Below, in pieces: positions 1 through 59,753 of a DNA stretch of 59,753 nucleotides. The position numbers and the translations under genes were made by a program. Every line of letters begins with the position of its first letter. The first letter of the stretch is position 1. The notes beneath the pieces were generated by a model, which worked only from the letters and a program-made list of their open reading frames with translations, had not been told where the DNA came from and ran no database searches. This stretch comes from a virus (lineage: Duplodnaviria > Caudoviricetes), in IMG/VR virus record IMGVR_UViG_3300016484_000665, positions 1 to 59,753 of that record. The stretch is one strand, 5' to 3'.

Positions 1-58
1 TCTGCATGTCATTCAAAGCGCGATCGCCGCTGGTGGCGTTCTCGTACGGAAGTGTCAT
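1..58 (-). CDS. Partial phage protein (MTLPYENATSGDRALNDMQ...), cut by the window edge
   Basis: ATG overlaps the TGA of the 55..348 gene (ATGA) and the frame is open to base 1. Confidence 0.6.
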   Translation of the reverse strand, partial: MTLPYENATSGDRALNDMQ

Positions 59-348
59 GTCTGTTTCCTCGTCTTATGGCCCTGAAGCGCGTAGCGCAGG
101 ACATCGGGAGCAGTCGTGTGGAGTTTCGGTGCGAGCAGAATCAACGTGTCGAGCGAACAGCGTGCCTTTCCCGACTCGATCAGACTGAGCGTAGACACAC
201 CGACACCGGATACATGCGAAAGGTCCGACAGCGAAAGCCCATGCTTTTCGCGCAACCATCGCAAATGGATCGCCAGGCGACGATAAATCACGTCGTGGCC
301 GGGCGCGCGCTTTCTGGGGCTCGAGGCCCTGTGAGATTTCGTCTTCAT
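55..348 (-). CDS. XRE-family helix-turn-helix transcriptional regulator
   Basis: LRWLREKHGLSLSDLSHVSGVGVSTLSLIESGKARCSLDTL is a typical HTH_3/XRE pattern. Confidence 0.85.
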   Translation of the reverse strand: MKTKSHRASSPRKRAPGHDVIYRRLAIHLRWLREKHGLSLSDLSHVSGVGVSTLSLIESGKARCSLDTLILLAPKLHTTAPDVLRYALQGHKTRKQT

Positions 349-536
349 TTGTAGGACTGCTCAACGGCGCGCTCGAGGTCATGCGAGCTGCCACGCCATC
401 CAACCTGCCGTGCGACATCGATCCACCCCATGTGCGGGTTGCGCCGCTTGATAACTCGAGCCTGCTGCACAGTGCACTCGGGCACCAAAATACCCAGCCC
501 TCGATCGAGCTGCATTCTCATGGCCTTTGCGATCAT
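345..536 (-). CDS. Hypothetical protein
   Basis: 63-aa ORF with 4-bp overlaps to both neighbours. Confidence 0.55.
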   Translation of the reverse strand: MIAKAMRMQLDRGLGILVPECTVQQARVIKRRNPHMGWIDVARQVGWRGSSHDLERAVEQSYK

Positions 537-754
537 TCCTGTTCCCCTTTGTTCGCAATTGCAGTGATTCGCCGCACTTCCTTAGAGCCCAGGACAGCGT
601 GCGCTTGAGCCTCGATCAATACACCGACCATCACACCGATCGGGTAACCGCTCTTTTTCATCATTGCCCTGAGAAGTGCTTCCTGCGCGGCAGTGATTTT
701 TGGCTGTATGCGGACCTTGCTGGACATCATCAGTCTCGTTTTGGCGATACTCAT
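533..754 (-). CDS. Hypothetical small protein, possibly ribbon-helix-helix DNA-binding
   Basis: First gene of the leftward operon; VRIQPKITAAQEALLRAMMKKSG resembles a beta-strand plus helix pattern. Confidence 0.55.
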   Translation of the reverse strand: MSIAKTRLMMSSKVRIQPKITAAQEALLRAMMKKSGYPIGVMVGVLIEAQAHAVLGSKEVRRITAIANKGEQE

Positions 755-820
755 TGAATACTACTTGCGGAGTATTATGCAATGGTGCAGATTACATTCA
801 CGCAAACACAGGGGGCAACG
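755..820. promoter_or_regulatory. Divergent promoter/operator region
   Basis: AT-rich gap between divergent operons; inverted repeat AATACT(757-762)-N8-AGTATT(771-776); TG-CATAAT on the minus strand. Confidence 0.5.
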
Positions 821-1219
821 ATGCGCAGGCCGGATCTGCAGCTTGGCCGCTACCTTCGACGGTGGTGGCTGATCCCGAGGAATCGGGTATTCAATATTTA
901 TCTTCATCGGTTCGACGCCAGCGACCACCGAATACTTCATGACCATCCGTGGTGGTCGGTGTCGCTGCTCATCAAGGGTGCCTATCGAGAGCACTATCAC
1001 GACGGTACGGCCGAAGAGCGTTGGGCGCCGTGCCTGGTGGTGCGGGCGCCGCGACAGCTCCACCGGATTGAGCTGTTAACGGTACGCGCCACGACACTGT
1101 TCATCACCGGCCCGCGGCAGCGCACGTGGGGATTCATGTCGCCCTCGCTTGGCAGGTGGGTGCGGCACGACGGCTATGATCCGCTGCGCACGGATCCTGA
1201 CAGCGTGGGGCCGCGATGA
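821..1219 (+). CDS. Cupin-like phage protein
   Basis: NIYLHRF..D..LHDHPW....LLIKGAYREH...HRIEL His motifs; GGGGG RBS before ATG 821. Confidence 0.7.
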   Translation: MRRPDLQLGRYLRRWWLIPRNRVFNIYLHRFDASDHRILHDHPWWSVSLLIKGAYREHYHDGTAEERWAPCLVVRAPRQLHRIELLTVRATTLFITGPRQRTWGFMSPSLGRWVRHDGYDPLRTDPDSVGPR

Positions 1220-1761
1220 ACAATCAAGCACCAAGTCGGCGCGTCGCGCCCATTCCCGGCCTGCGCGTTCAGCACGTTTCGATTGAGGGGTACGGGAATG
1301 GATTGATTCGGCGTGTACATGCAGTAATGGATCCGCTCGATCATGTGCAGTGCCCGGCCTGCGGCACGAAGGGGCCGGTCAAACCGACCGACCAGAACAT
1401 TACGGCACTAACGTTGTTCAGGAGGGCACGGTATCGCCCCAAGTATTTAGACGACATACCTGTAGACGGTGTGGCAACCCGCTGGACGATCTCACGCTAC
1501 AGATACCTGTGCCGAAAGTGCAGGCGAGAGTGGTGCGAGCCAATACCGGAAACCGTTGGTTTCTCGACGGGATCCGTTGTCACCCACAGGCTAGTTCGCT
1601 GGATCAGGCGCCAGATAGCTGCCGGTGTTCCGATATCGCACCTGACGGTAATCATCGAGCGCAGCGCACCGACCGTGATTGGATATTCGAAGCGGGTTAT
1701 CCCGGAAGAAACTGACGACGAGGACACACCACCACCGGTAACAGGAGAGCACCATGAGTGA
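1216..1761 (+). CDS. ISL3-transposase-like zinc finger plus HTH protein, no DDE domain
   Basis: CPACG...DIPVDG...ISRYRYLCRKC..W.EPIP followed by THRLVRWI...ISHL..IIERSAPTV. Confidence 0.7.
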   Translation: MNNQAPSRRVAPIPGLRVQHVSIEGYGNGLIRRVHAVMDPLDHVQCPACGTKGPVKPTDQNITALTLFRRARYRPKYLDDIPVDGVATRWTISRYRYLCRKCRREWCEPIPETVGFSTGSVVTHRLVRWIRRQIAAGVPISHLTVIIERSAPTVIGYSKRVIPEETDDEDTPPPVTGEHHE

Positions 1762-2149
1762 CGAAATCAATCGGGTAAACATCAGAACGCCCTTTTCAGA
1801 GATCCTGCGCAATCACAGCAACGGCGAGGCCGACGACGAGATCACCGGCGAGGTGACGGAGGCGGTCAAGCTGTTGCGAATCAGCGGTGGCACGGCCAAG
1901 GTGACCATTGAACTCACGCTCAAGTCGGCATCGAAGGACAACGAAGCCATCAGCCTGACGTTCACCAAGATCGAAATGAAGGCGCCGAAGTGGGCAAGAC
2001 AACCGCAGGTGATGTTCAGCACGGCCGATGGTGACCTGCATCGCAACAATCCCAGGCAGGGGGATCTGCAATTAACCGACGTGAGTACACGCCGGGGCAA
2101 CAAAATCATTGACCCGATGCGCAGGGCATTGGGTGATACGGAGGACTGA
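1754..2149 (+). CDS. YfdP-like phage protein (usual partner of DUF2303)
   Basis: GGTAKVTIELTLK...MFSTADGDLHRNNPRQGDL; lies directly upstream of DUF2303; AGGAG RBS. Confidence 0.7.
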   Translation: MSDEINRVNIRTPFSEILRNHSNGEADDEITGEVTEAVKLLRISGGTAKVTIELTLKSASKDNEAISLTFTKIEMKAPKWARQPQVMFSTADGDLHRNNPRQGDLQLTDVSTRRGNKIIDPMRRALGDTED

Positions 2150-2151
2150 TC

Positions 2152-3060
2152 ATGGCAGAAAGAACAGAATCCGAAGTCATTGCCGAGTTGATGGACCGGA
2201 CCAACGCCCGGCAACTCATTGAACTGCGGCCCTCACCGCACGCGCATATGGCGATTGTGCCGGAGCGCGCGAAGATTGAGGTCATTGAGGCCTCTGCGCC
2301 ACGTGTCGCGCATCGGTGGTGGTTCGATCGACCATGCGACCTGGCCGATTACGTGCAGCGCTGGAACGTGCCGTTTTATGACCTGTACTCGATCAAAACA
2401 GCACCCGTGACGGCGGATGTCGAGTACGGCTTTCTTGCGATAATCAACGGGGCATCGCCCGGATTCCCCCAGGAACAATATGAAGATCACATCGCTCGCT
2501 GCCGCTTGGTGATCGAAACGCGATTCAAAGCATGGTCCGACATCAGCGGCAAATGGATGACGCAGGAGCGATTGGCTGAGTTTCTACGGGTCCGGCACGT
2601 GGATGTTGTTGCACCACCAGAAGGCTTCAGTGGCACATCACCTACGGGGCTTGACCTGAACCAAATGGCCGAGCAGTTTCACATCACGCGGCGCATGAAG
2701 TTCGGCAAGGACGTGGATCTGGTCGGCGGCCAGGCGAACTTCACCTACACCAACCAGAACGATACGGAGAAGGCGGTGCGTTTCTACCCGACGTTCTTCA
2801 TCGGGGTGCCCGTATTTCATGGCGGCTCTACGATGCGCATGCGCATCGACATGCGGTATCGGATCGAGGAAGCCGCCCTGCATTTCCTTATCGAAATTCA
2901 GGAGCAGGAGTTGGTTGAGGAAACAGCATTCGAGATCGCCGAAGCGGAATTGTTTGCCCGTGTGTACAGCGAGAATGAAAGGGCACGCGCAGAGGGCCGA
3001 TCAACACCGACCCGGCTGAGAGGGTGGCCAGAGATCAACGGGAGGAGCGCGCACATATGA
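2152..3060 (+). CDS. DUF2303 (YfdQ-like) family protein
   Basis: W....GKWMTQERLAEFL...D and FFIGVPVFHGG...RYRI motifs. Confidence 0.75.
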   Translation: MAERTESEVIAELMDRTNARQLIELRPSPHAHMAIVPERAKIEVIEASAPRVAHRWWFDRPCDLADYVQRWNVPFYDLYSIKTAPVTADVEYGFLAIINGASPGFPQEQYEDHIARCRLVIETRFKAWSDISGKWMTQERLAEFLRVRHVDVVAPPEGFSGTSPTGLDLNQMAEQFHITRRMKFGKDVDLVGGQANFTYTNQNDTEKAVRFYPTFFIGVPVFHGGSTMRMRIDMRYRIEEAALHFLIEIQEQELVEETAFEIAEAELFARVYSENERARAEGRSTPTRLRGWPEINGRSAHI

Positions 3061-3281
3061 CACTGCAAGTATCAACCGCCCCGCAACAGCAATACAGAAT
3101 CATGATCAAGGGCGACATGAAGGACATGCGGGAGCTGCACAACGCACTGATCAACAAAAAGCGGCGGTCTAAGTACGACAACGACTTGCTTGCTGGCCTT
3201 GCGAGCCAGATCGAAGAGATTATTCCGGCTCTGGCACCCGTGCAGGCTAATCCTTTGGAAATCGAGGGCTCCGAATCATGA
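3057..3281 (+). CDS. Hypothetical protein
   Basis: ATGA overlap with the upstream gene; GGGAGGAG RBS. Confidence 0.6.
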   Translation: MTLQVSTAPQQQYRIMIKGDMKDMRELHNALINKKRRSKYDNDLLAGLASQIEEIIPALAPVQANPLEIEGSES

Positions 3282-3727
3282 CAGCAACCGATTGGGACAA
3301 GCTGTGGGCATACGCCGCGGCAGGCGGGCGATCGCCTGGTGCGACGTCCATCAAGAACGGCGCGCGGTGGATCGCCCAGAAGGAAATCAAACTGGCGCAA
3401 GCGTATGAAGCTGCTATGGATCGCGTGCGCATTGCCGAAAACAGAGCGCGCGAACTCGAGGCAGCGCTGGGCCGATTCATCGATCCGGCAAATGCGCCGG
3501 TAACAGTGCGCACGATCATCGAGATGGAGCGGCGCCTGTTGTGGCTTGCCTCCTATCAGGTGGCTCACGATTTAACGCACCCGGAACGGGTGTTCGACGT
3601 TTCAGCCTGGAACCCGATTCTGCTGGGTGACGATGCTCACCCGATTGATCGCGATCTGCTGGAGCGTTATCGGGAGGTGCTGTACGCCTACGATGCACTC
3701 AAAGAACTCGGAACCACGGGAGGCTGA
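3278..3727 (+). CDS. Hypothetical protein (coiled coil)
   Basis: 149-aa ORF with ATGA overlap. Confidence 0.65.
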   Translation: MTATDWDKLWAYAAAGGRSPGATSIKNGARWIAQKEIKLAQAYEAAMDRVRIAENRARELEAALGRFIDPANAPVTVRTIIEMERRLLWLASYQVAHDLTHPERVFDVSAWNPILLGDDAHPIDRDLLERYREVLYAYDALKELGTTGG

Positions 3728-3898
3728 CTGCACCGTAGGCGGCCGCTGGCCTTGGCGGCAGAGCTGGCTGGCTGCATGGGTCACTGAACCTGACACTGTG
3801 CGGTAATCAGACGAGCTGGTAGTTCAGCACAAGGCAAGCCCGATATCGCCCGGACCGGCCAGGGCGCGTCGGGCGCACTCATCAATCCAGGTAAGCCT

Positions 3899-4156
3899 AT
3901 GACAGAGCATGACCCGACCAAACCCCTATGGGAGCTGTGCGGATACCACGACGAGCAAGAGGGCTGGTGCACGGAATACCTGTGCAATCAGCACGGGAGG
4001 CACGCACACCTGTGCGCCTGTCCTGACCTTGAAGTATTCGAGGCCGCGGGTATTCGGCCGTGGCAGCCCGGCAGCCTGGCTGCGGCATTGGCCGCAGGAC
4101 TCATCACCACCACGACGGATACGGAGACGCCCGATGACCATGAACGAACATCCTGA
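3899..4156 (+). CDS. Cys/His-rich hypothetical protein
   Basis: CGYH..WC..LC..H..HLCACP. Confidence 0.55.
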   Translation: MTEHDPTKPLWELCGYHDEQEGWCTEYLCNQHGRHAHLCACPDLEVFEAAGIRPWQPGSLAAALAAGLITTTTDTETPDDHERTS

Positions 4157-5111
4157 CGCGGTCGCGATCGCGAAGAAGATCTGCGCCTTCTACGATGTGG
4201 ACATTGAAGACGTGCGCGGCAGCGAGCGCAGCCCGAAGTTGCAGGCTGTTCGTTGTGCAATCGCATACGAACTGTTAAGCGCTCGATACAAAACCAGCAT
4301 CATCAGCATGTTGATCAACAAGAGCGAGGCAACGGTGCAGAGCGCTGCGCAGCAATACGAAGCACGTTGCGCGACAGCCGGACTGCCCATGTACCTTGTT
4401 GCCGGTGGCGCTGCGGAGCCGGTCGCGCAGGAGGCCGGCGGGCAGCAAGACGCGGAGAACGTCGAGCCGGTTAATGAGCTCGACTCGTGGGTGTTACATC
4501 ACACGACATGGGATACCACCAAGCTGTTTGTTGCTGAAGCATCACCAGAACTGAAGCGCGCGGTGTTCTGCGATGCTTACGGCGAAATAGATATTTCCCT
4601 CTCCGAATTGTGCGCGGCCTTCGGCATCAGCGAACCAGAAGGGGCGCATTGGTTGGCGGCGGATCCGGGAAGAGATGTGGTGCCCTCAACGCCGCTGCCG
4701 AGTGCCGCTGCAGAAGCAAAGCCGGAAACGTGCGAGATCCCAGAACACGCGCAGACACAACCTGTCTCCGACAACAAAGAGAGTTCGTCGTCGAGCGAGG
4801 ATATAGCGATCACAGGTACCAGCCCCACGGTAGAGGATATCCGTCGTGCCATCGGAAGCATGACCATGACAAAGAAGGGCTCCGAGCAAGCGGGGAACGA
4901 CTGCACGACGACGATACTTCCGTCGTTTTTGGTCTTCAATAGGACGCCCGGACCGACGAGAGATCTGCTCGTACAAGTGCTGCTCGATGTTTACGACAAC
5001 AGAGAAAAACTGCCCAAGAAGCCGCGGCGACGTGTCGAGCGACTGATGAAGGAGATAGTCGATGCGTGGGCGCAAAGCGAGAACATGTTCTGCAAGGTCG
5101 AACGCGAGTGA
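4134..5111 (+). CDS. Protein with an N-terminal DnaA C-terminal-like HTH
   Basis: ICAFYDVDIEDVRGSERSPKLQAVRCAIAY...IISMLINKSEATV resembles DnaA domain IV; GGAG RBS before ATG 4134. Confidence 0.65.
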   Translation: MTMNEHPDAVAIAKKICAFYDVDIEDVRGSERSPKLQAVRCAIAYELLSARYKTSIISMLINKSEATVQSAAQQYEARCATAGLPMYLVAGGAAEPVAQEAGGQQDAENVEPVNELDSWVLHHTTWDTTKLFVAEASPELKRAVFCDAYGEIDISLSELCAAFGISEPEGAHWLAADPGRDVVPSTPLPSAAAEAKPETCEIPEHAQTQPVSDNKESSSSSEDIAITGTSPTVEDIRRAIGSMTMTKKGSEQAGNDCTTTILPSFLVFNRTPGPTRDLLVQVLLDVYDNREKLPKKPRRRVERLMKEIVDAWAQSENMFCKVERE

Positions 5112-5112
5112 A

Positions 5113-5505
5113 ATGAGGGCACGGCACCCCATGGGACACCGCTCAACCTTCACAACAACCGACAGCCGGATCGAATGGCCGGCGTGGTTCATCGACAAGT
5201 ACAAACGCACCATCGGATTCCCGCACAACAAAGGCCCCATCCATCCGCTCCTGGAAAACAAAGTCTACGACGCATGGGATACGCTCGAGATCGACATCCG
5301 GAGCGCAATAGATTGGTCCAGACATCCTCGCCCATTCATTCTCGTCTACCTACACGAGTGCGGTGGCATAAGCCGATGCGAGATCTCGAAGGACAACATC
5401 CTCTGGACAGAGCCCGAGACGTGGCGACTGGAAAGCGGCCCGACACACCCGTTCTACAACTGCATCGGTTGCTCGAATGCGACCAGACTGACGGAGAAAC
5501 CATGA
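5113..5505 (+). CDS. Hypothetical phage protein
   Basis: Intact ORF within the operon; start chosen at ATG 5113. Confidence 0.6.
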   Translation: MRARHPMGHRSTFTTTDSRIEWPAWFIDKYKRTIGFPHNKGPIHPLLENKVYDAWDTLEIDIRSAIDWSRHPRPFILVYLHECGGISRCEISKDNILWTEPETWRLESGPTHPFYNCIGCSNATRLTEKP

Positions 5506-5726
5506 ACATCACCACAAACCGAATCGACAACCTCGAATCCGCCCTGAAGATTGCCATGCAGAATTGGAAGGAGTGGATGATTCAAGACACCGGCAGGCCC
5601 CCATCAGAGGGCCACTCATCGACAAAGGATCAGTGGGCTTTCTGTGAATTCGTCCTCGAGACTGAACAGCGCATGAGAGCCATTCGCGAATCCATCATGG
5701 CAGGGTCAACCGATACGACAGACTGA
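5502..5726 (+). CDS. Hypothetical protein
   Basis: ATGA overlap; GGAG RBS. Confidence 0.6.
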   Translation: MNITTNRIDNLESALKIAMQNWKEWMIQDTGRPPSEGHSSTKDQWAFCEFVLETEQRMRAIRESIMAGSTDTTD

Positions 5727-5739
5727 CTCTGTGCGGCCC

Positions 5740-6786
5740 ATGAACTACTACAACGAGAACGACTCGAAGGCTGCAGCATGGCTGCGCGAATTGATTGCGC
5801 GTGGCCTGATCGCGCCTGGCATCGTTGACGAACGGAGTATCGAAGATGTCACACCAGCAGACCTTGCCGGGTTTCGGCAGTGTCACTTTTTTGCCGGAAT
5901 CGGAGGCTGGAGTCACGCACTCCGACTCGCGGGGTGGGCCGACGATCTGCCCGTGTGGACCGGATCCTGCCCTTGTCAACCTTTCAGCCAGGCAGGCTCA
6001 GGAAAGGGGACTGATGACCCGCGACACCTATGGCCGGCCTTTCGTTGGCTCATCGACCAGTGTCGCCCTCCAGTCGTATTTGGAGAGCAGGTTGCGAGCC
6101 TCGATGGTCGATTCTGGCTCGCCGCTGTACGTGCTGACTTGGAGGCGATGGGGTATGCGGTGGGGGCGGCCGATCTGTGCGCTGCGGGCGTCGGCGCGCC
6201 GCACATCAGACAACGGCTTTACTTTGCAGGGGTGGCCGACGACGAACGCCAGCGACGAGAAATGGCGTTATTCGACCAACGAATCGGCAGTTCGGCGGTC
6301 GGAGAGCGGCAAGCAAATGAGCTCGGAGTGTGTCGCGCAGTTGTCGGGCTGGAGCACGGCATCGGCAAGGGATTGGAAAGATTCGCCGGGGATGGCGACA
6401 CAATCGGGCAACCGGTCGAGGCTGGATCAGCTACCACGGCAGGCTACGCTTGCGGGCTGGCCGACTCCGACTGCCGCGGACCACAACAGAGGTACGGCAC
6501 CACCACGCAACACGGACACGGGTGTGCCGCTCACGCAGATGGCGGCAATAATCCAAGGGGGGGCGAAGGGATCTATAGACGGTCCGATGCGATACACGGC
6601 GGATGGTCAGCTCCTGACTGGCTCCTTTGCACAGATGGAAAGTGGCGGCCAGTTGAATCCGGCTCATTCCCGCTGGCTCATGGGGTACCCGCCCGAATGG
6701 GACGACTGCGGGGTTACGGCAATGCCATAGTCCCGCAGGTAGCTGAGCTGTTCATTCGCGCAACAATCAACGGAGACGACATATGA
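5740..6786 (+). CDS. C5 DNA cytosine methyltransferase, large (alpha) polypeptide
   Basis: FFAGIGG (motif I), GSCPCQPFS (IV), EQV (VI), HIRQRLYF (VIII), GYGNAIVP (X); no motif IX in this frame. Confidence 0.9.
   Translation: MNYYNENDSKAAAWLRELIARGLIAPGIVDERSIEDVTPADLAGFRQCHFFAGIGGWSHALRLAGWADDLPVWTGSCPCQPFSQAGSGKGTDDPRHLWPAFRWLIDQCRPPVVFGEQVASLDGRFWLAAVRADLEAMGYAVGAADLCAAGVGAPHIRQRLYFAGVADDERQRREMALFDQRIGSSAVGERQANELGVCRAVVGLEHGIGKGLERFAGDGDTIGQPVEAGSATTAGYACGLADSDCRGPQQRYGTTTQHGHGCAAHADGGNNPRGGEGIYRRSDAIHGGWSAPDWLLCTDGKWRPVESGSFPLAHGVPARMGRLRGYGNAIVPQVAELFIRATINGDDI
6014..6730 (+). CDS. Nested +1-frame methyltransferase small (beta) polypeptide
   Basis: AAGGGGA RBS before ATG 6014; GW(P/S)T repeats and motif-IX-like LNPAHSRWLMGYPPEW; frame open from 5825. 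Confidence 0.75.
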   Translation: MTRDTYGRPFVGSSTSVALQSYLESRLRASMVDSGSPLYVLTWRRWGMRWGRPICALRASARRTSDNGFTLQGWPTTNASDEKWRYSTNESAVRRSESGKQMSSECVAQLSGWSTASARDWKDSPGMATQSGNRSRLDQLPRQATLAGWPTPTAADHNRGTAPPRNTDTGVPLTQMAAIIQGGAKGSIDGPMRYTADGQLLTGSFAQMESGGQLNPAHSRWLMGYPPEWDDCGVTAMP

Positions 6787-7811
6787 CTACAACCTTCCGG
6801 GAATCAGCGTACTTGGCGAATGCTCTAAGCGCATTCCAAAGCGATTCGAGGCCGCTGATCGTGTATCACGACAATTGCATGGACGGGCGCGTCGCCGCCT
6901 GGGCGGTGCTGCGCAAACACCCGACGCCAGAAAACGTCGAACGTCTGCCGCAGAGTTACAACAGCACACCGCTTGACCCCGAAATGGTACGCAAGCGATG
7001 CGTGGTCATCGTGGATTTTTGTTATCCGGCAGACATCCTCAATTCACTGTCCGATGTTGCGGCAAGCGTGGTGGTCATCGACCATCACGTGGGGCATATC
7101 GATGCGCTGCGTGAATGGGCAGGAATTGAAGACAACGAAACCATGCCCTCATGCCGGGATCTCACGCAAGTGCGCCGGAAGCTGAACATCGCCTGGGTGT
7201 TCGAAACCGCATTCAGCGGGGCCGCGCTGGCTTGGATGGCGTTCAACACCGAAGACATGCCGGAGCTCGTAGCCTACGTGCAGGACCGCGACCTGTGGCA
7301 TTGGCGGCTACCGGATTCGAAGGCGATCAATGCGGAACTCCGCATGTATCATGCCTACACGCCCAGCTACCTCATGACCTACGAAGCCGCGCTTGTGAAT
7401 TTCAACAGAAAAAGCCCTTCGTATTTCGCCATGCTGATCCGCGGCGAAACGATTTTGGCAGTTGAAAGCGATGTCGTCAGTCACCTGATCGAAACCGGTG
7501 CGCGCCTGGTGCGTTTCTGCGGGCATGAGGTCTGGGCATGTTCGGCGCCGCCGATGTTCGCCTCTGAGGTCGGCCATGTCTTGTCAGAACGACGGCCAGC
7601 GCTGTTCTCCGTAACCTGGTGGGAGGGCAAGGGCGGGATGTGGACGTGTTCACTGCGGAGCTCGCGCGGGGGCATGGATGTGAATGAGATCGCCAAGTCG
7701 TTCGGCGGCGGTGGACACGAACACGCGGCCGGATTCGTCATTTATCCGCCGATCGCCGGGCTGAACGGCCTCGATCCGTCGCCGCGTCCGCGCGGCCTCG
7801 AGGTTCGGTGA
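6783..7811 (+). CDS. DHH/DHHA1 family phosphoesterase
   Basis: YHDNCMDG, IVDF, IDHH, QDRDLW, SLRS and GGGGHEHAAG motifs. Confidence 0.9.
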   Translation: MTTTFRESAYLANALSAFQSDSRPLIVYHDNCMDGRVAAWAVLRKHPTPENVERLPQSYNSTPLDPEMVRKRCVVIVDFCYPADILNSLSDVAASVVVIDHHVGHIDALREWAGIEDNETMPSCRDLTQVRRKLNIAWVFETAFSGAALAWMAFNTEDMPELVAYVQDRDLWHWRLPDSKAINAELRMYHAYTPSYLMTYEAALVNFNRKSPSYFAMLIRGETILAVESDVVSHLIETGARLVRFCGHEVWACSAPPMFASEVGHVLSERRPALFSVTWWEGKGGMWTCSLRSSRGGMDVNEIAKSFGGGGHEHAAGFVIYPPIAGLNGLDPSPRPRGLEVR

Positions 7812-7931
7812 TAGAGCGGTTATCCGACCTGATGCCGGTACCTATTCACAGGCGGGTGATGCCGTGAGAGCCTGCCAGCATGGTGTACCATAGCAGCAAC
7901 CGCCGAGTAACCCTGCCGACAAGGAGGCAAG

Positions 7932-8183
7932 GTGTCTGCAGATCCCGGTACCTTTGCCTCGTGGATGGATGTTTTGCAAACATACGGCGCCCTTGGCGTC
8001 ATGACACTGTTCGCCGCCTATCAGACCTGGAATGTCGAGGGGATGAAAAAGGAGCTGACACGTGCCAGAGAGCTTTACCATGAACTTGCGACCCGATTCG
8101 CAGTCCAGGCCGAGAGCACCCGCAACACCCTCGAAGGCACCCGCGTCGCCCTCGAGCGCGTCATTGACAAGGTCTTGGGCTGA
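7932..8183 (+). CDS. Small membrane protein, holin candidate
   Basis: AAGGAGG RBS with GTG start; hydrophobic segment YGALGVMTLFAAY then a coiled-coil tail. Confidence 0.55.
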   Translation: MSADPGTFASWMDVLQTYGALGVMTLFAAYQTWNVEGMKKELTRARELYHELATRFAVQAESTRNTLEGTRVALERVIDKVLG

Positions 8184-8196
8184 CAAGGTGTTGGGC
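8165..8196. repeat. 16-bp tandem duplication TGACAAGGT(C/G)TTGGGC x2
   Basis: Copies at 8165-8180 and 8181-8196 match at 15 of 16 bases. Confidence 0.85.
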
Positions 8197-8382
8197 ATTT
8201 TTCGCTCGCTGTTGCTGCACGACGAAGAGACGCAACGAGTTATCGCCACCGCTGAGAGTGTCCAGCAGCAGTCACAAACGCTCGATGCGCTCTATGCGGA
8301 AACACAAGACCTCATCGAGCGCATTGACCGGTGCGGTAGGGCACCAGAACCCAACGGTTATCAGAGCAAGAATGACGATTGA
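8188..8382 (+). CDS. Small coiled-coil protein
   Basis: GTG 8188 in frame with ORF 8062..8382 and fills the gap between two membrane genes. Confidence 0.45.
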   Translation: MLGIFRSLLLHDEETQRVIATAESVQQQSQTLDALYAETQDLIERIDRCGRAPEPNGYQSKNDD

Positions 8383-8593
8383 GCTCGCTACAGGATGGTT
8401 GCTGCTGATTTCCAGCGTCTTCGTGTTCTTCGAGGTCGCTGTCCTGATACTGCTGTGTTACCGGCAGGCGCGCATTGCAAAGATCCTCAAGGGCATGATC
8501 GCTGCTCAGAACGCACTGGTTCACACACAGACCCAGGTGGTGGTGCCAACATTGAGCATGCTGGCAGAGCACCACAAAAACCGCGTTTCCTGA
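8372..8593 (+). CDS. Small membrane protein
   Basis: Long hydrophobic helix WLLLISSVFVFFEVAVLILLCY followed by basic residues. Confidence 0.6.
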   Translation: MTIELATGWLLLISSVFVFFEVAVLILLCYRQARIAKILKGMIAAQNALVHTQTQVVVPTLSMLAEHHKNRVS

Positions 8594-11500
8594 TCAGATC
8601 AGCGACTCCCTCACATCCATCGGAATCCGCTCGACCGCGCGCGCAGCAGTCTCGTCCTGCTTGATCAGCAGGGCATCGATCTGCTGCTGCTTCTCTTCGG
8701 CACTCAGGTTCGGATCGTTCGTGATGCGATCGATGCGCGCGCGTCGAGCAGCCAGACGGCGTGCTGTGGTGCGCATTCTGGGAAGCAATCGGATCGCTTC
8801 TTCGTCACCCTGTTCAGCGACGTATGCCTTACTCGCCGCACGGCCCTCGAGCTTGCGTTTGCGCGCAGCGCTGAAGGCGGCCTCCTGTACCGCATTCAGC
8901 ATGTCATAGAACTCGGTCTGGGCGCGCGTATTGCGCTGCGGCGTCGTTTCCATGAAGCGGCGCGCGATCACGGAATCCGAGAAGTGCCCTGCCGGCTTCT
9001 CCGGGGCACCGGTGAAGCCGTCGATGATGGCATCGGCAGCCGCAATCGCGGTGGTACCAAGCCATCCGAAGTACCCGCGTACCATGTGTTCTATCTGCAC
9101 CGGTGAGGGATCCACCAGGCCGCCGGTCGCCCCATAGATCGCAGCAGAGGCGCCCTTAACGGTTGTCCCCGTCCACGGCTGATAGGCCAGTGGTGCGCGC
9201 ACTTCTTTCAGTTCGTCGCCCTCGATCGGCCGCCCTGTGAACCAGTTCAGATCCCCATTGATCTCGAGCAGTGGGCGCAGCGCCGCGGGCGTAGGGTTCA
9301 TCGCGAAGGTATCGAGCAGCGCATGCGTCAATCGCTCACGGAAGAGACGCGGTGTCGCAGACGCATCAACCCACTGCTCTGTCGCGCGCTCGAACAGCAT
9401 CGCAATCGCGCCTACTTCGAACGGGCGCGGGATCTTGAACAGCGGACTGCCCGGCCACAACCGGAAGTAGTGGTTGGCATCACGCTTCCACTGCTCGAGT
9501 CTCTTGTACTCGTCGTCGTCCTTGATCAGCAGGTAGAGCAGCACCGACAGCGCCGAGTAGATCGCCCACGTGGTGTGAAAGCGCGCGCGCTGTGCGGGAT
9601 CCACAGCAGACCGCCCGAGCTTATCCAGGCCCTGTAGTCGCGCGTTCAGGAACGGGACCGATTGAGTCAGCCAGCGCACTGTCTCGTTGCCACCCATGCG
9701 GCTGAAGTCGAGGAAGTCTCGCGCGGCGAATGCAGCATCGAGGTCGGACGCGCCCGCTTCCTGCAATCGCACCCACTCTGCCGCGCGGTTGATGTTCTCC
9801 AGGCGCGCTCCGAAGTCCTGATAGGCCTCCCATCCGAGCATCAGGCCATGACCCAGCGCGCGCGCGGCGTCCATGAACGGGTTCGCCGTTGCGCGCACCT
9901 GCCCATAGTTCGGGTGATTGCGCTCGATCCAGAACCGCATTTCATCCGGGTCGGCGCCGTGTATGTAGCCGGACTCCGCAAAGATCGCACCGGAAGCCAA
10001 CATGTCAGCTTTGTCGGTACCGTCATCGCGTGTCGCCCGCCACCCGGACGCAATGTTGCGCCAGAACATCGGCGACAGACCGGTGATCGCGATGGCGGCA
10101 AGCGTATCGCGCACACCGTTTGCGATTTTGAAGTTGGGATCCGCGGTCACACCGTAGGTCAGCATGCGCTTTGCCTTGCGCAGCGTCGCACCAACGATGC
10201 CGTTCATGCCCTGCCAATTGATCGACAGCAGGCTTTCCAGCACCAGGTTGCTTTCCGGATCCGTGTGATCGAGCTGATACCACTCGGGCCGGCCGTTGTT
10301 GCGCACCCAGATCGCGCCACGAGGCACACCACCGTAAGGCGGATGAATCCGTGTGGCGATCGGCTGCCCGCTCTGGTTGCGCACCTGTGTTGCCGTGGCG
10401 AGCGCAGCGCGCGCTGCGTGGTTGCGCATGCTTGCCGCAATAATGTGATTGGCGTTGCCCAGGAAGTTCACAAACAGATCATCGAGCTGGTCAACACCAC
10501 CACGCAGACGTCGATATGCAGTCTGTCGTGCCAGTTCATTCAGGCTGATGCGCGGGCCGGTGTCGTCCTGCTCATCCTCAAGCACGCGATAGAACGGCAC
10601 GTACCAACCCTGTGTTCTCCACAGTTCGGCTTCCTCATCGTTGATCAGTCCGGTGTCTACACCAACCTGCACGATTGAGGCTTGCCACTGCTCGAGCTCG
10701 CGCAGCGCCGTGGCGAAGATCTCCGGCCGATCGGGCCGGTAGGTCACCGTTCCTGGTGTGCCCGGCTGATTGAAGAGCTGGAACGCCGCAATGTGGTGAT
10801 CCTCGAACAGATTCTCCCGGCCTTCAGCCTTCAAGCGTTCGGCACGATGCGCCGCGACCCAGGCGAGAAAGCGATTCACGTCGCGACCCAGCGGCTCCAG
10901 GATGTCCTGCAATGAAGGCATGTTCGTGTGTACCTTCAGCACGTCATTCTCGAGGTATAGCCGCCCGCGGGTTAATGCGGCTTCCAAAGCGGAAAGCGTG
11001 CCGGCTGCCAAGTTCGCCAGCTTCCAGCTTCGGGGATCATTCAGCACCTTGCGGAACGAGTTGTACTGATCCAGAACGGCCTGCCGGGTGTAATCCCAGC
11101 GCCGGCCCTGGAACAGTCGCCACTGGTTGTACATGCGAGCACGAAGACCACGCAGCCCGCCCTGAAAGCCCATGCCGATTTGCTGCACCAGCGGCCGTTC
11201 ATGCGGTTCAAACTCATCATCCAGCGAGAAGGACAGCGTTGACGCCTGCGCGCCACGGCGCCGATCGTAAAAGGACGTTCCGTCGATGTACGCACGCCCG
11301 GCTGACAGGATGATGTTCAGGTCGGCCAGCCCCATCGGACGAGTCATACCCATTGCACGCAAACCGCGCACGACAAATTCCTGTACCTGGCGCCACCACC
11401 GAGCCAGCGGGCCTTCATCGACCCGACGTTCGGCCATGACAGCAATGAATTCCTTCACCTCCTCGACGGGCGACAGCCTCCCGTAACGGAACATCACCTC

Positions 11501-14500
11501 AGCATGGATGCTGTCGAATGTCTTGCCGCGCAGCTTCTTCAGGCGTTCGTAACCCTCAACCACCGTGGCCCACTTGTCGCCGACGACGGCATTGCCCCCG
11601 ACGTGCGCCCAGAGCTCATGCGCCACGAGTTTCTGCAGATCACGCAGCGACTGCACACGATCAACGACGATGTTCACATCGCCATCGATCGTCCAGGCGC
11701 GCGCCCAGCGTCCGGCGGGCTGCTGACGTGCAATCTCCTCGGGGATCGCCGATGCGTTCAGCAGATTCAGGTTCACGCCTTCCGGCATGCGCACGCCGGC
11801 CAGGAACGCGTCGAGCACGTTCCGCGGGATCGGGTTCGGCAACGCAGCCAGCGGATCCGGAGCAGAAGCAGGCAACGTGTTGGTTCGGTCGAAGAGGGAC
11901 AGTCCCTCGCCCAGCACGCGAGCGCGCATTTGATCCGTGATCCGAAGCACATGCAGCGGGAGCTTGGTTGTGTCGCCATCACCGTATTCGATCAGCGACT
12001 CCATTTCTGTTGTCTCGATGCGGGCCGACTTGTCGAGGCGCTGGGCAACCGCCTTCAGCGTGTTACGGTGCACACCGTCATACGCAGCGAAGAACGGGCT
12101 TGTTCCGATGACTGCCGGCGCAGGGGGTGTTACGACGAACTTGGACTCCTGATTGGCCAGGATCTTCGCAACTGTGTCGGTGCCGACCAATTCGCTCAAC
12201 CGCAGGTATTTGGTCGAGTTATCTACGTTGAGCGCGACCAGGTCGGCGCCATCAGGCGAGGGGACGAACGTAACCCGTCCTTGCGACCAATCTGGCGGGG
12301 CATCGTTGAGCGGCCCGCCTTCATCAGACCCAAGACGCGAGAACGAGATGTGAACACGTTCATTGGATTCGTCCCTCTCGACAATCAACTGATCGACCAC
12401 CGCGATTTTCTGGCCGTCCGCATGCCACCTCATGGCGTGCACCAGGCCACCGGTCAGTGCTACCGCGTCTTTGCCTTCAAGCACTGCTGTTCGAATCAGG
12501 TGCTTCATTGACAGTTCGACCCAGCCGTTCCCTGCGAACGGCGCGGCAGACAGCCATTGGATGTCTTCCGTCGGGGCGATTGCGTTGTTCAGCGATACTG
12601 CCCGCGCGTGCAAAGCGGCGAGATCATGCGCGATCTCCCTGATGGCAGGCGTCGCTTCGACGATGCGCGCCCACCCCCTGACGCGATCTGCCTCGTCGGT
12701 AGTTGTATAGATTTGATCGTCCGAGCCATTTGTGCGCATTTGCGCCGCAAGGAACAATGCAGGATCGCGTGCAAACGCCTGTGCGAATTCACTCGTCCTG
12801 CGGGCGACGAACGGCTCGTAAGCGTCACTAAGGCCCATCAGGCTCGACAACAGTTTGTTTCCTGTAACGCCAGGATCCATCACGCCCAGAAGGGTTGCGC
12901 GCAGATCCTTCCAACGCTCACGTATCTGCTCCTGGAGGACTTCGAGGGCCGTTTCCGCTTCTTCGCGCTGGAGTCGCAGTTTCGTCTCATCGGCGCGTGC
13001 GGACTTGCGGGCGGCGTCCTGCATCCGTTCAGTGAACGGCTTCTGTCCCGTTTTCAGGTAGTCCGAGTACGCGCGCAAAGCCCGTTGATGCTCACCGATC
13101 GCAGTGCGCCACTTGTTCACGTCCCGCGCGAAGCTGCCATCCTTGAACTGCAGCCGGATCGTCTCGCGCAGTGCCGACAACATTTGCTGCGCGTCAGCGT
13201 CCGTCGTGGCGCCGAGCTGTTTGTCGATTTCCTGCGTCCACGCCTCAGACGGGGAAAGGTCGGGTTTCTCGATCAACTGGTTCCGCAACATGCCTGGGAT
13301 GTCGTATCCATCCCACAACCTCTGAAACCGACCGAGAGGTAAGGTGGTTTGTGAAAACGCCCATGACCGCAAGGCACTTGTGACATCGACGCTCAGGGAA
13401 TTCGATGCCGTCTGCGCGTCCTTCAATCGGCGTTCCGGGTGTTGCGTCGCGTCATCCACCATTTGTCGGTACGCGAGGAGGCTGCTTCTCCAGGCCAGCG
13501 ATTGTTCTTTGATTCTCTCGTCGGCCCGAATGTTGTCGATGACATCCCCGAGCGATTCCCACATGTCTTTGTAGAAGTGATTCGGGGTGATCTCCCTCCT
13601 GGCTTCGATTTCTGAAGCCCATGCGTAGGTTGGCGGCACGTCGCGCATTTCGAGCACAGCATCTTCCAGACGTTTCACAACGCCCACGGCGTCCCACCAT
13701 TGTTGCAACGGCACCCCTGCCTCTTTCGCAAGACGTTGAGCCTTTGTGTCGCTCGCGAACTGATCGAACAGCGTCGCCATCAACGGATCGCGCGCGGCAA
13801 CCATCGCGTCTTGCGCTGTTTTGATGGCCCGCCCTGCATCGGTGTCCTCACCGGGCAGTGACAGACGCGGCTGCACCCCGCGCAAATTCTCGTCGAGCTG
13901 CATGGCTGGTGTTCTCATCACAGCATCACGCGCTCGCGCTTGCTGGTGCCAGTCGCTTTGAATTTCCTCGCTGACGAGTGCGTTCAGGCGCACGCCGCCC
14001 ACCTGTAGCGCCCGGTCGGTGGTTCGTATGTGCGACATCACATTGGATGCAACATGGTCCCAATGATTTGCGATAGATACCCGGCTCGACTCGGAATCAC
14101 CCACAGCATTCACCGTAGCGTCCGTCGGCGTACCAACCGGCAGGCGGATCAGGTGTTCCCGATAATTCATCGCTGCGGCTATTTGATGTTTCGACTCCGA
14201 AACGAGCCGCGCGGCTGGGCTGTCGGGTTGTGGCGGCATCACCGTGATCGCACCGTGACCGGCAAACTGCGTATAGATGCCCTCGTTTTCGTCTTCGTCA
14301 GCCTCGCTGTTTTCGCGGTTCGTGCGGACGATTTCTTCGGCTTCGTCCAGCGCATCGCGATCACCTTCAAGCGCGGCGGTCATCAATTCGAAGAGCTCAA
14401 CATTGCCCTCAGTGTCTGCAATGTCCAAAAGCTCCTCGAGCTCGAGCCGCGTAACGGGATCCTCATAACGTTTCGCGCCGTCAGCTCTCGACGCCGGGTC

Positions 14501-17500
14501 TTCATCGGGATCATTGAAGTCGTCCTTGAGTGTGACCACTTCCACCTTGACGCCATGCCCGCGCACGAATTCGAGCAATTGCGCACGTGTGACAGGGCGG
14601 CCCTCGAAGGCGGCCAGGTATTCTTCCAGCCCGGTGAAGGCGATCTCCTCGCGCTTCACGCCATTCGCTTTCATCAGCGCACCCAACATTTGCGCAGGGC
14701 TGCCGCGCTCCTGCTTCAGCGCCAGGGCGGCACGCTCAAGCCCGCTCCACAAACCAATCGGCGTAGACGTGATCGCGAATTGGATTCGACTATCATTCGG
14801 GTCGAACGTTCCACGATTGCCGACAGCCGACTTGATCTGCTCAGGACGCAGCGCGATGTAACTATCGCCAGAACCCTCCTCCTCGTTGCGATAAACAATG
14901 CCGTCGTAACCCTTGCTCTCGAGCAGGCGCACGAAGGCGTCTCTATCGATCTCCTTTCCGTCTTCGAACAGCGTGCGACGTACCGCCTCGTCCATGTCAG
15001 AGAAATCGACACCAGCAATGGTCATCCCGGCAACGATGTCCTTCTGTTCCCAGGTGCCCATGTCGTTCAGGCGCATCGGGTTCTGGATAGACAGGTAGAC
15101 CGGCAGGATGTTTTCGCCAATGAGCTGCTTGGATGATGTGTTCCGAAGGCGATTCTCTGCCTGCTCGAGCGTGCCGAAGTGCCAGCCGATATCGGATGTC
15201 TGCGTGAACGAATCGAACGTGTTGCGCGTGCTGTGATACACCACCAGCGGCGCGCCGTCGTTATCCGTCACCGCGCTGCGCTGGAACCAGCGCCAGAACT
15301 CTTTCACGCCGTCAGGTGTCGGATGCACCGGCCGGCCTGTCGAATCGGTGTTCGGTTGCGGATCGTACGCAGCAACGATCGAACGCACGTCAATGTCGGT
15401 AATCGCGATGTCAGCTTCATCGAACACGACATAGTTAAACGAACCCTCGCCCGCTGAACGACTGGTTCCGTCCAGGTACTTGATGCCGCGCACCCCTGAC
15501 GCGAGCAGGAACTCTGACGCGCCGCGCTGACCGCGGCCCGCCGAAAGGCCCTGATACATTTCACCAAGCGTGGCGGTGTCGATGTAATGCTGTGCAGCTT
15601 TCTTGGTCCCGAAGCCATCGATCGACAATCCGTTCAGTGTGGCCAGCCATTTCGAATCCGATGGCTCACTCTCTTTGATCACAGCAACACGGATCGCTGC
15701 GCGTACCGCTTCCGGCTGATCACCGTAGGGACGATCCCACAACATCATGTTGTCATCGTCCGGAAGGTCCGCGGTGTAGATGCGGCCCTCTGGTTGTGTC
15801 TTGGTGTACTTCTTCGCTTGCGCCAAGCCAGCCAGCCAGGCGTCCTTGTAATCCGCCTCCCAATCCGACTGCCGCACGAACTTTTCCATTCCCGCAATGT
15901 CGCTGTCGTCGCGAAGCCCTGCGTACACCTCGAGCGCGACCGTGTTCGCGTCGTCTCGACTCAGGGTGCTGCCGACACGCACGGCGTCCTGAAGTGCGCT
16001 GAAAATGTCATCCGGATGTTGGATAACACCGTCGAGGCCGAATTGAGCCTGACGCGCCGAAAGGCTTTTTCGGTAGTGCGCCGCAATGTCACGCAGCGAA
16101 GCGAAATACAGGCCCCATCCAAACGCCTGCCCGCCCTCGCCAGTACCAATGCGGTCCGTCCTGAACTCGGAGAACGTGTAGGGACTGCCGTGGTACCCCG
16201 TAACAGGCGCGCGCACGGTGACGTCGTCGGGGAAATATCCCCACTCAGCGATGCTGTCTCCGTTGGTGTAGATGTCCTTGGCGCGGACAGTCTTGCTGAC
16301 CACCCGATAGTTGCCCTTGCCGAATTCGGATTCGCCATGCTCCACAGCGTAGGCACGGCTGATCGACACCCAATCACCCGGATTGATCTTCAGGCGCGCG
16401 GCTGGTTCGCCCGGCTCAGAACGCAGACGTTCTGCTTCCTGCTTCGTAGCGCGGTACCACTCATCCTGCCTTTCCGGATCCACGTTATCCGGATACAGGC
16501 CCCTGCTCATGAACAGCGCCAGTTGCCGCTCCAGGATTGCAGCACGCTCCGCGTTGCTTTTGGTGTGTGGCACTGCGCGGTAGATCTTGACCGGCCTGTT
16601 CGGTCGCCCTTTCAACGACAAAGCAATGTCTGCCGACTCCTGTTCAGGGACGTTGTGGCGTGAAATGTAGTGATGCCAAAGGCCGGTGTAGAAGTCGTCC
16701 GGATAGATGCCGTTGTGCGTCAGATTGTGTGCAGGCGCGCCCTCGTCTCCAGTCGCCCTATGCCCGCCGCGGTAGTCGTACTCCCCTTCCCGAAAATCAT
16801 TCCTGCCCGAGCGCTTGATTCGGAGGTAATTCCTCCAGGCGTTCCGCGTGAATTCGAGCGCGGGCAGGTCCGCAAACTCCGGACTGGTCGCCGGCGCAAG
16901 ACGCGGCATGCGATCCTTGTCGCGCAGATACGTGGCAGAGGAGCCATTACTCAGCATGGATTCAATGCGCCCGGTGGCGGATGTCCACACGACATCGATT
17001 GCGACCTTGGCGGCGATGAATCGCGTTGCCACAGAAGCGTTGCTGGCATGCACGAAGGCCGCAGCCGCGTTCGTAGCGATCGCGTAGCGCGTCATCATCG
17101 CCCGCAGCGCTTTCCGGCTGATCTGCGTGGGATCGAAATCGAAGGGCACCACCGCCAATACCTGGTGTTTCGAATCCACCATCAGCGCTGTTGCGTAAAT
17201 GCCGTTTTCCTGTATCTCGCGAGACTTCCTGTACAGCGTCATCACGTCCATCTTGGACCGGATGGCATCCACAGCTACATTCGATGCCAACCTGCCGACA
17301 TCAGAGAACGTCGGCCGCTCCGTCTCCGGCCTGCGGGCCGCGTATTGGTACAGATCAGCTTTGCCCGTTTCATCAATGAAGCCGTAGCGATCCGTGTCGA
17401 TGACAACATGGCCCCTGAACTGAAGCAGTGGCTTACCGTTGAGGCCGACTGTTTCAAACAGAGCCAAAGCGATCCCGGCGGTGGTACTGATATCGGCTTC

Positions 17501-20500
17501 GGACGGTGTTGGATCCCCGCTTGGATGGTTGTGCATCAGCCAGGCTTGGGTCGCTCCGGCACCGGAGGCGATAGACGCGATGTCCATAAGCGGGGCAGCA
17601 ATTTCATTCACGGTCACGAGCATCGCCGCACTTCCCGGGCTCCGTGTGGTTGCGGCGTACTGCAGCAGAATTCGCCCGTTGTCATCGGTGAATATCCAGC
17701 GCGCCGTTTCAAAGCGTGGATCGCGATACACCTGAGCAATCGTTGCGAGGTCGGTTGCAGATCTGATGGTCTGGCCGACCAACATGGTGCGCTGCCTCTG
17801 CGCAAGGTCGCGCGCCATTGCACGGCCGGCATATGAACGGCTGCGCCACAGTTCGCGGATTGCGTCATCAGCCCTGTCCTGCGCGCGCTCGAGCGCTGCT
17901 GGCGGGCCTTGCCGCGTTTCGTGCTGCTCCGGCATATCAATCAACAGCTCGAGCTGTTGGGGGTTCGGGTACTTGCCACGGCGCGCAAACACTTCGGCGA
18001 GCCCATCGGATAGTTCCGCGTCATACCGGATGCCGGGAGCCGGATCGTAGGCGGGGCGGTCCTCGTTCAGATTTGTGTCACGGTTCACCCGCGCGATGAA
18101 CAGGTTGCGCTTCTCCTCTGTCGGGAACGCAAAGCCCTTCTTCACCCCTGCGCTGCGGTTCGCGTAGCGCGACCAGTAGCCGCCGAGATCCTTGGCCATC
18201 TCCGACACTTGCTTGTATTGATCGTCTGGGAGATCACGACTCAGTGTGGCCAACCATTGATCTTCACCGGTCCGGGTATGCTTCTGGTTGTGCGGTTGCG
18301 CCAGTCCGGCCGGCTCAGGCGTTTCCGCAGGCGCATCGGGCGCCGCCTGGCGGGCGGGAACGTCCGTTGGAATTGCTGTCAGGTCATTGTTGTCGATGAT
18401 CGACGGCGCATCTTCCATGCCAACCGGTTCGGCCAGAATGTTGCGCCTGGGCACACCCATGTCCTGGATTACATCGAACAGCGCATTGATGTCTTCGATG
18501 TACGTCAGGTCACGGTTCGATTGCTGCGTGTCCGGTGACGGGAAGTATTTCGGAGGCAGATAGTCGATCACCAGCACCCGCGTCATCACGCCGGTGCCAG
18601 CTCTGCCAAACGTCACCGAAGGCAGCAGCATGTTCAGGCGCGTGTGCAGATCCTTCGCCATGTCATCTTCGTACAGCCACTTTTCCAGCCGCTTGTCGGC
18701 CATCTGGCCTGCCGGATAGATCGCGACCAGCCGGCCGCCCGGGTACAGGTGGCGTTCCGCTGCCTTGCGCATGTGCGGGAGCGCATCGGATCCGCCCAGG
18801 CCAAAGGGCGGGTTCATGACGATGGCGTGAAACTTGTTCATGGGCGGCAGGTCCATGAAATCCATCACGCGCACGTTGCCCTGCGGTGCACGGATCTGAA
18901 CCTTGTCCGCGAGTTCGTCTTCCAGCTCGATGTAGGTGTTCGCCGTGGATCGCGGGAACCAGCGTGCAATCGCGCCGTGCCCTGCGGACGGCTCGAGCGC
19001 CTTTTCGCCGGCGGCGAGCTCTGCCCACTCGACCATTTTCAGACCAAGCGGCTCCGGTGTCGGGAAGTAGTCGCGGCCGATATCGTTCTGCCTGCCCTTC
19101 CGATTCGACCAGTACGCAGTCTTCGCCATGTCCCAGGCGTTGATCGCTACCGCCTGATCGCGCTGCTTTCCGCCCGTGCCCTGATCGGGGTTCGGGTCGA
19201 TGCCGGGTTCCGCGTTGACATATGCGTCAACAATCGAATCCAGCAATGACCGGGCCTGATCGCCCATCGCCATGTTCTCAACCGTGCTCGAGCGCTGGGC
19301 GATGGTCTGCGCGAAGGCCTTGTCCTCATACGAAAGGCCTGTCCGCAACATTTCGTAGATGGCGTTTGATTTCACGCCCACACGATAGATGCGGCCCTCA
19401 GTCTGAATCAGGTCAATGGGCTCAGTGGGCAGGCCGACTTGGATCACGACGCGCTGATGTTTGCCGGTGACGTCATGCAGGCTGACACCTTCACGCCCCG
19501 CGGTGATCTGGGCGAGGAACACCGATACCGGACCGCCATCCGTGTTGAAGTTGCGAATCGCCGCAAGTCTCTTCGCTTTCGACACTTTCCCGTTGTAGAT
19601 CGCAACGGTTGTCCCGAAGGCCTCCTGGAATGCTTCGACGGGGTTGCGTATCCCCGTCAGCGGCAAGTTGTACAGATCCGGGCGCAGGCCGCGCAGACCC
19701 TCAATCTCCGCACGTAGCGCATTCGGACCGCCCTGTACGCGCTGCCCGAGTGCGGTGATCAGTCCACCGTCCGGATCGATCCAGCGTTCGCTTTCGTCGA
19801 AATATCCGGGCTTGATGCGGAATGGGTGTGACGGCTCGCGGGTGATGTACCGGTGAAACGCCACCACCTTGCGGCCCATTGCCACGTGCAACTTCGCACG
19901 GCGCACGGATTCGTCCGCATTCAGTCCCTCGATCAACGTCATGAGGAACAGGTAATCCCATTTCTTCCGGAAAAACTCCTTGGCCTCATTCGACAGACCG
20001 TTATCGATCCGATCCAGACGGCGCGTCTCCGGGTCACGCTCGTAACCACGGATCCACCACATACCCGCATCGATCGCTTCGCCCAGGCTGTTTTCGTACC
20101 GGTGAAACACACGGGAGTAATCGAACGGCACATCGAGCATGCGGCTGATGATGGCGTTCTGCGCCTTCAGGTGTTCATGCCAGGCGCGCTCCATCAGGCT
20201 CCGATCAACACCAGACTCCGGCTGCGTCAGCTTGCCGGTACGCATCCGGTAACCCAAATGGGTCATCAGATATTTCTGGTACTCGTTGCCGGCGTTGTAG
20301 GCGCCGGACTGACCCTCGCTGCGCTTCCCGGGCTTGCCGAACGCCAATACCGTCTGATCGAGCAGTTGCAGGTTCTTGTGGTGCGCCAACGGTGTCGCGC
20401 TCAGGAACACCACATGCGGGCGCCGCTCCTCGTTGTAGATGCGGTCGCCCTCAGCCCGTTCCGCGTCCGCAAGCGCCCGCTGTTCGCGCGTCAGCTCATC

Positions 20501-23500
20501 GGGCAATGAGCGCTTCGGGTTCTTCTCCTGCCACTCCTGTGCACGCTTGAGCCAGTCCTCATAGTTCTGCCTGAATGGCGAGCGCATGCGCGCCAGCGCA
20601 ACGGTGTGTTCCGGATGGTGGCTCATCGCGTAGTGCGTGAGGATCTTTGCGGTGTAATCGCCCGCCTCATTGCGCATGAGGTAATGCGCCTCGTCGTAGA
20701 TCAGCGCATCAAATCGACGGTCGGCCAGTGTCGGATTGGCCGAATACGCCGCATAGGTGGTAATCGCCACTTCCCGTGTGCCGGGCGTTTTCGTATCGGG
20801 CAGGACTTCCGCGTCCAGGTCGAAGAAATTCACCGCCTCGCGCTGGAAGACGGACGCCATTGTCTGCGAGTTCACCACGATCAGTGCGTTGCGCGCTTCG
20901 CCACGCTGGAACAACCGCTTCAGGATCCCGAGAGACGAGAAGGTCTTTCCGGTACCGGTGCCGTTGGTGATCAGAACGCCGCGCAGATCCGGCTGGCTTT
21001 GCCACCAGCTTTCAGCCCGGGCGACATCATCCACCTGGCCGGGCAGGAGTGCGGGCACCGATGCGGCAATGTTCTGCGCATCGGCCGCTATCGGGGCTAC
21101 ATTGCGGTCAGCGCGCTTTTGTCGCTCGCGGGGGGTGAGTCCATCGTCGAGGGTATCGGCAGTTCCGGTTGTTCCGTCGCGTCCTGCTCCACCCTCGTCA
21201 GGAGATTCAGCAGCATCCGTTCTTCGTCCGGACTCGGGCGATAGTCCCTCTGCGCCAACATCATCGCGTGTTCCGGTGAGTCGATCAGTGGTAGTGCCGT
21301 CATCAGGCCCGAATGACCCGTCTGGGCGATATATGTCTGTATCGCTTCCCGTTCCACCATCAGCGGGGCGAGTATCTGGTACGCCACTGCCACCTTCGGT
21401 GTTGCTCCCTGCTCCTCGAGGGCCTGCGCCTGGCGATCCAGAACCGCCGACATTTGGTCGGCCGGCAGGCGAAACAGTGCCGCCGCCCACGGGGTTCGCA
21501 GTGTCTGTGTCTGGGCGATCTTGTTCCAGATTTCCGGTGGCACCTGAAGCATTGCGCTCCTCCTGGTATCGGGCTTCATGATCCGCGTTGTTGCCGATCA
21601 GCAGCGCAAGGCGTTCCTGATACGGCTTTGCAGACGGATGCTGCGCAGACGAATTCTCATACCAGCGCCGGGCACTCGCAAATTCATCGTAGTTCGCGTG
21701 GCGCATGAACCACGGCGTCTGATCCGCAGACGAGTACGCCTTCTGAAAAGCATCGACCAGCGGTTCCTGCTCGCTCCACGGCGCATTGATCAGGCCGGCA
21801 GCCTTCATCCGCTCATTGAAGGCGGCATTTGATCGCGCGGTAGCAGAGCCCGTGCCGGTGGCCCATTGCTCCCAGCCGAGCGTTGCGGCATCGGTGGTGG
21901 TGAAGGTCTGAGTTACAGGATTGGCACCTGCGTCAATTTCAGCCGTCAGGCCAGCATCCGGCGCGCGACCCGCCCGGATGTTGGCCGCCACTTTTTCAAT
22001 GACGTCCGGCCCGTCCATTTCCTCGACCAGATCCGACATTGTTGGATCCAGCCTGACGTTGCTGTAGGCGCCGGGCACGTAGGGCGCGATCCACTGCCCG
22101 ACCTCAGCAACCATCCGCTTCACAACCTGGGTCAGCTTTCGCGCGCCCGCTTCCACGTGGAATGCCACGCGCTCAAACACGAGTGTTGCAAGCTCCGGGT
22201 CGAAGCCGACGTTCGCCTGCGAGCCCTTTTGGCGCAGCTTCTCGAGTGCGGCATCAGCCCGCGCCTTCGGGAATCGGGTGTTCGTTGCACCCCATTCAGC
22301 GGATGACGCTGTGCTGTGCAGAGCGTCATCCGTTCCCTGCAGACGGTCTTCCGGTGGCGCTGTTTGTGTGGTAGGCGCTGGTGCGGGCGCAGGCTGGCCA
22401 CTGGACGTGAGCAGATCGCCCTGTTCAGCTTCCGGTGCCGTCTGCGATTCCGGACGCTGGCGTAGCAGATCTACCGGCGTAACCTCGAGCTCATTGCCGA
22501 ACAGCCCGCCCTGCGCGGTCGATTGGTTCCGTGCATTGCGTATGTAGTTCTGCAGGTACTCGATTACGCGCGGAGCGCCCAGCGCGCGACCAAGCAGACC
22601 GACCTTGGATTCGGTGTACAGATTCCGCGTGATCGCTCGCGCACCATCCGACATCCCGCCGAACATATCGCCCTGTGCCAACAGGTCATTGATGTTCAGA
22701 CCTTCCCGGCGAGCCTTGGCTACCGTGTCGATCGCCTCGAGCAGCGCATCGGTGACGTCGAATTGCGCAGGGATATCGCCCTGCGCAATGTCCTGCCGCA
22801 GCAGCGCCCAGGTCGGGGCCATGTCCGTCAGCACGCTCGACAGCGCGCGCGTCTCGTCATCCGTAGACTCGGTGAGCGTCTTGATGCGCTCATTGCTGCG
22901 CTCCGTGCGACCGTACGCCACCTCAAGCAGCGCATTGCGGATACGCAGCACACCACCGACAGACAGTGCACCATCGTCCTGCATGTACTCGGAGCGCAGC
23001 GGTGCCGGTACCTTCGCCACGTACGCGCGCACGAAATCCTGATTCGGCGTTGCCGATATCGCCGCGCCGGGCGCATACAGGGACAGCACTTCGGGTGTCA
23101 GGATCTTGGCGCCGCGCTTTGCCTCTTCGGACGCGCTCATGCGCTTCGTTGCATCGACGTTCGCTTCGTCGGTGAACGCAACCAGATCCTCATCGCTCAT
23201 GTCATCCACGCGACGACGGATCAGCACCGGTGCGGTCATGCCCTCGATGTTGTAACCCTGTTCACGCAGGAATTGGCGGTACTGCTCTGCTCGCTCCGGA
23301 TGGTCCGCATAGATGCGGCGCAACGACATCACGCGGCCGTTGCCGCTTTCGACGAACAGCCGATCCTTTCCAACAATCGGCGCACCGCGGTCCGCTTCGG
23401 CGCTGGCGCCCAACCGTGCCGGATCGAAGTTCTTGATGATTTCGCGTATCTGATCGTCACTGTCAGCGCGGCTGCGGTCACGCGGCTGTAACCGCGCAGG

Positions 23501-25720
23501 GAATTGCGGGTTATCGCTGGTGATCAGCTCATCAAGCTCGCGCAACTCGAACTGAACCCCGATCTTCCGGCCAGTGTGAGTGCTTACTACGTCCGCAGCC
23601 TGCGTCGGAGCTGTTACCGGAGAAACAGGTGTAACGGTTTCAGGGGTTTCAGGGGTTTCAGGGGTAACGGTTCTACCCGTTTCCGCGCCAGGCTCCTCCG
23701 GTTGTCTCGTGGTCGGCGTAAGCGGTGGCGTAGGCGCTGCAGTTGCTTCACCACGAATGCGATCAACCAGCGGTGCGGGGGTTCCTTTCGGTGGCGTGGT
23801 GCTGGGTGTGGCGCCCAGCGTCGGGATCTCCTGGCCCGGCTTGAGCAGGGGAATCGCGGTCACATCTTCGTTGCGACCCGCCGCCTCAAGCGAATCGAAC
23901 ACCAGCACCTGACCTTCAAGGCCTGTGCGCAGGTTCCGGTACTTCTCACCGGTACCCTTCCGCACGTAGCCGATGGTGATGTGCGGCTTGTAATCCGGGT
24001 AGGTCTGCTCATTCGGAAGCGAATCGCGAATCCGTTCATGCAGGTTCTGCAGTTCCTGCGACTGCAGGCGCTGCACGATGACGTCAGAATCCTCGCCCTC
24101 GAATATCTCGATGCCACCCACCGTGGCTTGCACCTCACCCGCATCAGCCAGCACGCCGCGTAGCTTGCGCGCCAGCTCCGGGCTGGATTCTTCTTCGCCG
24201 AGCTCGAGCCCGTAGAGAATCGTCACATGCGGTCGGTCTTCCAGGCCGCCCTCTGCCAGATCATTCGGATCGATCTGTGATGCGCCGGCCTGCTTGATCA
24301 GCCGGGACTGTTCCTCGTTCAGCGCGAATTGTGTGGATCCGCGCTCATGCGTCGGGGTGCCCTCCGGCTGCGTGGCCTCAATGGCCCGATCAACCATTTC
24401 ATCGAGCTTCGCTTGATCGAGTATCCGCTTGACGGCCGACTCACCGTCAGCAGGGGGCGGCATGTTGCCTGAATCATCCGGCGTAGCGCCGGCGCCGTAG
24501 ACAAAGTCCCGCGCGATGCGCAGCGCCTCTTCATCGGACTCCGACTGCAGGATTTTCCGTGTCGCCTGTTCTGCCTCATCGGGCAGCGGATCCGCTTCGC
24601 CCCTCTCGCCCATGCTGGCCAGCGCACCGAACGGCGCTGCGGCTGCACCCAAGCCCGCGGCTTCGCCGACACCTTCCCAGCGGTCTTTCGCTGTGTTGAT
24701 GGCCTGTTCTGCGCGGTTCGCAGCGTACTGTGCGCTGCCCTCTTCGGTGCCCTCCTGCAAACCCTCGCCAATGAGGCCGCGTACGCCGCGCGATACGATG
24801 CCGCCCGGCATCTTCACACCAGTGAACGCCTTTTCCAGCAGGTTTGCGCCGGGGAACATATTGGTCAGAAGGCTGACGTAGCTGGACAGCTTGGCCGCAT
24901 CGCGAGACAGATCGACCAGCACGCTTTCTCGGGCATCATCGAAGGACGCGCCCTGTTCCATCAGCTTCTTCACGTCCGGGTTGGCCGCCCACATTTCCAG
25001 CGGCAGGCCCCGGAGCTGGTCAATCGCCTGCTGGCCACCATCCGCGCCCTGCAGGATCGCGTTGACGCCCCATGCGGTGCCGGTACCGACTGTGCCCGCA
25101 ACGGCCTCCGTCGCGCCCAGACCGCGGGCAAGCTGCGCGCCTTTGCTCGCTGCGCCCAGACCGGGAACCAGCATCGGCACCTGCTCTGCGAGGAACGACG
25201 CCAGCAGTCGAGGTGACTTGTAGGTTTCCGACAGTGCCGCCCATGCGGCGGCCCATTCGCCGCCTTCTGCGCGCGCGCGCGCTACCGCATCAGCACGCCC
25301 CTGCTCGAGCGCTTTGAGCGCCTTGCTCTTGCGGTCGCCCCAATACTGGATGCCTCGTTCGCCCTGACGGGTCAGCCAGTTGTCCAGGTGACCGGAAGTC
25401 AGCCCGTATGCGGTGCCACCGAGTTGCAGCAGCGAGTTGCTGCCCTGCCCGAATCCTGCGACGAGATCACCGCCAATCTCGCTCGCCTCGTCCAGTGACG
25501 ACGGCAGAGCATCGAGGGCGGCTGCTATCGGGCGCAGTTGTGGCAGGACCTCGCCACCTCGCGCCAGGTTACGGCGCAGACGCTCTACCAGAGGGGAGGG
25601 TGTGTCCTCTTCGGCGGGTGCCGGCGCCGGCGTGGCAGGCGGCGATGCACCTACCGGGACGTCACCCGGAAACAGCGGTTGACCAACGGGGGTGTCGCCC
25701 GGGAACAGCGGCTGTGCCAC
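8594..25720 (-). CDS. Giant 5708-aa polyvalent (DarB/DdrB-like) internal virion protein
   Basis: Last gene of the ejection module; motifs HVT/HIT (2H), VESGNGR (DdrB-ParB), GTGTGKT/DEAH/SAT/QTEGRIYR (SF2), EPSAGHG/NPPF (N6A MTase), HNHPSG (JAB), ART-like blocks, HELWAH, LPD38-like C-terminus. Confidence 0.9.
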   Translation of the reverse strand: MAQPLFPGDTPVGQPLFPGDVPVGASPPATPAPAPAEEDTPSPLVERLRRNLARGGEVLPQLRPIAAALDALPSSLDEASEIGGDLVAGFGQGSNSLLQLGGTAYGLTSGHLDNWLTRQGERGIQYWGDRKSKALKALEQGRADAVARARAEGGEWAAAWAALSETYKSPRLLASFLAEQVPMLVPGLGAASKGAQLARGLGATEAVAGTVGTGTAWGVNAILQGADGGQQAIDQLRGLPLEMWAANPDVKKLMEQGASFDDARESVLVDLSRDAAKLSSYVSLLTNMFPGANLLEKAFTGVKMPGGIVSRGVRGLIGEGLQEGTEEGSAQYAANRAEQAINTAKDRWEGVGEAAGLGAAAAPFGALASMGERGEADPLPDEAEQATRKILQSESDEEALRIARDFVYGAGATPDDSGNMPPPADGESAVKRILDQAKLDEMVDRAIEATQPEGTPTHERGSTQFALNEEQSRLIKQAGASQIDPNDLAEGGLEDRPHVTILYGLELGEEESSPELARKLRGVLADAGEVQATVGGIEIFEGEDSDVIVQRLQSQELQNLHERIRDSLPNEQTYPDYKPHITIGYVRKGTGEKYRNLRTGLEGQVLVFDSLEAAGRNEDVTAIPLLKPGQEIPTLGATPSTTPPKGTPAPLVDRIRGEATAAPTPPLTPTTRQPEEPGAETGRTVTPETPETPETVTPVSPVTAPTQAADVVSTHTGRKIGVQFELRELDELITSDNPQFPARLQPRDRSRADSDDQIREIIKNFDPARLGASAEADRGAPIVGKDRLFVESGNGRVMSLRRIYADHPERAEQYRQFLREQGYNIEGMTAPVLIRRRVDDMSDEDLVAFTDEANVDATKRMSASEEAKRGAKILTPEVLSLYAPGAAISATPNQDFVRAYVAKVPAPLRSEYMQDDGALSVGGVLRIRNALLEVAYGRTERSNERIKTLTESTDDETRALSSVLTDMAPTWALLRQDIAQGDIPAQFDVTDALLEAIDTVAKARREGLNINDLLAQGDMFGGMSDGARAITRNLYTESKVGLLGRALGAPRVIEYLQNYIRNARNQSTAQGGLFGNELEVTPVDLLRQRPESQTAPEAEQGDLLTSSGQPAPAPAPTTQTAPPEDRLQGTDDALHSTASSAEWGATNTRFPKARADAALEKLRQKGSQANVGFDPELATLVFERVAFHVEAGARKLTQVVKRMVAEVGQWIAPYVPGAYSNVRLDPTMSDLVEEMDGPDVIEKVAANIRAGRAPDAGLTAEIDAGANPVTQTFTTTDAATLGWEQWATGTGSATARSNAAFNERMKAAGLINAPWSEQEPLVDAFQKAYSSADQTPWFMRHANYDEFASARRWYENSSAQHPSAKPYQERLALLIGNNADHEARYQEERNASGATGNLEQDRPDTDTANPVGGGTVSPAGRPNVGGSGSPGAGPRGAGSNTEGGSGVPDTRPADGGTGSDTDIYRPDGSFGPDDGTTTDRLTGTRDDVGAEGLSPESGRRTDAAESPDEGGAGRDGTTGTADTLDDGLTPRERQKRADRNVAPIAADAQNIAASVPALLPGQVDDVARAESWWQSQPDLRGVLITNGTGTGKTFSSLGILKRLFQRGEARNALIVVNSQTMASVFQREAVNFFDLDAEVLPDTKTPGTREVAITTYAAYSANPTLADRRFDALIYDEAHYLMRNEAGDYTAKILTHYAMSHHPEHTVALARMRSPFRQNYEDWLKRAQEWQEKNPKRSLPDELTREQRALADAERAEGDRIYNEERRPHVVFLSATPLAHHKNLQLLDQTVLAFGKPGKRSEGQSGAYNAGNEYQKYLMTHLGYRMRTGKLTQPESGVDRSLMERAWHEHLKAQNAIISRMLDVPFDYSRVFHRYENSLGEAIDAGMWWIRGYERDPETRRLDRIDNGLSNEAKEFFRKKWDYLFLMTLIEGLNADESVRRAKLHVAMGRKVVAFHRYITREPSHPFRIKPGYFDESERWIDPDGGLITALGQRVQGGPNALRAEIEGLRGLRPDLYNLPLTGIRNPVEAFQEAFGTTVAIYNGKVSKAKRLAAIRNFNTDGGPVSVFLAQITAGREGVSLHDVTGKHQRVVIQVGLPTEPIDLIQTEGRIYRVGVKSNAIYEMLRTGLSYEDKAFAQTIAQRSSTVENMAMGDQARSLLDSIVDAYVNAEPGIDPNPDQGTGGKQRDQAVAINAWDMAKTAYWSNRKGRQNDIGRDYFPTPEPLGLKMVEWAELAAGEKALEPSAGHGAIARWFPRSTANTYIELEDELADKVQIRAPQGNVRVMDFMDLPPMNKFHAIVMNPPFGLGGSDALPHMRKAAERHLYPGGRLVAIYPAGQMADKRLEKWLYEDDMAKDLHTRLNMLLPSVTFGRAGTGVMTRVLVIDYLPPKYFPSPDTQQSNRDLTYIEDINALFDVIQDMGVPRRNILAEPVGMEDAPSIIDNNDLTAIPTDVPARQAAPDAPAETPEPAGLAQPHNQKHTRTGEDQWLATLSRDLPDDQYKQVSEMAKDLGGYWSRYANRSAGVKKGFAFPTEEKRNLFIARVNRDTNLNEDRPAYDPAPGIRYDAELSDGLAEVFARRGKYPNPQQLELLIDMPEQHETRQGPPAALERAQDRADDAIRELWRSRSYAGRAMARDLAQRQRTMLVGQTIRSATDLATIAQVYRDPRFETARWIFTDDNGRILLQYAATTRSPGSAAMLVTVNEIAAPLMDIASIASGAGATQAWLMHNHPSGDPTPSEADISTTAGIALALFETVGLNGKPLLQFRGHVVIDTDRYGFIDETGKADLYQYAARRPETERPTFSDVGRLASNVAVDAIRSKMDVMTLYRKSREIQENGIYATALMVDSKHQVLAVVPFDFDPTQISRKALRAMMTRYAIATNAAAAFVHASNASVATRFIAAKVAIDVVWTSATGRIESMLSNGSSATYLRDKDRMPRLAPATSPEFADLPALEFTRNAWRNYLRIKRSGRNDFREGEYDYRGGHRATGDEGAPAHNLTHNGIYPDDFYTGLWHHYISRHNVPEQESADIALSLKGRPNRPVKIYRAVPHTKSNAERAAILERQLALFMSRGLYPDNVDPERQDEWYRATKQEAERLRSEPGEPAARLKINPGDWVSISRAYAVEHGESEFGKGNYRVVSKTVRAKDIYTNGDSIAEWGYFPDDVTVRAPVTGYHGSPYTFSEFRTDRIGTGEGGQAFGWGLYFASLRDIAAHYRKSLSARQAQFGLDGVIQHPDDIFSALQDAVRVGSTLSRDDANTVALEVYAGLRDDSDIAGMEKFVRQSDWEADYKDAWLAGLAQAKKYTKTQPEGRIYTADLPDDDNMMLWDRPYGDQPEAVRAAIRVAVIKESEPSDSKWLATLNGLSIDGFGTKKAAQHYIDTATLGEMYQGLSAGRGQRGASEFLLASGVRGIKYLDGTSRSAGEGSFNYVVFDEADIAITDIDVRSIVAAYDPQPNTDSTGRPVHPTPDGVKEFWRWFQRSAVTDNDGAPLVVYHSTRNTFDSFTQTSDIGWHFGTLEQAENRLRNTSSKQLIGENILPVYLSIQNPMRLNDMGTWEQKDIVAGMTIAGVDFSDMDEAVRRTLFEDGKEIDRDAFVRLLESKGYDGIVYRNEEEGSGDSYIALRPEQIKSAVGNRGTFDPNDSRIQFAITSTPIGLWSGLERAALALKQERGSPAQMLGALMKANGVKREEIAFTGLEEYLAAFEGRPVTRAQLLEFVRGHGVKVEVVTLKDDFNDPDEDPASRADGAKRYEDPVTRLELEELLDIADTEGNVELFELMTAALEGDRDALDEAEEIVRTNRENSEADEDENEGIYTQFAGHGAITVMPPQPDSPAARLVSESKHQIAAAMNYREHLIRLPVGTPTDATVNAVGDSESSRVSIANHWDHVASNVMSHIRTTDRALQVGGVRLNALVSEEIQSDWHQQARARDAVMRTPAMQLDENLRGVQPRLSLPGEDTDAGRAIKTAQDAMVAARDPLMATLFDQFASDTKAQRLAKEAGVPLQQWWDAVGVVKRLEDAVLEMRDVPPTYAWASEIEARREITPNHFYKDMWESLGDVIDNIRADERIKEQSLAWRSSLLAYRQMVDDATQHPERRLKDAQTASNSLSVDVTSALRSWAFSQTTLPLGRFQRLWDGYDIPGMLRNQLIEKPDLSPSEAWTQEIDKQLGATTDADAQQMLSALRETIRLQFKDGSFARDVNKWRTAIGEHQRALRAYSDYLKTGQKPFTERMQDAARKSARADETKLRLQREEAETALEVLQEQIRERWKDLRATLLGVMDPGVTGNKLLSSLMGLSDAYEPFVARRTSEFAQAFARDPALFLAAQMRTNGSDDQIYTTTDEADRVRGWARIVEATPAIREIAHDLAALHARAVSLNNAIAPTEDIQWLSAAPFAGNGWVELSMKHLIRTAVLEGKDAVALTGGLVHAMRWHADGQKIAVVDQLIVERDESNERVHISFSRLGSDEGGPLNDAPPDWSQGRVTFVPSPDGADLVALNVDNSTKYLRLSELVGTDTVAKILANQESKFVVTPPAPAVIGTSPFFAAYDGVHRNTLKAVAQRLDKSARIETTEMESLIEYGDGDTTKLPLHVLRITDQMRARVLGEGLSLFDRTNTLPASAPDPLAALPNPIPRNVLDAFLAGVRMPEGVNLNLLNASAIPEEIARQQPAGRWARAWTIDGDVNIVVDRVQSLRDLQKLVAHELWAHVGGNAVVGDKWATVVEGYERLKKLRGKTFDSIHAEVMFRYGRLSPVEEVKEFIAVMAERRVDEGPLARWWRQVQEFVVRGLRAMGMTRPMGLADLNIILSAGRAYIDGTSFYDRRRGAQASTLSFSLDDEFEPHERPLVQQIGMGFQGGLRGLRARMYNQWRLFQGRRWDYTRQAVLDQYNSFRKVLNDPRSWKLANLAAGTLSALEAALTRGRLYLENDVLKVHTNMPSLQDILEPLGRDVNRFLAWVAAHRAERLKAEGRENLFEDHHIAAFQLFNQPGTPGTVTYRPDRPEIFATALRELEQWQASIVQVGVDTGLINDEEAELWRTQGWYVPFYRVLEDEQDDTGPRISLNELARQTAYRRLRGGVDQLDDLFVNFLGNANHIIAASMRNHAARAALATATQVRNQSGQPIATRIHPPYGGVPRGAIWVRNNGRPEWYQLDHTDPESNLVLESLLSINWQGMNGIVGATLRKAKRMLTYGVTADPNFKIANGVRDTLAAIAITGLSPMFWRNIASGWRATRDDGTDKADMLASGAIFAESGYIHGADPDEMRFWIERNHPNYGQVRATANPFMDAARALGHGLMLGWEAYQDFGARLENINRAAEWVRLQEAGASDLDAAFAARDFLDFSRMGGNETVRWLTQSVPFLNARLQGLDKLGRSAVDPAQRARFHTTWAIYSALSVLLYLLIKDDDEYKRLEQWKRDANHYFRLWPGSPLFKIPRPFEVGAIAMLFERATEQWVDASATPRLFRERLTHALLDTFAMNPTPAALRPLLEINGDLNWFTGRPIEGDELKEVRAPLAYQPWTGTTVKGASAAIYGATGGLVDPSPVQIEHMVRGYFGWLGTTAIAAADAIIDGFTGAPEKPAGHFSDSVIARRFMETTPQRNTRAQTEFYDMLNAVQEAAFSAARKRKLEGRAASKAYVAEQGDEEAIRLLPRMRTTARRLAARRARIDRITNDPNLSAEEKQQQIDALLIKQDETAARAVERIPMDVRESLI
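21097..21552 (-). CDS. Overprinted nested gene (151 aa) inside the giant gene
   Basis: AGGAGG (21564-21559), 6-nt spacer, ATG 21552; mostly G/C-ending codons; helical, globular-looking sequence. Confidence 0.7.
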   Translation of the reverse strand: MLQVPPEIWNKIAQTQTLRTPWAAALFRLPADQMSAVLDRQAQALEEQGATPKVAVAYQILAPLMVEREAIQTYIAQTGHSGLMTALPLIDSPEHAMMLAQRDYRPSPDEERMLLNLLTRVEQDATEQPELPIPSTMDSPPASDKSALTAM

Positions 25721-25736
25721 TCAATCACTCCTGTCG

Positions 25737-26861
25737 TTACCGACCACCGGCCATCCGGTAGACCTTGTTGTTCATGATGAAGTAATCGCCCGGCCTCATC
25801 ATTTCGAAATCGGCATCGCCACTCGGACGCCACGGATTTCGGACGCTTCCATCCCGCGCTGCGCGATCGATATCGCCCGGCACACTTTCGGACACAACGA
25901 CAGCGCCAGGCTTCATTGCCGGTCGCGCCTCGTCAGGATCCAGCGCGGGGTCGCCCCTGCCGCCACCGCCGCCACCGCCACCGCCGCCACCGCCGCCATT
26001 GTAGGTGTAGGTCAGACCATCAAGCGGGCTCACGTATACGTCGCCCTTTTTCATGCCAAGGCTTGCTGCCTCATCAGCACTCTTCGGCATGAACGGATTG
26101 CCAGACGTGCCAAGCGCCGCATTCGAATCTCGGGGCACAGTTGTCGTGCTCGAGCGTGCGGGCTCTGCACCTGGTGACGACTTCACAATCTCACCGTTCA
26201 CGATACGGAACGTATCGACCAGGTCAGATCCTTCGAAGACCGCGGTACTCATCGGCACGCCATCTTCATCCCGAATGGTGTGTGCGGTGATTTTCTTCTC
26301 GTACTTGTTCAGCAGCCGCCACGCATCCATTGCCGCCTCACGCTGATCTGCCGGCGCGTTGACGTCGCTGATGATCGTGTTGAGCTTCCGCATTTCGTCG
26401 GCGGCCTGCGAATTCTTGATTGCCTCCTGCAGCGAAATGCCCTTCGACATGTTGTCGAGCAGATTGCCGAGCTTCTGCATTTTCAGCGTGCTCTGCGCGA
26501 TATCGAGTTGCGCCTTACGCGCATCGTCCTCGGATTCGAATGAGAGCTTCTGCAGGTCGAGTTGTGCCTTACGGTAAGACGCTGTGTTCGCCTGTTCCGT
26601 CTCCTGCAGTTTCATGCGGCGATCTTCGAGCGTGGCCTGGAAGTCGCGGTTCGCCTTGCCTTCTTGCTGCTGGAATTCCTGACTCTGCGTCTGTAGGCGT
26701 TCCTGGAACGACTGCTGCTGCGTCTGCAATTGCTGCTGCATTTCCGCCAGTCGCGTATCGCGCTGTGCCTGCAGACGGGACTGCACGTGCATCGCGACGA
26801 ACGGCTGCGCAGACTCCGTGGTTTTCTTCAGTGCATAGCCGAGCTTCTTGACCAGACTCAT
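25737..26861 (-). CDS. Probable ejection/internal virion protein
   Basis: Q-rich coiled coil, poly-Gly tract, position next to the giant gene. Confidence 0.6.
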   Translation of the reverse strand: MSLVKKLGYALKKTTESAQPFVAMHVQSRLQAQRDTRLAEMQQQLQTQQQSFQERLQTQSQEFQQQEGKANRDFQATLEDRRMKLQETEQANTASYRKAQLDLQKLSFESEDDARKAQLDIAQSTLKMQKLGNLLDNMSKGISLQEAIKNSQAADEMRKLNTIISDVNAPADQREAAMDAWRLLNKYEKKITAHTIRDEDGVPMSTAVFEGSDLVDTFRIVNGEIVKSSPGAEPARSSTTTVPRDSNAALGTSGNPFMPKSADEAASLGMKKGDVYVSPLDGLTYTYNGGGGGGGGGGGGGRGDPALDPDEARPAMKPGAVVVSESVPGDIDRAARDGSVRNPWRPSGDADFEMMRPGDYFIMNNKVYRMAGGR

Positions 26862-27568
26862 GCTGCCTGCCCTCCTGATTGCGGCATCAGGTACCCCTCC
26901 TGTTCACCGCGGATCCGTTCGCCGACGTCCTCTGGCACATATCCGAGAACATCCTCCATGTCTTCCGGGGTCAGGCCCTCGTAATCGCCAACCAGCAGGA
27001 TGGCCGCCTGCCCGGCTTGGCCACCCAGCGGCCCCGACATGTCGGCCAATCCTGTCTTGTGAACGACGTCGATGACGTGTTCGGCAATCTCGCTGGCAAC
27101 CACCGCCCACAGTTCGGGCGGGATCTTGCCGGGTATCTGCTCATCGATCGTCGAATAAATCATGAGCGTGACAGTGGCCACTGCGCCGGCCGGGTCATCA
27201 CGTTCGGAGCCCAAAACATCGATCAGGTGCTTGGACATTTCCTGCGTCGCCGGCTGCTCCGGATCGCCCTGAAGCATCGACAAGGCGATCGCCATGATGG
27301 CGTCGTACTTCTTCTTCTCTTCGGGTGTCAGTTCCTCGAGGTCGGTATCTGGATCGAAAGGCTTCTCCGGCCACGGATCGCCTTCCTCCTCGCCCTCACC
27401 GCCCGCCATCGCGGGTTGTGGTGCAGCCTGCATGCCGCCCTGTGCAGCCGGCTGCGGAGCCTGAGCGGGTTGTGTCGAGTTCGCGCGGGATGCCTTCGCG
27501 GCTTCCTGAGCCCTCGCCGCCTGTGCGACATCCGAATCCATCAACGTCTCAATGAGTGACTTGCCCAC
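26858..27568 (-). CDS. Acidic protein in the internal-virion module
   Basis: 236 aa, tightly coupled to its neighbours. Confidence 0.6.
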   Translation of the reverse strand: MGKSLIETLMDSDVAQAARAQEAAKASRANSTQPAQAPQPAAQGGMQAAPQPAMAGGEGEEEGDPWPEKPFDPDTDLEELTPEEKKKYDAIMAIALSMLQGDPEQPATQEMSKHLIDVLGSERDDPAGAVATVTLMIYSTIDEQIPGKIPPELWAVVASEIAEHVIDVVHKTGLADMSGPLGGQAGQAAILLVGDYEGLTPEDMEDVLGYVPEDVGERIRGEQEGYLMPQSGGQAA

Positions 27569-27570
27569 GA

Positions 27571-28422
27571 CTATGCTCCTGCGCGCTGTGCAGCGACCTT
27601 CTGCCGGAAATTAGCCACCAGGCCACCATCATCATCCCAGACCCTATTACCATCCAGCGTCCGGAGCGGTGTTGCCGTCACGTTGCCCGGTACGCGGACG
27701 CCACCAACAGCCAGGTTCTGGTTGCGACGCTTCCAGCGCTCTTCCTCTGCGGCTGCGGCTTCTTCGGCTTCCGTTGGCCCGAGCATGTTGCCGGCCATCG
27801 TGGCGCCCATGAATGCCAGTTCGGGGTTTTCTTTCACGAAATTACCCGTCGTCCTCGCCAGCGAACGAATGGTGTTCACAATGCCACTGGCACCAGATCC
27901 CGAGCTTCCCGCCACGATACCTGCGTCAACCGCACCACCCGCACCACCGGCCAATGACACTGCGCTGGTACCTGCGCCCGCGCCAGTGCCCACGCCAGCC
28001 AGCGCCGGATTCAGCGCAGTGAGCCCAGCGGTTGTGCCGGCCGACGTGCCCGCAAGCGGAACAGCATTGGCAAGGGCTGTGTCGAGCGCGCCCGTACCCG
28101 TAGCGACCAACGATTGACCAACGCTCGTTTGTCCAGCGGCCAACAGACCACCGCCGCCCGCACCACCACCCGCACCACCCGCACCACCGGCGCCCGCGAG
28201 CCCGGCAGTGCCGCCGGCCTGTGCACCTGGACCCCAATATCCGAGTGCAGCACCGCCGAAATAGATCAGCACCGCAGCGGCGACAACCTTGCCGACGTCC
28301 GATGCCATGAACTTGTCCGCCTTTTTACGGATCCCGTTGCGCAGTTTCCGCAGAGGCTTCGGCTTCCCGAAGTTTGCGACCTTCTTGCCGAATTTATGCG
28401 CTTTTCCGATCAACTTGCCCAT
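27571..28422 (-). CDS. Gly/Ala-rich ejection (pilot-like) protein
   Basis: Basic N-terminus, hydrophobic VVAAAVLIYFGGAALGY segment, Gly-rich body. Confidence 0.6.
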   Translation of the reverse strand: MGKLIGKAHKFGKKVANFGKPKPLRKLRNGIRKKADKFMASDVGKVVAAAVLIYFGGAALGYWGPGAQAGGTAGLAGAGGAGGAGGGAGGGGLLAAGQTSVGQSLVATGTGALDTALANAVPLAGTSAGTTAGLTALNPALAGVGTGAGAGTSAVSLAGGAGGAVDAGIVAGSSGSGASGIVNTIRSLARTTGNFVKENPELAFMGATMAGNMLGPTEAEEAAAAEEERWKRRNQNLAVGGVRVPGNVTATPLRTLDGNRVWDDDGGLVANFRQKVAAQRAGA

Positions 28423-28894
28423 GTGGTTCTCTCACCCATGTCAATGTCAAAGCGGGCGCCTTGGCGCCCAGCCTCGCGATAACTACCGCCGTTCCGTCAT
28501 CGAAGGTATTCGGCGCGAATGTCACCGAACGCACCCACTCATCGTTCCGCGCCCACCGCATGAGCCGTCGGAGCAGTGGCAGGCCGGCGGACGGATACAC
28601 GGTGTACATTTGCAGCACGATAACCTCGCCGCCTTCAAAGAACAGCGAATCCACCGCGTCAGCCAGCACCGCCGCAACAACCTGGTTGGTGTCCGCGCGA
28701 AACGAGACTTGTGCGAACGTGCGCGGACCCGCCATGAGGTATTGTCGCCTGATGCAATCGCGCGCCGTGCGCTCGAGCTTATCGCGACGAACCACCAAGC
28801 CGGGTGTCTGGCTCTTCTCAAGCGCCTGCATGCCAAGCGCGACAATTGCATCGAGGTCTGCGAGCCGCGCCATGCGCTGCCGGATCTGCGTCAC
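28394..28894 (-). CDS. GNAT-fold-like protein of the virion module
   Basis: RMARLADLDAIVAL start and GLPLLRRLMRWAR; GTGA overlap. Confidence 0.55.
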   Translation of the reverse strand: MTQIRQRMARLADLDAIVALGMQALEKSQTPGLVVRRDKLERTARDCIRRQYLMAGPRTFAQVSFRADTNQVVAAVLADAVDSLFFEGGEVIVLQMYTVYPSAGLPLLRRLMRWARNDEWVRSVTFAPNTFDDGTAVVIARLGAKAPALTLTWVREPHGQVDRKSA

Positions 28895-29826
28895 GCTATC
28901 ACCGGTGGCCAATCCAAGCCGGGCGGATACCACGACGGCCGGCCGTCGGAAGGCGTCGGCGTGCTGCCACCACCAGTCGCCGGACCGAATGCTTCATCGA
29001 TGTACGGCTTGAGATCGAAATTCGACAGAGCGCTGATGAACCCGAATATGCCGCGGCCGGTTTGCATCATCCGATCCACAAGCTGTTGCTTGTTTTCGAC
29101 GGTGATATCGGGCTCTGCCAGAATTTGACTGATGCCCTGCGCAAACGCCATGTAGTAGTTGCTCGTTGACTGTATGGTTTCCTGGATTGTCCTAAACTGC
29201 TGCTCGAGCGCGGTCACTTCCAATGCCTGTTCACCGCGCAGTTGCTGCATGTTGGTTTCGTGCAGGCGGGCGTTGTTGGCAAACACTTCCTGTTCTGCAG
29301 CCAGACGGCTTTCCTCCTCGCCTCGAGCTCGAATCAAACCAACCTCATGACCCGCCTGCTCCGTGGCCAGTCTACTGTCGATATTGGCTTTGTCCTGCAG
29401 GAGCGTGCGTTCTGCTTGTGTCTGCTGTGCAACCGTGCGGCTTTGCTGCTGTGCACCCGCCAGATTCGCCCGAGCCGAGTTGGTGGCGTTGGCATTCTGC
29501 GCCTTAACTGTCAGCCGATTGCCTGCGTCGGTGGTTGCAATCGGCACGGCGTAATCCAGCGCCGCAGCCTGCGCGGCCTGCACGGCCATCGTTGAATCGC
29601 CCATTCCGCGACGGGCGGCCTGCGCTCGAGCGCGTGCTTCCGCCTGTCGCTGGATCGGGTTGTGTTTGTCGATGATGCGAGAGACCAGGCCCTCTACGCT
29701 GTCGTTCTGATCATCGAACGTGATCCGATCTGCTTCGTAGCCCGTAATCTTGCTGTCATCCGCCGTGGTCCGGATCAGCCCGGCAGCGGCGTCGTCACGC
29801 TCACGCAGGGTGTCTACCAATGGCAT
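28891..29826 (-). CDS. Probable internal virion protein
   Basis: A/Q-rich helical protein (ARRGMGDSTMAVQA) following the tail fibre. Confidence 0.6.
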   Translation of the reverse strand: MPLVDTLRERDDAAAGLIRTTADDSKITGYEADRITFDDQNDSVEGLVSRIIDKHNPIQRQAEARARAQAARRGMGDSTMAVQAAQAAALDYAVPIATTDAGNRLTVKAQNANATNSARANLAGAQQQSRTVAQQTQAERTLLQDKANIDSRLATEQAGHEVGLIRARGEEESRLAAEQEVFANNARLHETNMQQLRGEQALEVTALEQQFRTIQETIQSTSNYYMAFAQGISQILAEPDITVENKQQLVDRMMQTGRGIFGFISALSNFDLKPYIDEAFGPATGGGSTPTPSDGRPSWYPPGLDWPPVIA

Positions 29827-29827
29827 T

Positions 29828-30139
29828 TCAGACCTCCGGCTTTGTTGACATGAACGTCATCAGCGCGTTGTACAAACCTTCATTCGGGCGCATGAACCGA
29901 ATCGATGCCAGTAATTTGCTCACACGCTCATGGTGTTCAAGCCGGAGCTGGAATCGGGGTGCATCCGTCTGCGCGCGCAGGACTTCCATGATCGCCAGCC
30001 AATCCGACATTTCCGTGAGCGTCATTCCCTCCGCACGCGGGGCGCCAATCACCTCAAGCAGAACCGTGGCCAACCGCCGGGGATCGCCCGCGTCGGTTTC
30101 TACGATATCGTTCTCACACCACACGACTCTTATGCTCAC
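29828..30139 (-). CDS. Hypothetical protein, possible fibre assembly factor
   Basis: 103 aa directly after the tail fibre. Confidence 0.55.
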   Translation of the reverse strand: MSIRVVWCENDIVETDAGDPRRLATVLLEVIGAPRAEGMTLTEMSDWLAIMEVLRAQTDAPRFQLRLEHHERVSKLLASIRFMRPNEGLYNALMTFMSTKPEV

Positions 30140-31314
30140 GGTTTTCCGCCTCCTCTCGCTTCGAGCGTGGCAACACGCCGCGCCAGTTGTTGAATGCCGG
30201 TGAATGCCAAGCTGACCAGGTGCCCGTAGTGCAGCGCATCGGGTCGGCCCTCCGCGTCGTACTCAACAAACTCGGTCAGGCCTGCTGCGTGCACGCCTTC
30301 GGCGGTGAGGCCACCGAACCAGCGGCTGCCGTCGATAATCTCGTTGCCACGAAAGCGAACGGGGCGCAGCGCCATGATTTCTGCCAGGCCGTGTGGGCTG
30401 TCCTCGACGTCTCGCTTGTAGCGGACAGACGAGGTGGACCGTGCGAAGTTGCCGGTGTTTGTGACGTGCAGGTTTGCGGCGCTGGCCGTGGTCAGGTTGT
30501 ACGGCGCATTCGCTCTGGTCCCGGTGTTGAGCAGCCCGTCATTGCGCACGAGCAGCGTTGCATCGCCGTCGGAGTTGTAGACGCCAAGACCGTACTGCAC
30601 GGAGTCGTTTGTCGATGCGCGGACAGCGACATCAGTTGCCGTGGCAATGCCCCCTGCGCCCAGGGCAATGCGGCCATCCGCTGCGATGCGCATCCGTTCC
30701 GTGTTGTTGGCGCCGAGCACCACCGGGATGTTGGCGTGAGCCATCAGGAACAGCGCCGTCAGGGCGCCGGCTGCCTGCGTGTAATAGAGCAGGCCCGCAC
30801 GGGTGCCGTTCATGGCGAGCTCGAGTCCGGCTGTGGCTGCCGCCGCACCGTTGAGCGTGAGCGCTCTACCGAACGTCGAGATATTGGGTGTCGTCGTGCC
30901 GATGCCGAAATTACCATTGGCGTCGATGTAGGCCCGCGTCGTCTCGTCGGTCTGGAATGCCAGCGCCCGCGAACCGCTGTTGTGGCCGATGTACATGGCC
31001 GTACCGTCGAGGGCGATGTAGCCGTTGTAGCCAGATCCGGCGATTGAGAGCTGGCCGATGCCAGCGGATGAAGGAGAGACATTCTCGCCGCTGCCGCCGA
31101 TGGTCAGGCCGTATGAGGAAACCGCCAGCTTGTCCACCGCGACCAGGGCAGTCGCCCCCGAGTTGACCTGGATCAGCTTTGCGCCGTTGCCGGAGAACGT
31201 GGGCAGCTTGTTGAACGCCGCTTCGACAGCGACAAACTCCGCGCGAACGACCGAACTGACAGGGCTGGCACGATAGGCCGGGACACCTGAAGCTGTGAAC
31301 CAAGGCGCTGTCAC
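30136..31314 (-). CDS. Tail fibre with C-terminal peptidase S74 intramolecular chaperone
   Basis: GNFGIGTTTP and ERMRI fibre repeats; TSSVRYKRDV...LRPVRF...GLTAE...LHY...IQQL. Confidence 0.85.
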   Translation of the reverse strand: MTAPWFTASGVPAYRASPVSSVVRAEFVAVEAAFNKLPTFSGNGAKLIQVNSGATALVAVDKLAVSSYGLTIGGSGENVSPSSAGIGQLSIAGSGYNGYIALDGTAMYIGHNSGSRALAFQTDETTRAYIDANGNFGIGTTTPNISTFGRALTLNGAAAATAGLELAMNGTRAGLLYYTQAAGALTALFLMAHANIPVVLGANNTERMRIAADGRIALGAGGIATATDVAVRASTNDSVQYGLGVYNSDGDATLLVRNDGLLNTGTRANAPYNLTTASAANLHVTNTGNFARSTSSVRYKRDVEDSPHGLAEIMALRPVRFRGNEIIDGSRWFGGLTAEGVHAAGLTEFVEYDAEGRPDALHYGHLVSLAFTGIQQLARRVATLEARGGGKP

Positions 31315-33425
31315 GTTCGCAATCTCCTCGTCGTGTAGCGAAGCATTCCGCCCGAATGCCGCACGGGCTTACCCAACGTGCCTGTCCGAGACAGGACCAA
31401 AATCAGGTTCTCACCACTTCCGCGGATCCGGATCGAGCTCGACGGCTGTGCCGCCACGCCATCCCACGTCAGACTCGCGACGTCCCAAAACAGGCTGCCC
31501 GAATCCCACGCAACGGCCGGCGTCAGGGTGGACACCGCGTTAATCGGCGCCTCGGGCTGCAGCCGGTCAGGGGATCCATAATCGAGCCGATGCAGTACGT
31601 CCCAGGCGGAATACGTTTCACCACGCGATTCGATGATGAAGTTGTGGAAGCTGCACACGATTTCCGGCCCTTGAGGCCTGATCGGGTGCAGTTCGATGTG
31701 CGCATCAATCGACTCGCCATCGAATGACGTGCCCTTGTTCATTTGGCGCACGTAACCATCGTCCGAGCCGAAGAAAATGACCTCATCGCCGTTGGCATCC
31801 TCACCGCACCAGGTGACCAGCGCGCTGTGCGGGTACCACAGGGGCATGCAGCCCAGCGGCTTGCTGCCACTGAACGTGATGCACAAGCCCGTACCGTCGC
31901 TGAAGTAGAGCCGGTACTGGTTTCGATCGCGGACCGGACATGCCGCAACGGCGTACCGCCTGCGCGGGTTCAGCCATGAACGGATGTGCTGCGTGATGCT
32001 CGAATGCAGGAAATTGCCGTAGTCCTGTACTGCCCGGTAGTTGATCACTCCGGTGTCGTCGAGGAACAGCGTCGTGGCAACCTGCGCGATGGTGTAGGGG
32101 TAGGCACCGACGGATTCCCTGAATTGCACCAGTTGAAAGTCGTCCTTGTCGTGTCCGTACAGCATCCAGGCGCGATTGCGCGATGTGACCAGCACGGCGC
32201 CTGCTGTATCGTTGCCGGGCTCGAGCGCTAGACCGGTGATCTCCGCACCCACCGACTTCTCCCACGCGCCACTGATGACCTCATCGCTGTACGGATTACC
32301 CTGTGCGCTGCCGTTGAGCCGACCCGTCGGCAACGACAGCAACAGGTGTTGATTGATGACGGCAATGTGCGCGGGCGTATTTGTGCCCGTTCGGCTGATC
32401 GGTATGTATGTCGTGCCATCGAAGGAGAAAGCCGCGGCCACACCACTTACACCATAGACTCGCTCGCTGCTCACGTCCTCGAACTTGTGCACCACCGTTT
32501 GATAGCGCCCGCCGGCTGTGAGCGCGATTGCGCTCGAGTTGCCCGCAATGGTCGCAACGTTGGGATTTGCACCGACGTTCAGGTTCTCCGATAGGAACGT
32601 GCCCGTCTGGCTCGCAAAGGTCAGCACGCCCTCTGCATCACCACCCGCGAATGAGCCGCTGCGGATCTCTACGCCGGTAAGCACTGCCGTGGCGCCACTG
32701 GTCGCACCCGTGATGGTGTTGCCGACAGCCATCACGTAGGTACCGCCGGACGTGAACGCCAGTGATCGACCCAGCGCAACCTCGCTCCATCCGCTGCCCG
32801 TCGATTTGTAGAGCTTTGCCGATGCGCCACCCACCGCATTGCGGACGGCGTAGCAGACACCATTGAAGTACCAGCCGCCGCGGATCTGGCCTTCGCCTGG
32901 CACCGCGGCAATGAGCGCGCGGTAATAGTCGGCAGCCAGCGACAGATACGTTGCGTCCAGCAGTGTGGTCGCACCACCGCGGTCCGCGGCGATGCCCGTA
33001 GTCACACCCACCACCACGGATGACACCTCGATGTCCTCTGCGGTCTGCCACGTGCCGGACACGGCCGTAATGACAAGGTATCCATCAACGACGGCCAGCA
33101 CCTTTCCGGTCGCCGAACTGGTGCCACCGGTCACTGTGTCGCCAACCGCTACAGTCCCGGTCAACGTGGCTGGCAGCACCGAGTAACTGCCGTCGGACGG
33201 CGCCGCCTTACCATCAAAGCGCTCATACCCGTCGGTATCGACGTAACCGCCTTCCGGCCCAATCTCGTAATTCAGCGCCTCGCGACACGCGCCCGGCTTG
33301 AGCTGCAGAGGCGGTGTCTCAGTATCCATGCCGCCACGAAACGGCACGTGCAACGAATGCGGAGTAGGCAAGCGATCAGCTTGCCCCGAGAATCGAGCGG
33401 AGCGCTTGCCCAGCATGACTGTCAT
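31311..33425 (-). CDS. Tail tubular/nozzle (stabilisation) protein B
   Basis: ~704-aa beta-rich protein starting GGMDTETP; follows the adaptor gene as in podoviruses. Confidence 0.7.
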   Translation of the reverse strand: MTVMLGKRSARFSGQADRLPTPHSLHVPFRGGMDTETPPLQLKPGACREALNYEIGPEGGYVDTDGYERFDGKAAPSDGSYSVLPATLTGTVAVGDTVTGGTSSATGKVLAVVDGYLVITAVSGTWQTAEDIEVSSVVVGVTTGIAADRGGATTLLDATYLSLAADYYRALIAAVPGEGQIRGGWYFNGVCYAVRNAVGGASAKLYKSTGSGWSEVALGRSLAFTSGGTYVMAVGNTITGATSGATAVLTGVEIRSGSFAGGDAEGVLTFASQTGTFLSENLNVGANPNVATIAGNSSAIALTAGGRYQTVVHKFEDVSSERVYGVSGVAAAFSFDGTTYIPISRTGTNTPAHIAVINQHLLLSLPTGRLNGSAQGNPYSDEVISGAWEKSVGAEITGLALEPGNDTAGAVLVTSRNRAWMLYGHDKDDFQLVQFRESVGAYPYTIAQVATTLFLDDTGVINYRAVQDYGNFLHSSITQHIRSWLNPRRRYAVAACPVRDRNQYRLYFSDGTGLCITFSGSKPLGCMPLWYPHSALVTWCGEDANGDEVIFFGSDDGYVRQMNKGTSFDGESIDAHIELHPIRPQGPEIVCSFHNFIIESRGETYSAWDVLHRLDYGSPDRLQPEAPINAVSTLTPAVAWDSGSLFWDVASLTWDGVAAQPSSSIRIRGSGENLILVLSRTGTLGKPVRHSGGMLRYTTRRLRT

Positions 33426-34138
33426 GCGAGCGGATCCCAGCCTTCGGAGAATTTGTGCAGGAGCTGCGACTGCAGGAGCTCGCCCCACATGGCTGCCGAC
33501 CGGCGTTCAGCGCGGAGCATTGTTTCCTGTGAAACATCCGCATACGCATAGTCGATCATGGCGCCGTACACGATGAGCTTGTGAAACTCCTCTGGCATTT
33601 CCGGGACGTCGGTATCTGCCGCGAGAATCTGCGGCCCGCGCATGTACCAGCCCTGTATCGTGTAGATATCGTCCGGCGTTGCCCGCAGCGTGAGCCGCCC
33701 CTGATCATCTTCGGCGATGTATTGAGGACGGGCGTTTGCCGGCGGTACCAGGTCATATCGTGCGCGGAGCGTGCCAATCGTCGAGCACGCGAGTCGCTTC
33801 CGCGCAGTGGCGCCGTCCGATGTCAGGTAAATCGTGGGTTGTGTCGCGGGATCTTCGGTGAGCAGCCACCGTCCGCGGCGCGATATGACTGCTGCTGCAT
33901 CGGTGTCTGTGATCGCGGAGTAGGCGTATGTGGCAGTACCTGCGACGGTGTTGAATGTCCACGGGCGCCGCAGCCATCGCCACTGCCCTGCATACGCTTG
34001 TTGGATAGACCGGTATTCATCAACGATCCAGTTCACCAGGTCGAGCGCTTCGCCCGTCTGACTGACAACCGATGTCGGACCGGTGCCGGGAATCCGGCAC
34101 TCGCGCCTCAAATCCTGTGCGAGCGCCAGAAAGTCCAC
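33422..34138 (-). CDS. Head-tail adaptor / tail tubular protein A
   Basis: MDFLALAQDLRREC...PDDIY...DVPEMPEEFHKLIVYGA. Confidence 0.75.
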   Translation of the reverse strand: MDFLALAQDLRRECRIPGTGPTSVVSQTGEALDLVNWIVDEYRSIQQAYAGQWRWLRRPWTFNTVAGTATYAYSAITDTDAAAVISRRGRWLLTEDPATQPTIYLTSDGATARKRLACSTIGTLRARYDLVPPANARPQYIAEDDQGRLTLRATPDDIYTIQGWYMRGPQILAADTDVPEMPEEFHKLIVYGAMIDYAYADVSQETMLRAERRSAAMWGELLQSQLLHKFSEGWDPLA

Positions 34139-34150
34139 AGGGGTGCTCCG

Positions 34151-34816
34151 TTACGCGACCATCGCTTGCTGTTTCTGTGCCCAATCCATGCCCGCTTGAC
34201 CAGCCGGGTCATGAAGCACCTGCACTTCGAGGCGGCGCTGTGAGGACCGCGGATAGCGCATCGCGCGGGCGCCGCTTGGGCTGGTGTACTCGACGTTTCC
34301 GTAGGTGAAAGGACGAAGCTGGAAAATCTGCAGGAGCACGTAACGCGGGATGTTGTGCACCTTGTTCCAGTCTTTTTCCAACGGGCCGCCGAACCGGTAG
34401 CGCTCACCGTTCACCATGATGTCAACGAACGGCGGGGGATTGTCGCCCTGCGGCTGCATCACGCGCACTCTCACGATCTGGGCAAGAAACTTCGATTCGG
34501 CTTCTTTGCCGATCTTTGTTGGATCGCCGGTATCGACACGCGGTGCCTTGTCGATCTGTACGATGTTCCCTTGATCACTGAACTCGGCCATGCCATCGCC
34601 GCCACGCTCCATTTCGGTGGAGTCGTACGTGTGACGGGAGCCCTGCCTGATCAGCAGTTCAATGCTGGCGGCAATGGATTCCTGAAAATTGGCTTGCGCT
34701 GTCTCGAGGTGGCGCATGCGCTCATCGAAATCGCGCATTTGCGTTTCGATCGACACGCTTTCCGGCGTCGTTTCGGCCACGGAGTCTTGCGCTGCGGGTT
34801 TGTCCTTTGCTGCCAT
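34151..34816 (-). CDS. Hypothetical protein of the head module
   Basis: GAGGA RBS; VDIMVNGERY motif. Confidence 0.65.
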   Translation of the reverse strand: MAAKDKPAAQDSVAETTPESVSIETQMRDFDERMRHLETAQANFQESIAASIELLIRQGSRHTYDSTEMERGGDGMAEFSDQGNIVQIDKAPRVDTGDPTKIGKEAESKFLAQIVRVRVMQPQGDNPPPFVDIMVNGERYRFGGPLEKDWNKVHNIPRYVLLQIFQLRPFTYGNVEYTSPSGARAMRYPRSSQRRLEVQVLHDPAGQAGMDWAQKQQAMVA

Positions 34817-34874
34817 CGATAGTCCTCGGTTGGGGTTGTGACGTCCGGGGCCGGAACCCCGGCGTCATGACTCA

Positions 34875-35414
34875 TCAGCTTGCCTGGGTCACCGTTGAGC
34901 CGCCGTCAGCATTCGTCTGGCCGTTCAGGTACCAGTACGTGCCGTCTGACTCCATTTCAACGAAGTCGCCGACTACTGCCACGTTGGCAACGAACGTAAA
35001 GGTGTCACCGGCCGACTGGTAGGGACCGTCGTCACCGGTATCGACCTCGAGCTCATTGACGCCGCCGCGCAGGATATTGGCGCTGGATCCGGTCACGATG
35101 ATGTAGGCCGTGGTCGGCGCTACGGACACTCGGAATCGGAATTTGCCGCCAACATACGGCGCAGGCAGGGTCACAGTGAAACCGCCAGCAGCACCCAGGA
35201 AGTAGGTTTTGCCGTCGTCTGCAGACGTCAGCGTCTTCGCGGCCGTCAGTGTTTCACCGCGCGCGGGCGGATCCACGATCTGAGCCAGTTCCTTCGGGGT
35301 AATGGTGCGCCAGGTGTTCGGGCTGACTTCCGCCAGCACCGATGCACCTGAGCCCAGCCGCAGTTCTTGAGTGACGAACAGCCGGCGGAATCGCGTGAAC
35401 ATATTTTGAATCAT
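34875..35414 (-). CDS. Probable capsid decoration/structural protein
   Basis: TLTSADDGKTYFL...VTLPA beta-rich; lies after the capsid gene. Confidence 0.6.
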   Translation of the reverse strand: MIQNMFTRFRRLFVTQELRLGSGASVLAEVSPNTWRTITPKELAQIVDPPARGETLTAAKTLTSADDGKTYFLGAAGGFTVTLPAPYVGGKFRFRVSVAPTTAYIIVTGSSANILRGGVNELEVDTGDDGPYQSAGDTFTFVANVAVVGDFVEMESDGTYWYLNGQTNADGGSTVTQAS

Positions 35415-35444
35415 GTTCGGTACTCCTGTTCGGAGTGACGGACC

Positions 35445-35945
35445 TTAGGAGGTCACGTCACCGGCCGGGCGGCGGGGCAGGGTCGCGACGTTGACGATTG
35501 CATCGGTCACGCCGGTCGCGTTCCAGTTGCTCGATCCGAATGTCCAAGCCGACGAGTTGCCCGCCGTTTGAACGATCTGGTACGCGATCGGGCACACGTC
35601 ATCCGGAATATCCGGGAACGGTGGCCGTTGCAGTTTGGGCCGATCGGTATCGCCATCCACATCGACGATCGAACCCTGCATCACCTTCATGGCCCCAGAG
35701 CCGTTCAGCGACCACACGAAACAACACGCTTTGTCTGCAGACAGCGGCAAGAATGCCGCAGCGGTGTTGTAGTCCGTGGTCGGCGTGACGCCGTCGGTGA
35801 TGGCGGTCTTGGTATACAGCTTGCCGTTGATGGCAAACGTAATCGTAACCGTGGTGTCGTGCACAGTTTCGGCGCCGGTAGCAGTCAGCAGACCACTGGT
35901 CATCGCCATCGTCAGCCCACGAAGGGCATTGTTTGCGCGTTCCAT
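35445..35945 (-). CDS. Probable minor capsid/structural protein
   Basis: T/A/G-rich, directly after the capsid gene. Confidence 0.6.
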   Translation of the reverse strand: MERANNALRGLTMAMTSGLLTATGAETVHDTTVTITFAINGKLYTKTAITDGVTPTTDYNTAAAFLPLSADKACCFVWSLNGSGAMKVMQGSIVDVDGDTDRPKLQRPPFPDIPDDVCPIAYQIVQTAGNSSAWTFGSSNWNATGVTDAIVNVATLPRRPAGDVTS

Positions 35946-35957
35946 TCGGTTCTCCGA

Positions 35958-36992
35958 TTACGACAGGGCGGTGATGCCGACTTCGGCAACCGCGGCCCAT
36001 CCGTCATTGAGCATCGTCGCTGCCGCGTAGAACTTGGCACCGACATATCCCCTCTGGCCCAGCGGGTCAGCGGAGTCCTTTTGACCCGGCTTGATGTGCG
36101 TAACGTCCAGGGACTTCGAGCCGCGCAGTGCGACATCGCCCCATGAATCGCGACCCACCACCAGTACGGGGTAGATATCGACGTTCGAACCGCCAACCGA
36201 GTACAGACCGGTACCGGTAACCGATGCACCACCGGCGAGAATCGGCGCAAGCTCTGCCGACAGAACGAAACGGTAGCGCTCGCAGGAGCCGAGCTCGTTC
36301 TCGTGGACCGTTTTGCGCTGACCATACGACGGCGCCGGAATGAAGCCGGGCAGGTCGCGGATGTCTTGCTCAAGGTCGGTGTGCGCGAAGACGAGGAACG
36401 ATGCCTCAACCGGCGCAGTGCTGTAGTTCGGTGAGGGCGCCAGCACGCTGGTGATCATCTTGCAGCGGTTCGCCATCAGCCCGCGGGTGATGTTCCGCAA
36501 CAGGCCCAGGCTCAGACGCTCATCAACCGTCGAACGGCTGGTGCCACCTGCGTAATACTTGTTGGTGCAGCCCTTGATGACGCCATAGCGAATCATTTCG
36601 CGAAGCAGGCCCATCCGCTCGCCGCACTGTTCGCGCTGCGCCATCGGGATGTCGTCTTCGTGGAAATCGGCTGTCTGGTCGGTGTAATCGTAGAGGCAGG
36701 CGTACTGCTTCATCGTCACCGTGATGTCTTGCGCCAGGACTGATTCAGCTTCCGGCGTTACACCATCGTCGGTTTCGTGCGCCAGCACATCGACACTGAT
36801 CGTGTTGATGGTGGTGCTGTTGGTAGTCGTCGCGCCGTATGGGAGGAAGCGGCGGAAGACGATCGTCTTGCCCGCGTTGCGGGCCATGTCTTTGTTGTCG
36901 CCGGTGATTCCCAGGACTTCTGTGGCCATCGCGTGGCGCAGCAGTTGCCCTTTCTGGATCCCGACGCGCTGGCTGAGAGTTGCGTAGCGCAT
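35958..36992 (-). CDS. Major capsid protein, N4-gp56-like
   Basis: GKTIVFRR, GVTP, ELGSCERYRF and DSADPLGQRGYVGAKF motifs. Confidence 0.85.
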   Translation of the reverse strand: MRYATLSQRVGIQKGQLLRHAMATEVLGITGDNKDMARNAGKTIVFRRFLPYGATTTNSTTINTISVDVLAHETDDGVTPEAESVLAQDITVTMKQYACLYDYTDQTADFHEDDIPMAQREQCGERMGLLREMIRYGVIKGCTNKYYAGGTSRSTVDERLSLGLLRNITRGLMANRCKMITSVLAPSPNYSTAPVEASFLVFAHTDLEQDIRDLPGFIPAPSYGQRKTVHENELGSCERYRFVLSAELAPILAGGASVTGTGLYSVGGSNVDIYPVLVVGRDSWGDVALRGSKSLDVTHIKPGQKDSADPLGQRGYVGAKFYAAATMLNDGWAAVAEVGITALS

Positions 36993-37103
36993 GTTTACCC
37001 CGATGTTTCATGTGACCGGCGTAAGCCGGATTACTTGATCCATCGGGGGACGCATCGCCCGATTTACGTGCCGATCAGTGCGGGCGCAGCGATCGGCACG
37101 CGG

Positions 37104-38087
37104 TCAGCCTCGCTTGAATCCCTCCTCCATCGCCTCGTCCTCAGTCATCACGCGGGTTGGTGGTGCTGCTGCCCGCCCTGTTGTGGCGGGGAGAGCCCTT
37201 GCCAGCCGTGATCCGGTGGTCGGGCGACTTGCGGGGGCTGTCGGGGCCGCCGTAGTGGTCGGAGCGGATTCTGTGCCGGCCTCAAGGTACTCGTCAAGCA
37301 CGTCGGCAACATCGCTGCCCCACTCAGAACGCCATTTCCGCTGTATCTTCGCGCTTTGGCCTTGCACCCATTCCTCGACGGCGTTGTTTGCCAGCAGATC
37401 CCGGTAATCCGCGTGCCGGGCCTCGAGCTGCGAAATGCTCATTTCGGTTTTGATCTGCTTGCGGAGCTCCGCGACGTCAACCGCACCACCCTGCGGGGCT
37501 GCTGACATCACGGTTTCGACCGCTCGTGTCACCAGCTTCGTGAATTCCGGAAACTCACGCTCGATCGCCCGGAATTCATCCGCGCCCTTGAGCTGATCGA
37601 CAACCTTGCCCACTGCGGCTGCGCTGGGCGGCGTGCCGGTAGCGGGCGCACCTGGTTGTGATGCGCCGGCCTGCTGCTTGAGCAGCGCCTCGAGCTCGCG
37701 ATTGCGCCGCGTGAGGTTGCCCACATGCCCCTCCAGCGCGCGGACTCGCTTTTCGAAGCCGGCGTCTTTGGCGGGTTGTGGTTCGGGTTGCCCCTCGCGG
37801 GGGGGCTGGCCAGCGGAGGGGTCGGGGGCCGCCGGACGCTGCTGTTCCGGTTGTCCCGGATCCTGCGGCACCTCTGTCGGCGGTGACTCTTGCCCGATCG
37901 ATTCGGACGCGAAACCAGCCTCAAGTGCCTCGTCCTCGATTGCTTCGGCCTCGGCCTGCTGCTCCGGGGTAAGCTCTTCTTCCGGCAGTTCCTCGTCCTC
38001 AAGCGAAGGATCCGGCGTCTCGAGCGCATCATCCAGAATCGGATCATCGTCATTGCCGCCTGCGGCATCGGCCGCGCCGCCGCCCAC
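37104..38087 (-). CDS. Capsid scaffolding protein
   Basis: Acidic, P-rich, coiled coil; immediately upstream of the capsid gene. Confidence 0.7.
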   Translation of the reverse strand: MGGGAADAAGGNDDDPILDDALETPDPSLEDEELPEEELTPEQQAEAEAIEDEALEAGFASESIGQESPPTEVPQDPGQPEQQRPAAPDPSAGQPPREGQPEPQPAKDAGFEKRVRALEGHVGNLTRRNRELEALLKQQAGASQPGAPATGTPPSAAAVGKVVDQLKGADEFRAIEREFPEFTKLVTRAVETVMSAAPQGGAVDVAELRKQIKTEMSISQLEARHADYRDLLANNAVEEWVQGQSAKIQRKWRSEWGSDVADVLDEYLEAGTESAPTTTAAPTAPASRPTTGSRLARALPATTGRAAAPPTRVMTEDEAMEEGFKRG

Positions 38088-38128
38088 TATCGTGGTACCT
38101 CGCAGTCGTTCATGGTGTCATTGCTCCG

Positions 38129-38413
38129 TCAGTAGTCGATATCGCGCGTACGGCGCATCAGAACAGGCTCCGTGCGCATCATGCTCTCTACCGGCACGCG
38201 CAGTTCCAGCACTGGGCCGACCTTGAGCTCTTTCACGATTTGTCGCAGCAGTTGTGCCTTGCCGATTTCACGCTCAACGTGCTGACACTCACCGGAAAGT
38301 GCGCGACCTGCAACCGCATTTGCCAGATTGGTCAGATATGCGTGCAGCTCCGCAGCGCCCTGCGGATTATCGTTCAGCATGGCGACCAGGTATGGACCCA
38401 TCATCATATCCAT
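38129..38413 (-). CDS. Hypothetical small protein
   Basis: TGATG coupling at 38413; helical sequence. Confidence 0.55.
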   Translation of the reverse strand: MDMMMGPYLVAMLNDNPQGAAELHAYLTNLANAVAGRALSGECQHVEREIGKAQLLRQIVKELKVGPVLELRVPVESMMRTEPVLMRRTRDIDY

Positions 38414-38661
38414 CAGTGCACCGTCGCCAGAACCGGCAATTCGCCCGGCAGCCAGCGGTAGACCCACTGCCCGACAACACACTCAAGGCCGGGATCCGCA
38501 ATCATCGTCGGTAGCACCGACGGATGCCGACCAAGCAGCGCGCCAACACGCTCGTTCGGGACGAATGACCACGCATCAGCACGGCCGTTGAGTGGCCGGC
38601 GGATCAATGTGCCGTAGGCGGTTTTGCGCGGCGATACCGCGGTGTCTTCTGCTTCACTCAT
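38413..38661 (-). CDS. Hypothetical protein
   Basis: GGAG RBS; coupled to its neighbours. Confidence 0.55.
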   Translation of the reverse strand: MSEAEDTAVSPRKTAYGTLIRRPLNGRADAWSFVPNERVGALLGRHPSVLPTMIADPGLECVVGQWVYRWLPGELPVLATVH

Positions 38662-38662
38662 G

Positions 38663-38944
38663 TCATCGCTCCATTACGGTTGCGATCCGGTCAATTGCCC
38701 GCCGGTCGCCCGGCATCATCATTTGCACCACCGTCGCGATGGCGTGCCATCGGACCTGCGCCGGTACCCCACGCTTGCGCCACGCGCACACCTGGTTGCC
38801 GGTGTACCGCGTGCCAAGCTCTGCGTTACACCAGTCCGCAACGAGCTGCGGACGGCCGTGCCACCACACCAACGCATCGGCCAAACACTGCACATTGCCT
38901 GCCTCGAGCTCGCGCAGCAGATCGCCGGTGGTGTATACGGCCAT
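38663..38944 (-). CDS. Cro-like HTH protein
   Basis: GRPQLVADWC...TGNQVCAWRKRGVP. Confidence 0.55.
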   Translation of the reverse strand: MAVYTTGDLLRELEAGNVQCLADALVWWHGRPQLVADWCNAELGTRYTGNQVCAWRKRGVPAQVRWHAIATVVQMMMPGDRRAIDRIATVMER

Positions 38945-38986
38945 TGTTCAGTGTGTTTTGCCATTGTACGCGGTTGAATTCGCCAA

Positions 38987-39015
38987 AGGATACTGACCGC
39001 AAAAACTCTATGCAA
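38987..39015 (-). promoter_or_regulatory. Sigma70-like promoter (leftward)
   Basis: TTGCAT-N17-TATCCT on the minus strand. Confidence 0.55.
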
Positions 39016-39042
39016 ATATGTATAGACGACACGCTCCTCGAA

Positions 39043-39072
39043 TTGACGACGTTAGCGTTATCGTCATAGCAT
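39043..39072 (+). promoter_or_regulatory. Sigma70-like promoter with overlapping operator (rightward)
   Basis: TTGACG-N18-TAGCAT; inverted repeat TGACGA-N11-TCGTCA (39044-39066). Confidence 0.5.
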
Positions 39073-39131
39073 GGTCCTGCCATCCCGGCGACTGGATGCG
39101 CGGGGCTCCCCGCGCGTAACGGAGGTGTGAA

Positions 39132-39470
39132 ATGACACAGTTTTATTGTGCGATCTGCACAGATCACGTTTCGTATGAAGGGTGTGTCGATGCAGACACA
39201 GTGCACCAAGCGGCAGTGATGGCGACGGTCGCCGCCAACGCGGCATGGGTGCCCTACGATCCCGACGGCCCCACGCTGCGGGCGCCTGCATGGGTCGAAG
39301 TGGAAGTCGGGTCATGGGATGAATACCTGATCGCCCGCGCCGGATCGTTCTACGATTACGCCCAATATCGGCACCATCGCTGCCGGTCCATCATCCTGCC
39401 CGCAATGCCGGAGGTGCACACATGCAAGACACGAGAGCTGCACGAGCTCACGCGGAGTCTGTCGGAATGA
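39132..39470 (+). CDS. Hypothetical protein (island)
   Basis: Strong GGAGGT RBS. Confidence 0.65.
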   Translation: MTQFYCAICTDHVSYEGCVDADTVHQAAVMATVAANAAWVPYDPDGPTLRAPAWVEVEVGSWDEYLIARAGSFYDYAQYRHHRCRSIILPAMPEVHTCKTRELHELTRSLSE

Positions 39471-39934
39471 TCCACGCGCACACAGCAGATTACCTGGTGC
39501 AGTCCGACTACACGGCACCGGTATGCTCCCGGAACCCTGAACCGCGCGCCCGTGGCGGCATAACGCTTGTCGCCCATTGCCTTTGTGGCCACCAGCAACG
39601 CACCAACGCAAACGGCGCGTGGCGAGAGGTCAGCGACTGGTTCTATATGCCGAGATCCTGGATTGTCGGACCGGTTGCAACAGTGCGCGTCAATCAGCGC
39701 GGTATGCGACTGATACGGCGGGCGATGGCCGAGCATGGGGACACGAACGCCAATGACCCCGCCACGCTTATACAGGTGAGTTCGGTCTACGCGCGCAGCG
39801 CTGAAGTCGCACTTTCCAACGGGCACGCGCCGCAGTTCGTTATCCCGGAGTTCGCGCGACATAACACCGGCGGCAGTCGTGTTGTCATGATGGCCGGCAC
39901 GTGGTTCGACTACGTGCGCGGAGATCCCTCATGA
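39467..39934 (+). CDS. Hypothetical protein (island)
   Basis: ATGA overlap; CLCGH motif. Confidence 0.55.
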   Translation: MIHAHTADYLVQSDYTAPVCSRNPEPRARGGITLVAHCLCGHQQRTNANGAWREVSDWFYMPRSWIVGPVATVRVNQRGMRLIRRAMAEHGDTNANDPATLIQVSSVYARSAEVALSNGHAPQFVIPEFARHNTGGSRVVMMAGTWFDYVRGDPS

Positions 39935-40095
39935 GCGCCGGTGCGGCACTGGCCGCGATGCGCAAGCACAGCCCAAGGGTGTGCGCATGCGGGTGTGAAA
40001 CCGTGTTCGATGGTTACGGCAGGCAGCGCTTTTTCAACGCTGCCCACCGCAAAGCAGCCTGGGCGAAGGCGCATCCACGGCGGGGGAAGGAGTAG
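39931..40095 (+). CDS. Small basic Zn-binding protein
   Basis: ATGA overlap; CACGC..F....RQRF...HRKAAW. Confidence 0.6.
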   Translation: MSAGAALAAMRKHSPRVCACGCETVFDGYGRQRFFNAAHRKAAWAKAHPRRGKE

Positions 40096-40096
40096 G

Positions 40097-42421
40097 TCAC
40101 TGCTGGAATGCCATCCCGTCACGCGCCCGGCCCGCGGGTTCCGTGGGCGGGGTGGCAACCTGCGGCGCCGGTGACTGCCGGCCGGTGGCCAGTTCCCTTT
40201 GCACACCCAGCTTGAGTGCGTCACGGGCAAGTGCTCCGCGCAGCATCATCCTCACCTTCTCCTTGTCGTGCTCTCGGTCCACGTTCCGGTCATCGATGTT
40301 CAACGCCTCGAGCGCTTCGGTCATTTGCCGGTGGTGTTCCTCCCGCTCCTGATCCAGTGTGGCGAGCGCAACCTTGAGGTCGCGATCCTTCTGGTTTTCA
40401 GCCGTCTGGAATTCCTGCCGGAGCTGTTCAACCGCCAACCGTACGTCGCCCTGTTGGGCAGACTGGATGAGCGCTTCGACAACCTTTTTCCATTCCTCGT
40501 CGTCGTACTCGAGGTCCGTGTACGACAACCGCCGCGACTTCACCCAGGCCTCAGCGACCTTGCGCGGGTCAATGCCCAGCTTCGGGTTCTCCGACAAAGC
40601 GAACAGTTCGCCGATGGATTGAGACTGTATCTCGCGTTCGACCAGCGCTGTGGATCCTCGAGCATCAATGACGAAATCACCCTTCGCTGTGTCGTCTGTG
40701 CCATGCAGCAGCAACCATTCGTAATACCGCTCCATGTGGGGTTCCGTAATCAGATCATCGAACAGCTTCGCGATCCGCCGCAGCACGGTTGATCCGTTGT
40801 TGTTGAGGATCTGCATGCCGCCCAGGGTCTTTGTCGCGTCGCCCTGTTGGCCCTGCAGGATCATCGGCAGGCCCGTGCTCTCCTCCGCGAAACGCAGAGC
40901 GAGCATGATGATTTTCTCGAGGTCCGTCTGCGCACTCGGCAGATCAACGAAACCGATCGCCCTGTGCAGATCGGTCAACGGGGCATCGGGCATGGCGAGG
41001 AAGCCCTTTCGTGGGCCGACACTCCACTCTCCATCCAGCGGCCTCAGATACCCAGGGTGAGCCCACCACATCCGTCCGCCCGACAGGCCGGCGTTATCCA
41101 TCATGTTTCGCACTGCGGCCAGCAGCATGCGCTGTGCGGCGCGAATGTGGCGCACGACACCCTGCCCGTAGGGTGTGCCCTCAAGCCGCTGATAGACCAT
41201 GTAGTCGTAGGGAAACGATCCGCTGTCCAACACATTCACAACGGCCTTGATGACATGGTTGTTCACCATTTCCAGCAGGACGTTGTAGTGCGTGCGCGGG
41301 GAGTCTTCGTCCGCCGTTGCATCCAACCCACCCGCTTCGATCTCGAGCGCCTGCAATTGTCGGCGCGTCAGGATCCCGTACGCATACCAGAGCTCATAGC
41401 CGCTGTGTCCGGCGCCCGGTTTCGACAGTCCGGCAAGCTCCATGCGTTCGGCCTCTCGATCCCAGAGCGCAATCGCCTGCATGGGGCCTTCAGCCAGAAC
41501 GGCGCGAATGGCGTGGTCTATGTAGCCGTCCTTGCCGATCAGATTCAGGAGCTCGCGGGGGCTGATCTGGTCCCGCTCGAAGTGGCAATCAGCCGCTTGG
41601 ATATCCGTTCCGCAGCCGGCGCCCGGATAACAATTCCACCGATCAACTCGCAGCGATCTGGGCTTGATGCTTTTTTGTACCTGCAGCCCTTTTGCCCTCG
41701 TCCAAGCGAATCGCTTGGTTTCCATCGGTATCGGTCCCTTCAGGACTCCGGTGCCGTACCGCATGCTGTCGTCGATCACTTCACGCGCCTCTGCGTGGAA
41801 GTGCCCCTCAGTCAACCAGTCATCCACCTGCTTTTGCGCACGTTCCGCAGTGAACAGCGCTCGAGCCTCCATTTGTTTCGCAGCCTCAAGCACCTCTGCC
41901 CGAGCTGCCTGGTATTCAGCCGTTTCGGCACCGAGCTCCGTGCGCAACTGATCATCCAAGTGCTGCGGGATCTGGCCACCCAACAGCGCGACCAGATCAG
42001 GGTTCGGCGTTGGTTTGAAACTGAACGCACGGTCATCGGTTGGCAGCAGCATATCGGCCACCCGGGCGCTGGCAGCGTCCGAGTAGGGGCGGGAAATGTT
42101 CACGAATATCGTTGATTTCGTGGAGCGCTGACGTTGTTCGCTGGGATTCTCGATCGCGCGCTTGCGCCACAAAGCACGATTCACCTCGCCGGCATTGTTC
42201 TCATCGATACCGGCGTACATTTCTTCGTCTTCGAGCCATAGCTCTTCGATCCCAAGCGCCTGTCGGTATTCGATCGCCTGGCTTCGCTTTTCAGCGAACA
42301 ACAAACCGACCTGGTTCAAGATCAATTGCCGCTCTTCGGCAGCGCGCTGTTCCTCGTTGTCCTGGTCCGGCTCGTCCAGCAGCGAATAGTCTTCAGTCAG
42401 GTGGTGCACGGCTTCGGCCAT
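40097..42421 (-). CDS. Portal protein
   Basis: 774 aa directly after TerL; YGTGVLKGP, PYGQGV, EESTGLP motifs; C-terminal coiled coil. Confidence 0.85.
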   Translation of the reverse strand: MAEAVHHLTEDYSLLDEPDQDNEEQRAAEERQLILNQVGLLFAEKRSQAIEYRQALGIEELWLEDEEMYAGIDENNAGEVNRALWRKRAIENPSEQRQRSTKSTIFVNISRPYSDAASARVADMLLPTDDRAFSFKPTPNPDLVALLGGQIPQHLDDQLRTELGAETAEYQAARAEVLEAAKQMEARALFTAERAQKQVDDWLTEGHFHAEAREVIDDSMRYGTGVLKGPIPMETKRFAWTRAKGLQVQKSIKPRSLRVDRWNCYPGAGCGTDIQAADCHFERDQISPRELLNLIGKDGYIDHAIRAVLAEGPMQAIALWDREAERMELAGLSKPGAGHSGYELWYAYGILTRRQLQALEIEAGGLDATADEDSPRTHYNVLLEMVNNHVIKAVVNVLDSGSFPYDYMVYQRLEGTPYGQGVVRHIRAAQRMLLAAVRNMMDNAGLSGGRMWWAHPGYLRPLDGEWSVGPRKGFLAMPDAPLTDLHRAIGFVDLPSAQTDLEKIIMLALRFAEESTGLPMILQGQQGDATKTLGGMQILNNNGSTVLRRIAKLFDDLITEPHMERYYEWLLLHGTDDTAKGDFVIDARGSTALVEREIQSQSIGELFALSENPKLGIDPRKVAEAWVKSRRLSYTDLEYDDEEWKKVVEALIQSAQQGDVRLAVEQLRQEFQTAENQKDRDLKVALATLDQEREEHHRQMTEALEALNIDDRNVDREHDKEKVRMMLRGALARDALKLGVQRELATGRQSPAPQVATPPTEPAGRARDGMAFQQ

Positions 42422-42433
42422 GTCCGCTCTCCG

Positions 42434-44146
42434 TCAGTACCCCGCGCCGGAATCGGTCATCCGGACAGAGGGCTGGGTAAATGGGATTTTCAACAAACTG
42501 GTATCGGTTCGATATGTGGCGAACGCCATCACGAACGCATCGGCAAGGTTCGGCGAACTGACCCCGCGCGTTTTCATTTCGGGCTTCGATTCAACACGGA
42601 TTTTCCCGTTCTGGTTCCACTTGCGCTGCGGCCTGGCAAGCTCCGCAACCAACTGCTGTAGCTCCGTGCACCGTGAATCTATGCTGACCAGCTTATCTGG
42701 ATCGATGTTTATCAACTGACCAGCTTTCGCGCGCTCGATGGCGTTGTACGTTTCCCGGAAGCGATCGTGCACCCACGTCCACGCCTGTGCGCGCAGGTTC
42801 AGGAAGCGGTCTTCGTTGGTCCGCTCCGTACGATCGGACTCCTCGCCGACCGCGGCGTAAATCTCCTTCGGTCGATCAACAGCACCACCACCGTTGAACG
42901 CCTGTACGCGATACCGGCCAGCAGCCGCGCTGGCCATGTGCACGCGCATTACCGGCGTGCCCATGCCGTCACCGTCGTATCGCAGCACGTCGGCACGGAA
43001 ACGGTCGGCCTCGTCACAAGCCCAGGGCAGCGCATCGTTGATGGTTCCGGTTTTCATGCTGCGCGCATCCATGCAGACGCTGCCCCATCGGTGCACGATT
43101 GCCTTCGCATCGCCTACGTCAGCAGGATCAAACCCCGTAACGCGAATGCCTGACGGCCGAAAGCCGAGCCGTGTGTGTGCATCGATGGCGGCCTTGATCC
43201 ACTTGGCAGGAATGAACTGATTTTCCTGGCTCGCGCTGTAGTCCCGGTCAACCTCCTGCGCAATGGTAGTCTCGTCTTCATCCTCGCACTTTTTGTCGTA
43301 CCAGGCCTGATCCTTCCTGGGATCCTCGCGCCAGTCGAAAATGAACACTTTGTCAGTGCCGTCGAACCGCATGCGCTTCTTGTAGAACGCATTACCGTTG
43401 CCGTTCACTGATGACACGTCAATCTTCACGTTCGTATTTGCGGATAGCGCACGGTCCGTGAGCTCTTGGTGCACGATGAACGCGGACTCATCAACGAAAT
43501 ACATTGAGGTGCGTCCACCGCGGCCGATGTTGTCGCCTGCCTCACCGATCAGCGCCGCGCCTGTACTCGGACACCAGATACGCATGTGTGCACTGTGCTT
43601 GTTGGGATCAAACCCACGTGGCCACAGCTCCGGAGGAACGAAGCTCAGAAACTCTCGAGCGCGATGGAACAGCGATTTGTCGTCGCCGGCCTGATCAACG
43701 TACTCCTGCTTACGGCTTCCGAAACCTGTGACGAAGCCCGGCACGCAGCAGAACTTGCAGACAGCGTAGCCGACGCACAACCAGGACACGCCCATGTCCC
43801 GGCTTTTCTCGACCAGCCCGCTATCCTGAGCAATCAGGCGCCGCTCGAGGTACTGCAGGTATTCAACCTGCCGCGGAAACAGGATGAACGGCAGCACCGC
43901 CAGTGCACCACCGCTCGCCTCGCGCGGGTCGAACGTCATGCCCCAATCATCAATGAACGCCCACGGCCTTGCGGCGTAGTACGTTTTGAGCTCCTGCACG
44001 CGGTTGCCGTTTTTGCGCAGCCAGATCAATCGCTGCTGACGGGCAGCGTAAATCGGCGTGTAGTTCGGGTTAATCCAGTCGTGATCAGGATGCAGGATCG
44101 GACTATCGTCCTGCGGATCCGATGCAGCGGCCGGCAATGCGCTCAC
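42434..44146 (-). CDS. terL: Terminase large subunit
   Basis: KSRDMGVSW (Walker A), FVDESAF (Walker B), GFDPADVGD and SPNLADA (nuclease). Confidence 0.92.
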   Translation of the reverse strand: MSALPAAASDPQDDSPILHPDHDWINPNYTPIYAARQQRLIWLRKNGNRVQELKTYYAARPWAFIDDWGMTFDPREASGGALAVLPFILFPRQVEYLQYLERRLIAQDSGLVEKSRDMGVSWLCVGYAVCKFCCVPGFVTGFGSRKQEYVDQAGDDKSLFHRAREFLSFVPPELWPRGFDPNKHSAHMRIWCPSTGAALIGEAGDNIGRGGRTSMYFVDESAFIVHQELTDRALSANTNVKIDVSSVNGNGNAFYKKRMRFDGTDKVFIFDWREDPRKDQAWYDKKCEDEDETTIAQEVDRDYSASQENQFIPAKWIKAAIDAHTRLGFRPSGIRVTGFDPADVGDAKAIVHRWGSVCMDARSMKTGTINDALPWACDEADRFRADVLRYDGDGMGTPVMRVHMASAAAGRYRVQAFNGGGAVDRPKEIYAAVGEESDRTERTNEDRFLNLRAQAWTWVHDRFRETYNAIERAKAGQLINIDPDKLVSIDSRCTELQQLVAELARPQRKWNQNGKIRVESKPEMKTRGVSSPNLADAFVMAFATYRTDTSLLKIPFTQPSVRMTDSGAGY

Positions 44147-44790
44147 GGCGCGCTTCCTGTCAGCATCGCCCGATAGATCGCGGCGGCTTGTTCAGGGGTT
44201 GTATCAGGCGTGATGAGCGTGGTCTGTGTTCGCAGCGGCCCACCGTCTGGCCCGCTCACCTCTGAGCGATCGGCCATCCCGTGATTCGTTGTCAGCATCA
44301 GCTTTGTGATCGGACCGGACAGTAAACCTCGGACACCACCTTCGATCAGCTTTTTACCCTGTACTGACATCAGGACACCCAGAGCATCCTGCAGGGACGC
44401 CTTGTGTGGATCCGTGTGCTCGATCTGCTCGCCGTCATCGTTCACCGGCTGCGCAGACCACCGATACAGCGACTGCACACTACAGCGCAGGTACGCAGCA
44501 AGACCTGTGACTGTCGGTATCAAATCCTCGTAGGGCTTCTTGTCGTGACGCTCGACATAATCCCAGGCGATCGCGGCAACGTCCTCCGACCAAACGCGGC
44601 TACGTCGCGGCGCAGCGCCTGCACCAGCCGCGGTCTTTGACTTTGGAGGGGGTATCTCGCGGCGCGCCTTCGGGATGGCTGTCGCCGATTTTCGGGGTCG
44701 AGCAGAAACGCCACCCGATCCCGCGTCCGACGCACGCGAAACCGCCTTCCGCGATGCAACCGCCTTTTCGCCTTTCGCCTTTCCCGCCAC
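44143..44790 (-). CDS. terS: Terminase small subunit
   Basis: PTVTGLAAYLRCSVQSLYRW HTH and EVSGPDGGPL; upstream of TerL. Confidence 0.8.
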   Translation of the reverse strand: MAGKAKGEKAVASRKAVSRASDAGSGGVSARPRKSATAIPKARREIPPPKSKTAAGAGAAPRRSRVWSEDVAAIAWDYVERHDKKPYEDLIPTVTGLAAYLRCSVQSLYRWSAQPVNDDGEQIEHTDPHKASLQDALGVLMSVQGKKLIEGGVRGLLSGPITKLMLTTNHGMADRSEVSGPDGGPLRTQTTLITPDTTPEQAAAIYRAMLTGSAP

Positions 44791-44830
44791 GCTTCAGCCT
44801 CGAGCGTCCCGGTGCCCATGAGGCACCACG

Positions 44831-45364
44831 TCAGTCCTGTACCACCAGCAGGGTTACCGCGAACTGCTCGAGCGTAATGGGCACATAGCCATTACGCACA
44901 ACGAGCTGGCCGTACAGCGCGCGTGCATCATCGCCGCCCGCCGCCTTGAACGGGATGTTCAGGCCGGGTCGCACGCATACCGCATTCCCGTCCACACCAG
45001 AATCCTGTTTTCCCACATACCAACTGGCCGTTGGGAACGTGATTATCGCGACCAGATCCGCAAGCTCCGCATCGGACGGGGCGAACGCTGCGTTGTCATC
45101 GACCTCAGTGAAATTCGTCCGGAACAACCACAACTCCAGATCTGGCTTCGTTGCGACGTTCGCAGAGGAACGGCACATCGCACCAACGATCTGGCCAGTG
45201 AACTGACCACCCTCACGCACCACACGCGAGAACACCAAATGGCCGCCGCCATCATTGCTGATGCAGTCGCCGGCCGAGTACGGTGTTACACCAGACTTTT
45301 TCGTGATGGTGTCCGTGACCTGTGCCATTTCGAAGCGCACCTGCGCATTGATCGTCCCACTCAT
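44831..45364 (-). CDS. Hypothetical beta-rich, probably structural protein
   Basis: 177 aa; GGAG RBS. Confidence 0.6.
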   Translation of the reverse strand: MSGTINAQVRFEMAQVTDTITKKSGVTPYSAGDCISNDGGGHLVFSRVVREGGQFTGQIVGAMCRSSANVATKPDLELWLFRTNFTEVDDNAAFAPSDAELADLVAIITFPTASWYVGKQDSGVDGNAVCVRPGLNIPFKAAGGDDARALYGQLVVRNGYVPITLEQFAVTLLVVQD

Positions 45365-45382
45365 TTCAAGATCTCCGTTTGC

Positions 45383-48300
45383 TTATCGACCTCTGAGCCG
45401 GCCGTACGCCCGGCCTGGCATTTCGGTTGCAATGATTTCCACCGGTGCCGCGGCCGGGGCCTCGAGCCCGGTCACCGTGCGCGGCGTAACCCACGCGCCT
45501 GCCTCTACCGCGTACCCGTAGATGGTGCCGGACAACGGGCCTGACGTGACAGTGAAATCGCAAGTTACAGGATCGAACGTGCCCTCGCCCTCATCCACAA
45601 CACCGTAGACCTCGTCGCCCTCAACGAGTCCTGCAGGCGGATACACCGCGGATTCGAGCGGGCCCAGGTTGCCAAAGTTGGTTGCAACATCCGCCGGCTC
45701 AACCCGGATGGTGCCTGTAGCCAGACCCTCAACCACCACCGGGAGGTTGCGCATCCAGCCTGTGTTGACGTGGTCACCTGTGTCGGTGAAGTCAGTCAGG
45801 GGCGGTAGCGTGACGATGGCAGAGGATCGGTCGCGCACGTGAACAGCAGCCGTCAGCGTGGGCGTGTGATCAGTGACCGCTGAGTACGGTCCAATCTGCA
45901 CGTCTGCGAACGCAATTTCACACAGCGAGTTTGTGTCAGCCCCGAAATACATGGTGCGTGAGCCGGCCACCTGGTTGTTGAACGTGACGCTGAACTCTCT
46001 CCACTCCCCGTCAAGCAGTGATCCGCTGATCGGGACTGTCGCGCGCACGACCGACGTACCGTTGTGATAGTCGCAGCTCAGAATCGTTCCGGACGTCGGC
46101 TTCGGCCCGGTCACGATCCTCGCCTTACACACCACCGTCCAATTGCCCGTCGCAAGGTTCGAGAAATTGTAGTTCAAATAGATGTTCGACCCGGATGCGT
46201 TGCCAATGTATGAGGACGCGCCCGGATACGTGTCGTCTGCGAGGTTGCCGTTGGCTACCCGGGTGGTGTTCGATCCAATGCCCCAACCGTTCGCGTTTGT
46301 CGCCCTGCTCTGCGGGAAGTGGTTGTCGCCAGCGATCAGCGCAGTCACGCCGTCAACAGTTACCTCATCCACAACATCTGCAAAAAGGGGATCAGCACTT
46401 GTTGTCTCGGCGTAGTCGGGAATGTCGTAGCCGCTGCATATCTGAATGCGCGCGAGATAGATGCCAGACGTGCCGTCCCCATTGTGGGTATCCGTAGAGC
46501 CGTTGTGACTGCGAAATCTCAGCCTGTTCAACAGGGCTGCAGACGTTGTCGAGGGCCACAGACGGAACGTGACTTCCCAGACCTTTGTGCCTGCTACCCC
46601 GTCAACAGTAGTCGTGCCAAGCTCAACCGCCGAACTTGAGTGAATTGCCGCAGTCCCCACTACGGCTGAAAAAAGGATCGCGCCGGTAGAGGGGTTGATC
46701 GCAATGTAGCTATGGTTTGAGGTGGTATCCCCATACACCTGAACCCAGGCATGCCTGAGAGCCGATGTGAATCGGAATCTGACGGATGTCAGAAGTGCCG
46801 GATTAAGAGCGAGGTTCAGGGATTCAAGTACGAATTGCGCACCCGTGGCGCTGTTTTCTTTGATCTTGTTGTAGGTGTCGCCACCGAACGTGAGGCTGTC
46901 GCCGAGTACCAGGTTCGTCTTTTGCCATGCGGAATTGGAAAAGGTTGCGCTGTAGGGCAGGGGGTTGTGTGGCCCTTGCGCTCGCACAATGACTTGGTCC
47001 GAACGAAGCGGGACATGCTCTGTGTCAATGAACGGCACATCGACCAGCGACGCCAGTAGATCCATTTGCAATCGCGAAAAGTAGCAGCCGTTGGAGCCGG
47101 CCATCGTGCCGGAACCGTGGTACGTGTTGATCCTGACGTTAGGAGTAGAGGACCCCACTCCGGTACTCATGTTTTCGAGGTAGATGCGGTAGCCGCCTGT
47201 TATAGCCTCGAATCGTCGCGTTGCACTCCCAAGCGCCGACCCGTTAGCCGCAGAGGTCCATGCGCCGGTCGATGCGTTGAAGACGCCTGTGGAGCCGTAG
47301 TTTCCGGCCCGGTCATAGAACGAAATGTCAGCGGATGTGAATTCGCCCGCATAGATGTCAATGGCAAAGGAGATCGGCGTGCTCGCGGGAATCTCTGCCA
47401 GCGAGAAATCATATCGGTAGATCGCGTAGCTCCCTGCGACTGATGGAATCATCTTCCATGCAGGTTTGCCGTCAGGATTCATTACAGTGCTGGAAACCAC
47501 TGTCGAGCACTGCTGCTTCGAGTACAGCGCGTTGCCAAACATGCTGGCCCATCGCATGCGATTCCACACCACCGGCGGCTTGACGTTGTACGCCTCACCG
47601 CTGGTCTGCAGCGTGATTTCCGCCGGCACTTCCGCATTGGCTGCGAAGTTCTCGTACTCAATCGGATATGTGCCCGACTGATTGACGGAGAACAGACCGA
47701 CTTTAGTTGCGGTAGTGGCGAGAGCGCGAGGCGGCACCGCTGCAGAAATGACGAGCGTATCTTCGCAGTAAACGTCGATGGCCCCGTCCACCGACGCGAT
47801 GTCGATGGTAAACGAGCCCAGCGCCGACAGATCGTAAGTGCCGTTACCGAAGCCCGGGTACGCCACACCCAGGTGGCGCTGGTTGAGCTGGAATGTCCCG
47901 TCAGCAGCGGTGATCTTCAGCGAAAGCCGGTTCGCGCTGTCCTGCCAATTGAACTGAATGGTGTGAATCTGAGTCGTTGCGTCAACAACGATGTCAACGG
48001 ACACCTGCTGGTTCGTCGATTCAGTCTCGATGACAGAGCCTGCACCACCGGCCGTGATGCGCAGCTTGTTGCCCTCGATGGTGACACCTGAAGAGGGTAC
48101 CGCGACCGTGTCGTTTTCCGCCGCATAGGCCCACCCCAGAGTGGACTCGTCAATGTCCGGCGTGTGATCTGGCAGCGCAGTGCCGTTGGTGTCCGTGAAC
48201 GTGTCAACGATCCGGTTCTGCCCGATGTACACCGTGATGTCTGGGCGCGAGAGCAGCGTCAGCGCGGACACATCCCAGGCCCAGACAGAGAACGTCGCCG

Positions 48301-49123
48301 GCATCACTTCGGGGACGATGTCAGCCTGTGTCGGCACCAGCAGCGCGGTACCGGCGGTGAGCTTCATGATGATCTGATCGCCGGCAGCAGCGTTTGTCGG
48401 CGGGAAGTGCAACGTGGCGCCCGCTGTGCCGAAGTAATAATCGCCGTCCTCTTCGGTCAGGAACGGGTTGATCGAGGTGTGCAGCGTAGCGAGATCGCCG
48501 TCGCTGATGTCGTTGTCCCAGATCGCAGCCCAATAGATGATGCCTGGGAAGTACCACTGCGTAGCGTTGGTGCCACCACGGCGCCCAACGTTGATTTGGT
48601 TCATCGTGCCCATAGAGGACACTGCCGTGGTCACGTCATTTGTTTTGACGCCATCTACCCAGAGGGTGAAGTTATTGCCCGACCGGCGCCAAACAACAAC
48701 ATGAGCCTTGCCGTCGCCGGCATCGACCGCCGATGTCTCGAATTCATCAGTGCCTGATGGCGCATCGAATGCGCCACCAATCAAATCGGTATCGCCGACC
48801 CCGATGTCTACACGCTGGGTGCCCCCTGTGTTGCCGATCAGCAGCGGCTTCTTGATGGCCCCTGAGTCGGGATCAACAAGGAAGCGCACGGCAATCGTGA
48901 AGTCGCTGTCGAGGAACGTAGCCGATAGCCCGGCGGGGAACGACTGAGTGAAATAGTCATCGACCCCGTCGAAGTCCATCGCACCGAAAAGCTGGTCGGT
49001 GTTGACCGCAGGCGAGCTGTTCTTGGTCATCAGCGCCGCGCCGACGTGGTTGTAAAACTCGTTGTCCGCGCGGGCTCGCGAATTTACATCGATCTGCCAC
49101 TTGAGGTTGTCGGTGAGTGCCAT
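45383..49123 (-). CDS. Large fibre/spike protein with a LamG (ConA-like) domain and carbohydrate-binding-like modules
   Basis: AMDFDGVDDY..DFTIAVRF..DGKAHVVVW..LWVDG; NPLPYSATFSNSAW; ADVQIG. Confidence 0.75.
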   Translation of the reverse strand: MALTDNLKWQIDVNSRARADNEFYNHVGAALMTKNSSPAVNTDQLFGAMDFDGVDDYFTQSFPAGLSATFLDSDFTIAVRFLVDPDSGAIKKPLLIGNTGGTQRVDIGVGDTDLIGGAFDAPSGTDEFETSAVDAGDGKAHVVVWRRSGNNFTLWVDGVKTNDVTTAVSSMGTMNQINVGRRGGTNATQWYFPGIIYWAAIWDNDISDGDLATLHTSINPFLTEEDGDYYFGTAGATLHFPPTNAAAGDQIIMKLTAGTALLVPTQADIVPEVMPATFSVWAWDVSALTLLSRPDITVYIGQNRIVDTFTDTNGTALPDHTPDIDESTLGWAYAAENDTVAVPSSGVTIEGNKLRITAGGAGSVIETESTNQQVSVDIVVDATTQIHTIQFNWQDSANRLSLKITAADGTFQLNQRHLGVAYPGFGNGTYDLSALGSFTIDIASVDGAIDVYCEDTLVISAAVPPRALATTATKVGLFSVNQSGTYPIEYENFAANAEVPAEITLQTSGEAYNVKPPVVWNRMRWASMFGNALYSKQQCSTVVSSTVMNPDGKPAWKMIPSVAGSYAIYRYDFSLAEIPASTPISFAIDIYAGEFTSADISFYDRAGNYGSTGVFNASTGAWTSAANGSALGSATRRFEAITGGYRIYLENMSTGVGSSTPNVRINTYHGSGTMAGSNGCYFSRLQMDLLASLVDVPFIDTEHVPLRSDQVIVRAQGPHNPLPYSATFSNSAWQKTNLVLGDSLTFGGDTYNKIKENSATGAQFVLESLNLALNPALLTSVRFRFTSALRHAWVQVYGDTTSNHSYIAINPSTGAILFSAVVGTAAIHSSSAVELGTTTVDGVAGTKVWEVTFRLWPSTTSAALLNRLRFRSHNGSTDTHNGDGTSGIYLARIQICSGYDIPDYAETTSADPLFADVVDEVTVDGVTALIAGDNHFPQSRATNANGWGIGSNTTRVANGNLADDTYPGASSYIGNASGSNIYLNYNFSNLATGNWTVVCKARIVTGPKPTSGTILSCDYHNGTSVVRATVPISGSLLDGEWREFSVTFNNQVAGSRTMYFGADTNSLCEIAFADVQIGPYSAVTDHTPTLTAAVHVRDRSSAIVTLPPLTDFTDTGDHVNTGWMRNLPVVVEGLATGTIRVEPADVATNFGNLGPLESAVYPPAGLVEGDEVYGVVDEGEGTFDPVTCDFTVTSGPLSGTIYGYAVEAGAWVTPRTVTGLEAPAAAPVEIIATEMPGRAYGRLRGR

Positions 49124-52100
49124 CAGTCGAGTACCAGCACGTAGTCGTTATCCACCGCTGCAGTGTTCGGCGGGTCGAATGAGGTCGATGCGCTTTTTGT
49201 GAGCGGATCGGCAATCGAGGTGTACGCCCCTGTGCGCGGGTTGAACCAGCGCGCACGGATGCTACCGGACAATGCGTTTGTGTTAAGGCTGAAGGTGTTG
49301 CCCTTCGGCGCGTAGGCAATCAGCACCGACGAGTCGCCTTTCTTCAGAACGCTAAGGTACGTGTCGGTCCCCACGGCGCTGGATCCGGCGCCCGAGGTGA
49401 TCAGGTTGCGGGCAGGTGCGTTACTTTCATCGTGGTACGTGGCCCAGAATGTCTTGAAGTGCGTGTAAATGTCGTCCGCCCCGACCGCAGGTGTCGCACC
49501 ACCAGGCAGGTACTCCTCCCAGCCGGCGTTGAAATCCCAGACCGCGGTGTGACCGTAGGTGTAACCCGCGCCACCCGACAACACATGCGTCCATGCACCC
49601 ATGCGGACATGCCAAGGTGAGTCCTCTGCGTCGTTCACGTCGGTCGATTCGTAGTTCAGTTCGCCCTGCAGCACCGGCATAACCGGAGTCAGCGCGTAGT
49701 CCCGGTCGGTGTTGACCCGGTTCACGTTGTTGTCGCCGGCCTGCAGCATCGAGAAGTTCAGCCAGCTTTCGTTGCTGAAGTGCCCGCGTGAGGAGCCCTT
49801 GCCCGGCGGATCGTAGTTGTATCCGCTGTCCGGGTGGATCGTAACCAGCGTCGATGCGTGCGAATGGGTCTGCAGCGCATTCGCGGCAGCGTTGATGACC
49901 GCCAATTGGTTCGCTGTCAGCGCGGTCGTGTTCTGCGTGACCGCGTGCGTTGTGGGGTTCACTTCCCATGCGACCTTGCTGTACTCGCCCGCAACAATCC
50001 ACATGATGTGCTTCTCTGCCGCGTACCGCTGCGCGATCCACGTTGCGTAGTTTGTAGCCCAGGTGGTGGCAGAGCACGACGGCGCAGCAGAGGCAGCACC
50101 ATCGACGCAGAACAGGCGGTCAATCGACGAGCCGAATGCCAGCGGAATCGCAGCAATCATGCCCAGGCGTTTCGTTTCGCTAACGAAGTGGTCGAGGTTG
50201 CCCACGCCACTGAACCAGCTCGAGCGCATGCGCGGGTTGCTGGTGCCGGTATCACACCCGGTGGTTTCGCTGGCGTTACAGAAGAGGTCATTGGTGGTGT
50301 ACGGCGGCCACGCATCGTCCGTCTGTGCCGGACTGCCCGCCTGGGCGATCTGACAGCCGCGTGCCGCCTCGGCCTCCAACCACTGCGTGACCTTGGCACT
50401 GGTGATGGTCTTGATGCGCCAGCCGGTGCAGCCGACCATGATCGAGGGCGATCCGTTCCAGCGCAGGTAGCGGCCATTCGGGCTCACCGACACGGAGGGT
50501 TGCGTCTCGGGTGTTGGCTCAGTGCCAGTACCTTCGAAGGGGCCAATGTCTACGTTCGCGGTGGCTGCAACACCGTTGCGGTCGTAGTACCGGATCTTGG
50601 CGAAGTTCGTCCGCTTCTGTGCGGTGTCCAGCGCGTAGGGATAGGTCGAGACTGACCATGTGCGGTCATATGCGGTGTGGTTCGCGACACCTACCGTGGT
50701 CGATGGGGTTGCCGTTCCCGCGTTGAGCAGCGGACTGCCTGCCAACGGCTTTGCGTCATCCGGGTCGATCAGGCCGTTTGCCACGCCACGGGTGCGCCAG
50801 TGGTCGCGGTTGGTCGTATTGTTGACCGGGTTACGCGCGAGCAACGGGTCGATGGCCGCTGAACTGTTTACGTCGTTGGCGCCCTTGCACTCGTTGAAGT
50901 TGGTGTTGCTGGCGGTCTTGGTGAAAGCGTTGTAGTTCGCGACGAGGTCGGGGCGACAGATCGAGGTCAGTGAACTGCTCGATTCATCAACAAGGTTGTT
51001 GTACATGCTCGCACCACCGGCAGCGGTGTCTACGTCCAAGGCGTCTGTGATAGCCCGGTTGTTGACGGCGATGAAGGCGTTGTTGGCAAGATGATAGCCG
51101 ACCCTCTTGGGCCGAATTCCTGTGCGCCTGTGCGTGCTCTGGAATTGCACCCCGAACACCGCGCCGGTAGGGTCAGCGTTGGCGAAAATACTGTTGCGGA
51201 TGATGTTGTTGTCGTTGTCCCCGAGCAAGGGGTGGTTGACTACATCCTCGTATCCAATCAGCAAACCAGAGCCGAACGCATTGCTATTCGGGTATCCGCC
51301 GAGCAGTTTGCCGTTGTCATGCGACACAAGCCCATCCCAGACAATGTCTGACGAGCCGTCCTGATATGCAGCCGAAAGACTGTTAGTGCAAACCAAGCCA
51401 CGAACGGTAACGTGCGTGCTCATCAACGGATTGAAGCACTCGCCCGCGCTGCCATAAGAACCCATAGCCTCGACGACACCGTAGGCGCGCACTGATCGAG
51501 CGATCAGGAAAGAGCCCGTCCAGCCACCACCACGCGCCACACCCAGCGGGCCTGCTGTTGATCCACCGGACTTGCCGCAGTTCTGCACCAGTCCCGGGTT
51601 GCGAGGGCGCAGCACATGCTGTACGCCGCCTGTCGTTGTGATTGTGGCGCCTAGAGTTGCGATGTCGGTGACGACTGTCGGGCTGGTGCGGTTGAGCGTT
51701 TCGCTCGCGGTCATGTCGCCGCTGCCCACCGTTTCGGTCACGTACAGGACGCCTGCCGCTGTGCCTGCTGCCCATGAGCCGCTGGTAAGGGAAATCTCTT
51801 GAATTCGAAGCGTCTTGCCGCTGGTGGCGCCCCGGATGCGGTCATTCACCGCGATCTGGCTGGGTCCGCCCGATGTGTAGTTCACCTCGAACTGTGCGCC
51901 CGACAGACCGCCCCGCTGCTGCTGGTTGGAGCAGTGCGATGCGTTCTCGTTGATGATGTACGACATGAACGGGTGCCGGTGCCCGACGTTGTGAATCCAG
52001 TTCTGGTGCCCGTTGTCGTGACTGCCTGAGTCCATCAACCAACTTTCGCGCACCTTGTCTTCCTGCGGAGCACCACCCAGCGACAGGTTCCATGCGCCAC

Positions 52101-53118
52101 CACCGATGCAGTGGCTATATCGCACCATCAAGCCGCGCACAGTGATGTAGGAGCCCCCGAAGTTGATCTGCATGACCTGCGGGTTTAAGCATTCCGGGGG
52201 GAAGCCACCCGTAAACCGGGCAAGACCCACTTCCAAGTCATCCCTGTCGAGCGTGCCGGTAACGTAGAACGGCTCCAGCGTTTCACTGCCCGGCGGCCCG
52301 ATCTTCTTGTAATTCGGCTCATCCCTGTTCCACTGCAGTCGCCCGCCCAGCGAACCCTGCCAGACAGCAGTCGGCGCATTGCTGTTTGCCGGGTCGAGGT
52401 AGTACGCACCGAATACCGCATGATTGGTGGAATCCACCCCGCCGTGCGTGATGTACCAACCCTGACGGTCGGTGTCGTAACCGAAATCGCAACCGGAGCG
52501 GAACCACACATCCGTGCCGGCAGTCAGTGACCCCTGGTTCTGCTCCAAGTCCTCAATGCTGTCCCACGCGCCATTCGCGCCACTGAGTGCAGAGGTGGTG
52601 CCGTTGCCACCAGCCGCCGCGTTGCAGTCAATGAAGCGTCCAGTCAGGGCGGTTCCTGGTGGCGTGTCATCAACCAATGATTTGAAGCTGAACCGCAGGA
52701 CGCGAGTCGGCTTACCTGCAGTCGGCACGTAAACAGCTTGGCCGTGATACGTCGTGTTCGCAGTGAGCCCGCTGAACGAATACGAGTAGGTCTGAGCAGC
52801 CGATACAGCGATGGCGCCGCTGTGTTTCGCCGCCCCCGTGCCGCGCCTGACGGTCTGCCATGAGCGTCCGGTGTCTGTCGTCAGCAGGTACAGGTAGACA
52901 GACCCGTTCGTGCCGGTGACGTTGACGGAGACTGTCGCCGTTGTGCTGGTGACGCTGGAAATCCCGGCAAGCGAAATGATCTTCGGGCAGTACGTGTCCA
53001 GTTGGCCACGTGGGGCGGCAGATCCGTCCGGGCAGCGCCGGTAGTCGAATTGTTCGGCAGCGTTGGCGCCGAAACAAAGCGTGAGGAGGAGCGCGGCCCA
53101 GAGTGATTTAAACGCCAT
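49123..53118 (-). CDS. Signal-peptide protein: FN3-like + parallel beta-helix + DUF4038/GH140-like hydrolase + collagen-binding-like domain
   Basis: MAFKSLWAALLLTLCFGANA signal; SGLTANTTYH; NNIIRNSIF; SPNGRYL..WIVAGEY..TIHP..GELNYE..GYTYGH; WFNPRTG..DYVLVL. Confidence 0.8.
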   Translation of the reverse strand: MAFKSLWAALLLTLCFGANAAEQFDYRRCPDGSAAPRGQLDTYCPKIISLAGISSVTSTTATVSVNVTGTNGSVYLYLLTTDTGRSWQTVRRGTGAAKHSGAIAVSAAQTYSYSFSGLTANTTYHGQAVYVPTAGKPTRVLRFSFKSLVDDTPPGTALTGRFIDCNAAAGGNGTTSALSGANGAWDSIEDLEQNQGSLTAGTDVWFRSGCDFGYDTDRQGWYITHGGVDSTNHAVFGAYYLDPANSNAPTAVWQGSLGGRLQWNRDEPNYKKIGPPGSETLEPFYVTGTLDRDDLEVGLARFTGGFPPECLNPQVMQINFGGSYITVRGLMVRYSHCIGGGAWNLSLGGAPQEDKVRESWLMDSGSHDNGHQNWIHNVGHRHPFMSYIINENASHCSNQQQRGGLSGAQFEVNYTSGGPSQIAVNDRIRGATSGKTLRIQEISLTSGSWAAGTAAGVLYVTETVGSGDMTASETLNRTSPTVVTDIATLGATITTTGGVQHVLRPRNPGLVQNCGKSGGSTAGPLGVARGGGWTGSFLIARSVRAYGVVEAMGSYGSAGECFNPLMSTHVTVRGLVCTNSLSAAYQDGSSDIVWDGLVSHDNGKLLGGYPNSNAFGSGLLIGYEDVVNHPLLGDNDNNIIRNSIFANADPTGAVFGVQFQSTHRRTGIRPKRVGYHLANNAFIAVNNRAITDALDVDTAAGGASMYNNLVDESSSSLTSICRPDLVANYNAFTKTASNTNFNECKGANDVNSSAAIDPLLARNPVNNTTNRDHWRTRGVANGLIDPDDAKPLAGSPLLNAGTATPSTTVGVANHTAYDRTWSVSTYPYALDTAQKRTNFAKIRYYDRNGVAATANVDIGPFEGTGTEPTPETQPSVSVSPNGRYLRWNGSPSIMVGCTGWRIKTITSAKVTQWLEAEAARGCQIAQAGSPAQTDDAWPPYTTNDLFCNASETTGCDTGTSNPRMRSSWFSGVGNLDHFVSETKRLGMIAAIPLAFGSSIDRLFCVDGAASAAPSCSATTWATNYATWIAQRYAAEKHIMWIVAGEYSKVAWEVNPTTHAVTQNTTALTANQLAVINAAANALQTHSHASTLVTIHPDSGYNYDPPGKGSSRGHFSNESWLNFSMLQAGDNNVNRVNTDRDYALTPVMPVLQGELNYESTDVNDAEDSPWHVRMGAWTHVLSGGAGYTYGHTAVWDFNAGWEEYLPGGATPAVGADDIYTHFKTFWATYHDESNAPARNLITSGAGSSAVGTDTYLSVLKKGDSSVLIAYAPKGNTFSLNTNALSGSIRARWFNPRTGAYTSIADPLTKSASTSFDPPNTAAVDNDYVLVLD

Positions 53119-53590
53119 TGGCTTTGATCTCCTCGAAAACGGCAGTGACGTCCGCCAGGGTGTAGGCGTACTTCTCGGCATGAGGGCGTTTGTCCGCCCG
53201 CTTGAACAGTCGCTTGCCAGCGGCCTTTGCAGCCCGGCGTTGATTGCGGCGTGTGTCTTTACGCGCGACGCGCTTGATGGCGCGCAGCGCCCCCCTTTGA
53301 TCGGCGATATCGCCTTCCCCGGGCTCTCCCTCTACGAGCTCGAACGCCTCGAGGTCCGCCTCTTCATCGGCATCGTCGAGGTCGATGAATTCGTGCTCAT
53401 CGTTCGCCATCGCCGCCCAGGTGGACCATATGGCGTCGGCGAACATGGATGCCGGGTTGTCGCGGAGCCAGCCCCGCACGTCTTCGGGTTTGTTGCCGCC
53501 TCGCGCCCAGAGAAAGTCCAGGCATATGCGCCGCAGGTGATCGGTCGGAGATTCATCCGGCAAACGTTCGGTGTAGTCGGCGATCGACAT
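53108..53590 (-). CDS. Hypothetical protein with acidic and basic blocks
   Basis: 160 aa in the operon. Confidence 0.6.
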   Translation of the reverse strand: MSIADYTERLPDESPTDHLRRICLDFLWARGGNKPEDVRGWLRDNPASMFADAIWSTWAAMANDEHEFIDLDDADEEADLEAFELVEGEPGEGDIADQRGALRAIKRVARKDTRRNQRRAAKAAGKRLFKRADKRPHAEKYAYTLADVTAVFEEIKANGV

Positions 53591-53593
53591 GGG

Positions 53594-53863
53594 CTACTCG
53601 CCGGAGGGCGCGTTGCCGCAGGTGTTTATCTCGCAGTTGTCTTGCTTCATGTGAACGCAAGTCCCGGTGACGGGGTTCACCTGAACGAATTGGCACGTCT
53701 CTCCGTGCGCACCACCAACGGGGGCTGGACCTACACTGCCAGTGATTTTCGAAAGCCGTGTGATGCTGGTCCCGCTTTCGGCGGTGAGCGGTAAGTAAGT
53801 GCCTGCACACCCCGCAAGGAGCATTGTGGCCGCAATGAACAGGAGGGGGAGAAATCGAAACAT
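53594..53863 (-). CDS. Lipoprotein
   Basis: Hydrophobic signal ending in lipobox LLAG-C. Confidence 0.75.
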   Translation of the reverse strand: MFRFLPLLFIAATMLLAGCAGTYLPLTAESGTSITRLSKITGSVGPAPVGGAHGETCQFVQVNPVTGTCVHMKQDNCEINTCGNAPSGE

Positions 53864-53917
53864 GGTGCGATCCTGTATCGGAGTCGCACCGAAGCGTACA
53901 CCGTTACCGTGCCGCGG

Positions 53918-54436
53918 TCATCTTGAGGTCGGCGCAGGGTAGGGGCCGAACATATCAAGGGGGTACGCCTGCAGCCGGCGTACGAATTCCTCTGGCCGGC
54001 CGGCGCCCAGACGGGTGTTGTAATGCTGCTTCCAGATCTGTGCCAGCGCCCAATCTGAATGTTCAGTAGGCATCCCGAACGGGCGCCGGTAGTAGTGCAT
54101 CCGGGTCATTACGGTCGCGTAGGCCATGTTCGTAACGAGCTCCTGCGCAACCGGCCGCGGAAACCCTGGCGTTCCGATTGCCCGACTGAAGGAGCGCACG
54201 CGCGCGTTCCACACCGGCTTGCGAGCAAGCCAGTGGATCCAGATATCGTCATGAGTGGCGGGCTCCATTTGGTATACCCCAAGCGCCGGCCCTCGAGGGG
54301 TCTGAGCCAGCCACGTCAGATTGCTTTCGACCAGTGCAGTACCCAACAGCAGCCGCTCCGCGGCCGGTGTGTACAAGCCCAGCTCCAGCAACGTCGGGCG
54401 GATAACCAGCGTGACGAACTGTTTTACATCGATCAT
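53918..54436 (-). CDS. Endolysin, lysozyme-like fold
   Basis: LLLGTALVES (catalytic Glu), GPALGVYQMEPAT, WKQHYNT. Confidence 0.8.
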   Translation of the reverse strand: MIDVKQFVTLVIRPTLLELGLYTPAAERLLLGTALVESNLTWLAQTPRGPALGVYQMEPATHDDIWIHWLARKPVWNARVRSFSRAIGTPGFPRPVAQELVTNMAYATVMTRMHYYRRPFGMPTEHSDWALAQIWKQHYNTRLGAGRPEEFVRRLQAYPLDMFGPYPAPTSR

Positions 54437-54957
54437 GACGGTTGCCCTTGTGTGTGTGGATACAGATCGCCCTCCCGCCACAGGCGCACCGCGCGGTCGC
54501 ACAGCGCCTTGATACCCGAAGGCGACAGCAACACGGATCGATCGGATCCCGCGCTTTCCCACTCCTCGAATACCCGAAGAGCAGCCGCGTGCTGCGACGG
54601 CTGCAGTGGTATGCCCATACGTGCAGGATCATAGCCAAGCAGCAGTTGACCCACTGCCGCGCGCAAGCGGCCTTCGGCCATGTCCTCATCAGACAGTGTG
54701 ACCGGTTCTCGACGAAGCAATGGGCGCGGTTGCACGTGACTAATGATGGCCAGCAGGTCGGCCGCTCGAGGGGCGCCCGTCTTCGTCGTATCCTGCAGCC
54801 AGGCGGTGTAGGCCGACTCAATGCGGCCCATTTGTTGCCCCTTCAGCGCATCCTCCCAGGTCAGGATCACCTCATCGGTGGGCGGACGCTTGTCGTAGTA
54901 GGCGTGCACGCGGCGAACGAACGCCGCCATTGTCGGACTCACGGGTGCAGTCATCAC
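54433..54957 (-). CDS. Possible helicase-loader/inhibitor-like replication protein
   Basis: TWEDALK...AYTAWLQ..GAPRAADLL resembles lambda P / G39P-like N-termini. Confidence 0.45.
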   Translation of the reverse strand: MMTAPVSPTMAAFVRRVHAYYDKRPPTDEVILTWEDALKGQQMGRIESAYTAWLQDTTKTGAPRAADLLAIISHVQPRPLLRREPVTLSDEDMAEGRLRAAVGQLLLGYDPARMGIPLQPSQHAAALRVFEEWESAGSDRSVLLSPSGIKALCDRAVRLWREGDLYPHTQGQPS

Positions 54958-55298
54958 GCGCCTCCCATCTTCCCAAGAATGTTATCGATCGGCCGCCGCA
55001 ACAGAAGCTCTGCCCCTGCCCGCGCTGCGCGTTCGGCATCCGATATCATGTCTGATCGGCGATCCTGCAACAGCCGATCAATCTCGGCCGCTTTGGACAC
55101 CACCTGTTCAGCGGTATACGGGAGTCCGCCTTGCAGAACCGCGATTGTCAGCGCTGTTAACCGTTGCAGCTTGGCGTCTGCAGTCTCCCCGATCCTGCTG
55201 GCTATGCCCCCAAGGTGGAATTCACAACGTTCGCACTCCTGTTCATGCGAAACACCGTGGCGACAGCGCGGTCCCGAATCCAGATCACTTGTTGCCAT
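54954..55298 (-). CDS. Hypothetical protein with CxHGVSHx3CxxC motif
   Basis: CRHGVSHEQECERC; AAGGA RBS. Confidence 0.6.
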   Translation of the reverse strand: MATSDLDSGPRCRHGVSHEQECERCEFHLGGIASRIGETADAKLQRLTALTIAVLQGGLPYTAEQVVSKAAEIDRLLQDRRSDMISDAERAARAGAELLLRRPIDNILGKMGGA

Positions 55299-55749
55299 TG
55301 TTCGACATCCTTTCGAGATATTCTCGCCATTCGACCTCGGCCTGGGGCACATCGATACTCTGGTGAATAGCCCGAAATGACGCGGACGGGCGCCGCACCG
55401 CTTTCGCCTCAATGTCTATAACCGCCTTCATGAAGTGCGCGCGCATCACCTTGCCGTGCGCTTCGAAAACCTCGTTCAGCCGCATCGCTTCGTAGATCAG
55501 TTCAGTGAACGGGAATGGTCCGATAGGCATACCCCTCGACACCAATGCTTGCGCCCAGGCAGTGATATCGTTCGTGAACTCCTTGGCCTCCGCACGCCCG
55601 CGCTCGACCCCATCCATGACAGCGAGCTTGCAGATATTGCACGCCATCCCGTGTGACACGCCATGTACGCATTTATCTGCGACCGCCTTGCTCTTCGGCT
55701 TCGGTTTCGCAGGTTTGGTTCTGACCGGCTTCGCCTTCTGTTTCGCCAT
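55285..55749 (-). CDS. Hypothetical protein with basic N-terminus and CxHGVSHx3CxxC motif
   Basis: CVHGVSHGMACNIC; GGAG RBS. Confidence 0.65.
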   Translation of the reverse strand: MAKQKAKPVRTKPAKPKPKSKAVADKCVHGVSHGMACNICKLAVMDGVERGRAEAKEFTNDITAWAQALVSRGMPIGPFPFTELIYEAMRLNEVFEAHGKVMRAHFMKAVIDIEAKAVRRPSASFRAIHQSIDVPQAEVEWREYLERMSNNGNK

Positions 55750-56281
55750 CGACTTTCTCCGTTTCGCCCATAAAGACCGCTGGGTGCGTAGGATGCCCCA
55801 CAAGCGGCGATGTCCAACGAATCCAAACTGTCATCCCGGTCTTCGCGTCCTGCTGGTGACCGCAACCGCCCTGAGCCATTGGCACCACTGACGGATGTTT
55901 TAGCGCCGCACCTTGAGCGCCTGGCGTTCGTTGTGTGTTTCCCGGACTTGCGCCTAGAGGTCACCGGGTAACTGAGCCTCACCCTTGCGGGCTGCTGCTT
56001 GCATGGAGTGTTGGGGGAGGGGACAATGGCGTTGGTAGGTTGCCTTGCGTCCAGTGTAGTTCCTGTGTCCCTGTGTCCTTCCCCCGCACGCTTGATGCAA
56101 AGGCGATTGAAAGGAAAACCCCGCGAGATTTCACAGTCAAGCGGGGTTTTCTTTTTCAGCTTGTCGTCTTGTGATGGTAAGCGATCACTTGCGCCCTGCG
56201 CGTTGTGTAGCCTGCGCTGGCCCCTATGGCCACTGCGCAGGCGGAACAACGATGAAGCAGGGCGCGGTACGGTCTGATCGC
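55750..56281. other. Structured non-coding region (candidate ncRNA or origin)
   Basis: Largest intergenic gap; stems at 56191-56265, 56114-56151 and ~55999-56100. Confidence 0.5.
56114..56157. terminator. Bidirectional rho-independent terminator-like hairpin
   Basis: GAAAACCCCGC-N16-GCGGGGTTTTC with T-runs on both strands. Confidence 0.6.
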
Positions 56282-56764
56282 CTATCCGCGCGAATTCCCG
56301 CGAAATGAAAGCGCTGCCAACGGCTCATACGGTTTACCTGGTCTGCCTCCAAGACGCACGCCAGCATGGACCCATTGGCGCCGGATCCAGCTCATTCCGT
56401 CCTCGCCACAGATCCTGACCAGCTCCGCATCAGCAAAACGCTTCCAGTCCTTTCTGAATGCGCCCGGGAGTGTCGGAATGATCTGGTACAGCGCATCGTG
56501 CACGAGCGATCCGCGCATGAAGTTCACAGTGTCGAGTGCAGGACCGGTACTGCCGTCCCATGCGTAACCATTCCTGATCAACAGGGTTGCCCTGGACAAC
56601 ATGGCTACGGGCGATGCGCCGTGACCACCATCGATGGTGTATTCCGCCTCGGGGAAACCACTGCCCAGCGTTGGCGAATTAAACAGTTTGTGCGTGTAGT
56701 CCTGCTTCAGCAGATACTTGTACTTGGGGTGCTTGATCAGGTCATACCTGATGTATTCAGACAT
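56282..56764 (-). CDS. DUF1353-like protein
   Basis: GYAWDGST...GSLVHDALYQ...AD. Confidence 0.7.
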   Translation of the reverse strand: MSEYIRYDLIKHPKYKYLLKQDYTHKLFNSPTLGSGFPEAEYTIDGGHGASPVAMLSRATLLIRNGYAWDGSTGPALDTVNFMRGSLVHDALYQIIPTLPGAFRKDWKRFADAELVRICGEDGMSWIRRQWVHAGVRLGGRPGKPYEPLAALSFRGNSRG

Positions 56765-57270
56765 GGTGGCCGCCACAGGTACTCGGGTGGCACCGATGCT
56801 ACTACGCCGGGCGGAACCAGGTGCAGCAACGGCAGCGCATCCCGCAGGTAGATGCCCACCACCGATATGAACTCGTCAAGGTTACGCACAATCGATGTTT
56901 CGTAGCCTGACGATTCGACACGTACATGGAACGCTTCCTGGTCATCGGTTGTTTTGCCCTCGTCGGCCTTCACCTCGACCCACAATCCGGCGATCACGCG
57001 CCCACCAGGCACCACCACCGGCAGAGCAAAACACAGATCCGACACACCAGCACGCACACCCATACCTTTCAGGATTCCGGCTTCTGCCTTGCTGCGCGCA
57101 CCACCGTTCGGAACGTGGTGTAAGTGAGCGCCAACTTTCGATAGACGCAGCGCCGCTGGCCAGAATGGCGTCAGAGACTTGTTGAGCGGCAGTGCGGCAA
57201 GATCGGCCCACTTGACCATCGCAATCTGCGCGTCCTGTTCCTCGCGTTTGCGATTAGCTCGAGGCGCCAT
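56737..57270 (-). CDS. VRR-NUC (PD-D/ExK) nuclease
   Basis: HVPNGG..GVRAGVSDL..WVEVK..GKTTDDQ. Confidence 0.85.
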   Translation of the reverse strand: MAPRANRKREEQDAQIAMVKWADLAALPLNKSLTPFWPAALRLSKVGAHLHHVPNGGARSKAEAGILKGMGVRAGVSDLCFALPVVVPGGRVIAGLWVEVKADEGKTTDDQEAFHVRVESSGYETSIVRNLDEFISVVGIYLRDALPLLHLVPPGVVASVPPEYLWRPPCLNTSGMT

Positions 57271-57544
57271 CCTTGTTCTTTCGCCTCCTTTTTTCGCGCT
57301 CCCAGATGAATTCATTGGCGACCCTGAACGCTTCGTGCGCAATCTCGTCCGTGTGCGCATCTTTGTAGCCCTCCGCAACACAGAATTTCACAAACAGCTC
57401 CTTGGCCAGTTCCTCGCGCTCGCGCTGGTTCGCCGCATCGACCATTTCCTTAATGTGTTCAGACGACACCCCGGCGTTTTGTTCGCATTGCGGACACATG
57501 AGGTACATAGGTTCGTAATGATGCCGGCAAAAGTAGTTCATCAT
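57254..57544 (-). CDS. Hypothetical Cys-containing protein
   Basis: CRHH..CPQC; ATGA overlap. Confidence 0.55.
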   Translation of the reverse strand: MMNYFCRHHYEPMYLMCPQCEQNAGVSSEHIKEMVDAANQREREELAKELFVKFCVAEGYKDAHTDEIAHEAFRVANEFIWEREKRRRKNKDGASS

Positions 57545-57879
57545 TCCCCCGCCATAAACCGGTCGATGCGATCCATACACGCTAGGGCTTCCTCGCGGTC
57601 ATCGCTGAAAAGTGCCAGCCTCAGACGCGGGAACTCGGCCAGGACATCGCTGTAAATCCGCGATGCCAGAACCCGCCTCGCAACCTTGGTGCTTTCGCGG
57701 ACCTGTGAGGTGTTGGCCCAGAACCTTACTGTGAGCGAGGCTCGAAGCTCCCATTCTTGGTTACGGTCGGGTGTGTAATCGCGTACCTCGCCGGTGCGTT
57801 CCAGCAGCAGATCGAACGCTTCCGGGATCACACGTTCTTGCCGGGTCGGCTGCAGACTGATGTGCTTGTTGAGGCTCAT
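57541..57879 (-). CDS. Hypothetical protein
   Basis: ATGA-coupled; GGAGG RBS. Confidence 0.6.
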   Translation of the reverse strand: MSLNKHISLQPTRQERVIPEAFDLLLERTGEVRDYTPDRNQEWELRASLTVRFWANTSQVRESTKVARRVLASRIYSDVLAEFPRLRLALFSDDREEALACMDRIDRFMAGE

Positions 57880-58337
57880 TCCCGCAACCCTCCTGCCTCC
57901 AGACGCTTTACGCGCTCATCGATCCGCTGTACGGCAGCGAACAACAACCTAAGCAGTCGCACCAGCAGACGGATCGACGGTCCCCGCGGCATTCCCGGCA
58001 GCACCATCGTTTCTAATTGCGCTGCCAGTTTGGCCGGATCAGTTTCGTACTTATTCACAATGCGCCCCCTTTCAGGATCAGCCGTGGCGTCACACTTTGC
58101 CACGCGGTGGCGGCATGACTCTGCGAAAAGCTCGTCAAGAAACGAATCCAGGGTCACATCATTGTCCTCGTAGAACTCTGATCTGCAGCAGTCACGGATG
58201 ACGGCGTAGATTTTCGAGATGTTGTTGGCGTGATGCGGGCCTTGCCTCACTGCGTCTGAAACAATCCGCTTCAATATCCACAATCTGAACGGCGAGATAT
58301 TCACTCCTCCCCCTTCGCTCTCGGAGCGTGGTTCCAT
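57876..58337 (-). CDS. Hypothetical protein (true start probably GTG 58304)
   Basis: GGAGGA RBS before the GTGA overlap. Confidence 0.55.
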   Translation of the reverse strand: MEPRSESEGGGVNISPFRLWILKRIVSDAVRQGPHHANNISKIYAVIRDCCRSEFYEDNDVTLDSFLDELFAESCRHRVAKCDATADPERGRIVNKYETDPAKLAAQLETMVLPGMPRGPSIRLLVRLLRLLFAAVQRIDERVKRLEAGGLRE

Positions 58338-58522
58338 ATGCCAGCCATCAAGTCATCAACTGACTCACCGGGCTTCCTCCATTCTTCTAATGCCGAAACG
58401 CGCCACTTGCAGCAGCAGTTAGGCATTGCGGTGTACATGACACCTCCACCTTCTTCGACTAAATCCTCATACACCGTAAGAAAAACGGGCACCCTCCCAC
58501 CCGGACACGGGGCGAGACTCAT
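58301..58522 (-). CDS. Hypothetical protein
   Basis: ATGA overlap; AAGGAG RBS. Confidence 0.5.
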   Translation of the reverse strand: MSLAPCPGGRVPVFLTVYEDLVEEGGGVMYTAMPNCCCKWRVSALEEWRKPGESVDDLMAGIWNHAPRAKGEE

Positions 58523-58857
58523 CGCTGTGACTCCTTCTTGCGCAGATAAACAAGCCCCCAAGGAACGTGCAGTCGATCGGCGATGATCGAACATTCCAAT
58601 GCTTCCATCGGAATCAGGATAGGAATAAATCTATTCGACCACTCTTCCCCCGCAAACACGCCACGCCTTTCTTTATTCCTGCCCTTCACAAATTCGGCGA
58701 ACTCTGTTTCGTCCTTTGGGCACGCCGCTAAGGCGTCAGGAAACAACGGGGCGTAGTCTTCAAGGACCGCCCTCAGCTCCTCCAATGTTTCGCATTTCTG
58801 CATTTCGCTCACGTAGTCCGCCGACTGATCGCTGACGTATGTGACTTCTTTTCTCAT
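58519..58857 (-). CDS. Hypothetical protein
   Basis: ATGA overlap; AAGGAG RBS. Confidence 0.6.
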   Translation of the reverse strand: MRKEVTYVSDQSADYVSEMQKCETLEELRAVLEDYAPLFPDALAACPKDETEFAEFVKGRNKERRGVFAGEEWSNRFIPILIPMEALECSIIADRLHVPWGLVYLRKKESQR

Positions 58858-59459
58858 CGCTGCTGCTCCTTCACGTCGATCCAGTGGGTCCAATCTCCCT
58901 CAAAAGGCTCGTTCAGCCATTCGTGAGTTACTCCGTCAGTGAAGAACGCATTCGCTTTGCTGCGCCTTCCGGTGTCTATCTGCAGCGTCTCTACTTCCTG
59001 ACCATCCTCCGGCAACCGCTCCGTCACCGGCACCCACACCCCCGCGCACACCTTCTCGTGCTCGGCGATCTTCTCGTTCAGTTCCCGCACCGTCACCCAG
59101 ACATGCCAGTCAATCAGCGCGTTCAGCGCCGCTTTCGGGTCAACGTCATGCTTTTCTTGGTAAATCTCCGCGACCATCAGCCCGTCGATGATGGCCTGCT
59201 TCCATTGAGCAAGTTCACGAATTCGCGCGGCTGCTTCGTCGTCGCGTTTGCGCGTCATTTCCTTGACCCATCTCTCCAGCTCGCGGATGCGGGCGTCACG
59301 CTGCTCAAGCCATGCGGCACACACAGCCTGCATCAGTCGGCCGTTATTGCTCGACGGGTCGAACTGCTTAGTGTCCTCGCGAGTCGCGTATCCGAAGGAC
59401 GGCGCGAGCCGCTCGTAGGTTTCGTGGAAAAACACGGCCATTTCCAGCGCGTTGCTCAT
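58854..59459 (-). CDS. Coiled-coil protein with C-terminal DUF551-like domain
   Basis: WVPVTERLPEDGQEV...WTHW. Confidence 0.65.
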   Translation of the reverse strand: MSNALEMAVFFHETYERLAPSFGYATREDTKQFDPSSNNGRLMQAVCAAWLEQRDARIRELERWVKEMTRKRDDEAAARIRELAQWKQAIIDGLMVAEIYQEKHDVDPKAALNALIDWHVWVTVRELNEKIAEHEKVCAGVWVPVTERLPEDGQEVETLQIDTGRRSKANAFFTDGVTHEWLNEPFEGDWTHWIDVKEQQR

Positions 59460-59737
59460 ATCCTCGCCCCCGCTTCTAACACATCTTCTCGAGTGATCTC
59501 GAAAGCCGCGTCTCCGCACACCAGGTGGTATCGCTTGAGGGTGCCGAAAGTGCCGTGATTCGTTCTGATGATGTCGCAGGTGTCAGTGCGCAGGAGGACA
59601 TCGGCTTCCATCGTCCTGCAGGCGTCCAGCGCTTCGATCAGTTCTCGATCGTTCTTCCAGCGCACACCCCACATGACGATAGATCCGCCAATCATCACTG
59701 CGGTTGCTGACAACAGAATTTTGTCTCGCGTGGTCAT
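59456..59737 (-). CDS. Small protein with an N-terminal membrane anchor
   Basis: ILLSATAVMIGGSIVMWGV. Confidence 0.55.
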   Translation of the reverse strand: MTTRDKILLSATAVMIGGSIVMWGVRWKNDRELIEALDACRTMEADVLLRTDTCDIIRTNHGTFGTLKRYHLVCGDAAFEITREDVLEAGARI

Positions 59738-59753
59738 GCTGACGGCCCCGCGA

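Follow-up and report, generated by a model that had tools for sequence, protein, structure and literature searches.

A probable small gene nested out of frame in the linker of a giant DarB-like polyvalent protein gene from a Caudoviricetes virus

Can a stretch of DNA lying wholly inside a very long phage gene also carry a second, separately translated gene, and what does the long gene then make of the same nucleotides? Many podophages have giant DarB-like polyvalent proteins as their chief injected anti-defence weapons, and the genes encoding them occupy one fifth of the genome. The DNA analysed here, hereafter the window, is the whole 59,753-nt stretch of a Caudoviricetes virus (IMG/VR record IMGVR_UViG_3300016484_000665, positions 1 to 59,753). 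One of its minus-strand genes encodes such a protein, whose homologues are labelled “DarB-like antirestriction” or “PLxRFG protein” in GenBank, and a short open reading frame (ORF) occupies the +1 frame just before the helicase-methylase core. The features discussed below are listed in the direction of translation, with window positions and, where indicated, residues of the giant protein.

8594..25720, minus strand: host gene for the giant polyvalent DarB-like virion protein, 5,708 codons (ORF, translation, Pfam)
Giant protein residues 495-589: 2H/Acb1-like domain (Pfam)
Giant protein residues 717-837: ddrB-ParB domain (Pfam)
21938..22279, minus strand: helical “AGAR” module of the giant protein, residues about 1148-1261 (15-sequence alignment, AlphaFold2)
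21559..21564, minus strand: Shine-Dalgarno sequence AGGAGG of the nested gene (read in the sequence)
21097..21552, minus strand: probable nested gene of 151 codons and a TAG stop, read in frame +1 relative to the giant gene (sequence, homologues, selection, codon usage)
21175..21552, minus strand: conserved, predicted folded part of the nested protein, its residues 1-126, with eight helices (AlphaFold2, helices within residues 6-126; alignments)
21100..21174, minus strand: C-terminal tail of the nested protein, its residues 127-151, window-specific and predicted to be disordered (AlphaFold2, pLDDT 44-57)
21098..21553, minus strand: giant-frame reading of the nested DNA, a low-complexity G/D/T/P/R-rich linker, residues about 1390-1541 (translation)
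20666..20995, minus strand: ResIII match of the giant protein, residues 1576-1685, the start of the SF2 helicase core, 3' of the nested stop (Pfam)
Giant protein residues 2030-2115: Helicase_C (Pfam)
Giant protein residues 2279-2348: methylase (Pfam)
Giant protein residues 2703-2753: RadC/JAB (Pfam)
Giant protein residues about 3486-3640: ART-PolyVal (Pfam)
Giant protein residues about 5400-5570: LPD38 (Pfam)

A preliminary description of the window had reported a perfect AGGAGG, a 6-nt spacer and an ATG at 21552 opening a 151-codon +1-frame ORF on the minus strand, which is what direct reading gives: the spacer AGCGCA (21558..21553) separates AGGAGG from the ATG (21552..21550), the stop is TAG (21099..21097), and the distance from the giant start to the nested ATG (25720-21552 = 4168) equals 1 modulo 3. 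An alternative in-frame ATG upstream, at 21579, would yield 160 residues; it lacks a Shine-Dalgarno sequence and is not used by the homologues. The ORF was also said to finish just before the SF2 helicase domain, and it does so, its end corresponding to giant residue ~1541 and the ResIII match beginning at residue 1576. Scanning of 20900..22400 for sigma-70 promoters and terminators returned no sites. The giant gene contains other same-strand open stretches in alternative frames (164, 187 and 151 codons); the length of the nested ORF is thus by itself unremarkable and not beyond chance, and what sets it apart is its codon usage, its start signals and its conservation.

Conservation was traced by tblastn with the nested product, which matched within the giant coding sequence (CDS) of six GenBank phages at 34-41% identity (E 3e-20 to 4e-16), with Pseudomonas, Klebsiella, Serratia, Vibrio (two) and Ruegeria as hosts; match start minus CDS start was 1 modulo 3 in all six. 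The giant CDS is the only feature annotated under the match in 8/8 GenBank records of these six phages, as expected from the earlier remark that standard gene callers would miss such a gene. Altogether, 68 related loci were examined (6 from GenBank, 57 from IMG/VR and 5 from bacterial-genome contigs), comprising phages and prophages and spanning several bacterial phyla, and in every one of them the homologue occupies this +1 position immediately ahead of the helicase. The nested ORF lies wholly within a longer same-strand ORF of a different frame in the window and likewise in 67/68 loci; the frame one base behind it is open across the entire nested ORF in 67/68, the exception being truncated where its contig ends. 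Within the loci, the giant frame stays open over a median of 2,110 codons and the third frame over 17.5. The nested proteins measure 120-151 residues over the 50 unique sequences, and their stop falls 12-29 codons before a conserved helicase N-terminal motif in 30 of the 32 loci with a match to the motif pattern (50 scanned). An ATG stands at the match start in 66/68 loci, and a strict Shine-Dalgarno core (GGAG, GAGG or AGGA, 3-12 nt upstream of the ATG) precedes 41 of the 50 unique starts, being absent from nine; among control ATGs taken from these loci, 8.2-9.5% have one. A Shine-Dalgarno sequence and an open +1 frame conserved in the linkers of homologous giant genes had been named beforehand as support for a nested gene, and both were met with.

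These start regions bear directly on another explanation, also entertained in the preliminary description, namely that the ORF is the tail of a frameshifted short isoform. A +1 shift near 21552 would append the nested domain to the first 1,390 residues of the giant protein, with AGGAGG acting as the stimulator and not as a start signal; internal Shine-Dalgarno-like sequences do stimulate +1 frameshifting in prfB, and two proteins found elsewhere (P0142 and P0088) have the upstream, AGAR-like module and a nested-type domain in one frame. However, the ATG is the start, and the first conserved codon, in 50/50 unique sequences, and the 3-12 nt separating it from the Shine-Dalgarno core is the spacing of initiation. 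A +1-frame stop abuts the ATG in 11/50 sequences and lies at most eight codons away in 24/50, so that the shift would need to fall exactly on the ATG, and the 20 nt preceding the ATG show no conserved sequence prone to shifting. A frameshifted isoform is, in our judgement, very improbable, and initiation at the nested ATG remains the preferred reading.

The two frames also differ in composition. Codons ending mostly in G or C had been claimed for the ORF, as opposed to an atypical giant frame, and this is recovered both by position-specific GC content and by codon-usage log-likelihood. Over the whole giant gene, GC at the three codon positions is 0.66/0.47/0.71, and within the nested interval the giant frame gives 0.70-0.77/0.63-0.78/0.41-0.51; the gene-like pattern thus belongs here to the +1 frame. 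Log-likelihood was computed over the entire giant gene in 100-codon windows with 10-codon steps, and frame 0 is surpassed by another frame only in those starting at 21670..21370, where the +1 frame reaches as much as 0.26 (the gene-wide frame-0 mean being 0.248, sd 0.096) and frame 0 drops as low as -0.24.

Across 1,225 pairs of homologues, binned by divergence, amino acid identity is higher in the nested frame than in the giant frame for every pair outside the closest bin and for 92% of the 12 pairs within it. The giant frame is no more and no less conserved in its identity than the third frame, which is non-coding. Because the nested protein guided the alignment of the distant pairs, these are biased toward the nested frame; close gapless pairs are free of this bias. 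Among 53 close pairs with 2,579 substitutions, changes synonymous in the nested frame and nonsynonymous in the giant frame made up 48.7% of those observed vs 23.3% of those possible, and changes nonsynonymous in the nested frame and synonymous in the giant frame 16.4% vs 26.0%. The crude dN/dS derived from these classes is ~0.32 for the nested frame, below the value of 1 under which support had been anticipated, and 1.7 for the giant frame. All these statistics come from related sequences, and the pairs are not independent. Mean identity of the nested protein is 0.41 vs 0.46 for the adjacent helicase (r = 0.84, 1,128 pairs): the nested protein diverges at about the same rate as its neighbour. 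The linker is nonetheless stop-free in the giant frame in 50/50 unique sequences, while with synonymous codons drawn at random the expected share of trials in which that frame stays open has a mean of 3.7% and a median of 1.6%. Judged from these comparisons, both frames are kept by selection, which purifies the sequence of the nested frame and maintains only the openness of the giant one, its sequence being otherwise unconstrained. The earlier proposal that the G/D/T/P/R-rich linker is a by-product of the nested gene finds its support in this selection on the nested frame and in the conserved Shine-Dalgarno sequence, ATG and open +1 frame of the homologous giant genes.

The product of the ORF is predicted to fold. 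Its AlphaFold2 model, built on a 44-sequence alignment, reaches a mean pLDDT of 85.3 and a pTM of 0.75, with 106 of the 151 residues at 90 or above; the homologues terminate 10-30 residues earlier than the nested protein of the window. No Pfam family was matched at E<=1 (LPD families included), the best PHROGs match had an E of 0.14, NCBIfam and PADLOC gave no matches, and the best PDB hit of a sequence-profile search had an E of 0.47. Foldseek against PDB and BFVD retrieved nothing at E<=0.001, and neither a wide VIA-align search (best Z 4.5) nor a search of the ESM Atlas produced a match. A distant relationship of the nested protein to known families is not excluded by these absences. As to the size of the family, searching 1.84 billion representative proteins with a profile returned 572 clusters, from metagenome protein sets, at E<=1e-3, with 99 of them reaching E<=1e-30, and a profile search near the nested length among word-indexed proteins gave 25 matches. 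The profile found nothing among longer word-indexed proteins, which is weak evidence; the single nested sequence found no related loci among viral contigs and no match among word-indexed proteins of 83-265 residues. The domain is present in ordinary in-frame, non-overlapping proteins. A Fibrella homologue is named “hypothetical protein FAES_3293” in its NCBI record, and among 301 genomes from the order of one Bacteroidota carrier of the domain, only that carrier matched. Most of the short family members that were looked up come from contigs no longer than a few kilobases; we infer that such contigs truncate the giant ORF and that the small gene is called for that reason.

It could still be argued that nothing is translated from the +1 frame, and that its openness and conservation are a side effect of the giant protein, of DNA or RNA features, or of base composition; G+C-rich genes do bear long alternative-frame ORFs by chance, and the giant gene has such ORFs of 151-187 codons. 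Yet the giant frame is conserved here no better than a non-coding frame, substitutions favour nested-synonymous sites, gene-like codon usage is confined to the nested frame, the ATG and the Shine-Dalgarno sequence are conserved, the product has a confident predicted fold, and its domain occurs in ordinary in-frame proteins. A side effect of this kind is accordingly a highly improbable account of the locus. Barely tenable is the idea that translation starts at the nested ATG and slips by -1 at the nested end, yielding the nested domain fused to the helicase-methylase and the rest of the giant protein: in its favour, the nested ORF always ends shortly ahead of the helicase core, but a slippery heptamer occurs within the last 40 nested codons in only 1/50 sequences, and the nested C-terminal ends vary in length and sequence. 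A programmed ribosomal frameshift product was consequently rejected for both ends of the ORF, given the stops close to the ATG on the 5' side (11/50 and 24/50) and the single heptamer on the 3' side. Finally, two compensating indels, real or introduced in assembly, that shifted an ordinary in-frame domain out of frame have nothing in their favour beyond the frame switch itself and can be set aside as refuted, the same arrangement being found in 67/68 other loci, six isolate genomes included, and the start and stop regions being indel-free in contigs from four other runs of three other studies, so that the frame arrangement is not an assembly error.

We conclude that the nested ORF is very probably a real, separately translated gene, an inference from sequence without Ribo-seq, peptide or RNA-run evidence. 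Ribosomes would start at the nested Shine-Dalgarno sequence and ATG (21552) on the mRNA of the giant gene and stop at 21097, releasing a separate all-alpha-helical protein of ~125 folded residues with a 25-residue tail peculiar to this phage. The giant frame would read the same DNA as a disordered spacer between the N-terminal modules and the helicase-methylase core, kept free of stops and otherwise unconstrained in sequence.

As regards the function of the product, the company kept by its domain elsewhere is the only indication. Proteins P0056 and P0125 carry, in one frame, a nested-type domain followed by the AGAR module, and their C-terminal parts gave 42 and 40 giant-frame tblastn matches among the collected loci (E down to 2e-24); P0142 and P0088 have an AGAR-like module followed by the nested-type domain, also in one frame. 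P0152 combines a tandem copy of the nested-type domain with DUF6794, and other proteins with the domain carry different C-terminal regions. The one free-standing relative with readable context is immediately followed by a type I hsdR-hsdS-hsdM operon. No plasmid match was obtained for P0061, whose nearest viral relatives are again nested; P0113 is absent from the metagenome contigs searched, and P0056 from the viral contigs searched. On these architectures, the nested-type domain fits the description of a polyvalent-protein module, recurring in varied multidomain arrangements together with other such modules. The AGAR module itself is modelled with six helices (pLDDT 89.8) and matches no Pfam family, and a fold search with it was also blank. 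Its alignment has 14 IMG/VR rows, and in 8 of them the aligned stretch with the module runs right up to the nested ATG; the module is not adjacent to the nested gene in every locus, and in the window the two are ~130 residues apart.

That the domain is fused in-frame to the AGAR module in other proteins suggests that the nested protein may be a separately translated partner of the giant protein. We put this forward only tentatively, as a function inferred in the absence of binding data; the predicted complex of the AGAR module with nested residues 1-128 scored 0.00, which is no evidence either way. Such a non-covalent partner would most likely bind the AGAR module just upstream, and might have a part in assembly, in packaging or in controlling the DarB-like antirestriction module, all of which is inferred and not shown. 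The small gene may also be the older of the two readings, the giant ORF having later come to read across it, because it has normal codon usage and in-frame homologues elsewhere; this inference rests on those two observations, and in none of the 68 loci does the small gene lie free between two separate genes. By such a fusion across a gene, two neighbouring anti-defence genes would have been joined by reading through an intact small gene in another frame, turning its DNA into a linker while it was still translated from its own start. The joint reading, in which this origin, a previously unknown AGAR-docking DarB subunit and a tie to helicase-methylase systems all hold, is speculative and rather doubtful as a whole. 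If it were true, the nested protein would be an unknown non-covalent subunit of DarB-type antirestriction machines, docked on AGAR, and its domain would have a broader link with helicase-methylase systems, as the relative upstream of hsdR-hsdS-hsdM may hint. A conserved extra protein inside the giant genes would in any case change the parts list of the DarB-like anti-defence system. According to the part of the JC1 paper available, accessory factors have not been identified in Bcep22-like phages (PMC9144972); these missing factors have a concrete candidate in the nested protein, but no match to it was obtained in Bcep22-like phages by tblastn.

The best-known companions of DarB are those of the P1 Dar system, in which the accessory proteins Ulx, DdrA and Hdf are needed with DarB, as far as the available portions of the sources describe it (PMC12810830; PMC9144972). 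The likeness, within the same limits, lies in small proteins encoded beside a DarB helicase-methylase and, by inference in the present case, acting with it; P1 ulx directly adjoins darB. The accessory genes are nevertheless separate in P1 and nested here. P1 also has an annotated gene, iddB, inside ddrB on the opposite strand. Kinship of the nested protein to Ulx, DdrA and Hdf was considered and rejected at the level of sequence profiles (hhalign probability <1% each, E 0.6-0.9). Polyvalent-protein modules offer a second parallel: the nested-type domain behaves like the modules described by Iyer et al. (2017; PMC5512222), recurring in various orders beside other modules within multidomain proteins of mobile elements, although here it stands outside the polypeptide and is encoded out of frame inside the giant gene. 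The words “overlapping” and “frameshift” have no occurrence in the main text of that paper.

Rz/Rz1 spanins of lambdoid phages are a further precedent, with a small gene contained in a larger same-strand gene in the +1 frame, both products being made and acting together. The window shares with them a nested gene with its own start, wholly inside a larger same-strand gene and in the +1 frame. The host gene, in contrast, is a 5,708-codon polyvalent virion protein gene and not a 150-codon lysis gene, and what its frame encodes across the overlap is an unconstrained linker, where in Rz it is a functional segment; the nested protein looks like a soluble helical domain, whereas Rz1 is a lipoprotein, and neither function nor interaction has been shown for it. 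The SRRzRz1 lysis gene order is mentioned, with work on Rz/Rz1 gene equivalents cited, in the available part of the JC1 paper (PMC9144972). Lastly, overprinted genes of small viruses such as phiX174 A/B/K and D/E (reviewed in PMC8227390) resemble the present case in that both frames are kept open by selection. Classic overprinting involves a short new frame that is young, often disordered and atypically coded. The short frame here differs: its codon usage is normal, its predicted fold is confident, and relatives of it occur in frame elsewhere; a young de novo origin of the nested frame was hence not supported, in view of its gene-average codon score, its pLDDT of 85 and those relatives. It is the giant-frame linker that fits the description of the young frame: the segment of the long gene, and not the short gene, resembles the overprinted newcomer, which suggests one route by which very long multidomain genes grow.

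The 59,753 bases of the window, an IMG/VR virus record that CheckV estimates to be about 89% complete, include a small ORF lying inside a giant polyvalent gene, in its +1 frame (frame 0 being that of the giant gene). In the absence of expression data, we consider it very probable that this ORF is a real and separately translated gene, as the preliminary description had proposed; its +1 frame is conserved, it carries start signals and the nested frame is under purifying selection. The features concerned are:

8594..25720, minus strand: giant ORF of 5,708 codons (ORF reading)
21564..21559, minus strand: Shine-Dalgarno (SD) AGGAGG (direct read), followed by the spacer AGCGCA
21552..21550, minus strand: nested ATG, after AGGAGG and AGCGCA
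21099..21097, minus strand: nested stop TAG, closing 151 codons at +1 offset with respect to the giant frame

A further in-frame ATG, upstream at 21579, would give 160 aa, and is neither preceded by an SD nor conserved as a start. The G+C content at codon positions 1/2/3 is 0.66/0.47/0.71 over the whole giant gene; in the nested interval the giant frame shows about 0.70-0.77/0.63-0.78/0.41-0.51, and the normal pattern is that of the +1 frame. A log-likelihood of codon usage, with the remainder of the giant gene as training set and applied in 100-codon windows across the whole gene, also places the gene-like pattern in the +1 frame, so that the compositional argument first made from the bare sequence was right. 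Another frame exceeds frame 0 only in the windows starting at 21670..21370, where the +1 frame scores up to 0.26 (gene-wide frame-0 mean 0.248, sd 0.096) and frame 0 descends to -0.24. Length alone would be insufficient, since open stretches of 164, 187 and 151 codons exist elsewhere in alternative same-strand frames of the giant gene. Long ORFs of this kind (150-187 codons) lie at window 24319..24771 and in the 19226 region, both on the minus strand; by the same log-likelihood none of these others has gene-like codon usage, and they thus resemble chance ORFs of a G+C-rich gene.

Searched by tblastn against 50,697 phage records, the nested product matched 8 records representing 6 phages of Pseudomonas, Klebsiella, Serratia, Vibrio (two) and Ruegeria (34-41% identity, E 3e-20 to 4e-16), and the same 8 records were recovered by two more queries. 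All these matches lie inside a giant CDS, such homologous CDSs being annotated as “DarB-like antirestriction” or “PLxRFG protein”, with an offset from the CDS start of 1 mod 3 in 6/6 phages; the gene has indeed been overlooked, as the giant CDS is the only feature annotated at the site in each of the 8 records. A 7-sequence alignment used as query yielded 54 IMG/VR loci and 5 in bacterial genomes or MAGs (Polaromonas, Rhodoferax, a Thermodesulfobacteriota MAG, Maridesulfovibrio and Chryseolinea), and another query added 3 IMG/VR loci, which together with the six phages makes 68 loci. In 67 of them no stop interrupts the giant-type frame, one base behind the nested one, anywhere along the nested ORF (the exception runs off the contig end), and the median open length within the fetched loci is 2,110 codons for the giant-type frame vs. 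17.5 for the third frame. An ATG stands at the match start in 66/68, the other two matches having begun inside the protein. In the Thermodesulfobacteriota MAG contig (L062, 2821..10421) the giant gene is in pieces of 823/134/125/328/113/200/216/126 aa in different frames, and the nested ORF is intact with AGGAGG upstream; either the prophage is in decay or the assembly contains many errors. In four other metagenome runs, belonging to three other studies, contigs carry the start and stop regions without indels; the single difference over 20900..21800, G>A on the plus strand at window 21115 in run X6, is by our codon reading silent in the nested frame and Arg to Cys in the giant frame.

Signals and selection were evaluated on 50 unique sequences (the window, 6 from GenBank and 43 from IMG/VR), leaving out identical duplicates, the truncated locus L052, L049 and L060 (no ATG at the match start), and the later loci L061-L065 and L070-L072. 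Every one of the 50 begins with ATG, and GGAG, GAGG or AGGA occurs 3-12 nt upstream in 41, the control rate in the same loci being 8.2% for all other ATGs and 9.5% for other +1-frame ATGs. A +1-frame stop abuts the ATG in 11/50 and is found within 8 codons in 24/50. Homologues measure 120-151 aa. The pattern for the conserved motif at the helicase N-terminus matched in 32 loci, and in 30 of these the motif begins 12-29 codons after the nested stop. The ORF had alternatively been viewed as the tail of a frameshifted short isoform of the giant protein; a slippery heptamer near the nested 3' end occurs in 1/50, and together with the conserved ATG/SD, the nearby +1 stops and the position of the nested stop this fits independent initiation and termination instead.

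The separately translated gene is also favored by the pattern of substitution. Between pairs of sequences, the mean nucleotide difference is 0.476/0.383/0.528 at positions 1/2/3 of the nested codons; position 2 being the lowest, the least variable site is the third position of the giant frame, the opposite of what is expected for a singly coding giant frame. Of the 12 closest pairs, 92% show a higher amino-acid identity in the nested frame than in the giant one, as do 100% of the pairs in every other divergence bin (1,225 pairs in total). In no bin does giant-frame identity exceed that of the third, non-coding frame, which it matches or falls slightly short of. Among 2,579 substitutions in 53 pairs with <25% nucleotide difference, nested-synonymous and giant-nonsynonymous changes account for 48.7% (vs. 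23.3% possible), and nested-nonsynonymous and giant-synonymous ones for 16.4% (vs. 26.0% possible); our arithmetic on these tables gives a crude dN/dS of ~0.32 for the nested and ~1.7 for the giant frame. The pairs share ancestry and the counts are not independent; the direction is uniform nonetheless. The two comparative signs anticipated in the preliminary description, an SD with an open +1 frame in homologous giant genes and a nested dN/dS below 1, have therefore both been met. The giant frame is nevertheless actively kept open: random synonymous recoding of the nested proteins leaves it without stops in a mean of 3.7% of trials (median 1.6%), vs. 50/50 real sequences. Divergence of the nested protein runs parallel to that of the neighboring helicase (mean identity 0.41 vs. 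0.46, r = 0.84; 48 loci, 1,128 pairs).

Giant residues ~1390-1541, corresponding to the nested interval, are G/D/T/P/R-rich and end 35 residues before the ResIII match, in agreement with the initial observation that the ORF stops just before the helicase. The idea that this linker is a by-product of the nested gene is also supported; the segment is of low complexity, atypical in codon usage and without sequence conservation, its identity being no better than that of a non-coding frame. The nested frame, by contrast, is normal in codon usage, its product is predicted to fold with confidence, and relatives of it occur in frame in proteins free of any overlap. By the usual overlapping-gene criteria, it is inferred that the small gene is the older reading and that the giant ORF grew over it. 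The presumed ancestral state, with the small gene free between two genes, was seen in 0/68 loci. In two IMG/VR relatives the giant frame is interrupted upstream by a stop, at alignment residue 91 of 330 in L019 and residue 28 in L051 (~240 and ~300 codons before the nested ATG). The giant gene can thus be split close by, and the nested gene is still overlapped over its full length by the downstream gene.

The nested protein was modeled by AlphaFold2 from a 44-sequence alignment (mean pLDDT 85.3, pTM 0.75, 106 residues at or above 90), giving a model in which eight helices cover residues 6-126, followed by a disordered tail of ~25 residues peculiar to the protein of the window. No recognizable match was found in Pfam, PHROGs, NCBIfam, PADLOC, the PDB by sequence, or fold searches. 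A profile search of 1.84 billion representative proteins gave 572 clusters at E<=1e-3, of which 460 reach E<=1e-10 and 99 reach E<=1e-30; among 150 clusters listed, most are of 115-140 aa and aligned from residue 1. Where looked up, these short members are mainly on 0.5-4 kb contigs and unnamed, and our inference is that the small gene is called only where the giant ORF is truncated. A Fibrella aestuarina homologue is recorded at NCBI as “hypothetical protein FAES_3293”; its genomic context was not seen. One protein of 566 aa (P0152) contains two copies of the nested-type domain and a C-terminal DUF6794 (Pfam E 2e-12).

The giant protein matches 2H phosphoesterase, ddrB-type ParB, ResIII and Helicase_C, methyltransferase, RadC/JAB, ART-PolyVal and LPD38 families in Pfam. 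Two of its modules are located as follows:

about 23954..24238, minus strand: 2H phosphoesterase domain, giant residues 495-589 (Pfam), also matching Acb1 (anti-CBASS, E 2.6e-9)
21938..22279, minus strand: AGAR module, also in the giant frame of many loci, e.g., L036:2679-2999 (alignment and AF2)

In the Bcep22-like phage JC1, the DarB-like protein is reported to be a virion protein encoded by 22% of the genome (PMC9144972); tblastn against phage records with 3 queries gave no match for the nested protein in Bcep22-like phages. Through its Acb1-matching domain, an injected giant protein may also degrade cyclic-nucleotide defense signals.

Some profile-search matches are longer, ordinary proteins with the nested-type domain in frame. 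In P0056 and P0125 it is followed by a module matching the giant frame of the window at residues ~1186-1258 (E 1e-7), and their C-terminal parts gave 42 and 40 giant-frame matches among fetched loci by tblastn (E to 2e-24). In P0142 and P0088 a related module precedes the domain; in L070-L072 this leading part has its match in the giant frame, right before the nested ATG. This AGAR module, predicted by AF2 as a six-helix unit (pLDDT 89.8) with consensus ...SGIDPE...HIE.GAR.F..YA.AM..DLG...RPYLKSWY..., has no Pfam family in a Pfam scan and no match in a fold search. In a 15-sequence alignment, the stretch holding the module ends directly at the nested ATG in 8/14 IMG/VR rows; in the window ~130 residues separate them. 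Fusion that recurs in both orders points, by the classical “Rosetta stone” argument, to a functional and often physical link, and such a link is inferred here; the sole complex prediction gave no verdict. That the nested protein might be a partner of the giant protein remains a tentative guess, reasoned from sequence and rather less likely true than false. The sole free-standing relative whose context could be read is P0143 (557 aa, Bacillota MAG), with an N-terminal nested-type domain and an internal duplicated acidic region:

L069:10001-11674: P0143, immediately ahead of a type I restriction-modification operon (HsdR, HsdS, HsdM), within an integrase / D5-type primase / ERCC4 island

This single case is suggestive because DarB is reported to counter type I restriction (PMC12810830).

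In line with the preliminary description, no published account of such a nested gene was found; most subscription journals and supplements fell outside the search, and absence is not proven. The one paper found to mention “polyvalent protein” together with “overlapping gene” concerned unrelated matters, and neither “overlapping” nor “frameshift” appears in the main text of the founding polyvalent-protein paper (PMC5512222). Profile comparison revealed no relation of the nested product to the Dar accessory proteins of P1 (Ulx, DdrA and Hdf). In P1 (NC_005856; our locus L066), iddB (26577..26975), of unknown function, is annotated inside ddrB (24542..27529) on the opposite strand, and is thus another nested ORF in a Dar-system gene. 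As far as these searches reach, the nested protein represents a new family without a name, in a setting that is new for an already known gene arrangement. The nested gene has the architecture of embedded phage genes, of which Rz1 within Rz is an example; unlike in Rz1/Rz, the host here is a polyvalent giant, its frame over the nested gene is a mere spacer, and the inferred order of age is reversed.
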